Source: Hydrolagus affinis (Eukaryota). Taken from it: DNA of 64,000 bases. The position numbers were made by a program, and so were the translations under genes. The DNA is taken from assembly GCA_012026655.1 (NCBI GenBank), contig JAAILG010000303.1, positions 1 to 64,000 of the forward strand, written 5' to 3'. This document shows, in pieces, positions 1-64,000 of the stretch. Below the pieces are notes generated by a model, which was not told the origin of the DNA, did not search any database, and saw nothing but the letters and a program-made list of their open reading frames with translations. How positions within the stretch are numbered: the stretch's first letter is position 1; each line of letters begins with the position of its first letter.

Positions 1-220
1 CCTCCGTCTCGTTTCTTCCCTTTCCTCTTTCAAGGCCGGTTTGAAGACTTTCCTCTTCGACCGTGCCTTTTGTTCCACCCCGAATTCTTCGACCTCCCCT
101 ACGTGTTTCACCCCTTCCCATACACTCCCCTCCCAGCTCGGGTCACACGCCTCCTGTGCAGCGCCTTGGGATGTCCTCCCGACGTGAAAGGCGCTTTATA
201 AGTGTAATTTGTTGTTATTA
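1..220 (+). mobile_element. 3' end of an L2-clade LINE
   Basis: Encodes FKAGLKTFLF (L2 ORF2 end); the tail GCGCCTTGGGATGTCCTCCCGACGTGAAAGGCGCTTTATAAGTGTAA plus a TTG/TTA-rich end recurs throughout the window. Confidence 0.75.
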
Positions 221-244
221 TTTCTGATACTTTGTGTTTTGCAG

Positions 245-3200
245 CAATTCTTCGAAAACAACACACTGCAGAGCTACAGCTTGGAGATTTCCTTGTTTTC
301 CTCCGTAGAGTTGTTTCTTCAAAAGCTATTCAATCCAAAATGGCATCTCCTAAATGGACTGAGGTGTTACTTAACATTGCTTCTCAAAAATATTTTTCAG
401 GTATACTCCAAATAATAAAAATCTTATCAATCGTTAAATCAGTATCAGAATAAATAAGCTTGTTAAATACAATGGAAATGCTTGTGTCAAAGTATTCGCA
501 GAGGAAATCCAAGGTACAAAAACAGTTTTTTTTAAAAAGAAAAGCTAGAGCCACTGCTTAAGAATCAGATAAATATGCCTGTGGGCTCAGGATTCTTTTT
601 GTACTTGTTTGACGAGGAATTATTCCAACCTAGTTATACAGAAAGTATTAATCTTCCTGACCCTATACATTGTCACAATCTGCATTTATTCATATAGGTG
701 TGCCTCTAGTTGGTAATCTCAGAACAAGGCTACTTGCCCTTCACGTTCTAGAAGCAGTGCTGCCTGCTTGTGAGTCAAGTGTTGAAGATGATCAAATGAT
801 GCAGGTACAAGAAACATCAGCATTGATTTAGCAAATGTTTGGTTTCTGCGACTTTATGTTCGCTTGTCTCACGGTGCTGAGAGAGCTAAATAAACTGCTA
901 AATAAATCCAATGGCTATAAATACCTCATTTCAATTTTAAGATGAAGTGATATTCTGCTGAGAAAATGGCTTCAGAAATGTGTCTTAATTGTATTGTGAA
1001 TAGATAATAAATCATTCAGTTTAACAAAAGTTAATATTACAACCAGTATTTTACCATTTTTATTCAGTTAAGAATTGTAGTTTGAATGAAAGGAGTGTAG
1101 ATTTGAACCTGTCATATTCTTTGAACCTATATTAACTGCTACCTGGATAACCTTCCCTATCTTTATTTTATTTGGACGTGTAGGTGGTGGAGCGGCTTTT
1201 TTTGCTCATATCTGATTGCATGTGGGAGGCACCTATAGCTCTGGCCAAACATGCTATTCAAGTGAAGGAGAAAGAACAAGAGATTAAATTACAGGTATAT
1301 AATTACCCAGACGTTCTTTGATTTAGGTCAAAAGTTCAGTACAATGCAGTTTCCATGAAATTTACTTCTGGCATTATGAAACGAAATTTCAAAATGAAAA
1401 TGCACCAGAAAATGAGCAGAACTAAAATGACTTAAATACAATAGAAATAGGGATGGAAAAGGATTTGGAAAATGCATTTGGCCAGCTGTAACGAGGCATT
1501 GAATAAGATTGTCCCTGTGTTTGGGCGTATCAGAGGGGCAACAAAAGCACCTGAGAATATGTTTTTTTTTACAAGGTGAAGTTGATAGAAACCCTCAAAA
1601 AGAATGCATCCAAATATTATGAAACCACGTGAGAGGATGGTAGAAATATTGTCACATTTGCTGGAGGATTTGTGCTGCTTATATTTATGCAGGTCATTTA
1701 CCCATACATATTTTGCTTGGTTTCAAATTACTTGCAGTTGACTCAAGGATAAGCTTTAGCATTAACCTGGATATACCTTGAATTACTTCAAATGTAGCTG
1801 TGAATAGAGAATTGAGTTTCCCATTTTGTCAAAATCTGTTTCAAACTGACTGGCCTGATCTAATTGTAGCGCATCTGTTGCATCTTTTATTATTTGTTAA
1901 TTATGACAGAAGCAAGGAGACTGTGAGGAAGAAGATGAAAATCTTCCTATTCAGGAAGTGTCCTTTGATCCTGAAAAAACGCAATGTTGTGCTGTTGAGA
2001 ACGGACAAGTTCTGACTCATGGTAGTGGAGGAAAAGGCTATGGATTAGCATCAACTGGCATTACTTCTGGATGCTACCAGTGGAAGGTATGCCGATTCAC
2101 AAAGTGTTTATAACATTTAAATATAAGAGCGCATCAAAAAGTTTTAAATTCTCTCCTTTTTTAAAATTCTTGTATTTAAACTTAAGTTGGATAAACAAAG
2201 TACATTTTAAAAAAAATCAGTTTCAAGAAGATTGAACTAATTGTTGAATTCTGTAACTAGTTTTACATAGTAAAGGAAAATCGAGGTAATGAGGGCACCT
2301 GTGTCGGAGTATCTCGTTGGCCTGTACATGACTTCAACCATCGCACCACTTCAGACATGTGGCTGTACAGAGCATACAGTGGTAATCTGTACCACAATAG
2401 TGAACAGCCACTGACCCTTTCCAGCTTCACTCAAGGAGATTATATAACTTGTGTGTTGGATATGGAAGCCAGGACAATCTCATTTGGGAAGAATGGCGAG
2501 GTAAATCAGTTCAATGTACTTGGTGTATAAACGTCCTGACGCTGCTAGGTGCTTTACAAATGTAATTTTTCTCTTGTGTATAAACTCCATATGACAGAAA
2601 AAACTTAATTTCGTATGCATATATTATACAAGAGCAAAACTTTCCATAAGGATACACACATTTGCGTGTGCTCTTTAAGGCATCTTCTCTAATTGGCCAT
2701 TGACATTTATAGCACATTTATAGCACTTTAGTACGGAGATTTAGTAATGTCCTGATAAAATCTGTATCTGCTTATTTCTGTTCAGGTAAATCAATCATTA
2801 ATAATGTATTTTCTGCTGCTTGTTTTACTTCTAGGAACCCAAACTAGCATTTGAAGATGTGGATGCAGCTGAACTATATCCGTGTGTAATGTTTTATAGT
2901 AGCAATCCTGGGGAAAAGGTAAGTTTTTTTTTCTCCAAAAAAACCCCTATGAAATGAAGGCTTATTTGAAACTTCCCTAGTTTTTTTTAAATAAAGAAAT
3001 TAAAGATGGGAGAAACCATATAAAAAGTTTGACCAGTAAGTAATAGCATTTGAGGAAATTTTGATTAGTTTTGAATTAGAATTATTTATACTGTTCTAAT
3101 TAACCTTTTTTTTCTTGTAGGTTAAAATCTGCGAAATGCAAATGCGTGGCACACCTCGGGATTTGCTGCCTGGTGATCCGATATGTAGCCCTGTGGCTAC

Positions 3201-6200
3201 TGTACTTGCAGAAGCCACTATCCAACTCATCCGTATTCTTCACCGTACAGACAAGTGGACATACTGTATCAACAAAAACATGATGGATCGTTTGCAGAAA
3301 ATCAAATCTTCCATAAAAGACAGTGGTCAGAAGTTGAAGAAGAGTCGTTCTGTGCAAAGCAGAGAGGAGCACGAAATGAAAGAAGAGAGCAAGGAGGAGG
3401 AAAAAGGCAAGCACATCAAGCATGGGTTGGCAGAGCTTGCTGAAATCCAGCTGAAGACCTTGTGCACTGAAGTTTGGCCTGTGCTGGCAGTAATTGGTGG
3501 TGTGGATACAGGACTAAGAGTTGGAGGGAGATGTGTACACAAACAGACTGGTCGCTATGCTACCCTTTTAGGTGTAGTTAAGGAAGGGAGCACATCTGCG
3601 AAAGTTCAGTGGGATGATGCAGAAATTACAATAAGGTAAGTACTGATTATGATTTATTTAGTATATAACTTAGCTTAATTATCTTTAAGAACAGAAGTGC
3701 TGAGGTCCGGTTCACTTATCTTCCAAGTGTTTAAATCTCCTAGTTAAAAATTCTTAATATTAGAGATTTAGGTTAAGTTGAAGGTGTGTTGTGCAGTGCA
3801 AGGTCAAATGCTACATTATTGTCCACGCACCCTTGTAAAGCCAGTATTCTCTAACAATATTTGTCTAAAAAAGTTATTAGGATTCTTTGTGAGAATGTTT
3901 TGAATAGGCTACACTAGTATCAAAGGACAACATTTTAAAATTTGCTCTTTATTTGTTCATTTTATGTTTGAGTTGAACAATAATTGGTTTGCCACTTGCC
4001 ACTTGAGGTGTAAATGTGATATCGTTTATGAAGGGGACAAATATGTTTATTTGAACAATTATTTGCACAAGTGTATGAAAAAGCAATTTGTCTCATACAC
4101 TTGCTGATTTTAAAATTCAGATCTTGAGATCAAATGTGGCAGCACTCCAGGTGCAGACAGTTCCTCCTGTGTGCTTCCTCTCAGATTGAATGTTTTTTTA
4201 AAACAATTTGTGAGGTGGGAGGGCAATTTTAGAGATTGATTATTGAAAAAGCATAATTAATATTGGTTACTATCTTTTTGGATTTACCTGCCGATTCAGA
4301 AAGCACAATTGCAAAGACGTTTTCATATACAGCGCAGCCCATTTATAAAGGGGTCTCCTGGGGCCAATATCTCAGAGGCTGCGATATAAGTTTACTTTAA
4401 AGACTGACTTGTAGATCGTCAGTTGCTGACATCACCTCCTGCACATTGACTGTTGATATGCAAAAAAAAATGCAGTGTGCCCTCAGAAATGTTCCTGCGT
4501 ACGGAGTGCATGCTCAGCACACAGGAAATTTGTTAATGGTGCAACTTGCAGCTAACGCTCTTACACGCAATGTGCTGGAAGTGATCTTAGCTGCAGTCTG
4601 ACAACCAGGCTGTCAAAATCAATTTGTAGCATAGGAAGCCAGCAAGTCAGTATTGGAAGTCAGTTAAGACAGGTCCACAAGGTGTTATCTATGAACCTGG
4701 GCTAAAACTGGAGGGAGGAGTGGGGTCGTATTATAATGGGGATGCCCATATTTCATTTTCCGTTTCCACTTTTGTAATTTTTTTTTAAAATGAGCGTTTT
4801 GAATGCTCTGATTGCAAACTGCCTAACAATTTGACACTTGTCGCGTCTATGTTTTCCTGTTCTCTTATCATTTTTAAGATTCTACCAACTGTTTGATAGA
4901 TGTTGCTAAACTTTCATTATGTTTTTCCCTCTTTGACAAGTGAATTCCATTTGTTATTCATTTCCTCACTAATCTGTTAATTCATGAAAGTCATAGCTTT
5001 CTGCATTCATATACCCATTCCTGTGTAACAGCATAGTCTTCTGTACATTCCTCCTGTCTATCCCTCACTTGCTTTTCCCTGTGTCATTCTGATCCGTATT
5101 AAAGCTTCCCAACTTCTTGGTCGCCTAGTGACACACCACTGTACAACTTGGAGCCGTGTGAGCCACTCCCTTTTGATGTGTCAAGATTTCGTGGGTTAAC
5201 AGCTTCCCTACTACTGGATCTGACCTACCTGAGTGGCATTCATGAGGATGGAGGAAAACAAAGCACAAGAAGGCACGAGAAGAAGTACAGACTTGAATCT
5301 GATGAGAAAGCAGACAGCGATCAGAAAACCGAGGCAGATCCCACAAAAGAGAACCTTGATCAGCGCATCTTAACACAGCCACCTGAAGAGGTTAAAGCTT
5401 TTATCCCAAGCGGTGCCCCTACCTCTCGATCTGAAAGTGAAATTTCAACTTTTACGATGGATTCCGTGCATCTCAATTCAGATTCTCAGCACCATATACT
5501 GGAGGGAAAACGGAAAATGCATGAACATGTATTTAAAAATCATGACTTGGTGCAGTCTGAAATTAGAGCAGTGCAATTATCTTATCTATACCTTGGTGCA
5601 ATGAAAACCATTGGTGCTCTGCTTAGCTGCAGTAAGTATGCAGAACTGTTGCTAATCCCAAAGGGCCTTGCTGAAAACAGTCACAATTCGGACTATGCTG
5701 GACCTCCAGTGCTACAAGAAGATGTGGAATTGAGAGCCGCGCTCCAATTTCTGATGCGCCACATGGTGAAACGGGCTGTCATGCGGTCCCCAATTAAGAG
5801 AGCTTTGGGACTGACCGAATTGGAGCGAGCACAAGCCATGATTTACAAACTGATAGTGAACTCGTTGCTGGACGATCAATTTGGCAGCAAAGCAAAACCA
5901 GGTATGTGCATTTCTGACTCTTAATCTTTACTGAATATAGAAGACAAATATTGTTTATCTAAAGGTTTAGAATAATGCTCATTTAATCACAATTTAATTC
6001 TATTATGTTAGTTCTGCATTGAATTAATATTAACTGATAAATGTACTTTGAAGAAGAGATCATTAATGCAGTGAGTAATGCCGTACAATTTAGGTTATTG
6101 TGGGTAGGTTTTCAGATTAAGTAGATAATCTTTTATCTTTTTCATTATTCTTCCTATTAATTAATCTTTTTTGGTCTCTCTTGTCCACAAAATGTTTTCT

Positions 6201-9200
6201 GTCTGAGCGGAAAGGCTGACAACCTGTTGTCAGAATTATGGTGCTTTTTAATTTAATCTAAAAGAAGAAAATCGGTTTGGGTATTTTTATGTGTGAGTCT
6301 TCACCTTTTTGCGATAGTCTGTTTTTCTCTTTCAGGTGTTGCTTACCTTGCTGTGTATTTGCAGCATTTGTAATTTTTCATTTTATGCATATCAATGAAA
6401 ACTTGTTAATTCATTGCGCACATAGATTGGGTTTTATATTGTATGGTAAATAGAAACTTGTATAGTCATTTCTGTTTTTTACAATGGTGAATTTAAACAA
6501 TGCTTACAAATTTTGTATAGTACTTGTAATGAATATCTCCCAATACCTCACATCCCTAAGTTGAATGTGAGTTGCATGAAGAAAAAATATTTCGTGGGGC
6601 AATTTCATGATAATATTGAGAAAGCACGGGAAGAGCTCATTCTTTTGGTTCAGTACACTATTCAGTTTATTGTAAAACTATTCAATTTAATCCTGTGTGC
6701 TTTCAATTGGTTGACGATACTGAGCTGTTTGTTTTACAATCTGTTTTACTTGCACAGGATATGGGTGCTATATCATAGCTGTCAAATGCTTTTTCTTATG
6801 AAACCTGTTGTGGTTTACTAATTCATTAAATTACTGGTAGATATCATGCATCAATCTGAGGAAGTGGATATAGCTATGCAAGCCCAAACACCTGTCACTA
6901 CCAGCCCGTCTGCTTCGAGCACCACGTCGTTCATGAGTAGCTCCCTGGAAGACACCACTACCGCTACTACCCCGGTCACTGACACTGAGACTGTGCCTGC
7001 CTCAGAATCACCAGGCGTAATGCCACTCAGCCTTCTACGGTATGTAAAATGTTGTCACATTCATTCGCTGTGTGAGTGAAAAGTCTACGTGAACCTATTA
7101 AAATTAAGCTAATTATTTATGCAAATATGTAAATGAAAGGAAGGGCATTTATAAATGCCAAAGAAAATAATAACAACAAAATTACACTTGAATTTTGGGA
7201 GTACGTCACGTCGGGAGTACGTCCCAAGGTGCTAGACAGTCAATGTTTCAGATCCGAGCTGGGATCAGGATCGGGGAGGGTGGAGGGAAAGGAGGGGATT
7301 TGGGGTAACTGATAGGCCAGTCAAAAAGGAGAGTTTTGAGGTAGGATGTGAAGAAGGCCAGGGAGGAGTCGAGGTGGAGGATCTGTGGGGTGGAATTCCA
7401 GAGGTTGGGGGCAGAGTGGCTGAAGGCATGCCAGCCGATGGTGGGACGGGTGGGTTGGGGGACATGGAGCAGACTGGAGCCCATTGAGCAGAGGGAGAGG
7501 GCAGGTTGGTAGGGCGTTAGGAGGTCGCAGAGTTAGGATGGGATAAGACCATGGAAGGCTTTAACAGTGAGGACAGGATCTTGAATTGAATCCTCTAGGT
7601 GATGGGGAACCAATGGAGTCGGGCGAGTATTGGAAAGATGGGCTCACGGGAGCTTCGTGCGGCAGAGTTCTGGATGATTTGCAGCCTATGGAGGGAGGAG
7701 TTGGGAAGGCAGGCATCACGTTGTGATGCAATAATCTTTGCTTCGTAATAATAAATCAAAAATAATGACTCCTTATGAACAACAACAACAAATATAATGC
7801 CCTTTGTGTAGGATAACTTCTTAAGAGTACACAGGGCAATTGACTTAAATGTAGGAGGAAAAATCTTGGTTTAGTTGATTTAATTGGTAATTCAAGTATC
7901 TATAACTGGAGGAAAAAGAAGATGACTTTTGCGTTGTTTCCGTCAGCCAAATGTTCTCCAGTTATCCAACCACGACAGTGCTTCCCACACGCCGGGCACA
8001 AACCCCACCTGTTGCATCCCTTCCCACATCACCTTCCGAAGAGGTGGGTAGAAGACAGAGTCTTACCTCTCCTGAATCCCAACCAACCCGGCCAACAAAT
8101 CGCACAGGTATTTAACGAATGTTGAATAAGTACAACATTTTTATTTTAGCAATTTCAGTTTGCCACGTCAATGTGATGTTGCTATATACAAGATTATCAG
8201 AAGATTATTTTGTTCAAAGTTAGTCAACTTAAAAATGTGGCAAAACTCCCTTGAAAGTGTCTTGACTGTTTCTAATGTTAAATTTGGAATGCTGAATCAT
8301 ACAAACTGTGCTCTTAAAATGTAGCAAACTAAAATGTGCATAAATTTACTGTTTTCAAGCTTCTTCAGATCCAAGCAGCAGACTTTCCACTTCACCCCCA
8401 CCACCACCTATTGCTGTTCCTCTATTAGAGATGGGATTTTCACTCAGACAGATTACAAAGGCCATGGAAGCCACAGGTAATCAAATCTATTTGTAAAGGA
8501 ATACAAACCTGTGTTTTGAAAAGCAGCTGTATAATGTACGTGTCTTTGATTTGGTATAGGTGATTCCCTTGTTATAATATTATGCAAGTAGTTTCCAAAT
8601 ATGTGTCATCTTAGTCCAATAATTATTTCAAGAAATTGTACTAGTTGAATCGTATTTTTAAATTAGTATGTTAGGGTTTCCTTTCAAATCACTTGCTCTG
8701 TAAAAAGATGAAATAATTTCCTATAAGATAACAAAGATCTGCCTTTTCAACATGCCTTATCAACCGTTCCTTAACAGAGCCGAAACCGTTTTATGGTGTG
8801 TTTTCACATACTTTGCAGAGTTTGACTAACATTGGGCCAATAGAATATTCTGCTGTATAATGAAATCCTGCTATGTACTGAAAGTTGTAATAAGGTTTTA
8901 CGATATGTACATAATAATAATAATCCTTGAATTTGATAATAACGCTTTATGACATCTTTGAGATAAACAGTCCCATAAACAGTCGTGGATTGAGCAACCA
9001 AATTATTACTATTTTTTATTAAGTAAAGAAAAAAACAACAAATTGTGTGGACAGAAGGAATATGTATTAAAACCTGACCACAGTGGCAGAAAAACAATAG
9101 TTAAGTTCCTCTAGTATGCCAGCACAAAATGACCAAATAGACCAAAACGTCAGCAAAACTTTACTTCTTTTCTTTGAAAATGTGGAGAAGAGGGAGTGAA

Positions 9201-12200
9201 AAGGAATTGCATTATGAATTTACTTTCTATATTTAGTTTTTTTTCTTTATAAACTGTGTTAGGTGCCAGAGGAGAAGCAGATGCCCAGAACATCACAGTG
9301 TTGGCCATGTGGATGGTAGAGCATCCATGTGTAGAGGAAGATGATGAGCCGCAGTCCTCGGTTAATACAGATTCCTGTTCTGGGGCAACAGCCTCAAGCA
9401 ACGGAGGGAAATGCAGAGAAATGACCTACCTACAGGCACCTGGCGAAATACCTGCTGCTGATGCCACAGAATTAGAGGAAGGTTTCAGTGAGAGGTACAT
9501 CAGTGATCAGAATCCTTCCATCAGAATTATCCATCTTTGATTATTTCTTTTAACGATTTAATTAATTTTTTTTTCTCTTTTGCAGCCCCGATGGATTGGA
9601 TCAAGGAGAGGGTGAATCAACCATGAACACGCCTCCTTCAAGAAGCAGATCAACCGTCACGAAGAGACAAAAGTTTGAACTGGCAGCTCGGACATTGCTG
9701 GCACGTGCAGGTGATTCCAATGTTTTTAACAATGTGCTTCTGGTTTAGATCACTGAACATAGATATTTCTATCTGCGATTAGATTTATATCTCTTGCTAA
9801 TATTTTAACTGCATTGATTTAAAATTTGCAAGGATTGTAGTGCGAAGTAGTAAAATAAGTTAATGTATTTTAAAAAATGTATTATGCAACTAGCAATAAC
9901 ATTTAACAACTAGCAAAGCTTAATGCAAATTATGTTTTTTTTTACTGACCACCGTATAAATGTTTTTGTGAAGGCCCTAAAAAGCACCATTGAAAGATCA
10001 CCGTAGAAACTATTTTTATAAGTGAATGCTTCTGAATAACTGAAGCTAATAAATAAGGGTGCATCTCAATGATTGTATAAGAATTCCATTTGTATCCAAT
10101 AATATACAAACATTTAGAAATTAAGTACATTTTTCACACTTATTGCAGCAGGACTGTACCGTTCAGTTCAAGCACATAGAAATCAAAGTCGGCTGGACGG
10201 AATATCCATGCAACAGGACTCCAGTGCCCTCCATGACTTCAACCTTGATGAAGAGCTGGAGATTGATCTGGATGATGAGGCAATGGAAGCCATGTTTGGT
10301 CAGGATTTTACAAGTGATAGCGATATATTGGGAATGTGGATTCCAGAGGTACTGGACTGGCCAACATGGGTGTGTGGCTGCAGCTTGTACTGCTTTTTGC
10401 TTATTTACTAAATCGCTTTCGCTACGGTTTTAAAACTATAGTTCACTTTATTAAACACGTTGGTTATTGAAATGGTGACTATCAAAGCTTTTTGTTTATG
10501 TGCAAATTAACTCTTGGCACAAGCAAGCTGATGTGTCTGTGTGTGTGTATATTAATAACGCATTAAACATCTTGACCTCTCTTCTGTAATACCTAAATGT
10601 TACAAAGAGAAATGTGAGTGAAGTAAACATCTCCATTTAGATAATGTGATGATATTTTAAAGTTTTGAAATTTGCTTGGTGCTACATATGCTCAATACTC
10701 TGCCATAATATTATAACCTGGCAGTCACGAACCTACCAAACTTATTATAATAGTAATGCTTGCATTTGATATAGCACCTTATCACATCTTCAAGACGTCT
10801 CTTAAGCGCTTCACAGAATATATTGTAAGGTGAATGGACTGTACATTTTGTGGGCAAAACGTCCGATAACTAACCAAGTACTGAGATCAAAGTTGGTAAA
10901 TTTGCGTACTGGAAATCACTCCTGTTTTATTGAAAAATTAGAATATTGGATTAGAACCAATATTTTGATGTTGTTGGTTTTGTATTCATGTCCTATCTTC
11001 TGCACTGTGGCTAATCTTTTTTTCTCTCTCTCTCTCTGCAGCATGTATGTGAGTCTGATGAAAGGGAAGAAGTGATCATCTGTGAACTGTGTGATGTAAG
11101 TGTTGCTCAATTTAATCAGCACATGAAGAGAAGTCACCCAGGCTGTGGGCGAAGTGCCAACCGACAGGGTTACCGCAGCAATGGATCCTATGTTGATGGG
11201 TGGTTTGGAGGCGAATGTGGAAGTGGAAATCCATACTATCTGTTATGTAGCAGCTGCAGAGACAAATACCTGTCTGGGAAGAGCAAGACAAAGGTGCCTG
11301 TCTCAGAAAGGTGAGCTGATATTTGTAGAAATGAGTATTGCTACAGATGGTGGTGTAAACAATCTTTCAAAAATAGTAAGCTAGTAAATTACAACCCTAA
11401 CTTAGTTAAAATATCATGAATTTCACGCCTTTTATGTACTTTGTTGTATTTATAAATTTATTTTTTTAAAAAGGCTTCGATAACATTTTAAAAATTCAAT
11501 TTGAAAATATTCTTAAAAACAAAATTTATCATGTTCAACATCCAAGGTGGTCTTTTATTTTAAAAAAATTATATATTTTTCTCTACAGGTATAAAGGCCA
11601 GGCTCCAGATTTGATAGGAAAGCAGGAGAGTGTATATGAAGGTATGCATATCCTGTAGGGCTGAATGTTTCTAATTTTCATCACATTTTAAATAATTTTA
11701 ATACTTGACGAGAAACAAATGTATTTTACAATAAAAAATAATAAAACTATGGGTGAATAGTTTAAAGTTTTTTTTAAAAGGAAAATTATTTCTGATTTGT
11801 GTTTTCCCCCCACGGTTGGGTGACCATTTAGCTTTACTAGAAACCTCTTAAGATGTGATGAAGATCAATAACTCTATTGCAGGAAAATTTAATTAACTCA
11901 AGGGAAAGAAAGTCTTGGTGTAGTATCTTCTGTTCAAAGTACTTCCCCATCCCCACAAAAATATCTTCCTAAAAACTATACAATGACAAAACCAATTACA
12001 TTTGTCATGCCAAATGTAATTGGTTTTGTCGTTGTATAGTTTCAAATGCGTTGCCTTGTGACCCCATCATTTTGCGTCTCATCTGCCCCCTTCAGCCATT
12101 CTGATGTAGTATGTTGTGAGGATGTGTGTTCAGGCAGTTCTGTACCCTTAGAATGTGCCAGTCCTACAAACTAACCTCAGTTAGTGCAGAAAGTACTCCT

Positions 12201-15200
12201 GCAAGATATATACAGTTAATTCACTTTACAGTATATTCTCTGAAGCACTTTGTGATGTATCGAAAAGATGATAATGTACTATATTAAATGCAAGGATTAT
12301 TGTACTGCAATGAAAAGTGTTCTCCTTTAAACATTCTTCTAATCTCTGGCATTGCTAATGTAGAAGACTGGGACATGTTAGATGTTGATGAAGATGACAA
12401 GCTGACTGGAGAAGAGGAATTTGAGCTGTTGGCTGGACCTCTTGGTCTGAGTGAACGCAGAAGTGTACCTGAGCCTGTACAGTTTCCTGACAGTGATCCC
12501 CTGGGAGCATCTGTTGCAATGGTAACAGCAACCAACAGTATGGAAGAAACACTCATGCAAATAGGTTGGTTTAAAGAAAGTATACAGTGAAATACAAGTC
12601 AACATTATTGTGATCAATAGTTTTCATTATGAAAAATGTATTTTGCAAAATGCAATTTACAGTTTTAGCAAAGTTAATTAGCTAATAAATTTTACCTTTG
12701 AATGTCTGTTTGCCAATTAACTAGTATTGATTTTTAAACATTTTTCTATTTATTTTCTTAGTAGAAAGACAATTCTAGGTTTTAGGATTATTTGCATAAG
12801 CAAATAGTTAATTGCATAAGCAAATAGTCAATTGCAACTGGAACAAAGCCTTTCCACTAAAATTCATTGCTTGTGTTCACAATTTAAATTGCAATCTGAT
12901 ATCTTCCACTTTTTTGGCAACAGTAATGTAACTGCATTTCTATTTCATGTAAAGGGTGTCTGGGATCTGTTGATAAATCCTCATCTGGGAGAGTAACACT
13001 CGGAGAGCAAGCAGCTGCCCTGCTGAACCCACACGACCGAGTTATGGCCCTTAGGAGAGTGACTGCAGCAGCACAGGTCCTTCTTGCAAGGACCATGGTT
13101 ATGAGAGCTCTATCGTTGCTCTCTGTCAGGTAAGGAAACTTTTCTAATTTTTTTGGGGAAAAAATGTATTTCTGGGTAGGGTGCTGATTGGAGTAACTTT
13201 AAGCTCTGTTTATAACCTGCACCTCCAGATTTGAATATTATTAAACATGGTCTTGTATGAGAGTTTTCAACAGACCATGCAAAATCCACCAGTGTAATTC
13301 ATATTTGAATTTACATAGAAACAGGAATAGGTCATTCAACCCTTTGAGTCTGTTTCGCCATTCAATAACATCATGACTGATCTGTACCTCAAGTCCAATT
13401 ACCCTTGCCACGTATTCCTTAGTATCCTGACCTAACAAATTGCACTATAGTGGGTGCAAATCACACTGCTTCTAAATGTCTCAAATGGAATGGAAGTTGT
13501 CCCGTAACCATAGCATTGTGTCAAATAATGGTCTAGAATCTTAATATAAAATACTTTTAATTTGAATACTTAGAAATGATTTGAGGAATATATAAAATTG
13601 TTATAAAGTCTTTCTCTTCTCCCCAGGTTAGCATACATGTCAGTGGCTACTCTGCTTTGAAGTGAGCCAGTTTAAATTGTCTCTTAAGAAACTAATGTTT
13701 AAAAGATACTGGATTAAGAATTCAAACAAAAATTATAGATTGAGGAACTGCTTTAATCAATTTGGTCATGATTTTGGAGGATGTTTAGAAAATTCTGCTT
13801 GGTCTTGAGAGAAAATTTTGACTATTAGATCATCGGTTTCTGCTTTACTTTGTCATTTCCAGTGGTTCTAGCTGCAGTCTTGCAGCAGGTCTGGAATCTT
13901 TGGGACTGACTGATATCAAAACCCTGGTTCGGCTGATGTGTCTGGCTGCAGCAGGTAGAGCTGGTCTCTCCCCAAGGTCACCTTCCAATGCTTCAGATCG
14001 TCCTCGTGGGATTCATAGCAAAGTCAACAAGCCAATTTCCTGTTTGGCCTACTTGAGCACAGCGGTGGGCTGTTTAGCTTCCAATAGTCCAAGTGCAGCA
14101 AAGCTGCTTGTTCAGTTGTGCACACAGGTAAAATCTACAAAATGATACAGATATTATTGAAAGAGGTAGATTGTTCTGAATGCAGAAGTACGTTACCTTA
14201 CCCAGAATTAATGGAGAATCAGTTGTACCAATTGGTTTTATCCTCCAAGGAAATTTTTGAATACAGTATAACTGTATTTACGTAAATAAATTATAGATAG
14301 TATGCGGAGCCCTGTAGCTTAGTGGTTAGAGCACTGGGTTGATTCCTGGGCAGACAAAAGGACATTAGGCGAGTTTCCTTACTCTATATGCTTCTGTTTA
14401 CTTAGCAAGAAGTAGGAATCCGATTGTTAGTCGATCAGTGGATCGCTTTTCCGGGGTTAATAATCTCTTCAAAAAAGATTCTAAAAAGTGAATAAGTAAT
14501 AATAATTTGGTCACTCAATGCATGACTGTTTGTGGAACACTGCTGTGCACAATTGGCTACTACATTTCACCAATCAATTACCCTTACAGTATATTCTGTG
14601 AAGCACTTTGAGACATCTCAAAGACGTACTAAGGCATATATCAAATGCAAGGATTATTATTAATATCCCCAAAATAAATAATGAAGTAAGAAGCGTAATA
14701 CTTTATTTAAATAAATACTTGAACCATAGAAGATAGGCAAGAGGAAATATTTACCACTATATTTTCACTAGAAGTAAATTTAATGTACACATTAAAAAAT
14801 GTCCTGTATCCAACCACAGATTTATATCATTGTAGAGCAAAAACAATGTTTTTCTTCTTCTCAGAACTTGATATCAGCAGCAACTGGTATGAATTTAACT
14901 ACTGTAGATGATCCCATTCAGAGAAAATTTCTGCCCAGCTTCCTTCGAGGTATAGCAGAGGAAAATAAACTCGTGACCTCTCCAAATTTTGTCGTAACTC
15001 AAGCGTTGGTGGCACTGCTTGCTGACAAGGGTGCCAAACTGAGACCAACCTATGACAAGACTGAGATGGAAAAAAAAGGTTTGTCCTGTCTCACAACCTG
15101 TGATACTGAATCTAGTATGCTAAATATGATCAACTTTGATTAAACTTTTGTTCCAATCATTGAGAATCATGGTAGCAATATAACTGGGCTTCAAGAAAAG

Positions 15201-18200
15201 CTAATTGTAATGTTCCAGCTAGGACTCGCTGACTTAACATGTTCATGGATTCAAATGTACAACATTAAGCTCTTCTGATTCCTTTTTTTCATCAACGTTC
15301 TACTTTATAGTGTTAATATTAAAAAAAAGTTAATTGCAAAGTTGTTCCGTTAGTAACTTTATGATACCATTGTAAATATTTAGCTGTTTGTTTCTTTGTA
15401 GAAATATGAGTGCGATATGATATGCTTGTTGGTTTCTTGACAAACTCACTGGGATGGTCTCGTTGTTTTGTTTAAGCAGGTTTTATTGCCCATTTGTATG
15501 CCCATCCTTCCTATGATCCTTCTGCTGTAGGCCCTCTGGAACTGGCTAATGCCTTAGCAGCTTGCTGTCTCTCGTCTAGACTCTCTTCCCAACACAGACA
15601 GTGGGCTACCCAACAGCTTGTTCGAACACTTGCAGCACATGATCGTGATAACCAGAGCAAACCACAGACATATGCTGATATGCCTGGAGACCTGCGCATA
15701 TGTTCATTCATGAAGTTGGAAGCACATCAGAATAGGGTAAGATATTTTTAGTGACTTAAATATGAACTAGGTGCCTCAATTGGATGGATTTAATGTTTTC
15801 AACCTGTTCAGGAGCTGCATGAAACGACTGCATTTCGTGAATGGGGGAAAGAGTCAGATATTTCACATCTTCACCCACTTTAATGTGTCTTTGTGGTATA
15901 GTGGGATTTTGATGATCAATATGATGCATAGATCATGCATTTCTTCATTTAATGATATTTTAATCCCCCTCAACTTCTGCTATCAAGATTTTAAATATCT
16001 CTGGATTTCTTTTCCCATCAATTCATTTAACTAATTTGCAAACATCTTGGAAGAGGGGAATTGAGTATAGTTGTTTTGAATAACATTTGCAAGGTGGCTT
16101 ATGAATTGCCAGTTTTGAAGTACTTTCAATCAACATTTGCATACTACATCATTCACTGTCACTTTTTTTGTTTTGTTTTCTTCCCCCCCCCCCACCCCTC
16201 CCCTGCCCACCAAAAAATTGTCTATGAAGGTGATTACCTGTGAATGGTGTAATAAGAAAGGTCTCCTAGCGACTGGTGGCAATGATGGAACTGTTAGGGT
16301 GTGGAATGTCACTAAAAACAACTATACCTTGCAGCAAACATGCGTCTTCAACAAATCGTGAGTCACGTTTTATATGTTATGGTTTCTAGATTATATGCAG
16401 TTAATCTGGAAGTAATGGTTTGAATTTCCATCACTAAGTATTCTTTTTTTGATGCATAGAGAGGTCATTTCCGAAGAAATTATGGGTAACCTGGGATCCC
16501 CCAGTGAACTCAATTTGTCTCCTGTTTGTTGGAGTGTGAGTGGCAAATATGTGGCAGCAGCAATAGAAAAAGTGGTGAACATCTGGCAAGTCAACGGTAT
16601 AACTGACTTTTATTCAATCGGCTTACCATTAAATTAAGTTTATTTTCTTTCCGTGAAACAAGGGAATAGCTACTGGAAAATGAAATCTAATGTTTAAAAA
16701 AAAATTGCTATGTGTTTCTTTCATGTAATAGAATATTAGTCATTACTTTAAATGTCCAATGAATGTGTTGGTTAGTATTGTGGCAGAGGAATTGTATAAT
16801 GCATTTGTAAAATAGTATATTTATTGTTTGAAGGAGGCAAAGGACTTTTGGACTTGCAGCCACATTGGGTCTCAGCTCTAGCCTGGCCTGAAGAAGGTCC
16901 AGTAGCATGCTGGGCTGGTGATACCTTGGAAGTTCTACTTGTAGGACGCATGGATGGATCCCTGGGACTCATTGAAGTTGTAAATTCTTCAACCATGCAC
17001 AGAATTGAACTCGAGCACTGCTACAGAATGGATGGTAAGCAGCTTAGGTTATGGTGGGCAGATTTGATGATTTTAATTTCATTCATTCAATTCCATTTGT
17101 GATTTTTTTTCCAAGTGGGTTTAGATGGGCTTTTTTAAAATTTGGATTTATCTTTCTTGATATTTTTTGGGGGGATTTATGTGGTCATTATTAAACAAAA
17201 AATCTGATTTTTTTTTTTTGCTATTTCTAGTGGCTGTAATGGCCATTGCCTGGTATAGTGAAGACAAGCCATTTGCAGTTGGATACGCTGATGGAAAAAT
17301 GCTGATAGGGACGAAAGAACCTTTGGAAAAGGGAGCAGTTATAATTGATGCACATAAGGTAAGATTTGCTTAGATCTCCCAAGATTTGGAGACAAATGAA
17401 AATTTATAATGGCCACTACATGTTGTCCTTCTGGTTTTCATTTCATTCATGCTCTGTTCACTTTGTTTACTGCCACCTTATACCATTTTATTTTGTTTAC
17501 TGCCAGTGTCATGCTGTTTGTACTTTTTTTGTGTGTATTCACAGCTTTTAGAACCTGCTTATCTGTCCTCAGCAATACTTTTGATTACATACTAAAAGTG
17601 CAGAACAAGTACCAACAATTATCAATTAAAGCTTGCTTTATTTATACAACAGAATCTTTTCTTGGAATCAACAGTGTTTCAGTTTAATTGTGATTGTACT
17701 AGAATAACTATCAACTTTGCCCATTTGAAAATTTGAAGCTCATAAACATTTGAAATATATATAAAATATATATATTAAAATATCTAGGATTTTTTAACAT
17801 ACTGTTTCAGCTTTTTCACCTCTTTCATATTTTTTTCTTTTATAACTAGGAATGTATTACTTGCATGAAATGGGACCCATTAGGCTCGATGCTTATTTCC
17901 TCTGCCAAAGAAAACACTGTAAAAGTGTGGAGTTGTCTAGGCAGCAGCTGGCGTTGTCTTTACGCACTTTCTCATCCAGCAATGGTCAATGGTATTGTCT
18001 GGTGCAGACAACCAGGAAAAGGCTCCAAGTTGCGGCTTATGTTAGCCAGGTATGTGTAAAGGTTCACTTTTTCAAACTATTTATAAATGTATAAAAATGT
18101 GGAAGCCAAAAACTTATTTCAGAAAGTAGTTAAAGCTGCAGAGATACTTATGACTATTTACTTGATATAGGATGTCAAACAAAAGTTTTATCTTAAACTG

Positions 18201-19899
18201 CATATACTTATCAATCAGATGTAGGTGTATTTCATGCATGATTAGTTAATCTTAATCAATTTATATTCACATATACGGTTTTATAATAATCCTTACATTT
18301 GTTATTGTGTCTTTAACATCAGGAGGTCACTCATATCCTCCACAAGATATACTGTAAAGTGAAGTGACTATGTAAATGCAAACGCAGCAGCCATTTGCAC
18401 AGCAATCTTCCACAATCAACAGTGAAGTGAATGATCAATTTTAATTAGTGGAATATACATTGTATCTTTAATATGCAAAGTGTGATATTTACACAATATT
18501 TAAATTCCTTCTCTTTCTAGTGGTTGTCAGAATGGTTTGGTGTGTGTTTGGACTGTTCCGCAAGATATTTTCAGTGTAACACAGTCAAGTTCTAACAGTT
18601 CTGATGAATGGTGGGAGCAGGACTCCAAAAGCCAAGCAAAGGTAAGTTCTTATGTGTCTGCACTGATATTTTCCTGTATTTTCAAAGATTATTTTACAGT
18701 GTTTGCAGAAGAGATTTACTTGTAGTCTGTATTTCTCACCTTGTTTTCAAAAGTTTCCAAGCACTTTAAACTAAGAATACCAATTTTAGTAAGAACATTC
18801 TTTACTGTAGATTACTGTTCACTTATTTGTAGCATTTTAAGCATCAGAATAAGTTAAATTCAACTTATGTTTAAATTTAGATGGGCAATATTCTCTAATG
18901 CTCTGATATATGGAAATCATTTTTAAATTTTTTGCTCTTCTACTATTCTTAACTCCAGTAAGAATATTTCTACTGTAATACTTTTATTTCAAAGTTGGTT
19001 TTAATTATACTATCTTTTATAATGGAATGTGAAGGCTAGATATAAGAAAGCTGGGGAGGCTGTGTGCATTTATCAACTGAGGGGACACATCACTCCAGTG
19101 AGAACTGTGGCTTTCAGCCCTGATGGACTGGCCTTGGTGTCAGGAGGACATGGTGGACTAATGAACATCTGGTCTTTAAGGGTAAGAAAATTAAACACTG
19201 TACACTAGTTTGTTATTTTATTGTACTAAAATGATTTAAACATGTTCTGTGGCCTAAAATGAAATTACGATGTGCATTTTAGAAATGGCAATTACAGATA
19301 ACTGGCCTCGTATATGTCAATTTCCTTAATAAGGAAGCTGGGAGTGAGTAAATCATAGCAACTTGCTGGAACTTTGCTGCAAAGCAATCTGTTTACAGAG
19401 TTCTTCCAGAGTGAGTAACCTACACGTCAGTAATAGGTTACCAGAGGGACTCCCCAGTGGGCTCATTTATTGAGGAATTTCATAATTGCTTATTTAACAC
19501 TCTTGTTTTTTAATAAACGTGAAATTTCCTGAATGGTTTTCTCAAGTATTGTGACAATTATCACCATTGATGTCTTTTCACTCTGAATTTTGATGGGATT
19601 TCATAAATTGAAAATGTATAATGAGGCTTGACTGCTGATTACTATTTTCCTGACTTTATTGCTGCATTGAAATAACAATCTGTTCAAAGCCAGTGCCTAG
19701 CGATGATTTAAAAAATATATATATACTGTATATATTTTCTTGTTTCCACAACTCTCCACCTACCAAGGATGGCTCTCTGCTACAAAGTGTAGTGACTGGT
19801 TCTGGAGCAATTCAAAATACCATCTGGATCCCTGAAGTTGGTGTTGCAGCTTGTTCTAATAGGTCAAAGGTAAGGATTCAGATTGTGGTTGGAATGATT

Positions 19900-19931
<32 letters not shown>

Positions 19932-22900
19932 CTTACATTTATATAGAGTCTTTCACGTCGAGAGGATGGTCCCAATGATGGTGTTATATAGATTTTTTAA
20001 AAGAAAATTTACAACATATTTATAAGGTGTTCTTTTATTTTGTAGCAATATTCTAAGACACTGCCCCAACTTTTCTTTTCACAGCCATGTTGGTGCTATC
20101 ACTCAGCTTTGCTTCACTTCATTTCAGTTTCTTCAGGTCAAACTTTCCACAATGGTTCACGAAGGAAAGGGGAACTATAGTTTCTTCGTAGAACCAATCG
20201 ATGAATTAAAACTGTAATATTCGATCTATGAATCCTGCTATGATTTTTATGTACTTTTGTGAGCTCTTTCCACAGTAAATATCACACAGTAAATTCAATG
20301 TGATTTATAGAGTGAGCCTGAATTGTGAATAACTTTTAGTTAGTGTTGAGGTGAGCTGCTGTTGGGTAAACCTTTGCTTGGGGTCGCCCCATTAAAAGTA
20401 TGCAAATTTCCTTATTCATTTGTGGCATGTGATGAACCATGTCCTCTTAAATAAATTGCACAACTAATTGAATTGGATCTTTGTTCTTTTTTCTGAGGTG
20501 GCTTTTGTTTCCATTTAGGCCAGCAGGTGGCACCAAATTTTTTCCTCTCCAAAAACATTTCAAGTTTTTAAAACTGCTTTTCAGATTTGATGATGATCTA
20601 AACACAAAAACCTACCAGGCATATCCTTTGAATGACTGTTTTGGGGAAGTGCAAGGAAAGGAAAATAGAATAGATAGCTCCTGTCACGTGGCAAAGGCAC
20701 TACGGGTCTTATGTTCTACTTTGTTTAAGCAATACTGTAGCTGTTTTTATAGATCAGAATTGCAGCATCCCAGATACTGATTGTGGGTGTAGATCTGGAA
20801 TTTGAAAGCCAAGATTATCTTTCTTAAAGCTAAAATATACATGAGAAAGGCTACAATTACTGGGTGCAGTTTTGAATGTATTAGGAGTACAAAATTCATC
20901 ATCTGTATTTAAAACATAACCTGCAATAAAACCATGAATTCAACTTGGAATAAGTGAATGAAATAGCCATTGACCTGTTTCTAATGGAAAAGTTCTTAGC
21001 CTTAAATACATCTGAACTTAATTGGATCAAGTTTGTTTTATGCAGAGGATGAATGATGATGCAATCTATGTCACTAATGATTAGGCAGGATATTCATAAT
21101 TATCTTCACTGTTCGTTGAGCATCCCTTTTATTCTGTATGTGGGGGAAGTAACTGAAATAAATATATTTTTAATACAAAAGATATTGATTTGTGAATTGT
21201 GAGCTGGCTCCAGTATCAAAACAGATTTTTTTTCCCCATATTGTGCCATCTTTTGTCTTTGTAAGTCACTAAGGCATTAAATATAATAAATGAATTTCAT
21301 GACCATATGTCTTTAAGTGTTAATGCAGATTAGAAAAAAAATCATTGTACAGTAGTTAGCTTTTAATAAAGCTACTAAATTATTAAACGTTATTCCTGCT
21401 GCTTATGTTTTAAGTCATGGGTAAGCACTTTTAGTTAATGGCTGAAAACTGGTGGAGTGCGTTAGTTCAAATCCTCCTGTACATAGCACATCTTCAATCT
21501 TGATTTCTTTGATTGACTAGGATGTGTTGGTGGTGAATTGCACACCTGAATGGATATCTGCAAACCATGTCCTTGCGACATGCAGGACTTCACTGCGAAA
21601 GCAAGGAGTGGTTGGGCTAAACATGGCACCATGCATGAGAGCCTTCCTCGAAAGGCTGCCAGATATGCTGCAGGAGCAATATGCCTATGAAAAGGTAATT
21701 TCATATTTTGAAAACATGGATAGGCTAGAATTTGATCATTAGCTAAATGATATTTACAGGACTTTTTTTAAAATGCTTAAATTATTAAATGTCCCATTTC
21801 CACATCCCAAAATTAAGATATATGGGGGAAAAATTGGACATTTAAATTTTTTTTAATTTTTTTTTATATGAAGGTGATTTAGGTACAAGTGGAAATGCTG
21901 TGCTGAACATTTAAGTGTTTCTATGCATCTGTGATGTGCAGCAGTGTGTGTGTCTGCCTGTCCATGATTCTACCAGCATTCTTGTCAGTGACTGCACTTA
22001 GTTATAACATGGGACCCTGTAGACCCACAAGTGAATAAAAATAAATGGCCAACTCACAGGTCAGCAAGGTGTAAGAAGTGACCATGTTATAAGAAGTGAC
22101 ATGAACGCCAATTTGGCCAGAAATCAGCATTTTTTTAGTACAGAAAGCCATCCGGCTTTCAGTATGTTCAGGTGACCAGTGAAATCATGATTGCATGCAT
22201 TGACTGATGATCTTGCCCTATTCTAGGTGTTTTGTAATTTTATAGACCTCTTAACTAACATGTTACAATGGGGCTGTACTGTATTTAATATCAGATTGTT
22301 ACTAATTCACTGTATATTCATAATTGTGTGTATTGCATTTAGCCTCATGTCATCTGTGGAGATCAGCTTGTCCACAGCCCATACATGCAGTGCCTTGCTT
22401 CATTAGCGGTCGGCCTCCATCTGGATCAGCTCTTATGTAATCCATCAGCTCCACCTCATCACAGAAGTTTTGCCCCTGACCCTTCGAGTTGGAATGCCTC
22501 TGAGTGGTCCTGGCTGGAATGCTTTTCCACCACTATCAAGACAGCAGAAGCATTGGCTAAAGGAGCACCTTTCCCTCAATGCTTCAATATTCCAGACTTA
22601 GAACCTGTACCAGAGGAGGAACTTACACATGTGATGGTGAGATAAATTCACATTAATAATAATGCTAATAAAAATCCTTGCATTTAATAAAGAGCCTTAA
22701 CACATCTTTGAGACGCCTCAAAGAACTTCACAGAGTAATAATAATAATCTTTGCATTTGATATAGCGCTTTTCACGTCTTCTAGACATCTCAAAGCACTT
22801 CATAGAATATTACATTATGCATAAAGGGCTACAATCTTACCTGGTCTACCATGTTATGAGAGGGCATAAAATTGATTTCAAATTTGGTCCTTGACTGGCT

Positions 22901-25402
22901 AGATTTATTTAATTCTTTGCTGTTTGATGAAACTTAGCTCTTGAAAATCTCTGGAAAAGTAATTATTTCAAATCAAAGCAGCATTTTACACAGTTGCTAT
23001 AGTAGGAGGAATTTGATTTAACAAACAATGCCGTAGCAGAATACTGAGTATGTGTTAAAGTGAGGAGGACGAACATAACCATTATTCATCAAGTCTTGTA
23101 AAGTCTGACAGTAATATCGATTTTGAATTGGTAGAATGCATTGAAAAGAGTATTAATTCAAAGTGAAGGAGGTAATGCCAACTAAATTGTGATCTAATCT
23201 GTTGAATTTCCTGCAATTCAGCTGGTAAACTGAATTGTGTTGACAACAGGATCAGGGTTGGGTGGAATGATGGGTTCTAATAACCTCTTAATCTTGGTTC
23301 TAGAGAGGTTGGGGGGTAGGTTTTGATGTGCAGCAGTGTGTCTGTGGATCTGATAGTAATCCTCTGGCTGAAATCATGGTTTTGGTTTTCATTCTGGATC
23401 TGATAGATTTATTTCTTCAGATGAATATTTACTGCTTTTGGACTCTTTAAGCATCTCACCACTATTTTAGATAGAAAAGACTCATCATCTGAGAGATAGT
23501 CCCTCTTGCCCCTCTGTCTTTCTATTGCAGTCTTTCCAATCTGTGTCCCAGCCCTCTCTGTTTTTTTTTCCCCCTTTCACTCTCGATCACACCCTGGACC
23601 AAAGTAGAGCTAAATTAAATCTATACAGTTACTGTGGCTTATTGCTAAGTCACAATAATACTACACTGTATTCAGTGGATGCCATCTTGCAGACACTGTC
23701 CAATTCCAGTAAGGTTAGAAAAAAAGAGTTTCTCTAAATGGTAATTTTGCTATATACTGTACATTTTTGCAGAATTCTTATCTAAATTCCACTTTTTCTT
23801 GTTTATTATAGGACAATACCAAGTGGTTCACAGGAATGGATGAGCAAATCATGTCTTGGGCAACATGCAGACCAGAGGTAATTTAGTTTATTTGTTTTTA
23901 ATGAGTTTCATTAAAATTATAACTGCGTTTAGATATAATTGCTATTGTTATCACCATATCTGTTCAGGACTGGCACCTTGGAGGGAAATGTGATGTCTAC
24001 CTTTGGGGAGCAGGGCGCCATGGACAATTAGCAGAAGCTGGAAGAAATGTAATGGTACCAACACTCGTACCTTCATTTTCACAAGCTCAACAGGTATGAT
24101 AACTTAATTGAGTCCACTTTGAAGTTTATATTATTAGAATGAAACAAGTATTTTATTTAAGCCTATCTGAATTTATTACTAAAAGATACTTGTAAATAAA
24201 TCTTGTAACTGAATTTTATTTTGAACAAGATCTAAATCATCAGACATCTGCCTCTCCATAATTAATTGCATACCTTGAGCATTTGATTTCTTTGCCACTA
24301 ACGTGTTGTTTTGGAGTGAGGCCAACCTTTCAGTGCTGTAAATGTGTCCCATTCAGTTGTACAGAACCTTAAGAGAAAAGGATGTTTTTTTTACCTGCAA
24401 TTTTATCATATTGTTCAAAATAGAAAAAACGTGATTTTCCTCCCACACACAAATTTCGCCAAAACACGTTTTGTTTAATTTTGGAACAGTATTACAGCAC
24501 ATTAAAATTACACATAATCACCGTGATAACATGTTTAACTACTTGCAATTTAGAGGGTTTGGCAGAACGGTCTTTCATGACTCATCACAGCTTAGCTTAT
24601 AGCTGCTGGTGTTCCATCCTCCCCAGCAACACCTTTCCTTTGGCAATATTGCCTCTACTGTTGTGTTTTAGTCTTGTTTCTATGTTGGGCACGTCTTCCC
24701 AAAGAACATTTCAGTTTCATCCATGTTAGAAATACCGTACTTCACTGTAGTACAACTTCCATCAAATCAGCTATTTTCAGACCTCAAAACTAGTAAAAAA
24801 AAATTAGTTTTTCGAACATTGTTTCTTGTTTTTTGTTTCCTCACTGCTGCAAAGTTGCTAAACCTGAACTTATTTAAAAACAATATTCCTTGCAATGTTC
24901 GAAGTAGTTTCTAACATCTAATCAAAGATTAATTTTCTTTTTAGGTTATTTGTGGACAGAATTGCACTTTTGTCATTCAGGCCAATGGAACGGTGATGGC
25001 CTGTGGAGAAGGTAGCTACGGCAGGCTTGGACAAGGCAATTCAGATGATCTTCATGTGTTAACTGTCATTTCAGCACTGCAAGGTAAAATGACTTGGAAA
25101 TGCATCATACTTTATTGATCTCTAATAGATTATTTTTAAACTTAAATTTAAATCTAAACACATCCGTCTTGTGTCTATCATAGGTTTTGTGGTAACCCAG
25201 CTGGTGACATCCTGTGGATCTGATGGTCACTCTATGACTCTGACAGAAAGTGGGGAAGTCTTCAGCTGGGGTGATGGGGATTATGGAAAGCTGGGCCATG
25301 GAAACAGTGACAGGCAGCGCAGACCTCGACAGATAGAAGCCCTCCAAGGAGAGGAAATTGTTCAGGTGAGAGCAGAAATCATGCAATAAGAATTTGTATA
25401 TT

Positions 25403-25433
<31 letters not shown>

Positions 25434-28400
25434 TTGATGCAGTAATGAAGTGAGTGAAGTTTTATGCTATTCTCTGATAACCTGTATTTTGCTTCCTGAA
25501 TCAAACCATTTGTTTTATATCACTTTCTGTAACAGATGTCATGTGGCTTTAAGCATTCGGCAGTAGTCACTGCTGACGGGAAGCTGTTTACATTTGGAAA
25601 TGGTGACTACGGACGTTTGGGACTAGGCAACACATCTAATAAGAAATTGCCAGAAAGAGTGTCAGCATTGGAAGGCTATCAGGTTGGACAGGTATGAAAA
25701 GAAAATCCATTGAATATAGTTCAACAATCCACTGAGTAATGTCAGGCATTATAACCAAGACCTAATGCATTTAACTTACCAACTTTCCTTATCTTCTCAA
25801 TGTACACATATATTTTAACATTATCCCTCTACTGTTTTTCTAGACAAACTATTCTTAAACCAAACATGACTATAGTTCCATGTCCATACTTTCATTACTA
25901 TTAGAATTTTGTTCATTTCCACTGTATTAAAACACAAAAGTTATTTTTTTAGGTGGCATGTGGACTGAATCATACTTTAGCTATCTCAACTGATGGGATG
26001 ATGGTTTGGGCTTTTGGTGATGGAGATTATGGAAAGCTTGGTCTTGGAAACTCTACAGCAAAATCCTCTCCTCAAGTAAGCAAACCCTCAATCCTATTAA
26101 CTTTACATATTAGGAGTAGATCCTAAAAATGTTTAGCACTAGTCCTGAATTATTAAATGCATATAAAGATAATCTTATATAAAAAAAATACATGCACGAA
26201 TGACAGATTTTCAAGCACATAGTTGCTTCTGATTTTTTTTATAAAAACTTCCTTTTGCAGAAAGTGGATGTTTTGTGTGGCATTGGAACTAAAAAGGTCG
26301 CTTGTGGCACCCAGTTCTCTGTTGCCTTGACAAAAGATGGTCATGTGTACACTTTTGGGCAAGGTAAGATGATCAAAGGAAATTGCACTTTTAGAATGCC
26401 ACCAGTAAAACATTATAATACATTACAAACAATTCTAAAAACTATTACAATTTACAATTACAAAATGTTATATTTTACAACACTAAGCAATACGCAACTT
26501 ATGTGACCACGCTAATAATTATGAATTAATAAATTAAAGGGCGTGGACTTGATTTCCTCTCTACTTTTCATGGTGGTGCTCCTTTTCAGCTGCAAGCTAT
26601 GAAGCTGATATTGCAGAGGAGGATTTATTTATCCTATATTTGGGTATTCCAAGAATTTGCAAAATGTTATCCTTGCAGTACTTGGCTGAGAATTTGACTG
26701 GGAGCAACACCAATACAAATGCAGAGGCAGGACAGAAGCTACACAAGCAAGTGGATGAAAATCTTAGATCAATGATAATAGAAGTGGGAGTTCAGAATCA
26801 TAAAAAGAGAAATCTAGAATTGGTTCAGAATAATTCTTGAAGGTGTGGAATGAGTAGGAAAGAAATCTCTTGATGATTTTCAAAATTGTGACAGAGAATC
26901 AACTATTCTATACCAGTTTATTTTGGTTACTCAGTTAACAAAAGATCAACTGAAGTAGGAAATTCAAGAATGTCTTCATATGTATAGGTCACTCTGCATA
27001 TCATGGTCTGTATGAAAATAAAACAAATATAGAAGATAATCTGATGTATTCCATGTGCTGTAAAATGTCATTCGACAGACCGCTTAATCGGCTTGCCTGA
27101 GGGCCGAGCACGGAATCACAACAGACCTCAACAAGTACCTGCCCTGAATGGAATCTTCATTGAAGATATTGTTGTGGGTGCTGAGCACACTTTATCCCGT
27201 TCATCAGCAGGAGATGTGTATGGATGGGGCAGCAATTCAGAAGGACAGGTAGGAAAACCTCAATGTACTTTAACTTGCCCGTGATGCAGATCCAACTCAG
27301 TTGTTTGGCCCGGATTATGACCACAGTATTTACTATAGGACACGAGTACACTATCTCAAGGAAGTTGAATAAATCCTGTTTCAAGAGTAGCGGAGAATGT
27401 GTTAACGCTGCTTCAATTAACTTGTTACTTGTTTTTGCTTCATTTTTAGTTAGGACTAGGTCACACTAATCACGTAAGGGAGCCAACTCTCATCACAGCA
27501 CTGCAAGGAAAGAACATTCATCAGATTTCAGCTGGACGATGCCATAGTGTAGCATGGACAGCCCTTCCACTTCCTCCAAGAGCACCAGGTGAGCTGGTTA
27601 TAGTCTATCTTTCATAAAGTTTACCTTTATCATGACTTGTCAACCTTTTTTTTACTTTATGGATCTCTCTACAAAAAAGCTAAAACGATACATTTAAGAT
27701 TCAACTAAATGAATCTGATCCTGTCAAAAGTGTACTGAAATGCTAAACTACTAAACAAAATAGTGCTAAAGGAACCAGGTCACAACATGTTCCCTGTTTC
27801 AAGAATTGTTTTTAAGTAAATTCCTATCAAATTGAATATAAAAATATGCAGTGTGGGTATCACCATTTCTTGATTACTCCAAAGGTGCTTGTAATCACAT
27901 GGCCCACACAGCAGTTTTTCCGATGAGTACATTTAGCTTTCAAGACTTTATGGTATCGAAAAGGCATTCTCATTGCCTTTCTCTGCCATCTTTCTAATGA
28001 ACACTTGTGTGTCTTTTTGGTAGGTGTTTCAGTGCCACTGCAGCTCGGGTTGCCAGAATCTATCCCACCTCAGTACAGTTCACTGAAGGAAACAAACATT
28101 GAGACAATCCGGACTCGGCTACGCTTGCTGTACCATTTCTCAGACCTCATGTACTCTTCATGGAGGCTTCTTAACCTCAGTCCCAACAATCAGGTAAGCA
28201 TTTCTTGAATTTAAAGTTGAAATGTCAACTTGTCTTCTTCCATCCTTGTATTTGCACCCTATGGCTGCCCAAGACATCGATCTGTTTCGTCAGCTTTTAG
28301 CCACACCACTCTGCAATTGTTTTTTCTGCTTGGAGAGCAAGGGAAGCTCCTGTTATACACCTGTTAAAATGTAATTGCTGCTTTCCAGTGACCAGCTTGG

Positions 28401-31400
28401 GAGAAAAGCTTGAATATGTTGCGTTCAGGACTATCCTCCCGTCCTTGTTGAAAGAGCTGCAGTGAGGCATGATTTGGGTCAGTTGCTCTGTCAGTGATGA
28501 GAGGAAAAATTCTAGTTTAATTTTGTTTGTTTAAAATAAAAGTTCCATCCTCTGCCAAATGTTTGTTTCTATAGCATTATTGAAAAAACATGGATCTGAA
28601 AGTTCTATGTTTAACACAAGAAATCTAAATTTCTCTGCTGTCTCTGGTCCATCAACCTCCTGGCTGCTCAGATTCAAACCTGTTGGTAACAGTTTGTGTA
28701 TTCTCCTTGACTATTCATTGGATTAAATATTTTAAGAGTTTTCACGGAATATAAAACAATTACTCATCTTGTATTTACAGAGCAGCACATCTCATTATAA
28801 TGCTGGAACATGGGGAATAGTGCAAGGACAACTAAGGCCTTTACTGGCACCACGGGTTTACACACTTCCAATGGTACGCTCCATAGGAAAGACGATGGTT
28901 CAAGGAAAAAATTATGGCCCACAGATCACCGTAAAAAGAATATCTACCAGGTATGTGACCATTTTATTTTTTGTGCAGCAGATAAATATATTAATGCAGG
29001 TTTTCACACAATATTGGAAAATTTATATCTTCAGAAAAATGAACATTAGAGTATATTGAGGGAGAAATACATTCAAAGGGCAGCAGTAAACTATGGTAAT
29101 ATCTTCATGAATCTTTATGCACCATTGTTTACTTGTTTAAGTGTTATAGCTTGTTAAAGTTGCAAATGGTTTGAAACGTTTGATGAAACAAGTTGGCTGT
29201 TGTTTCTATACACTTACTTTAGTTTAAAATGCAACTTTTCTCAGATCTTAGTATAGTATAGACTATGGAGCACAGATGCACAGTGTAACCTGCATTGAGA
29301 TTTTACTGTTTCATATGTACCGTTGTTGCTACCTGTGGGCAGAACATTGGGTAACAATGGGTTCATGGCAGCCAATTGCACACAGGAGTGTCCCACAAAC
29401 AGTCGTGGATTGAAGTGACCACTGAGCTACAGGACTCCATTGTTGCAGAAATTTTATTGGTTTGAGCCATTTTTGTGGGATCCACTTTCTTGCACTAAAA
29501 GCAAGAAATGTGCAAGCTTGGGAAAGTGCCATTACACAGTTTATAGTAGGCATGAGTTACCATCAGCTGAGAGACAGGGACATTTGTAAATAACACATTC
29601 CACATCATCCATGACCACCACCCAGAAGGATTATAGACAGAATGGAAAATGACCAGAACTCGTGTGCCTTTCTGACAACGCTTCCAGGAGGACTCATTGG
29701 CCTGTATTCTGAGAACAAGTAGCCTTAAGAGTTTTACCTTTTCATTTCATCTTTTTCTAGAGGCCGCAAGTGTAAGCCCATCTTTGTTCAGATTGCTAGA
29801 CAAGTGGTTAAGCTTAATGCCTCTGACCTTCGACTACCTTCACGCGCCTGGAAAGTGAAGCTGGTGGGTGAGGGTGCTGATGATGCTGGTGGAGTATTCG
29901 ATGATACTATCACAGAGATATGTCAGGTAACAAAAAATTATTTGGACTAAATTTACAGAAAGTCGGGATTACAGTTGGCTTGATTTTTGTAAATAGTAAG
30001 GGTTTTAAATGGAACTTGGTGGAATTTGGCAAATTACACAACCTAAGTTTTGTAGTTAGAAATGTTTGTGTTAGAGGATCCCTGAGTCTTGACTGTTAAA
30101 CTCTCTATTGTTGCATGTGCTTTGAGACCATAACTGCAGACAATACAATACAAAATGACATTTGTATAGGGCCTTTCACATTGGGAGGAGATGGCCCAGA
30201 ACACCATGAACACATCCTAGAGTGCTGCATTTAGTTCAACGGAGAAAGGTGCTTTTAGGAATTAAGCACATAGTCTGATCCAAGTATACTGAACTAAGTA
30301 TAGCTTAGTTCAAAATACTGTGAGTTCAGAGATAACTCATGAGAACCATGGATACGCTTATCAAAGTGTTGTGTGCTTGGTGCACCAAGCCATCGATGAC
30401 ATCCCCACAATAAATGCTCCCTGGAGCAGCTACTGCTCGAAGTCCACTGTCCTGTGCAAGTCATTCAGTTTGTGACTGCACTGTAACATAGGATCCCATT
30501 TTATGCACCCTCGCTCATTAAAACAGTCAGACTAGTTATGTGTTCATTCAAGTAACAGCATTTTTCTGTTTTATTATTTAAATTAACCAAATTACGCACT
30601 TTGATTCTATTTTAATGAACAGGAGCTTGAGATGGGGATAGTAGATCTGCTCATTCCTACACCAAACGTCACTGCTGAAGTAGGCTATAACCGAGACAGG
30701 CAAGTGTTATAGCTTCATTGGTTTAATAATGTACATTCTTCACATATACCAAATGCAGTATTATTATTTTTTATTATTAGACAGGATTTGTTTATTTTAA
30801 AAGCATTAATTAGCCATTCTTTCTGCGCTATCCCATGACATTTCTGTTAATTTTCTGCTGTTTTCATCAATAATCTCATGCTAATTAAATGAACTTTTTT
30901 TGTGCAGTTTCAAGATTTGATTTTGAGTATAGGCATGAGTTTATGTAAGTTTATTTTTAAAAAATTAAAAGTCACAGTAGAGAAATTAAAACCTGTTTGA
31001 TAATTCTGTTAGACTTACAAGCTTTTAATGAAATTCTAATTTTATTTTGACATAAAAAATTGTTGGAATATTTCTTTTTAAACAAGCATTTTTTCTGTCC
31101 TAGGTTCCTTCTCAACCCATCAGCTTGTTCAGAAGAGCATTACATGCAATTAAAATTTTTGGGAATTCTTATGGGTGTTGCCATTCGTACAAAGAAACCA
31201 TTGGACCTTCACTTAGCACCAATGGTCTGGAAGCAGCTCTGCTGTATTCCACTCTCCTTGGAAGATCTTGAGGAAGTCGATTTGCTTTATGTACAAACAT
31301 TGAACAGCATTCTTCACATTGAAGACAGTGGGATTTCAGAGGAGAATTTCCACGAGGTTAGTTGAATTAAATGTACCTTTTGGTATTTTGTACACAACGA

Positions 31401-34009
31401 GCTGTTTAATATGAAACAGTTACACTTAAGCATGATGATGGTTTTCCACATGTATTAGACACCCAGCGTGCAAAAGAAAAAGTGAAAAGCTTATTAGTGT
31501 TCTTGGTAAGACTGAATCGATAGCTGGAGAAAAACGAACTGCTGCTTTAACTAATGTGACAATCATATAATTGACCCAAACACAGTATATAAAAAAAAGG
31601 TATTCTTAATGTCAAACATTTCTCACCGAATGTATCCATTTTCAATCTATTTGTTTTATTTTAAAAGAGAACATGTCTTACCTCAAACTAATCAATGTGG
31701 AAGTGTTTTTTTTAAAGGAACGCTGAGAGGTAAAATAGGAGTTTTTTCCCTGCTTTTCAATGCACGAGCAAATGACTAACCTAGCCCACCACTATTCTAA
31801 CCGTTTGCTACCACACGTTCCTGAAAACATGCTCCCAATAAGGCCATTCAGTTCTGTATCTCTTCACAATGTTGGTGTAAATCTCTATATTACAAATGAA
31901 CGCTTATTCTTGCTAATATTTGTACAGACCATTGATTTTAAAAATTCACGTAAAATGATGTCCTGAAAAAGCTACCAATACTTTGCAAAGCTCTATATTA
32001 GAAGTTTTACTCAATGTACAACCTTACTAGTATGAAGAAATTAATAGTTGTTGAATATTTCAGATGATACCTCTCGATTCATTTGTGGGTCAAAGTGCTG
32101 ATGGTAAAATGGTTCCCATAATACCTGGAGGGAGCAGTATCCCACTAACCTTTTCTAATCGGAAGGAATATGTAGAGAGAGCAGTAGAGTACAGATTGTG
32201 TGAAATTGATCGTCAGGTGAGTAATTGTCACAATTGATCCCAATCAACAATTTAAACCTTTTTTGATTAATTAGACCAGAAATTGATTAAATAGAAGTTA
32301 AAAATAGACCAGGTTATGGAATTATTTTTTTTAAATCAATTGACCTAGGATTATAGGCTGCTGCCAGTATTTAATCCCACTCCCAGCCCCCATTATTCAG
32401 TTGGTAAAACCACTGAAGTGGTAAATCTCTATCATTTCAGAAATCACCAGCACTTATTAAGTTGCTGTAATCTCAGCCTCCATGGCATAGTGGAGAACCA
32501 TTGCCTTGAGACAAGGATGGGGAAGTTAGGTTTGCAAACAAACCTATAATTTACAGCCACATCTGATTTGCAAATGTTCCATTGGATCCCATACTTTGAA
32601 AACATTGAAGGGTTTTTATTTACTAACAAGCACAGTCTAGCTACAAGCTCCCAGTCATTTATGTTGCAGAGTTGAAGACAAGTCTACAATTCCATGTCTC
32701 TGCTAAATTGGTAAAAACAAAGTTGACTCTTGACTCCGTTCAGCCCAAGGCAAAGACTCCAGTCGTTCCCCACCACTGCAACATATTTTCATATTCTTTT
32801 TAGGATATTATTATTAACATATTTGTAATATCTGTGATATAAATAGAACTGTTTAGAGGTGGGGGCTCCTCAGTTTCCTTTCTCTGATGGAAAGTTTCCA
32901 GATAATGTTAAATATTTACTGGTTCAATAGGTGAAAGCTCTGCGGTTCACTGTGAAGGCAGCCTATGTAATTTTGGTTTCCTTGGTGGATAAAATAAACA
33001 TGTTATAGTCCTATTCAAAACTGGTTTCACTCTTAAGTATTTTCTTTCATGTTGATTCAGGTAGCTGCAGTACGAGAGGGAATGTCTTGGATCATCCCTG
33101 TTCCACTGCTTTCTTTACTTACTGCGAAACAGTTGGAACAGATGGTCTGTGGGATGCCAGAAATCTCTGTAGAAGTTCTGAAGAAAGTTGTGCGATATCG
33201 AGAGGTTGATGAACAGCATCAGCTGGTGCAGTGGTTCTGGCAGACACTGGAGGAATTCTCGAACGAAGAGAGAGTTTTTTTTATGCGTTTTGTGTCTGGA
33301 CGATCCCGTTTGCCAGCTAACACAGCAGACATTTCCCAGAGGTTTCAAATTATGAAGGTTGATAGGGTAAGAATTGTATATTTCTTCTACATATACTGAT
33401 CTGGAGACTGATTAGTTCTTTTACTCTATCTATTCTAAGATTAGGGTAGTTAATTCATACCATATTGCGATTCTTCCACTTGTAAGTGTTACTGTACAGC
33501 TGAACTTAAAAAAAAAACTATTCATTACCAATCTATTTTTAAACAAAGAAGCACGGGTGGAATAACTTGTTATATCAAGTTTTGAGTGAGTTTCAGTATG
33601 ATAATGGCCCTTTGCTATTCTAAGTAAGGCATAAATAACAATTTAATGAGAAATTTATATTTGGCACATCTATAATATTTTTAAATTTAATTCTACCAAT
33701 TTGGCATTATAAATATTGTCACCTGTAAGACTATCAAACCCAAGCACAGTAGACAGCTGACCAAATTCTAGGTTTTCTAAATGTTCTTCTGTGAACCAAT
33801 CTTCCTTGTTTTCCATTTTACAGCCTTACGACAGCTTGCCTACCTCACAAACTTGCTTCTTCCAACTGCGGCTCCCACCATATTCCAGCCAAGCAGTCAT
33901 GTCAGAACGGCTGCGCTACGCTATCAACAACTGTAGATCCATAGACATGGACAACTACATGCTTTCTCGTAATGTGGACAATGCAGAAGGCTCTGATACA
34001 GACTATTAA
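245..34009 (+). CDS. HERC1: E3 ubiquitin-protein ligase HERC1, 3' portion (5' end lies upstream of the window); 48 coding exons
   Basis: Spliced exons: 245-400, 698-804, 1184-1294, 1910-2086, 2261-2500, 2835-2918, 3121-3635, 5105-5901, 6841-7039, 7947-8107, 8360-8476, 9263-9494, 9586-9710, 10149-10369, 11042-11310, 11589-11641, 12364-12564, 12955-13129, 13863-14127, 14865-15078, 15531-15736, 16230-16357, 16460-16596, 16834-17034, 17231-17358, 17850-18049, 18521-18641, 19035-19181, 19768-19869, 21521-21694, 22343-22636, 23812-23877, 23968-24093, 24945-25083, 25184-25365, 25536-25691, 25953-26075, 26261-26363, 27079-27248, 27450-27588, 28024-28193, 28781-28950, 29761-29926, 30623-30699, 31104-31356, 32064-32216, 33061-33366, 33824-34009. 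Peptides match HERC1: SPRY ([23 protein letters not shown]), UBA-like ([11 protein letters not shown]), WD40 repeats, RCC1-like repeats ([12 protein letters not shown]), and HECT with catalytic [15 protein letters not shown], ending NAEGSDTDY*. Confidence 0.97.
4330..4748. mobile_element. Possible degenerate MITE (Tc1/mariner-pogo type)
   Basis: TA-flanked imperfect terminal inverted repeats: TA|CAGCGCAGCCCCATTTATAA ... TTATAATGGGGATGCCCA|TA. Confidence 0.3.
7166..7715 (-). mobile_element. L2 LINE 3' fragment
   Basis: Minus-strand peptide [14 protein letters not shown]...YLKTLLF (L2 ORF2 C-terminus) and the same L2 tail in reverse. Confidence 0.8.
11973..12042. repeat. 70-bp near-perfect palindrome/hairpin in a HERC1 intron
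   Basis: Arms 11973-12004 and 12011-12042 are reverse complements with 1 mismatch in 32 bp. Confidence 0.9.
13312..13440 (-). mobile_element. CR1 LINE 3'-end fragment
   Basis: ACATAGAAACAGGAATAGGTCATTCAACCCTTTGAGTCTG...CCATTCAATAACATCATGACTGATCT resembles the reverse of the CR1 3' UTR common in sharks; recognised from memory. Confidence 0.5.
14306..14662 (+). mobile_element. tRNA-derived SINE with L2-like tail
   Basis: Head GGAGCCCTGTAGCTTAGTGGTTAGAGCAC (pol III A-box), core TGTGGAACACTGCTGTGCACAATTGGCT, tail TCAAATGCAAGGATTATTATT; many related copies in the window. Confidence 0.8.
22655..22812 (-). mobile_element. Two tandem SINE 3'-tail fragments
   Basis: Two consecutive copies of (TAA)n-TCCTTGCATTT...GAGAC...CTCAAAG..CTTCA.AGA. 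Confidence 0.7.
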
Positions 34010-34421
34010 ATTTCTGTATGAACAAAATTCATTCTATTACCTGCACAGGGAAATGCCTTTGGTAATTCTAGTTGTAATAGTAACTTCTGCAAACGGCCAA
34101 TATTTTAATTGTATATGTACTTGAAGAAAACAAATGTGAAATGTTATTGTTTCTGATTTTGACTATTGGCAGGTTTAAAAAAAATACACTTTCCTCCCTG
34201 TTTTTGTTCATTTTCGATAAGTTTGCATGGAGATATTTTGATGCATATTTGGGAATGGTATAGATGACCCTCCCAGGTTTAGGAAAAATGTAAGTAAAAA
34301 AAATGTACATTGTGTATAATTGTTCATGAGGGAGAGAGCAATTTACATAAATATTCTTATATTTATTTTTGTTTTAATTTGAATTGCCTGTGCCGAGTTT
34401 CCTAACAGAACTACATCAAAG

Positions 34422-34427
34422 AATAAA
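34422..34427 (+). terminator. Probable HERC1 polyadenylation signal
   Basis: AATAAA about 410 nt after the TAA stop, followed by a T/GT-rich tract (ccatgtttatttgtc). Confidence 0.55.
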
Positions 34428-35173
34428 ATGCTAATTTAAAACCATGTTTATTTGTCAACTGGTACTTCAAACTGTCTGTGATATTTGACTGATTTAAAAT
34501 AGTTGTGGGAAGGATTATGTATATAAAAAATTCAAAGGCTTTATTACAACAACAACAACAACAAATTACATTTATAGAGCGCCTTTCACGTCGGGAAAGT
34601 TATTACTATATTTTGATTTAATGTCATTTTCTTGGATAGCTGTATGTATGGATAGACGCATTATTTTTGACAGGTTAGTTTGAATTGTTGTGAATTAAAA
34701 ACACATCTATTTGGCCAGGTTACATATTTGTTCTTCCTGGCCCACTGTTTTTGTTACCTGAAAAATAGCACGTTATTTAATATTTAACTTAACTTCTAAG
34801 TGGCCAAGTTCTGGTTTGAAACAGTTATTATCAGGGATGCACAAAGCTTCATCCTTGCTGTGCCCGATGGTGGGAATCTGATTCGTACAACACCCTTAAA
34901 ATACTTAATTTTGTAAGATTAATAATTTTCTTTGGTCATGGATCAAAAGAACTGCAACTTGTAGCCCTAGAAGAGTTGTATACATTACAGGAAAGACAAA
35001 ATTTGATTATATCTCCATTCTGCAAGCATTTTAAGCTGAATTTATGCAATAAGGAGCCAAGTCCCTTTGCCCTAATTCATAGTGATGTAAAGAATTTATG
35101 GCCCATTTAAAAAAAAGTAACCATATAAACAAATACTTATATATAATATAATTAACCTTGTGCAATATGATTG

Positions 35174-35179
35174 TTTATT
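35174..35179 (-). terminator. Candidate polyadenylation signal of the CIART-like gene
   Basis: TTTATT on + (AATAAA on -) about 800 nt after the stop; a second candidate is at 34540-34545. Confidence 0.4.
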
Positions 35180-35976
35180 AATGTACATCACTGCCAAATC
35201 ACTGGAATTTCCACCAGTCAACCAGCATTAAAGCAAATATGTCCCCTGTATTCCCATACCCCGATAAGAGCTATACAGTCATAAACTTGTTAAGCACATT
35301 GCATAAATATAGGCAAAAACATCATCTGCCACTTAATCTGTGATCATGAATATATTCCATTTACATGTTTAAATATATCAACAGTGAAACATCAGCAAGC
35401 AGTAAACGTGTATCTGCATACTGCTGTAAAAAGTCTAGATGTTTTCAAATTGGCATTGCAAAACAATTCCATTTACCAAGAATTCAGCTGTTTAAATGTC
35501 TTAAAATGTGCATTAACAGTCAAAATTATTTCTGCGTAAATGTGTTTTAATGTTATACATTATGCTCTTAAAGCTTACTATGCTACATATTCACCACTCA
35601 CTGCATTTCTGAGCACAAAATAATGAACAAGAGATGTACTTTAATCTGTGCAGTCCAAACCAGTACCCGTGATAAACTAGGTCAGTCGTGATAGTGTTAA
35701 ATTAGCATTCTGTGGTATTAATGGTGATGCCTTTGGCTTGGTCGTGCTCATGCATCCTGGTGGAGATCTATGAGAGTGGCCGTCAGCAAATGTTGCTTTT
35801 GCATAAAAGCAAATTCTACTTTGATTAGCTGGTTTCACCTGATCAGCATCCGTTCAAGTACTTACAGGATGATCAACAATTGTGAGTTTTTTTCCCCCCA
35901 CAAGGCTGATTTTCATAAAGCTCATTAGAAATAACGTTTTCCTTTGGAGTTGGTTTGTGGTATTGTATAGAATCCC

Positions 35977-38897
35977 TTATCTGGAGTTTTGCCGAGTTCC
36001 ACTTGTGATCCATCCTTTATCTTCAAAAGTTGTGCATTCAGTTCTTTTTATCTTCTTTACAATGTCATAACAACGTGCAGAATGCTGTGTAGCTGTTACA
36101 GTTTGGTCGTTCTTCTGCAAACAAAAATGGTAGTGTTCAGTGAAGCATTGTATTCAATACCACATGTGCAGTATCTAAAGGGGAAATACTATTAGGAAAA
36201 TATGAAAGGTCACAAAATGGAAATGATGCCAGGCCCCAATAGTCAGCCACAATCCCCAAATCCTTAAGGAATAGCAGAGACTAACCAAAATGTTCTAAAC
36301 GTCTTAAAAATAGATGTAATGCTAATAGACTTGAAGGTGCAAATGCGATACTAATGCTCAAGTTGGTGAGTGAGATCGATACAGTAAATGGAATTCTAGA
36401 TATTATAATTGGGTCAATGAATGCAAGTACATGTAACAGTTACACAGGATATTGTTTAGGTGGTTGTAATATTGTCAAGTATTCTAACTCCATTACAGAA
36501 ATGGCATGATTCTGCTGAGCTATACACATGTAATGTTATTTCTTACCTTGAATCGTTTATGATGAATTATCTCATTGAGAGAATCCTTACAGCCTGGAAC
36601 AGGAGCAACATTGGGAAACCAACCCTTCAACATCTGCTCCACCTGCAGCAAAATCGCTGTGTATTGTTCACTGCAAAAGAAAATCATTTGAATTAAGCAC
36701 ACAAGATAGCAACAGAAAGTTTTTAAGTGCAAGTTTTAGTATTAATTACAGTAAGAAATTGTGTTGGTTGAATAACATTGGGAGTATCATACAATATGAC
36801 ATTCTTTGATGGGTTCAACACTCACCATAGGCAATATGGGTACTACAGTAAACCTCACATCATAATAACAATGATCCATTTTATGTTGTTTCATCAGATT
36901 GACTAATCGTAAAGTATTGTGACTCCCAAGTATTTCCTGGCAAATGTTGGAAGTGGGATTTGCAACCTTCACGTGACAGGTCTCTGGTGAGGCAGCACAG
37001 TGCTAAGATTTGAAAAGTGCATCCATGGAAATAATGATGAGCGTGTACACCAAACATTTTAACACAGAACAAAAAGATTGCCAAAGCAGAGCAAACTAAG
37101 CTCAAATAGTTACCCCAATTTTCGATTCTGCAGAACTCCCATAATTCTCTGGATTCTGTCCATGGCAACACTTTCCTGGAAACTGGTCAAACCTACCAAG
37201 ATATATAAATAACCAGATGTTACGATTGCAAAATGTTGGCCTATCAACTATTGCACAATTAGGATTCAATGCGACTTGAGTTTTGAAGTTTATATACCTT
37301 TTCTGTACTTTCCAGACTTGAGGCCATTCAGCAGCAAGTTCAGAGGAGGAATGAAGCCCTGAAGTTCCCCACACTAAACACAGAAGAAAGAAATGTTAAG
37401 AATATGAACTATTCACCCTTTTAAGTTACTATACTCATATAAATTTATTTTGTGAAAAACAACTTGGCAAGGCTAAATAAAGGCCTAAATGTTTTTTTCT
37501 GGATGGAAAATAGAACTCATGCAAACGGGAGAGGGGAGGCTGACTTGTTGCTGCCGTAACTGGTCTTTCATCTCAAGGTGCTAAAATAGAAATCTCACCC
37601 AGGATGAAGAATATGTCATTCGCTCAAACAGCTGCAGTCTCCAAAACTAACAATAATTACCAGAAGTGATTTTATAGACATAAACCCCATTCTTATTAGA
37701 AGCCAAGTCTACAGCAAACAATTTGTATTGGTTTGTAACACTTGCTTGGAGGCTAAGGCAATCCAATCCCCTCCCCACCCATCCTGTACAATACAGTGGG
37801 TATACCCAGTAAACTGTGTAAACACTGTTGAGACATCCCCCTGAGATGAAAGGTGTTGTATAAATGTAAATTTCTGTTGTGTAAAATAATAATAACCCCT
37901 GGATTTGACGAAGGACCTCGTCACGTCATCGGGACGGATCAAAGCCCTTCACTGTGAAGTGTAATGACTATACATTTTGTGGGCAAACACAGCTGCGAAT
38001 GTGGACACACCAATGATCCATAAACATCTATGAAGTGAGTGACCAATTTTATTTGGGGAATTGCTCTCCAGGACACCAGGATTAACTCCCTTCTCTTTTA
38101 AAATAATGCCATGGAATCTTGAATGTTGTCCACTTGAATTGCCAGACTCGGGTTTATCGAATCGTGTTACACAAGTTAGCCTTCTAAACCGACTGTAAAA
38201 TGCCAATAACATATTTTTCAGTCACAGACAACAAAATGTAAGCAATGTTCAGCTTGAACTTCAATATCTGATTTTGCTTTTAGTAACCCTTAAAATAATG
38301 AATCCTAGTGAATTTTACCTTTTGGGCAAAGATGATGTCCCCTTCAGACATTGCACTGAAGTCTTCTGTTGCCATTTTTAATTCTTCCTTTTCTCTTTTC
38401 CTTTTAATTGGCAGGATTGTTTTAGTAAAGGAATTGTCAATGGCACAGAGTCCTGGAAGACATACGGTAGCATCTTCGCACATTTTGTTGGAACTCACTG
38501 CAGATGCCATGATACTGCTCTGAAAGGATGCCTGATTACTCAGTGTTTCGATTAAAAGGTCACTTCTGGAAGAATAACTGCATTCTAAAAGATCTTTATC
38601 CATGGGGACAGTGGATTCACTAACACCAGAGGCATTCGATGCTGATGGAAGCGGCTGCAGTGCATGGATGTTTTTTCTCTCCGCTGCCTTGATGTTTGTT
38701 TTAAGATTTTCTTGAGATTCAAAATCTCTGGAAGAGTATGCAAAGGAGCCATGCATTACTGAGGACAGCTCACATTTTACTTCACTCTCAGAATAAAATA
38801 TTTCACTTCCTTCATCGTCACTTGTAAACCAGTCTGTTGAATAATCAGACTCACCAGGGGATATGCTGCTGTCTGGAAGTTCTACCACCAAATGCAT
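35977..38897 (-). CDS. CIART: Circadian-associated repressor of transcription (CIART/CHRONO)-like protein, about 331 aa, 5 coding exons
   Basis: Minus-strand exons: 38897-38319 (GCC-ATG; MHLVVELPDSSISPGESDYSTDWFTSDDEG...MSEGDIIFAQK), 37373-37298 (CGELQGFIPPLNLLLNGLKSGKYRK), 37192-37114 (GLTSFQESVAMDRIQRIMGVLQNRKLG), 36670-36547 (EQYTAILLQVEQMLKGWFPNVAP...KRFK) and 36114-35977 (KNDQ...RQNSR*). All introns are GT-AG with compatible phases. The joined core matches the human CIART domain as I recall it (EGDLLFAQKCKELQGFIPPL..LLNGLK.GR...GLSSFQQSVAMDRIQRIVGVLQ....LLQVEGMLKTWFP). The last exon is less certain, and the gene may be a paralogue rather than the orthologue. Confidence 0.88.
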
Positions 38898-39461
38898 GGC
38901 TGTTTTCTGAAATGCAATGCAATGCATTAGACACTGAGTTATCAAGGTTCATGTAATAAATCACTAATAGATGCTCATTAATTTAACTGATGAGCACACG
39001 ATTCTCCTGTAATTTTAATAGTGTCCAGTTTAATCCTTTCTTAAGAATCTAAACGCAATGCTGTTTAATTCCTGAATGATCTATTTAAAAACCAAGGGTC
39101 ATTTTACTGCTTGTAACTCATAAAATAGACATTTAATTAAAAATATATCCGCCGGTGAAAGAAACGATACAGTGATGATGAACACGGGACACTTTCAGAA
39201 AGATTATCCCAACACTAATCCCAAATATTATCTCTTTCTGCCTCCAGAATCACACTTCAATACATTGAATATCTCGGGGGAGGGGGGGGGGAATAAACGG
39301 AGGTTAAAAAAAAGCCTTTTTTTAAACTTTTTTTAAAAAAAACAATGTATTAATTTTATGCATAAAGACTTGCCAAACTTACAATTTGTTAATATCGACA
39401 TGGATGATCTGAAAATACACACACACACACACACACACACACAGGGAGAAAGAAAGAATCC

Positions 39462-39600
39462 AGAAAACACAAAATACTACAGATGCTGGGAATCTGAAAC
39501 ACAAACAGAAGTTGCCGGGGAAACTCAGCAGGTCAGGCAGCATCCATGGAGAAAAGGAAACAGTCAACGTTTCGGGTTTACAACTCTTCCTCAGGACAGA
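39462..39600 (+). mobile_element. Interspersed repeat fragment of a type common in cartilaginous fish
   Basis: TACTACAGATGCTGGGAATCTGAAAC...CTCAGCAGGTCAGGCAGCATCCATGGAG...AACGTTTCGGG resembles an abundant shark repeat; family assignment uncertain. Confidence 0.4.
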
Positions 39601-39813
39601 AAGAATCCACGTCGGTCTCACCAGAACATCAGAGTGTGTACACACTAATATACAGTGTGTACGGTGTCCAGGCAGGCTGGGCTGGGGGGGAGGGGGGGGG
39701 GTTTGCTGTTAGTTCTATGGCAGACACACAGCAAACTAAATGCCAGAAGTTATTTTGGTTTTTTTGGCGAACACAGGTGACTGTTTGCCCCCCGAATAAC
39801 ACAGGGACCTCAC

Positions 39814-39950
39814 CTGGCAACCGAGTTAAGCGAGTAACGCAGCTCCTGGTCTCTCTCTCACTGCAATGAGCTGCTATCACTGTGTGTGACACTGGCTCTG
39901 GAGACACAGAGAGAGACACACACACACACTGGACTCACTCACTAACACGG
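39814..39950 (-). other. Putative non-coding first exon of the CIART-like gene
   Basis: Minus-strand donor CAG|GTGAGG at 39814/39813, just downstream of the promoter motifs; acceptor TTTCAG| at 38907/38906 lies 9 nt before the ATG. The 5' boundary is approximate. Confidence 0.5.
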
Positions 39951-39954
39951 GCTC

Positions 39955-40095
39955 GCAACTCGTGCAGCCGCCCCCAGGGCAACGTGTGGGGGCGGGCTCT
40001 CCGCACCGATTGGACCCGCCCACATCTGCGGTAGGCAGCCAATGGCCGTGGAGGTATCGCCAGAGTCCTCGCTCTGATTGGGTCGGGAGGACAAT
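39955..40095 (-). promoter_or_regulatory. CpG-rich proximal promoter of the CIART-like gene (E'-box, CCAAT boxes, GC boxes)
   Basis: On -: CACGTT (39981-39986) and CACGAG (39959-39964). GC boxes at 39968-39973, 39989-39996 and 40015-40021. CCAAT/ATTGG at 40009-40013, 40039-40043 and 40077-40081. Local CpG enrichment in an otherwise CpG-poor window. Confidence 0.7.
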
Positions 40096-40109
40096 GGCAA
40101 GTGATGCAA

Positions 40110-40230
40110 GTGTGTGTGTAGTGTTAAAGTGTGTGTGTGTGTAGTCTGTGTTAATGAGTGTTTGTGTGTGTGTGAGTGAGCCTGTGTTAGTGATAGTGTG
40201 TGTGTGTGTGAGTGTTTGTGTGTGTGTGTG
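40110..40230. repeat. Interrupted (GT)n microsatellite tract
   Basis: Seen directly. Other microsatellites: (ATCA)n 19899-19929, (TG)n(GA)n 25403-25431, (AC)n 39416-39442, (AG)n 40753-40771. Confidence 0.85.
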
Positions 40231-40854
40231 ACTCTATGGAGACATGTGGAGTTATTGTACTTTCTCCAGGAAAGTAACAAATGTTGCGGCGTCAAAACAG
40301 CTGAACCCCAACACTGTCATGACAGCTGCTGTTAATGTCTGGGACAGTGTGTGTGTGTGTGGTGCTGGGGGGGGTGGGGGGGGATACATGGGATTCAGAC
40401 TCAGAGACAGACAATCTGTCACATTGGCAGTTACAGTTCATTGGCACAGGGATGGAGTAAGAAACGATTTGCGTTTTTTCGTTTAAAAAAATACCCCCCC
40501 AAACAAAGGCTACGCAAAAATATGTATATACTGTACTGTATAATATATATTTAATGGAAGCAACTGCTACTTGGAAAAAAGGGTTGCGTTTGTTTGGGTT
40601 ATTTGTGCTGTTAAGTTTCTCAATTGAACACCTCACACGCCCTGCTTTGACTTGGAACATTGAATTCAGTTACACCGAGCACCCAAGGTTTCCTTTCCAT
40701 CCCTGCCCGCAGCTGATCCTACATTGGTAAATGAGCGTTTTAAGATCCAACACAGAGAGAGAGAGAGAGAGAAACAGAAACTGAAGTGCAGTCAGTAGTG
40801 GCCACTGCAGAAAACTTCAGTTTACCCAGCGGATTAGACTTCAGACTGACTGAC

Positions 40855-41250
40855 TTGAGCGCCTCCCTCCCCCTCCCTCCCGCCCTTCCTGTGTCTGATC
40901 AATGGCTAAGGTGTGGAGGGCAACGTGACAAGAGAGCCGCACAGTGTGTGGCTAAACACGTGGCTGGGTACCGCTGAAAGTCGGTTTGTTTTTCTTGTCT
41001 ATAAATAAAGTTGCCAGAGCAACCCTGGGGTAAACACTCTCTCGCGGTCCTTACGTTCCCCGCGCGTAGCCCTCTCGGCAGGTGTTTCGACGTGCGATTT
41101 GCTAAAACGATTCAGTGTTTTTCTTCGAAGCTGTTTCGGAAACGTGCCTTTGGGTTGCCATTTTCACTCAATCCCCGAAGAAAGTTTTCGCGTCGACTAA
41201 CAGTGACTGACCCACTCTTGTTTTACTTGCTCTCGTTATCCAATTGGTGA
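40855..41250. promoter_or_regulatory. Second CpG-rich, E-box-containing regulatory element upstream of the CIART-like gene
   Basis: CACGTG at 40957-40962, AACGTG at 40922-40927 and 41141-41146, a GC box near 40879, TATAAATA at 41000-41007, and many CpGs. Confidence 0.55.
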
Positions 41251-42212
41251 GAGATGTACATGTTTTGGCGGGAGAACAACACAATAAAATAGACGCAATG
41301 GGATCTAAATTGAGACTGGTAATAATGAATTATTGTACGAATTTGCCAGCCATGCCTCACCCACAAGATCCAGTCAGTTCACATTACAATACATTCTGCG
41401 AGGCGCTCAGACGCCTGGACGACATGTTAAGACACCATTTCAAATGCACACATAATTACTATTCACACATAAACACCTAATGAACGTAACGTTTATTCTG
41501 ATCTGTGTTTTTTGGGGGAGTATCTTGAATCATTTTTCTTTCTCCATGATACAATGGATCGCCTTTGACCAAAATTTAACACGGCAAGTCTCAAATCCGG
41601 CTGACATTACACTGCACTCCTGAAAGATATTTAGTTGGAGGTTAGAAAAATGTGAGCTGCAGATAATACATGTTATGACAAGTATTTCAGATGTATTTTC
41701 GCCCACATACACACAGTCAGTTCACTTTACAGTATATTCTATGAAGCGCTTTGAGACGTCTAGAAGACGTGACAAGCGCTATATAAAATGCAAGGATTAG
41801 GATTATTATTATTATAAATCTGTTCCTCAGTTAGTGCTTAATTTCCCTACATTTGCATTGCCATGTTTTCTGGTTCTACATACAGTACTAATCTGCCTAC
41901 AAATCTCTACATAGCAGAGTCGTCGTAAAGGCCTCTGAGATGTTCAAAGTTATTGGCACTAAAACAATGCAATATTATTACATAAATAATATTCAGCCCT
42001 AGAAAATTTCTCAAACTGGGATCTAGGCCAAGATTAAGAAAATTGGTTTGTAAGTCTTTTTCAAATAGGAGGTACATGCAGTAATAGGCAGATTAGTATG
42101 TATGTAGAGTGAGAAAACGGCAATGTGCTTAACTTGTAATCGTACATTTTAAAAAGGAAATAAATAATGTTTCAGAATGGAAGCAGATCACAAAATAACC
42201 ACTGCAGAATTT

Positions 42213-42390
42213 AATAATAATATAACTTGCATTCGATACTTGCACCTTATCGCATCTTTGAGACATCTCAAAGTACTTCACAGAATATAGTGTAAAGTAA
42301 ATTGAGTATATTTTGTGGCACAGCCAGAGCAACCAATTGCGCATAGCAGTGTCCCGCAAACATTCATGGATTGAGTGACCAAATTATTAT
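42213..42390 (-). mobile_element. SINE 3' half
   Basis: Reverse complement of the SINE core and tail. Confidence 0.7.
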
Positions 42391-42757
42391 GATTAATTTT
42401 TTTTTAATTTGTGGAGCATTTTGCTTTGAGACTTGTAAATAAATAATTGATGTTTGATATTTCTGAAAATAATACCAATAGCCTCAAAAGACTCTCAGAC
42501 AAGAGAATGCCAGTTTTATGGGTTGCCAGTTGTACTTGGAAGACAATATGTAAAAGGCTGGCTATTGAGACAGTGATGAATCATCTGGTCTATTCACAAA
42601 GAAGGTGCATTCCTTGGAGACAGTCACATTTCCTATTCATTTATCATTACTGAATAAGTATGCACTTTGTTACATGTGATTTTGATTGTGTTTGTAATGT
42701 GACCTCCGGATCATGCAATTAGTAGTAGCTAATTCAAGTAGCAATACTAGATAATTT

Positions 42758-43037
42758 TGAGTCCGTGGTTAGAGCACTCAACTCGAAAGCGTTCGATTCC
42801 CAGCAGGGTGAAACATTGGACAAGTTTCCTACACACACCCGATATTAATCCTCCTCAAAAAAATAAAAAAAATAATTTGGTCATTCAGCCCACAACTTGT
42901 GGAACACTGCTGTGCGCAATTGGCTGCACGTGATTCTCTCACAAGTACAGTCAATTCACTTTACAGTATATTCTATTAAGTGCTTTGAGATGTGTAGAAG
43001 ACGTGAAAAGCGCCTTATCAAATGCAAGGATTATTAT
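42758..43037 (+). mobile_element. tRNA-derived SINE
   Basis: GTGGTTAGAGCAC...GTTCGATTCC head, conserved core and AAATGCAAGGATTATT tail. Confidence 0.8.
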
Positions 43038-44527
43038 AATGCGTATTTACTGCTAAATATTAAAAAAAACACTTTCAATTCCTCCACATCCTGATAGGGC
43101 TCCAGTACTGGAACAACAATTAAACTGAGGTGGTTATATCAGCAGTAGCTGTACTGCTATGTACAAGCCACCTTACAGTGCTGCTAATCCTTCTACCTCC
43201 TCCTCACCAAGTCAGCACCTCACCACCCCCACATTCCCCCAAGCATCCTCCAAAACATCAGACTCTCTCCCCCAGAGCACTGTACAGGACCCTAACCTCC
43301 CCGCTACCAGCCACATGTTTTGATTACGAAAGCTTCCAATCTTCCCCTGAATAAAATGAACATCAGAAAGCTGTTGCCCTAGACAACCACGTTTATATAA
43401 AAAAACAATGTCATCATAAACAACGTTAACAATGTCACCGCAAACAACCACAGCATTTAAATTGAACTGAAATGTGCAGTTGTTATCTAAGATAGACAGT
43501 ATGCTTCATGACTACTAATCCTAAATTAAGAGTTGTTCACACAAACTTGCTAACATGAGGAACACTGACAAGCAAAGAAAGCAGGAGCATATCTATACAG
43601 TTGATTCGGGCAATGGGGGGAGAGCAGATGGCTGTCTAATGTAATTCAATACAGTATTTACAGATTAGAGCTAATACAGATAACTGCACTTTAACAACAC
43701 AAGATCTAATGACCTTCTGGAACAGTTTTACAGAGAAGACTCGTGCTAAAGCTTGTGCTTATACAATAACAACAACAACAACAAAATTACATTTCTAGAG
43801 CGACTTTCACGTCAGGAGGACAGTCCCAGAAACATCATCATACAACAATAAAACATGCCTTTTTATCAAGGTGAGTTTATGCCCATTCATGTAATAAACA
43901 GGCATTATTAGATGTGTCTAAACATGTTTTAAATCTTGTTATGTGATTGTAAATTAAGTTTGTGTATGCTTATGGACGGCTTCTCCTTCAACGGTCTAAC
44001 AGTTATTCGTTTAAGGAGAGTTTTGCCTTCTGTTATACCAAGGCTGTATTGTTTTATACTCTGCTCTCCTAGAGCTCTATACTGTATGTGAGGGCCAGCA
44101 ATAACAGTCACTAACTCCATTTGGGATGCCAGCGTGGCACAGAAAAGATGGATGAAATAGCTGCCTGCGTTAAATAAATCCAGGTGTGGTCCTGCCAATG
44201 AACCCGTGAAGGCACGACCTGCGGAAGGAACCGCCAGCCTTTGCAGACTGTAAGCCTGCAGGTTTCAATCCTGATTTATATATACAGGTAGTGGATTAAG
44301 AGGTGGAAATAAGATACTGCTTTCTCTTGGTGAAGTGAGAATCAGACTCGACTTGTGTTGACTCTCATGGTCAAATAGCCAAAGCTACGTGTGAATCAAT
44401 AGCGACACGGCAAGATATTAGAAGATACCCATTGAACCATAACCCATAGAATAAAAAGGCAAGAGCTTCAGGAGGCTGCAGAGAAAATTGTCAAGTGAAG
44501 TGGGGGAAAAAACCTTTGGGTGGGGTG

Positions 44528-44828
44528 ATAATAATAATCCTTGCATTTGATATAGCACTTTTCATGTCTTGTAGATGTCTCAAAGTTCTTCACAGAATAT
44601 ACTGTAAAGTGAATTGACTGTATATATGCAGGCAAAATGCGGCAGCCAATTGCACACAGCAGTGTCTCACAAACAGTCGTGGATTGAAATGACCAATTTT
44701 TTTTGCGAGGGATTATTATTAGGCATGTGGAGTAAGGAAATTTACCCAAGGTTTCATCCTGCCTGAAACTGAACCCAGGTCTCTCACTTGTAAGGCGAGT
44801 GCTCTAACCACTGAGCTACAGGAATCCA
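44528..44828 (-). mobile_element. Full-length tRNA-derived SINE
   Basis: On -: head TGTAGCTCAGTGGTTAGAGCACTCGCCTTACAAGTGAGAGACCTGGGTTCAG (A and B boxes), then core and tail. Confidence 0.85.
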
Positions 44829-44838
44829 AGTGTGGCAC

Positions 44839-44889
44839 ACCAACATTTAACTGACTATAATTGTTGGTTATAGTCAGCTAAATGTTGGT
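44839..44889. repeat. 22-bp-stem hairpin
   Basis: ACCAACATTTAACTGACTATAA - 7-nt loop - TTATAGTCAGCTAAATGTTGGT, 1 mismatch. Confidence 0.85.
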
Positions 44890-47800
44890 TAATGTGATTT
44901 CTCTTTATGGGTCCAAGTGACCTTATGAATACCCAAAGCAGCACCACAGTCATATATATCACTATACACTCATCATGTAACTTTCACAGAAGTATAACTT
45001 TGATCACAACAACAACTTGGATTTATATAGCGCTCTCCACATCAGACGGCGTCTCAGAGCGCTTCCCAATACTGGATCTCGTTCAAAAATCAGACATTCT
45101 GGATGCAACCACCCTCGCTGGTAACCTGTTCCAGTTATTAATTACTTTCTAGACAAAAAGCTAAAGGGCTATTCTCGTGTTCATTCAGCGATGTTCATCG
45201 TAAATCAAAGCAATGAACCTTAGCGTGGATTGGGTCAGAATTAAATTGGAACTATCTGAACCATCTAAGGAAGGATTCCTGTTGGCAAACGGACTCTGAG
45301 CAAAACCTGAATCTCCCTCCGGAGACCAGCAGTTTATTAACACGTTCATATTGAGAAGATCTGGCGTAGTTCTACAACAACATCAACAAAATTACATTTG
45401 TATCGTGCCTTTCACATCGAGAGGACATCCCAAGGTACTGGATCAGTGTTTGGGACCCAAGCTGGGGTCAGGATCAGGGAGCTTAACTCACAGAAAAACT
45501 TTGAGGGCCAAGAGTTTTTTTTAATATAATGTCTCTGAACAAATGGAACATTACACGTTCACAAAATGCTCAGCCACAGAAAAATAATTATACATTATTC
45601 AGTGGCTATTGCTCATATTTTATTTCCTATGGCACACCTGAGGATGAATATCTAGGACACAACACTGCGGGTGGTGCTCACAGAAGCTTACGTGGAGGCG
45701 AAATTAGTTACAGTGATTAAATTCCATAACTTCAGCACTCACTGACTTTCTGCTCATAATGAAAAAGGCTAAGGGACTTTGTAGCTCGATGAGGTAGACT
45801 TGTTCTGCGCACTGTTCATCCCTCGGACATTAACTGGGATAGCAGTTTTTAATTTCTGCTGCCTACAAAGTTGAACCCATTTTTGTTTGGTAAGATTGCA
45901 TTCCCTGCACTGCTATTAAGATTGCATTCCCTGCATTTCTATTAGTGTGCAGCCTTGCTCAGGGAAAGACTTGGCAGCTGAATTGAGAATTTGAGATTTA
46001 TTTTTCTCAGTGTTGACGAAACAAAGTGTAAGAGAACAAAAACCAAAGTACACTTGTATAGCGCCTGTCACATCAGGAGGACGTCCCAAGGCGCTGGGCA
46101 GTCATCTTGTAACAAAGCCTAAAAAATAAACCATTGATTAATGGCAGAAATAAACAGAAAACAAAGACTTATACACAAACAAAATACAGTTCCACCAGCT
46201 ACCAACAGCTCCCTCCCTGTTGTCCTTCCTCACTGATGTTCATCTTGAAGCATTTTACTCACATTTTACCAGTGAAGCAATAATCAGCTAACTTACGTTT
46301 TTTTTTAGCAAAACACTTGAAAGGGTAAGTTAGCATAAACAACTGTGAGAAGCATATTTGGTTGTGAGACAGGTTGTATTACAAAGAATATTTCACAGAC
46401 AATACGCTGACGGTTTGAACAGATGCAATGATCAAAAGAAAAAGTGGGTTTGCTTTCAGGGATTTGCTGGCAGAGCCATAGACTCATCTGAGAAGATGGC
46501 AGTATAATGAGTAAAGACAGCAGTTGAGGAGGAAGTGCTCGATTCAAAGAGAACCAGATCAGTGTGGTCAGACATGTGCTTTGTGATAATTATACCGCGG
46601 ATGTCACCCCATCCAGTACTTGCTTGGTGTCGTGCAGCATGCAAAGTGGGTAAGTCTGAATTGGATAAATGCCGAGTTGAGAAAGCAACCTCGTAAATTA
46701 TGGATGTGTTGTATTGCAACAGCTCTGGGTGCTGTGTTCCTTTCGCAGAATAAGTAGTCAATATAATAATGCATGAAGTAGGATGGTTGCGCTTGCCCAC
46801 GAAGAGGTGAAATATTTGGAAAGGAAGAGGAAGCTATGATGTGAGGGATGCATATGTATGTCAGTTTTAAGGAAGAGCGTGCCTTCACATAGGCTAGCAG
46901 CTTGCAATGTTATAATGGCAAAGCCACATTCACGTTGGATTGCCAATACATTTCCCAAGAACACCTCAGCCCAAGTTAACCTCAGAATAGACAGCAGTTC
47001 CAGAAATGTCACTAGATTCATGAAGTTACTATTTTTAAAACTACATGATCTCATTTGCAAATAGATCATCACCTATCCTACCATCCATCAGCAAAGCAGA
47101 ACTAATATAAAGAAGATCTCTTGTTAGCTTTCCTCAACATTATGGGGTCACCTAACTGATGCTTCTGTGATATTAACATACCGGTACTCACTCTGCACCA
47201 AAGGGTGTGTGCATATACTGTATTGCAAGGTTGTGTTTAGTGTTAAGGGACCTGTGAATAGTTTCCTTGTTAATCGCTCACAAACGACCAAAACACACTT
47301 CAAAACACAAGCTGAGCTTTATACAGGGCACTCACTCTGTGTTCTTTGAATAATAGCATATTGCAGACCCGATCCTCTGCATCTTTGAGTGTAATTGCGG
47401 GACTTTTACATGTGTTAATCATCACAATCAATTTACTATCCATTCTCTCCTTTGACTCTCCCTTTCACTGGAGTGCTTGCTGCTCACCCTTTTGTAGCTC
47501 ACGCAAACAGCCATTATCCTTCCACAAGCCTTGGCACTGAATGATGGGAAGCTATTCCATTGGAAGCAACCACAATGCCAAGCTTCACCCTGTCCTCATT
47601 CACAATCCACACACATACACACCTGCAGCTGAAATTCTCGATAGCAATCAGGAGGGATGACCTTGGCTGCTTTCAGCTGTTCTTTATCCCAGGGCATTGA
47701 ATCAGATTAAATTGCCGTTCTCCTACCCCGCCTGAAAGCAGTTTCACCAATTGGAATCTGTACCTGTTCTTCCCAATCATTACAGCTTGTATAATAATAA

Positions 47801-48679
47801 TCCTTGCATTTGGTACAGTGCCTTTCACGTCAGGAGGACTTCTCAATGCCCTTCACAAGATTTACTGTGAAGTGGAGTGACTGTGTATTTGAAGTCCTCA
47901 TGTGGGTCATTAACCCACAATCTGCTACTGTAATTACTTTCAAACTGATCCAGGCTGACACACAGTACTCATGGAACAGCCAAGGGAAGCCCACTATGCC
48001 TCTATTTGCAGAACATATTTTGAAAATGAATGCAAATATTCACCATGAAATATATAATAAAATAAGGATTTTAATAAGAAATCCATCCACCCTACGAAGC
48101 GTTGCTTAAAAATTACCCAAGCAACTGTAACCATTGAAGCACAAATTAAATCAGTTCAGGTGGCCTTTGCTCTAATTTTCCAAAGCAAGCTGTTTGTGCC
48201 CTATTCAACCTAGCTCTCAAAACCCCTGAGAGAGGCAAAGTACATTAGTGTGCTGTATTTTGAGGACAAACACAAGGTGGCACTGAATGGTGGTTGTGTG
48301 CTCACATCCCTCATCTGTTTGGTTCCATCATTGAGCCCATGGGGACAATGACTAGTTATATCTCGCCTCCCCCACCACATATACACATATAAACAGTCCC
48401 CGGTTCCCCATGCGCTGTTGCCACTCATCTCTTCATTGCCTGTCCGCAGAGCAATATGCCCAAATTACAGCAACAGGCAAAGGGAGAGAACATGTTTTCT
48501 TGTACAAATGTTCCCTTCTTTCCTTCGAAGGAGGTGACTTTGTGCCGCATGTCACCTGGACGGGCGAGAGCTGGTTAAGTTGCCTCGGCCGTTGTGAGTT
48601 GCTCTCAGATTCTCAGTTAGACGTGTTGCCATGTGCTCAGGAATGAAATTTTTTTGAAATGGCCATTCATTCTGAAACT

Positions 48680-48872
48680 TGCTCCCTCAATCCCTTCGCC
48701 TCGCCCCCTCCTTTTCCATTTTCAGGACGCGCCTGAAGACTGTTCTGTTCGACTGCGCCTGCGGTCACCTTCCCCCTCCCACTCGCTCGGTCCCAGGCTC
48801 CGCTATTGTGAAGCGCTCTGAGACATCGTCTGGCGTGGAGGGCGCTATATAAATGCAGGTTGTTTTTGTTGC
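48680..48872 (+). mobile_element. L2 LINE 3' end
   Basis: ...CTGAAGACTGTTCTGTTCGAC... followed by TGTGAAGCGCTCTGAGACATCGTCTGGCGTGGAGGGCGCTATATAAATGCAGGTTGTT. Confidence 0.75.
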
Positions 48873-49922
48873 TGTGGTCCCGGCTGCTGCTGTGTTGTGC
48901 AGGATTGGAGCCCAGTTTGTTGTCTTGACCTTCTGCTGGCTCAAGGGTTGGTTCCATGTGCGTTCTGTGGGATGTGTTGGGATTAGCTCAATTTGGACCA
49001 GTTGTAGGCGAAGAGGTGGGTGGGAACGGCTGCTTGATATGTGCTGCCTGGATGTTAGAAATGGGCTGGCTGTGTGGACGGCAAGATAGAGTAGAGGGTG
49101 AGGGGGGCAAGCATTCTTGGTGTCTCTTTTATGAAATACAAAATACACAGTCGCTCCACGTATGAAGCATTTCGAGACATCTCGACCTTACGATAAGATG
49201 CAATATCAAATGCAAGAATTATTCATGTACTGTATATTTATTATTATTTATGAGAGAGGGTATGGAAAAAGTGGGACAGAGAGCGAGAGAGAGATAAGAG
49301 TGAAAGAGGATTGATGTCACAGCAGATTGGCCATCCACCGCAGCGTTTTATGTTGTGTTAAGATTGCGACTGTGTCTAAGTTCCTTACCTCGTCCTTTAC
49401 ACTGGGAAGACATGAGGAGAGGTTAACAGCAAATAAAAATAAAGGCGACCTTGACCGATGGGTCATTCCTGTTACTCAAGCAGCCAGATCCACAGGGCAA
49501 TTGAGAGTGGCCTGGCTCCAAACTGAACTGGCTCTAGGGTGACATGTTTGGCAATGGAATATTGGAATTGAGCCAATCCTCGGTGGCAATCTTGGTAGTC
49601 TTATTCATGAGCCAGGCAGGTTCACAGTACTCCAGGGCACTGTTTGCTGACAGCGAAGCCAGCTGGCTCATTGGCAGGACTTGGAAAGGCAGACCAGTCG
49701 CTAAAAATTCCCTGTGTAATCAAGACAATGTGTACTCTACAAAACAGCAGTTTGTGGTATAATTCAGGTTGTAAAGCTTGTTGCTGAATGTTAAATGTAC
49801 ATTTAACTTTACGCCCAGGCCAGGGTAAAGCTGTGGTGTGCCCTGAGGTATGTGGAAACTCCGTTTCAAATTCAGTATGCAATAAAGATAAAACCACAAC
49901 TCAGAACAAAATCACCTTCAGT

Positions 49923-49928
49923 TTTATT
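49923..49928 (-). terminator. Probable FBXL22 polyadenylation signal
   Basis: AATAAA on - about 715 nt after the stop codon. Confidence 0.5.
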
Positions 49929-50641
49929 TAAAAATATATCACCATAATTGTGAAGGAGATGTGCTGTGTGTGGACGTGAACAAAGCAGTGAATTATACAC
50001 CAGCACCAACTAGTGGACAGAAATGAATTCATAAATGAACATATACTGTTCTCGTATAAATTCATTATACAATTATTACAATTATTCTGCTGAACAGTCG
50101 CGACTTACATAGCACAGATGTATAAAAGTATTACTTTGCAAAGCACGTTCTTGAGAAGAAAAGTCAGCATTAAAAAGGCAACATTGTGTGTTCAAAGCTG
50201 ACTATGCTGCGATTCTGCCACAATCTTTTCAACAACGTGAAATATGATTTTGATCTTCGGATTGAAGCTTTTTTGGAACACCACAGGGTTTAAATACTTT
50301 AGCTGCACTCATCCATCTGTTGTCAAATTCATTCCCTTTTTTTAACTGGGCGGAAAATTGAGTTTTGGTGGAATGAAATCCTTATTACCATTTGTACTAT
50401 ATGTATGCATGAGCAGGATTGTATTCTGCAAATTTGCACAGCTTCAGTTCATTTCAGTCTGAATGAAAGAGTCTACATTATGGGCAGTCTGTCACCAAAT
50501 AAACACGGGTTAAAAATAAAAACATGCTGTTCACAAAGAAGAGTAGAAAACATATTTTTGACAAATCCAACATATAATATCTGCAGTCATTATACTGGAA
50601 TCAAACGGAAGCTGAAAATAAATATCAGTCTTTTGTTGCTT

Positions 50642-52790
50642 TTACAGTCGTTTCTTCATTCCTCTCCACAAACTGTCTGTTCCTTCTGGTTTATTATCAG
50701 GGATCATACCAGCACTTCTCTCTGCGCTAACAAACAGGGAACAACACTTCTCTCTGATCATTTGGAGGCCTCCTTGCGTGATATTTCGACAAAAATCCAC
50801 GTGCAGCATTCGTAAATTTCTTCCGTGGATCGTGACTGCTTCCAAGGTCTTGTCAGTCATTCTTACACAGTTTTCTAATTTTAACGCTTTCAGTTTGGTG
50901 CATTTTTGAAGGATTTGTATAATGCAGTAGTCTGTGACATGTCCGCATCCAGAGAGGGTCAATGACACCAAATTTGGACACCTGGAAAACAAATGCACGT
51001 TAATAAGAATATCATTTACAGATAGAATATTAACCCAGCGCAGGAGCAGTTCTGACCACTGGAAACCCTCGGGAACAATAATGATTGGACATTGGATTTA
51101 ATGTTTATCTGGAATTATCAATTATGCGTGTGAGCACTGTGACACCTCACCTCGCAGAATCACAAGAAACAGCACCAGGCCCCGATAAACCAAGGAGCTT
51201 CACTCTAACTGAGCAAATGAGTGTCCAGTCTGAGAATTAACAACAACAACAAACCACAACAAAATTACATTTGTATTGCACTTATCACTTCCCAAGGCAC
51301 TGGACAATCAGTGGGGTGGGTGAGGCAGGATACGTGAAGCAGGCCAGAGCCCGCTGAGCGGAGGGAGAGGGCAAGTTGATAGGGGGTTAGGAGGTCACGG
51401 GGGTAAGTGGGAGCGAGGCCATGGAGGGTTTTGAATGTGAGAACCAGGATCTTGAACTGTATCCTCTGTGTGATGGGAAGCCAGTGGAGTCGGGCGATGA
51501 CGGGGTTGATGGGTTGCGGGAGAGGACACGGGCTGCAGAGTTCTGGATGGTCTGCAGCCTACGGAAGGAAGATTTGGAGAGGCTGTCAAGCAGGAGGTTG
51601 CCTAGTCAAACCTGGATGTTATGAATGCATGTGTGAGGGTCTTGGAGGCCTGCGGTGCGAGACAAGTTTCATCTTATTTCTCCGTATTCTTGTGTTCTAA
51701 TGGAACATCTGACATGTACAAGTGCAATACCTTTTCTTTTTAACATTACCAATGATCCCAATTGACCTCAGTTATGTATCGTTCAGTGGGTTCATAGATT
51801 GCCTGCAGTGGTATCACACACGTCTCCATCACCAAGTCTGCAATAAATCTACTTCAGTATTTATTCCTGTTCAGTTCAGCAAGATACCAGGCTGAGTTAG
51901 CCAGCTTGGTTCTTGTGACCAAGAACAGATTTATAGCAATCATAAGATGGTTATCAAGCAGTCCTGAATGTGGATCTGTTTTCTTTGAACTGTAAAATGA
52001 GAACTTTTGCCACTACATTAATAGCTTTCTATTCCTTAGAAATGGAATCAGGCCTTTGTTAACTACTTTACCGCTGAAATCAAAACAAGAGGAAAATAAT
52101 GATAGAATTATTAGTGCCTGTGGTGCCTGTAATATTTCTTCTCTTTATTCCACTGAGTGAATATTTTACTACTAATAATAATCCTTGCAGTTGATACAGT
52201 ACATTGTCACTTCATTGAGACATCTCAAAGCTCTTTATAGAATATTTTGTTAATTATTATTATTATTTTGTAAAGTTCAGTGACTGTATTTTGTGGGCAA
52301 TTATTATAGAATTAAATATTGATTGATTTAAATATTGCAGCAGCCAATTACACACAGCAATGTCCCACAAACAATTTTTTACATTACTTGTTTCACATAA
52401 ATCAAATGTGGTTGAAATAAGACCTGTCCAAATAGAATCAAAACCTTCAACCAACCTGTTACTTATTTGATTCAAGAAGTTATTGGTGATATTTTCGTGC
52501 TTGCTGCAGATGTCTCTCTGAAAGTTACTTTTCATCCAGTCTTCAATGTTGCAGATTTTCACTCGGCTCGAGTACCAGCAGATAGATAAGGACCGTAACA
52601 TGGGACTCAGCAGAAAATTATCTTTCCTCAGTTCTGAGGGGGAAGAGAAATTCAGCAAAGACCACAGCGCTGGGTCCAGGAACACGTCACGAAGTTTGTG
52701 ACAGGTCAGAGATATACTCTTTCTCGTCTCTTTGTCCAGAAACGAAAATATATGAAGCAAACACTCGTGATTTAATTCTGTTAGCTGCAT
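50642..52790 (-). CDS. FBXL22: F-box and leucine-rich repeat protein 22, 224 aa, 2 coding exons
   Basis: Exon 52790-52456 ([21 protein letters not shown]..., F-box; [18 protein letters not shown]) joins through a phase-2 GT-AG intron to exon 50981-50642 ([18 protein letters not shown]...LENCVRMTD...HVDFCRNIT, LRRs). The position between USP3 and HERC1 matches human synteny. Confidence 0.95.
51237..51640 (-). mobile_element. L2 LINE 3' fragment in the FBXL22 intron
   Basis: Similar to 7166-7715 (GCAGAGGGAGAGGGCA.GTTG.TAGGG.GTTAGGAGGTC; CAGGATCTTGAA; GCAGAGTTCTGGATG). Confidence 0.75.
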
Positions 52791-53524
52791 TGAAGAAAGG
52801 ATGAACTCAATATGGAGCCCAACTCCTAGAAAGGGACAATCGAAAAGGTCCTGAACATAGTCCTACCCCTACAGTGCCTATTGCCACTGATGTACATATA
52901 TGGATTGGAATGCAGTTTATTCTGAGCGCGACAACTGGAGCTGTAGTTAAGTATAGATGTTTGCATCTGTGAGGCACCCAAACAAATTGCACTGGCCTGT
53001 GATTGAATAGTGAAGCAGGGAGGAACGCCTTCTTTTAACACATACAAAATCCTGATTGTGTTGGTTTTATCTTATTTATGGAGTTTTTGATAAATCTCGA
53101 CTTGCGTTACCTCCAGGGGATTCTTTCCCAGATTGCTGGGAACTGTACAATATCTGACCTTTGTTAATTTATTATCCGTGAACGTGGAACCCATAACCTC
53201 TCATGAACACAAGAAAAGGTAAAATCTTTCCTGTGGAGTTTAGCAAACCTTCCATGTGGCTTCACTCCTTGAGTCTCAGCCTCAAATAGATTCAACAGCA
53301 TCACCAGCAACCGGAGCTGCCACAAAACAGCTTGTAGTCTCACACATGTGATACAGTGAGATTTTTTTTAGGTGATATTTTATATTTCCTTTTTAAAAAA
53401 AATCACAGACACAATCAGGAACAACTGGAACTCATCACCGTTGTAATAACCTCCAAGGGGATACACTTTTTTTTAAAAAAGTCTATGTATTGAGTTATTT
53501 CTTGCTAAAATACTCAGTGATAAA

Positions 53525-53611
53525 CATGCCCAATGTTTTGCCCTGCCTGGAATTGAACTCAGATCTCTCGCTTGTAAGGCGAGTGCTCTAACTAGTAAGA
53601 TACAGGACTCC
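53525..53611 (-). mobile_element. SINE 5' head fragment
   Basis: Approximate reverse complement of the SINE head at 53701-53790. Confidence 0.75.
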
Positions 53612-53700
53612 ACATATAGCCAGTTGAAGAGGTTGAAGTGGTGTTGCCATAACAACCTGCTGTTTTTTATATAATTGCTCGACTCCGCCACTACCTGTAC

Positions 53701-54491
53701 TGGAGCCCTGTAGCCCAGTGGTTAGAGCACTTGCCTTATAAGTGAGAGACCTGGGTTCAATTCCAGGCAGGGCAAAACATTGGGCAAGCTTCCTTACTCC
53801 ACATGCCTAATAATAATGCCTCAAAAAAAAAATTGGTCATTTCAATCCACGGCTGATTGTGGAACACTGCTGTGTGCAATTGGCTGCAGCATTTCGCCCA
53901 CGTTCTCTGCTGCCTGGTTCTCACCGCACCAAACTTTGCTCCCTGATTATCCCAGTCCTTTGCAGACTTCACTGACTCCCTGTCCTGGAGAGGATCGATT
54001 TCAAGATCCTCACTCTTGTTTTCAAATCTCTCCACTCCTCTGCACCCTCCTACCTCTCTGACCTCCTCTCTCCCCAACACAGCACCTGTTGCTTTTGCTC
54101 CTCCGGTTCTGGTCTCCTCCTTGTCCCCCGAATCCTCCGCTCCACTATCAGCGGCCGTGCCTTCAACCACTACGCCCCAAAGCTCTGGAACTCCCTTCCT
54201 CACTCCCTTCACCTCGCCTCCTCTCTTCCTAGTTTCAGGTCTCAGCTGAAGACCTTTCTTTTCGACCGCGCCCTCGGTCACCTTTTTCCCCCTCCCCCTG
54301 GCTTGGGCCTGGTATCCGTTATTGTGAAGCGCTCTGAGATGCCATCTGGCATGGCGGACGCTATGTAAATCAAAGTTGTTGTTGTTGTATACGGTCAATT
54401 CATTTTACAGTATATTCTGTGAAGCTCTTTGAGACATCTAGAAGGCATGAAAGCGCTATAACAAATGCAAAGATTATTATTATTATTATTA
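53701..54491 (+). mobile_element. tRNA-derived SINE interrupted by an L2 3' fragment (53902-54388)
   Basis: SINE head and core run to 53901. The L2 segment encodes RLH*LPVLERIDFKILTLVFKSLH...APKLWNSLP...LKTFLF and ends in (GTT)n. The SINE then resumes (GTCAATTCATTTTACAGTATATTCTGTGAAG...GATTATTATT). Confidence 0.85.
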
Positions 54492-55214
54492 TTTGCTCAC
54501 CCGCCTACTCTTGCATTTGATTTAGCCTTTACAACATCTTTAAAATATCCTCAAATGCTTTACCAGAATTCACTGTAGTGTGATGAGTATATTTGTAGGA
54601 AAACAAGGTTAATATTGGCTACATTCCTGGACTGTACCACAATTGGTACCCTTATAAACTAAAATAATTTGCTGATTAATTATTGGGACATAGGCCGTTT
54701 GCAAGAAAGTACAATATCGGGTTTCAAGTTGCTCCACATAATGTATTTCAACACTGAGGGCTCTGGATGCACCAGGATAAAATAGTCATTTGAGGATGAG
54801 GAAACACTTTTTAAATGATTTGTTTAAGGATCGACAATCTGAGCTTTAGTTACTTGGTTAAAATAACAAGATAACATTCCAACTCTTCTCCAAATGAGCA
54901 AACCAACCATTAATTCGGGGACGGACGCAAAGATTCCTGGATCAACTCCGTTTGTAACATGATCTGCAATGGCATGATCTTGCATTTTGACAATGCACTT
55001 TAAAAGATATTCAAAAGATTGATGTACCCTTTATTGCATTGTAACCATGATCACCTTTAAACTAAAAAAAAGTCATATTTAATGGCTTCATATATAATTG
55101 TTCAAATGTTTTTGTAATAATATTTGCGATTCCCTCATGGTCCGATATGAGCTACCTTTTATCTCTTAAGAGTTTGTTTTAATTCAATGGATGTGAAATG
55201 AATACTATGATCTT

Positions 55215-55395
55215 GTAATAATCCCTAAAAAAAAATCAGTTATTTTCAATCCATGACACCATTTGTGGGACATTGCTGTGAGCAATTGGCTGCCTTATTT
55301 CGCCTACATAGTCAATTCACTTTACCGTATATTCTGTGAAGCGCTTTGCCTAGAAGACGTGAAAAGCGTTCTATCAAATGCAAGGATTATTATTG
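55215..55395 (+). mobile_element. SINE 3' half
   Basis: Core TGTGGGACATTGCTGTGAGCAATTGGCTGCC and tail AAATGCAAGGATTATTATT. Confidence 0.75.
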
Positions 55396-56609
55396 TATAG
55401 TTTCCAAATGTTATATGTAACATGCTTTTGCCAGGAAGATGAAACATTGTATTCTGCAATCATAAGGCCATGAACGCAGTGTGATTAACATCTAAACTGG
55501 AAACCCTACTACTAAACATCTGCAAAGCATCAATCACATAACTTTCTTTGTGTCTGCAACACTGAGTGTCAAGCTATGAAAGTTGAACTTTTATTATTTT
55601 TATTTGGGAATGCTCATTCAACATCAAAAATGGACAGTGTCATTTTGAATAATGGCACTGGGTAAATCACATTTCATTAAGAGAAACACAGCAAGGAAAT
55701 TTAATTTGAAGAACAAGAATTTACTACGTATAGTACTCCCCCCAAACTACAACCATTCTTACTTTTAAATGACAGGTAAAACTGATACATTTTCAGGAAG
55801 ATTTTAATCTAGAAGAATGTTTGATGCAATTATTATATCATCAGAAGACAAACCACGGAAGATGGGGTTTCACAGGTTTGTTTCCTCGCTTTCTGGGGAT
55901 ATTCTTTTCTATTTTTTCTTTGTTCAGGAAGTTCCTGCAGTCATTCAGTGCAATTTCTCAAAAATTAAATGAACTGATTATGGGAAGGTTATCAGAAGTC
56001 ACAAGTTCAATATATATTTGGCTGTACAAACTAGAACAATTGTATTGAAAAGAGCTTTTACAATTGAAGGAATTTAAAAGGTGACTAGGAGCACAAGAGA
56101 GGTGCCTACACACGTCTTTATTCTAGAAGACGTGAAAAGGCGCTATAACAAATTCAAGGATTATTATTATTTATTCTGATTTGGAACATTTTTCATACAA
56201 ACAGCACTCATATTGCAACATTGGGATTTGTTCGAATTGGTCACTTTTCCTTCAGAAGGTGGTTCTGACGCTGAAGATGTGACATTGGAAAATGTCCCCC
56301 AACCTACTGTACTGTATTTAAGAGCACACTGACACTTCAGTTACTTTTTTTTGCTACATTATCAATACATAAGCACTCTCTCCAAGGAAAAAGTTGGAAT
56401 AATGTTTCATGTCTAGGGAATGTTTGTGATTCAAAGATTAAAGATGCTACATACACATCTTTCTTTCTGCAATCCCTGCCTTCTTGGAACTATAGTCTAT
56501 ATATGTTTTGACATCCAATAAAGGATGAATGCATTACATTTCCTCTCTGCAATCACCCAGTAACCTGATTTACAGCGACCATAAACCAGTTGAATATAGC
56601 AAAAGAACT

Positions 56610-56975
56610 TTCAATTAGCGTTTTATAGCACCTTATATTGAAACGTTCAAAAGCGTTTCACAAGTGATTACTGTTAAGTGTAATGATTTTTTTGGTGGCA
56701 AACTCGATGGCTATTTTCCACCAGCAAGATCCCACAAACAGCCAAAGTGATACTTAATCTGGAGAATTTTTAGCACAAATCACTTTGATCAATGTCATTG
56801 GATCTTTAATACCCACCTGAAGAGAGGCAGAAGGGACAAAATGTCCTAATCTAAAAACACCATCTCTTACAATTCCCCAATACAGCATTGGAGACTTAGA
56901 ATAGATGAGTTCAAAGCTTGAACACGGGGACTTTAATCCCAAACCTTCTGACCTAGAACCATAAATAGTCATAAA
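56610..56975 (-). mobile_element. Old, degenerate Deu-domain SINE (SacSINE1/AmnSINE1-like)
   Basis: Motifs CAGCAAGATCCCACAAACAGC, GGATCTTT..T.CCCACCTGA..GAGGCAGA.GGG and GGGACTT.AA.CCCA.ACCTTCTGAC appear in the order expected for a reverse DeuSINE; recognised from memory. Confidence 0.5.
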
Positions 56976-58826
56976 CCAAGTTTATAAAATGGTTTACACT
57001 CAAAAAGAAACACACACAGGTTTGCATCAACATTGCACTTTACTATCAGTGAAACAGTACATGAACATTTACTAATATACATACCATCATTATAAGCAGC
57101 CATAGTAGTACATATACAATCAGAATTTTTTTTGTTGGGGATTAAAACTGAATAAATGCCATTTGACGTTATTACCGTGTCAGTTCATATTTTGCAACCA
57201 AAATGGTTTAACATTTAAATAACTTTATATAGTTCTAATTTTCAGATTCAAGTTTAGGATGTGTATGTCTTCACATTTAAGAGACCGATAGTCTCATGCC
57301 CAAAAACCTCCAAACTGCATAAAATGGCCTTTTCTTCTGCTTCCGGATGGTACAGTACATCCACATGCAAATACATCATTTCATCTCATTATGCGATTAA
57401 AACATTCAGTTCCAAACACTATTCAGGCCACTATAAACAGAAATTGAGAAAATGTGTCTTTGATAAGTAAAAAGGTCTTTTTCCAGGTATGAAAATATAA
57501 ACATACCATCCATTATACATGACTAAACACCCTCCCAAAGCTGTAACCACTGTTTTGTGTCACATACTGCATACAATAAATGGAGACACAATTTTGTCAA
57601 AATACACCCCTTTCCCTAATAAAGTAACCCAGGTGTCTAAATTTGTCTCTTAATCAGGGAACACCACAAATCATAAACCATTCTTACCACCTTTTGTCCA
57701 ATCAAGTCTTAGCCGTTCATTGCCACTGTGTGATGCAGACAGCCCTACTCTGCCAGCAAAGTATTTGGATAGATGAGAATTAATGTTTACTAAGCAGTTG
57801 AATTTATCTTTCTCCGTAATTTTTTTTAATTGCTTACATCTTCTGAAATATGTAAAAGTGTCTAGTGATACCAACAAAATGAGAACTTTTTGTTTTAAAA
57901 AAAACAGAAGGGAATACCTAAAATAAAACACAAAATCAATTGTGCAGCACAAGTGAATATTGAGGCAGAATGCCTTTGTTCTGATTTACCAGTGTCTGAA
58001 AGTGGTCACAAAAGCGAAGAGTGGCAAAAAAAACAACCAACAATTACAGACAGAATAATGATCAATTTCCACTGAAAAACAAATTCTGGGCAGATACAGA
58101 TGTACTAATAGTAAAGTTAAGGTATAGCGCTTCAAAGTCAAGGTGCATTTACACTTTACGTATCTCATAATACTGAACAGCATTCTGGCACCAACTGTCC
58201 TTAGCTTTTGGCGTAGCTTTCGGATGCCCATTTGCTTTTTGCAGGGGAAGGGTTTGAGTAGACTTAGAAAAGGACCATCGCCTCTCCAATAAATGCACAT
58301 GCAACAATTTTGAACTGGTACTTAAAACCGTTTTATGTTGTTACTTAGAAGGTAAATTAATAGTTATTTACACAACAGGAATATTGTCCAATGCAAAAAA
58401 CAAGACCTCTGAATCTCATCTCAAATCTATTTTTAAAACTTCTCACCAATTACAAAGTATTGTAAAAGGTTCGGAGATATCAATGCAAATGCACCTTGAA
58501 GCAAGGAAATGCTATGCCACATTTCAAGCAAACAAGTCATTTAATTTCAAATGACAACGTTTCCAATTTCTTGATTAACAGCAGTCATTACAATTAGAAA
58601 GTATTCTGCTGAGGTTCTCTGGTAGGTTAAAATTAGATCAAGTGTCCTCGATTACTGTATCAACACTAGTAATGGTGCAATAAACAGAATTCTCATCAGC
58701 GATTTAAAAGTGCAAGATGAAAATAGTCTTGATTTATCAAGTACTCATGGAAATGTGGAACAGTTTGTGTGCGCTCCAATGCAGTATTTATTTGGGGAAA
58801 CATTTATATAAAAAGGGTGGGATGCA

Positions 58827-60251
58827 TTAAAGCTTGGTGCCTGATCCCGATTTGGTCCGACGTTCCACATAGAACAAGATGTACGCCTTAGCCTTCACTA
58901 CAGTTTCCTCTTCAGTCAAAGTAACAGTACTGTCGTTGAAATGGAACCAGCGACCTTCATGGGTTGCATATGCAGTATAATGTCCAGAACCAACACTAAG
59001 AGGGGAAAAAAACAATATTACTTCACAGAATATGAATTCGTCCATCACTGATTTTGCTTTCTATAAAAACACAAGAATAACAACCTTACCAATCTGTATT
59101 AGATAACAAATAATTTGTGATTAAAAACTACAAACCAGTAAAAACAAGATTATGATTGGAACAATAGACATTCCAACACCACTTCCCTCTGCAAGACTGG
59201 AAAATAATAATAATCTATGCATTTGATACAGCGCTTTTAACATCTTCTAGACATATCAAAGTGCTTCACAGAATATACTATAAAGTGAATGGACTGTATA
59301 AAGTTTAAATTCTCAGCAATTATGTTACTGAAAAGGGGCTTGGTTCAAAATGTGCTTAAGAATTAAATTACAACAGACTTTTGAAAATTAACAAGTCAAA
59401 TCTTATGGAAGCTCCAGCAAGATACAGGTTAATTATTGGATGCAGAATAAAAATGGTTTCCCAACCTCACACGTACTTACCCTGATCCATGATGCACCAC
59501 TACAGCTGCAAGGTCATAAAGGCAACTATCAGGACCACTGTTTTCAGGCTAGAAAAGGACAAATGTAAGAGTCCATTAGAAGTATTAATGTACACCTCAT
59601 TAAGAGAGATATTAAGCACACCACATTCTGTCCTTACAAACTGAACCCCAATGGCAAGATAGTTAAAAGATTTTAAACTTTTACAGCTCAGTCTTTCTTC
59701 AATGTTCTTTGTTATTGTTGTAATTGGCTGCCATGTTTCACCCACAAATATACAGTCAATTCTCCTACTCTCCTTCCCCCTGCTCGGGTCCCCACCTAAC
59801 TGTCCAGCGCCTGGGGATGTCCTCCCGACATGAAAGGCACTCTATAAATGTAATTTGTTGTTGTTGTGGTTTTAATATTTCATGCAATTTGTACACAAGT
59901 TCTGTTATACACCTCCATCTGGATCTTGATAATGAGAAATACTCAGCATTTGAGGCCTCTTTTCATCAGTTTCACTTTAATCTCACTAAATAAATGTTCC
60001 TCACTAATAAGGGCAAATTTATTGATTGCACTGAACTGCGAATGCAGGATAAAAACTGCATTGAACAAATTCACAAACTAACATGACGTTGCAACTGCAG
60101 CAATGTTAACACATTTGATACACCTTTACCTGCTAAGCAGATGCTACTTTTNNNNNNNNNNNNNNNNNNNNNNNNNNNNNNNNNNNNNNNNNNNNNNNNN
60201 NNNNNNNNNNNNNNNNNNNNNNNNNNNNNNNNNNNNNNNNNNNNNNNNNNN

Positions 60252-60283
<32 letters not shown>

Positions 60284-63200
60284 GCAGCTGATAAAAATTA
60301 AAACTGGACAAATACCTCCAACAAGAAGCACTTCATGTCTAGGCCTCGCAGAGGAAATTCTACATATGTATCAATCTTGTTTCGTAAATATGCTGTCCAG
60401 TGAAATCTTTTCAGATGCAAACACAATACCTAAAATTCATGGGATAGAAAGATCACAAGAATTAGGGGACAATACAGTAGATTACACTGACCCATTAACA
60501 CCTGGATATTCTGGAACATTTTCAGAATGTGGGTTCAGGTGCAATCGGTTACGTGGATACACAACACTGGATTTATTTTTTAAGAAAAGTACAGGAAACG
60601 AAACACGGAACTAACCCTTGGCAACTTTTGAATCCAAAATTTTTTTGTGGACTTTTGTCGCTTTTTACATTTATGGCACATGTACAGCTCGGTTTCATCC
60701 AACTCTTCCAAGTCTGTGAAACTGCGTAGGCAATCTACAGGAAAACAGACTGCAATGAACAACTCTAAACATTGGGCAAGAACTGATTCAATAATAATCT
60801 TCTCACGCCTATTCACATACGTTGTGACATTACAAATCACCATTTATCAGACAGCTAGAGCTCCATTAATCTTTAAAGTCTGTGCTGACTAAGTAAACCA
60901 AAAATTACAGAAGGCTCAGCCAGTCATTCAATGCTTAATAAAATGTCCCTGGAGCCATAAAGGATGTATTACTCAGGCTCCAGAAGTTGCAGTTAAATAG
61001 AACAAAAGGTAATCCATTGGCAGTCGATTCAAAGTGTAGAATCAAAAAATTAACAAATGGTGGGATGGAAGATATCGACTTTTGGCAATCAGAAAAGTTT
61101 TTGTTTTCTCCCTCTTATTGCATTGAAACCCAAGCTTTCCAGTTAAAATGTACATGTGGTCCATTCAGATCTAAAAGAACGCAAACATGTGCACTGAAAA
61201 ATTTCAGCATCGATGAACCTAAGCAGCTGGTACCTTCTCTTGTTAGAAACCCTCAAACTACTTCCTTCCTCTTATCCACCACACTTACTTTCTATAAGCT
61301 TGCCCATTACTGCCGGAAAATTTATCCATTTTAGACTCTTATCTCCAGCATTTACACAAGTGAGAGCAACAAATTACATTTGTATTTGATGTTGGGAAGA
61401 CATCCTAAGGCAAAGGACAAAACATAGCCTTACCACGGAGAGTGCATATTGGTCCATTTTCCTGATTCTTGGATCTCTTGTTTCTGAACTGACTTGGGAT
61501 ATCTAGCGAAAGATCTAGAAGACAAAATGTTAATAGCATCTCATTACAATGTTTAGCTTTAGGAGTGGGGGAAATCACCTTACATATTTTACTTTTCCTG
61601 AAGGCAATCTATTCTCTGCGATTTATATGCGCAGAACTAATCTCTGATACTTTTGTTTAATCAATTTCTTATATACATATATATATATGTATATATACAG
61701 TAAAAGCCTGTTTATCCATGACCCGATCAACCGGATTGCTCGACCCCTTCCCCATTCCAGCAATCGCGAGTATGCTCACTTTGTGCATACGTGTGCACTT
61801 ATTAAACTTACGACTTATTTTTTTTTACTGAGTGTGCTAGGATCTTTATTGGGAAGTATCCATACAATATTCTGCTACTATTTAGTGTATTATTAATATG
61901 GTATGTTTTAAAATAAGTTAATTTTTTGTGTTGGGTTTTCGGCAAATTGCCATCCGATTATCCGGCAGTCAATTAGTCAATCCCCCGGAGCGTGCCAGAT
62001 AAACGGGCTTTTACTGTGTATATATGGCTGGGGAGAATGAATGAGGCCTGTTCCACTGTGGCAGACATCTTAACTGAACAGTCCTGCACACATGTACATT
62101 TCCAGTAGGGGGCATTTATGCTGGGGCCAATTTTAACACTGTTCCTGCCACCAGTTGAGATCAAGCCTGTGACATTCTCCTTTTTAAAAAAACAAATATG
62201 GAAACAGATTTCTTACCAAGGAATGGATCAAACTTTCTGGATTCGGTCCCACAAATTAAGCAATTTACTTCGTTCTGAAGTATTCCTCCAAATATATTTG
62301 TGACAACTGTTGAAGCACCATTTCTGAAAGTGAATGGAGCGCTATCACTGAAGGTAAAATTACAAAGCAGCAACTGTAATACATTGTAGCAATATCATAA
62401 CAGGTATAAACTACAAGATGAAGTATTCTGAACAAACTTATTTTTACATTAAAAAATATTTAAAAAATTAACTAACAAGTATTTTAAGGCAAGAACTGCT
62501 AGGAATATTTCCCTTCCCATAGCAAACTTTGCATGTTATGCACTTGTAATGAATTAATCTATGATCTACATAAGAAACATGAAAGAAGTAGTGCACTTTC
62601 AACTGTTTCCATCGTCTCCACAAGCACGAGCTTGTGATAACTCACGAGCATCTATGAGCACAATTAGCAAAAACACTCTTTTAAAGTTGGCGCTTTGTAT
62701 TGTTGTGTGTTGCAATTCATGTTACATCACTTAGAAAACAACAATAAGAAAATTATACCTGTATAGGCCTTTCACGTCAGGAGAACATACTCATGAAAAG
62801 GGACGATGTTACAATAAATGGAATGGGCAAAGTTAACTATGTACTAAATGCAAGAACAAAATGATAGAGAGGGAAAAACTGATTCAGGGACTTACATGCA
62901 GCATTTACTGCCTGGAGAGATGCTTGAGCTGCCTGGCGAAATAAATGACGTTGTCATACCATTGTAGCTCCGCTGAAGCTCTAAGTGCAGATGATCTAAC
63001 AGATATCGCATAAACTCATGAGCATCCTGCTGTTGATATCCCCTGCACAAACCATAGAAATGGAAAACATTGTGAATTAAATGAATCTGAATGCTATTTG
63101 TATTGAAATAGGTCAGTGAAACTAAGTTTGCATTAAGGTAGAAAAGACAAAATGCACACATTGAGTACTTCCTGAAATATATACAAAGCAAGAAACTTTC

Positions 63201-63696
63201 ATAGCCATTAGGTATTTGTGAAGAGGGGAAGAATCGGATGAATGTACCACTTATTTAAACCAATAGATTTCTCCTGGTTGCCTACCTGAAATTTGGCATG
63301 ATCTTCCAAATAACATAGAACAGAGATTCAGGACAAAATGCTGTCTGGCTTCCTTGCCATAAGGCACAGAGAGTTTTTCGGAATTCTTCTACCAAAGAAC
63401 TAGAACGTTTAGAAAAAAATGTAGAAAAAAATGTCATCTTTAATAAACTGAAGAATAATGTTTACATTAAATGCTCGAACTGTAAAGGTTAATGTAGATT
63501 GTGCTTAAGGTAAAAGTTTTCCCCACCAAACTTTTGTGCTCAGAAATACACTACCAATAGGCAAAGAAAAACAGTAACGTACACACTGTTGTCTCCCTGG
63601 CTCCTCGTGTGGTAAGTTCTTCTACCTGCAGTTTTACCACTTCGCAACTCCACTGCTGGGAGCTCTTTGAAGTAACAGCAGAACTGGTGAATGTTA
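58827..63696 (-). CDS. USP3: Ubiquitin carboxyl-terminal hydrolase 3, 3' portion (9 coding exons; 5' end lies beyond the window)
   Basis: Minus-strand exons 63696-63583, 63399-63286, 63042-62896 ([19 protein letters not shown]), 62323-62217, 61514-61434, 60734-60616 ([20 protein letters not shown]), 60429-60316 ([10 protein letters not shown]), 59548-59481 ([13 protein letters not shown]) and 58995-58827 (GSGHYTAY...WFHFNDSTV...AYILFY). USP His-box present and phases consistent. Confidence 0.95.
60152..60251. other. Assembly gap (100 N) next to a (TA)n tract in a USP3 intron
   Basis: Run of 100 N followed by (TA)n at 60252-60280. Confidence 0.99.
61698..62016. mobile_element. MITE, Tc1/mariner (pogo/Tigger-like), about 320 bp
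   Basis: TIRs CAGTAAAAGCCTGTTTATC ... GATAAACGGGCTTTTACTG (1 mismatch in 19), inserted in a TA-repeat context; no transposase ORF. Confidence 0.8.
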
Positions 63697-63816
63697 CTGC
63701 AATTTAGAAAAATTGAATCAGATCAATAATAGAAGTAACTCACGTCAGCATTAGGGACAAAACAAAGCTACCCAACTCAACAGCACACATCAATTAGCAG
63801 CGAAGTTACTAACTAT

Positions 63817-64000
63817 TGGAGCCCGTCGATATGGAAATTTTCTGATATCAATATATCGGTTTGCCCATATCGATATATACCGATATATCGATATCATGGT
63901 TCTTTTTGTCCTGCGCACACGCGCGCATTCGGAGGTGCGCGCGCATTTGGATATCGACAAGGTAAATTGAAGAAGTTCGCATTTTACCGATATAACCAAT
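63817..64000. mobile_element. Probable end of a CpG-rich non-autonomous DNA transposon, cut by the window edge
   Basis: Dense subterminal CGATAT/ATATCG repeats and retained CpGs inside a USP3 intron. Confidence 0.5.

What the first reader, a model, noticed from the sequence alone, without database searches (positions are those of the whole stretch)
35977..38897. A CIART/CHRONO-family clock repressor between FBXL22 and HERC1: probable paralogue lost in mammals
Seen: an intact 5-exon ORF of about 331 aa, whose diagnostic core is split over small exons (76, 79 and 124 nt) largely missed by the ORF track. Established: CIART/CHRONO represses CLOCK:BMAL1 by binding BMAL1. Human CIART lies at 1q21 beside APH1A and CA14, while USP3-FBXL22-HERC1 lies at 15q22 beside the paralogues CA12 and APH1B, with no CIART known to me there. 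Inference: this is the sister copy from vertebrate genome duplication, i.e. a second, uncharacterised CHRONO-type negative feedback arm of the clock in early jawed vertebrates.
Basis: partly seen in the sequence, partly recalled or inferred. Interest (0 to 1): 0.8.

Follow-up and report, generated by a model that had tools for sequence, protein, structure and literature searches.

The report
Fish-type second CIART clock gene
This is a real, expressed gene for a relative of the mammalian clock repressor CIART/CHRONO: it belongs to a second, fish-type copy (called ciartb in bony fishes) that sits beside FBXL22 and is not seen in land vertebrates, and here it is shortened to little more than its conserved helical core.

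Summary
A five-exon gene of 331 codons lies on the minus strand at 35977-38897. RNA reads cross all four predicted introns at the predicted bases. Exons 2, 3 and 4 each hit Pfam Ciart separately and in order.

It is not the mammalian-type CIART. Family trees give two clades (100/96 support). Clade A holds all 13 tetrapod rows plus one coelacanth, one gar and some teleost copies. Clade B holds the second coelacanth and gar copies, all 9 rows that NCBI names ciartb, and the Callorhinchus orthologue of this gene.

Clade-B and chimaera genes share a contig with FBXL22 in 13 of 15 species, against 0 of 2 for clade A. So this is the orthologue of fish ciartb, kept at an ancient locus.

The unrooted tree cannot separate a genome-duplication origin from a pro-orthologue. 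I could not test whether this genome has a second CIART.

The protein keeps 27 of 27 family-invariant residues and the three-helix bundle that binds the BMAL1 activation domain in CHRONO. It lacks the C-terminal motifs of all other members. This is modest novelty: a new, truncated member of a known family.

The parts
38319..38897 (-). Coding exon 1 (ATG at 38897; 193 codons). It holds an acidic Ser/Asp-rich N-terminus with an SDxSxDW[FL] motif, a KRKREK basic cluster, and the start of helix 1.
   Evidence: ORF and translation. 144 of 196 aligned positions identical to Callorhinchus LOC103188008. RNA depth 20-28 in X3 and junction 37373>38319.
37298..37373 (-). Exon 2 (76 nt), helix 1 of the conserved bundle.
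   Evidence: Pfam Ciart profile 32-55, E 2.3e-5. 24 of 25 identical to Callorhinchus. RNA junctions on both sides.
37114..37192 (-). Exon 3 (79 nt), helix 2 (FQESVAMDRIQRI...).
   Evidence: Pfam Ciart profile 59-80, 32.6 bits, above the cut-off of 27. 22 of 25 identical to Callorhinchus. RNA junctions on both sides.
36547..36670 (-). Exon 4 (124 nt), helix 3 (..LLQVE.MLK.WFP) plus a linker.
   Evidence: Pfam Ciart profile 84-106, E 6.3e-5. 33 of 41 identical to Callorhinchus. RNA junctions on both sides.
35977..36114 (-). Exon 5, coding part (45 codons plus TAA). This is a poorly conserved tail that ends 6 codons after a degenerate 'GWITSG' version of the family's W..PIC motif.
   Evidence: 29 of 43 identical to Callorhinchus. 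After GWITSG the Callorhinchus tail is found in the window's other two frames in turn. RNA reads show no indel here at depth 29-42.
35155..35976 (-). 3' untranslated region (the end is approximate), with AATAAA at 35179-35174.
   Evidence: RNA depth continues to the bin 35135-35301 and is 0 below it. Poly(A) signal read.
38898..38907 (-). Short leader before the ATG, preceded by a possible splice acceptor (tttcag). An in-frame upstream ATG lies at 38927.
   Evidence: Sequence. Callorhinchus isoform X1 (P0243) joins an upstream exon at the matching ..KTAMH.. point. No RNA junction was listed here (reads were laid only up to 39300).
40751..41500 (-). Candidate promoter (inferred). It is a CpG-rich block with CACGTG at 40957 and CACGTT-type sites at 40922 and 41141.
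   Evidence: CpG observed/expected 0.84-1.16 against 0.3-0.56 nearby. Sequence. No RNA was laid here, and E-boxes are not enriched in the window as a whole (7 found against 4.8 expected).
50642..52790 (-). Neighbour FBXL22 (two coding exons), the linkage marker.
   Evidence: F-box and LRR Pfam hits. 91% identity to Callorhinchus FBXL22.
31060..33399 (+). Last HECT-domain exons of the convergent neighbour, taken to be HERC1.
   Evidence: Pfam HECT, E 7.5e-25 and 2.6e-12. Opposite-strand RNA at 34300-34466. The name HERC1 was not tested.

Best explanation
This is the orthologue, in a chimaera-like cartilaginous fish, of the FBXL22-linked CIART paralogue that bony fishes carry as ciartb. That copy is distinct from the CIART/CHRONO of mammals and is not seen in tetrapods.

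Shown: the gene is transcribed from the minus strand, spliced into five exons and polyadenylated near 35155.

Its 331-residue product has four parts:
- a disordered acidic N-terminus;
- a KRKREK basic cluster;
- a three-helix bundle coded by the end of exon 1 and exons 2-4;
- a short, fast-evolving tail.

Inferred mechanism: the bundle matches residues 112-196 of human CHRONO, the core of its minimal repressive domain. It would bind the C-terminal transactivation domain of BMAL1, compete there with CBP/p300 and CRY, and so damp CLOCK:BMAL1 transcription.

The protein lacks everything that aligns with the distal C-terminus, the region that binds PER2 in human CHRONO. It also lacks the two C-terminal motifs kept by all other clade-B proteins. 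It probably works on BMAL1 only.
For: - Gene reality: four exact RNA junctions and zero intron depth.
- Family: exon-wise Pfam Ciart hits. The Callorhinchus orthologue P0001/P0242 scores 143 bits. 27 of 27 columns that are invariant across 100 family members are kept, read exon by exon against alignment A2.
- Constraint pattern against Callorhinchus: exon 2 24/25, exon 3 22/25, exon 4 33/41, against exon 1 144/196 and exon 5 29/43.
- Clade: A against the rest has 100/96 support, and bony-fish B against the rest 97/85. All 13 tetrapod rows are in A, and all 9 rows that NCBI names ciartb are in B.
Locus tags are adjacent or next-but-one in Scortum, Lucifuga and Channa. The match is 0 of 2 for clade A.
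- Fold: AlphaFold2 of Callorhinchus P0242 gives helices 188-216, 225-243 and 249-265 at pLDDT above 90, with the rest disordered.
- Function of the matching human region: minimal repressive domain 101-245, helical bundle 112-196, binding to the BMAL1 TAD, and the C-terminus 216-384 binding PER2 (bioRxiv 10.1101/2022.10.04.510902: abstract and sections 5 and 9).
Against: - No binding, repression or rhythmicity was tested for this protein.
- Yang et al. found that human 111-196 alone, and 111-262, did not repress, while 111-264 did (PMC7177903, section 18). The 262/264 boundary falls inside the TWIHTTPIC motif, which starts at 259 in P0006. Here that motif is degenerate (GWITSG) and is followed by a stop.
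- Two nearly invariant residues are changed in the window: R218 to K and P245 to R in P0242 numbering.
- The human NLS (residues 59-71; passages of PMC11599456) is not conserved.
- There is no E-box in the 400 bases upstream of the ATG.
- The tree does not root the family, so membership of clade B rests on linkage.
- All RNA comes from one sample, and most of it from one run (X3).
Confidence: 0.75

Rival explanations
1. Pro-orthologue. Cartilaginous fishes have a single CIART at the ancestral FBXL22-HERC1 site. The A/B duplication happened only in the stem of bony vertebrates, so this gene is co-orthologous to both mammalian CIART and fish ciartb.
For: - The chimaera sequence joins exactly on the A-B branch, so (chimaera,(A,B)) is the same unrooted tree.
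- Its core is as similar to A (about 61-63% to mammal, turtle and coelacanth A) as to B.
- Its N-terminus carries both the B-type SDxSxDW motif and the A-type F.SDSE.E motif.
- No second Callorhinchus or shark CIART appears among the 120 listed hits.
- It needs no gene loss in cartilaginous fishes.
Against: - Mammalian CIART lies at 1q21 beside APH1A and CA14, and FBXL22-HERC1 lies at 15q22 beside APH1B and CA12. These regions are classical duplication-derived paralogons. This is recalled, not tested here.
- A later single-gene copy landing in just that paralogous region would be a coincidence.
- Only 120 of 286 hits were visible, so absence of an A copy in cartilaginous fishes is not shown.
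Confidence: 0.2
2. Translocated orthologue of mammalian CIART. The chimaera gene is the A-type copy that moved next to FBXL22.
For: The unrooted tree allows it. The ELQGFIPPL stretch is identical to the mammalian one.
Against: - The same FBXL22 linkage holds for clade B in coelacanth and 11 teleosts, and not for clade A (0 of 2).
- This reading would need an independent move to the very site that the other paralogue occupies.
- B-type residues (KSG.Y, FQES, RI[MIL]G, WFPN) and the DW[FL] N-terminal motif are shared with B.
Confidence: 0.04
3. An expressed but functionally decaying or re-purposed gene. After losing its C-terminal modules, the protein no longer represses CLOCK:BMAL1. It may be neutral, or it may act only as a decoy.
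For: - Pfam coverage is 3-107 of 278, against 4-180 in other B proteins and 1-278 in orang-utan CIART (P0006).
- The QDNxVSSSTD and PPxGKINAPCLERLLKS motifs are lost.
- After GWITSG the Callorhinchus tail aligns to the window's other two frames in turn.
- P245 is changed to R at a nearly invariant loop residue.
- The RNA sample differs from the window by two amino-acid-changing bases within six codons of exon 5 (36069 and 36083).
- Human 111-262 does not repress.
Against: - The open frame is intact and splicing is exact.
- 27 of 27 invariant residues are kept.
- Exons 2-4 are 80-96% identical to a distant chimaera, while the flanks drift. That is the signature of selection on the bundle.
- Crosby et al. 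found 101-245 sufficient to repress.
Confidence: 0.15

Closest known systems
Teleost ciartb and the clade-B CIART of gar, bowfin, sturgeon and paddlefish, and coelacanth LOC102347843
   Same: - Same linkage to FBXL22 (13 of 15 species).
- Same side of the 100/96 branch.
- Same N-terminal SDxSxDW[FL]xS[DE]D motif, and KSG.Y, FQES and WFPN residues in the bundle.
   Different: - The chimaera proteins stop matching the family profile at position 107, against about 180 in the others.
- They lack the QDNxVSSSTD and PPxGKINAPCLERLLKSTESII motifs.
- They keep only a degenerate W..C motif.
- The window's protein is shorter still: 331 aa against 370 aa for Callorhinchus isoform X2.
Mammalian CIART / CHRONO (Gm129, C1orf51), Pfam PF15673
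   Same: - The same three-helix core, which in human CHRONO is the heart of the minimal repressive domain that binds the BMAL1 TAD.
- All family-invariant residues are kept.
   Different: - The other paralogue clade and a different chromosomal neighbourhood (orang-utan CIART and FBXL22 lie on different contigs).
- No counterpart of the mapped NLS at 59-71.
- No counterpart of most of the PER2-binding C-terminus 216-384.
Callorhinchus milii LOC103188008 ('uncharacterized protein')
   Same: Direct orthologue. It has the same five-exon layout when mapped by tblastn, lies on the same scaffold as FBXL22 (7,602,344 bp), and is 73% identical (144/196 aligned positions) in exon 1 and 80-96% in exons 2-4.
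   Different: After GWITSG the Callorhinchus tail aligns to the window's other two frames in turn. The window's product therefore ends 6 codons later, while Callorhinchus models run on for about 44 residues (370 aa; an older model has 428).

Membership tests
CIART/CHRONO family (Pfam PF15673) | Significant match to the Ciart profile. | tested here: met
   Exons 2, 3 and 4 were searched separately: 24.3, 32.6 and 22.9 bits, in order at profile 32-55, 59-80 and 84-106. Exon 3 alone passes the cut-off of 27. The natural Callorhinchus orthologue scores 142.8 bits.
CIART/CHRONO family (Pfam PF15673) | Residues invariant across the family. | tested here: met
   27 of 27 invariant columns of the 100-sequence alignment A2 are kept. 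G248 is the codon split across the RNA-confirmed exon 3/4 junction. Two nearly invariant residues differ: R218K and P245R.
CIART/CHRONO family (Pfam PF15673) | Helical bundle matching human residues 112-196. | tested here: met
   AlphaFold2 on Callorhinchus P0242 with alignment A2 gives three helices, 188-265, at pLDDT above 90. This is carried over to the window through 80-96% identity in exons 2-4. The window's own spliced protein was not folded.
CIART/CHRONO family (Pfam PF15673) | C-terminal half of the domain (profile 107-278, including the W.H..PIC motif and the PER2-binding region). | tested here: not met
   Profile coverage ends at 107 in both Callorhinchus models. Exon 5 gave no Ciart hit. 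Only GWITSG remains of the motif.
CIART/CHRONO family (Pfam PF15673) | Binds the BMAL1 TAD and represses CLOCK:BMAL1. | not testable with these tools
   Known for human CHRONO from the papers read.
CIART/CHRONO family (Pfam PF15673) | Clock-controlled (E-box driven, rhythmic) expression. | tested here: inconclusive
   One intronic CACGTG lies at 36970. An E-box and E'-box cluster lies in a CpG-rich block 2 kb upstream. Window-wide there is no enrichment (7 against 4.8 expected; 24 of 100 shuffles reach 7). There is no time series.
Clade B (fish ciartb type) | Linkage to FBXL22. | tested here: met
   In the window the ATG lies 11.7 kb from the FBXL22 stop. Contig lengths are equal in 13 of 15 species.
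Clade B (fish ciartb type) | Falls within the clade in a tree. | tested here: inconclusive
   It lies on the B side of the 100/96 branch but outside bony-fish B (97/85). That is on the internode, and the tree is unrooted.
Clade B (fish ciartb type) | C-terminal motifs QDNxVSSSTD and PPxGKINAPCLERLLKSTESII. | tested here: not met
   Absent from Callorhinchus and from all three frames downstream of exon 5 in the window.
Pair of ohnologues from the vertebrate genome duplications | Both copies are older than the split of ray-finned and lobe-finned fishes. | tested here: met
   Gar (P0038 in A, P0071 in B) and coelacanth (P0013 in A, P0005 in B) each have both copies.
Pair of ohnologues from the vertebrate genome duplications | Both copies present in, or older than, cartilaginous fishes, and lying in paralogous chromosome blocks. 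| not testable with these tools
The 1q21/15q22 paralogy is recalled. Paper searches for it found nothing usable.

The most novel reading that the evidence does not exclude
The names ciarta and ciartb in teleosts hide a split that predates bony vertebrates and probably stems from the two vertebrate genome duplications. The B copy was then lost in the tetrapod line. Chimaeras may carry only this B copy, naturally trimmed to a basic cluster plus the three-helix BMAL1-binding bundle. That would make it a natural 'minimal CHRONO' that separates BMAL1 repression from PER2 binding.
Probability: 0.35. Interest if true: 0.5.

Novelty: new member of a known kind. Interest (0 to 1): 0.36.

Why it matters
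CHRONO is usually treated as a single, mammal-centred clock component. These data show two ancient CIART lineages. The non-mammalian one is held at a fixed locus beside FBXL22 from chimaeras to teleosts.

That corrects the impression given by the a/b names that the fish copies are teleost-specific duplicates. It also tells fish chronobiologists which copy is comparable to the mammalian gene.

The chimaera version is a natural deletion series. Selection has kept the helical bundle and let the rest go. This agrees with the mapping of the minimal repressive domain, and offers a compact protein for binding and structural work with the BMAL1 activation domain.

Tried and rejected
- Exon 1 against the 5.8-billion-cluster protein index: 102 candidates, none at E of 0.001 or better. 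The length window excluded the 370-438 aa Callorhinchus models.
- Exon 1 against 1.84 billion representatives: 2 hits. P0001 is the orthologue. P0002 is a repetitive low-complexity protein (31% identity, six stretches) and was set aside as spurious.
- A second CIART-like locus in the window: tblastn of 120 family proteins gave 22 matches with E below 1 outside 35000-39500. The best was E 0.02 and none was credible.
- P0051, a Logan transcript of unknown organism, was considered as a possible cartilaginous-fish A copy. It groups with the coelacanth and tetrapod A copies (91/69). It is about 36-40% identical to turtle, coelacanth and frog proteins. The Atlas gave only 'Chordata'. It therefore gives no evidence either way.
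- An AU test was not run. Chimaera-with-A, chimaera-with-B and chimaera-outside are one and the same unrooted topology, so no such test could tell them apart.
- Fold search of the model against PDB: no match at E of 0.001 or better (best 0.81). The sequence search of PDB gave nothing.
- Naming the HECT gene: PDB holds no HERC1, the best match was HECTD3, and the large 5148-5921 ORF gave nothing. The name HERC1 stays untested.
- Paper searches for the evolution of ciart paralogues and for the APH1A/APH1B and CA12/CA14 paralogy returned listings only, and no listed title or abstract dealt with either question. I therefore claim only that these five searches found no such paper. Supplementary tables of ohnologue papers were closed and might list these pairs.
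- The search of earlier findings returned nothing.
Full report
**1. What is there**

On the minus strand an ATG at 38897 opens a 193-codon exon that ends at a GT donor (last exon base 38319). Four further exons follow: 37373-37298 (76 nt), 37192-37114 (79 nt), 36670-36547 (124 nt) and 36114-35977. All have AG/GT borders and compatible phases. The total is 996 nt, or 331 codons and a TAA.

Each exon was searched alone, and natural database proteins were used wherever a full-length sequence was needed.

**2. It is transcribed and spliced exactly so**

Three poly(A) RNA runs of one sample (X2-X4, raw reads) were laid on 34300-39300. Four junctions were reported that fit a GT..AG intron on the minus strand, and they are the four predicted ones:
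- 36114>36547: X3 21 reads, 18 start points.
- 36670>37114: X3 20 reads, 17 start points.
- 37190>37296, with the cut placed +2, which is 37192>37298: X3 9 reads.
- 37373>38319: X3 21 reads.

X2 gave 2, 1, 2 and 4 reads, and X4 gave 1, 0, 0 and 0. RNA depth is 0 in the clean intron bins.

Depth continues past the stop to the bin 35135-35301. An AATAAA sits at 35179-35174, so the 3' UTR is about 820 nt.

First mates lie on the + strand over this gene and on the - strand over 34300-34466. That fits convergent transcription with the HECT gene.

All RNA evidence is from one sample, and most of it from one run. X1 is a DNA-like contig set of a close relative, with 71 differing letters in 3461.

**3. 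Family**

Exons 2, 3 and 4 each hit Pfam Ciart on their own, in order along the profile. Exons 1 and 5 do not.

Exon 1 found nothing in the indexed search. In the exhaustive search it found Callorhinchus milii LOC103188008, listed as 'uncharacterized protein' (P0001; E 1.3e-80).

That protein maps by tblastn onto all five exons of the window. It also retrieved 286 relatives. The 120 listed all carry PF15673.

Identity to Callorhinchus, exon by exon:

| Exon | Identical / aligned |
|---|---|
| 1 | 144/196 |
| 2 | 24/25 |
| 3 | 22/25 |
| 4 | 33/41 |
| 5 | 29/43 |

Selection is therefore concentrated on exons 2-4. All 27 columns that are invariant in a 100-sequence family alignment are kept. Two nearly invariant residues differ, R218K and P245R in P0242 numbering.

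**4. Which CIART**

Three trees were built:
- 60 hand-picked rows, quick method.
- 116 of the 120 rows, quick method, leaving out three mammalian isoforms (P0007, P0009, P0026) and a sheep fusion model (P0014).
- 43 hand-picked rows, careful method.

All three give the same two clades.

Clade A (100/96) holds:
- every tetrapod row: 13 of 13 (3 mammals, 2 turtles, 8 frogs);
- coelacanth LOC102357995;
- gar 'ciarta';
- a minority of teleost proteins.

The other side holds:
- coelacanth LOC102347843;
- the gar 380-aa protein;
- bowfin, paddlefish and sturgeon proteins;
- most teleost proteins, including all 9 rows that NCBI names ciartb;
- Callorhinchus.

Gar and coelacanth each have one copy in each clade. 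The split is therefore older than bony vertebrates and is not a teleost duplication.

Callorhinchus attaches outside bony-fish B (97/85), which is exactly on the A-B internode, and on a long branch (1.69). With three groups meeting at one node, three readings are the same unrooted tree: member of B, member of A, and outgroup to both. The tree alone cannot decide between them, and I say so plainly.

**5. Linkage decides orthology**

I therefore used the length of the longest contig, reported for each protein, as a chromosome fingerprint. I compared the CIART list with an FBXL22 search seeded from the window's own FBXL22 exon.

For chimaera and clade-B genes the two lengths are identical in 13 of 15 species that have both values:
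- Callorhinchus
- Latimeria
- Sphaeramia
- Channa
- Scortum
- Lucifuga (a 214,899-bp contig)
- Cololabis
- Siganus
- Melanotaenia
- Xyrichtys
- Embiotoca
- Scophthalmus
- Aulostomus

The two misses are Acipenser, a polyploid, and Diretmus, where the CIART fragment sits on an 11.5-kb contig.

Locus tags are adjacent in Scortum (023911/023912) and Lucifuga (00216070/00216080), and two apart in Channa (012499/012501).

For clade A the lengths differ in both testable cases: coelacanth A, and orang-utan CIART against FBXL22.

The clade assignment of these teleost proteins was checked. The window's gene, 11.7 kb from FBXL22, is therefore positionally orthologous to fish ciartb.

**6. Origin**

I also recall these, and I recall that these regions are classical paralogons (for example the TPM, MEF2 and NTRK families).

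None of that could be tested here. The only supporting data are the sheep MRPS21-CIART fusion model and the separate orang-utan contigs.

I put a duplication-derived pair at roughly 0.75, and the pro-orthologue alternative at 0.2.

Whether this genome also has an A-type gene is unknown. No Callorhinchus or shark A-type protein is among the 120 listed hits, but 166 further hits were not shown.

**7. Anatomy and likely mechanism**

AlphaFold2 on the Callorhinchus protein, with the family alignment, predicts a confident three-helix bundle (188-216, 225-243, 249-265; pLDDT above 90). Everything else is predicted to be disordered. In the window, helix 1 is the end of exon 1 plus exon 2, helix 2 is exon 3, and helix 3 is exon 4.

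This region aligns with human CHRONO 112-196. The papers report the following for the human protein:
- Crosby et al. report that 101-245 is a minimal repressive domain. [quoted passage not shown] The C-terminus, 216-384, binds PER2 (abstract and sections 5 and 9).
- Yang et al. found 111-264 sufficient, but not 111-196 or 111-262 (section 18).

The 262/264 boundary lies inside the conserved TWIHTTPIC motif. In the window that motif is reduced to GWITSG, followed by six codons and a stop.

Family-profile coverage ends at position 107 in the chimaera. It reaches about 180 in other B proteins and 278 in the orang-utan CIART P0006, which has the human length of 385 aa.

The two C-terminal motifs shared by all other B proteins are absent.

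Downstream of GWITSG the Callorhinchus tail can be followed only by changing frame three times in the window. The RNA sample differs from the window by two amino-acid-changing bases within six codons of exon 5. The tail is drifting.

The mapped human NLS (59-71; passages of PMC11599456) is not conserved. A KRKREK cluster just before helix 1, at the family's nearly invariant KR, is my inferred substitute.

My reading is a BMAL1-TAD-binding repressor without the PER2 arm. The identity of the gene is well supported. The mechanism is inferred.

**8. Regulation**

There is no E-box within 400 bases upstream of the ATG. One CACGTG lies in intron 3, at 36970.

A CpG-rich block at 40751-41500 carries CACGTG (40957) and two CACGTT-type sites (40922, 41141).

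A possible acceptor lies just upstream of the ATG. Callorhinchus isoform X1 joins an upstream exon at the same point. Together these suggest a non-coding first exon there.

E-boxes are not enriched window-wide, and I had no read call left. This remains a lead.

**9. Known or new**

The family and the fish copy are known. Teleost genes are named ciartb or CIART. Zebrafish ciartb is reported to peak at ZT0 in testis (passage of PMC11884735). It is also reported to move with other clock genes (passage of PMC5397488).

The Callorhinchus and coelacanth genes are labelled only 'uncharacterized'. My five searches found no paper on the age or linkage of the two lineages (listings only). Supplements were closed.

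The finding is real and tidy, but it is a new, truncated member of a known kind.

Noticed in passing
window 37807-38140 (intron 1): A high-copy interspersed repeat. The summed contig word depth in X1 reaches 92,240 against about 53 nearby. RNA reads lie on both strands, and there are many loose ends at 38018-38084.
   Followed up: no
window 36069, 36070, 36083 (exon 5): In runs X2-X4, every RNA read that covers these bases (30 of 30, 30 of 30 and 30 of 30 in X3), and also the X1 contig, differ from the window. Two of the three changes alter amino acids (Y to H, H to R). X1 also lacks 2 bases at 36086, which the RNA does not (0 of 32). The tail of the protein varies within or between very close lineages.
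   Followed up: partly
window 44468-44749, 46456-46800, 53780-54061; also 48667-48957 and 53757-54398: Pairs of similar long ORFs (MGKFPYSTCLII.. and ..LRALHN.G....RGRGK..) recur between the CIART-like gene and FBXL22, and inside the FBXL22 region. They are probably copies of a dispersed repeat or transposon.
   Followed up: no
window 39400-40300: A (CA)n run and GC-rich His/Thr-coding low-complexity sequence lie on both strands just upstream of the gene.
   Followed up: no
window 34300-34466: RNA of the opposite orientation (first mates on the - strand, depth up to 18.7) marks the 3' end of the HECT gene. The two convergent transcripts end about 700 bases apart.
   Followed up: no
proteins P0001, P0242-P0245 (Callorhinchus LOC103188008): Public models of the Callorhinchus gene disagree at both ends (370, 372, 398, 428 and 438 aa). 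The 428 and 438 aa models read about 100 residues through sequence that, in the window, is 3' UTR in several frames.
   Followed up: partly
proteins P0008 and P0038: Database naming is inconsistent. UniRef calls the medaka clade-B protein 'repressor of transcription a', while NCBI's gar 'ciarta' is in clade A.
   Followed up: partly
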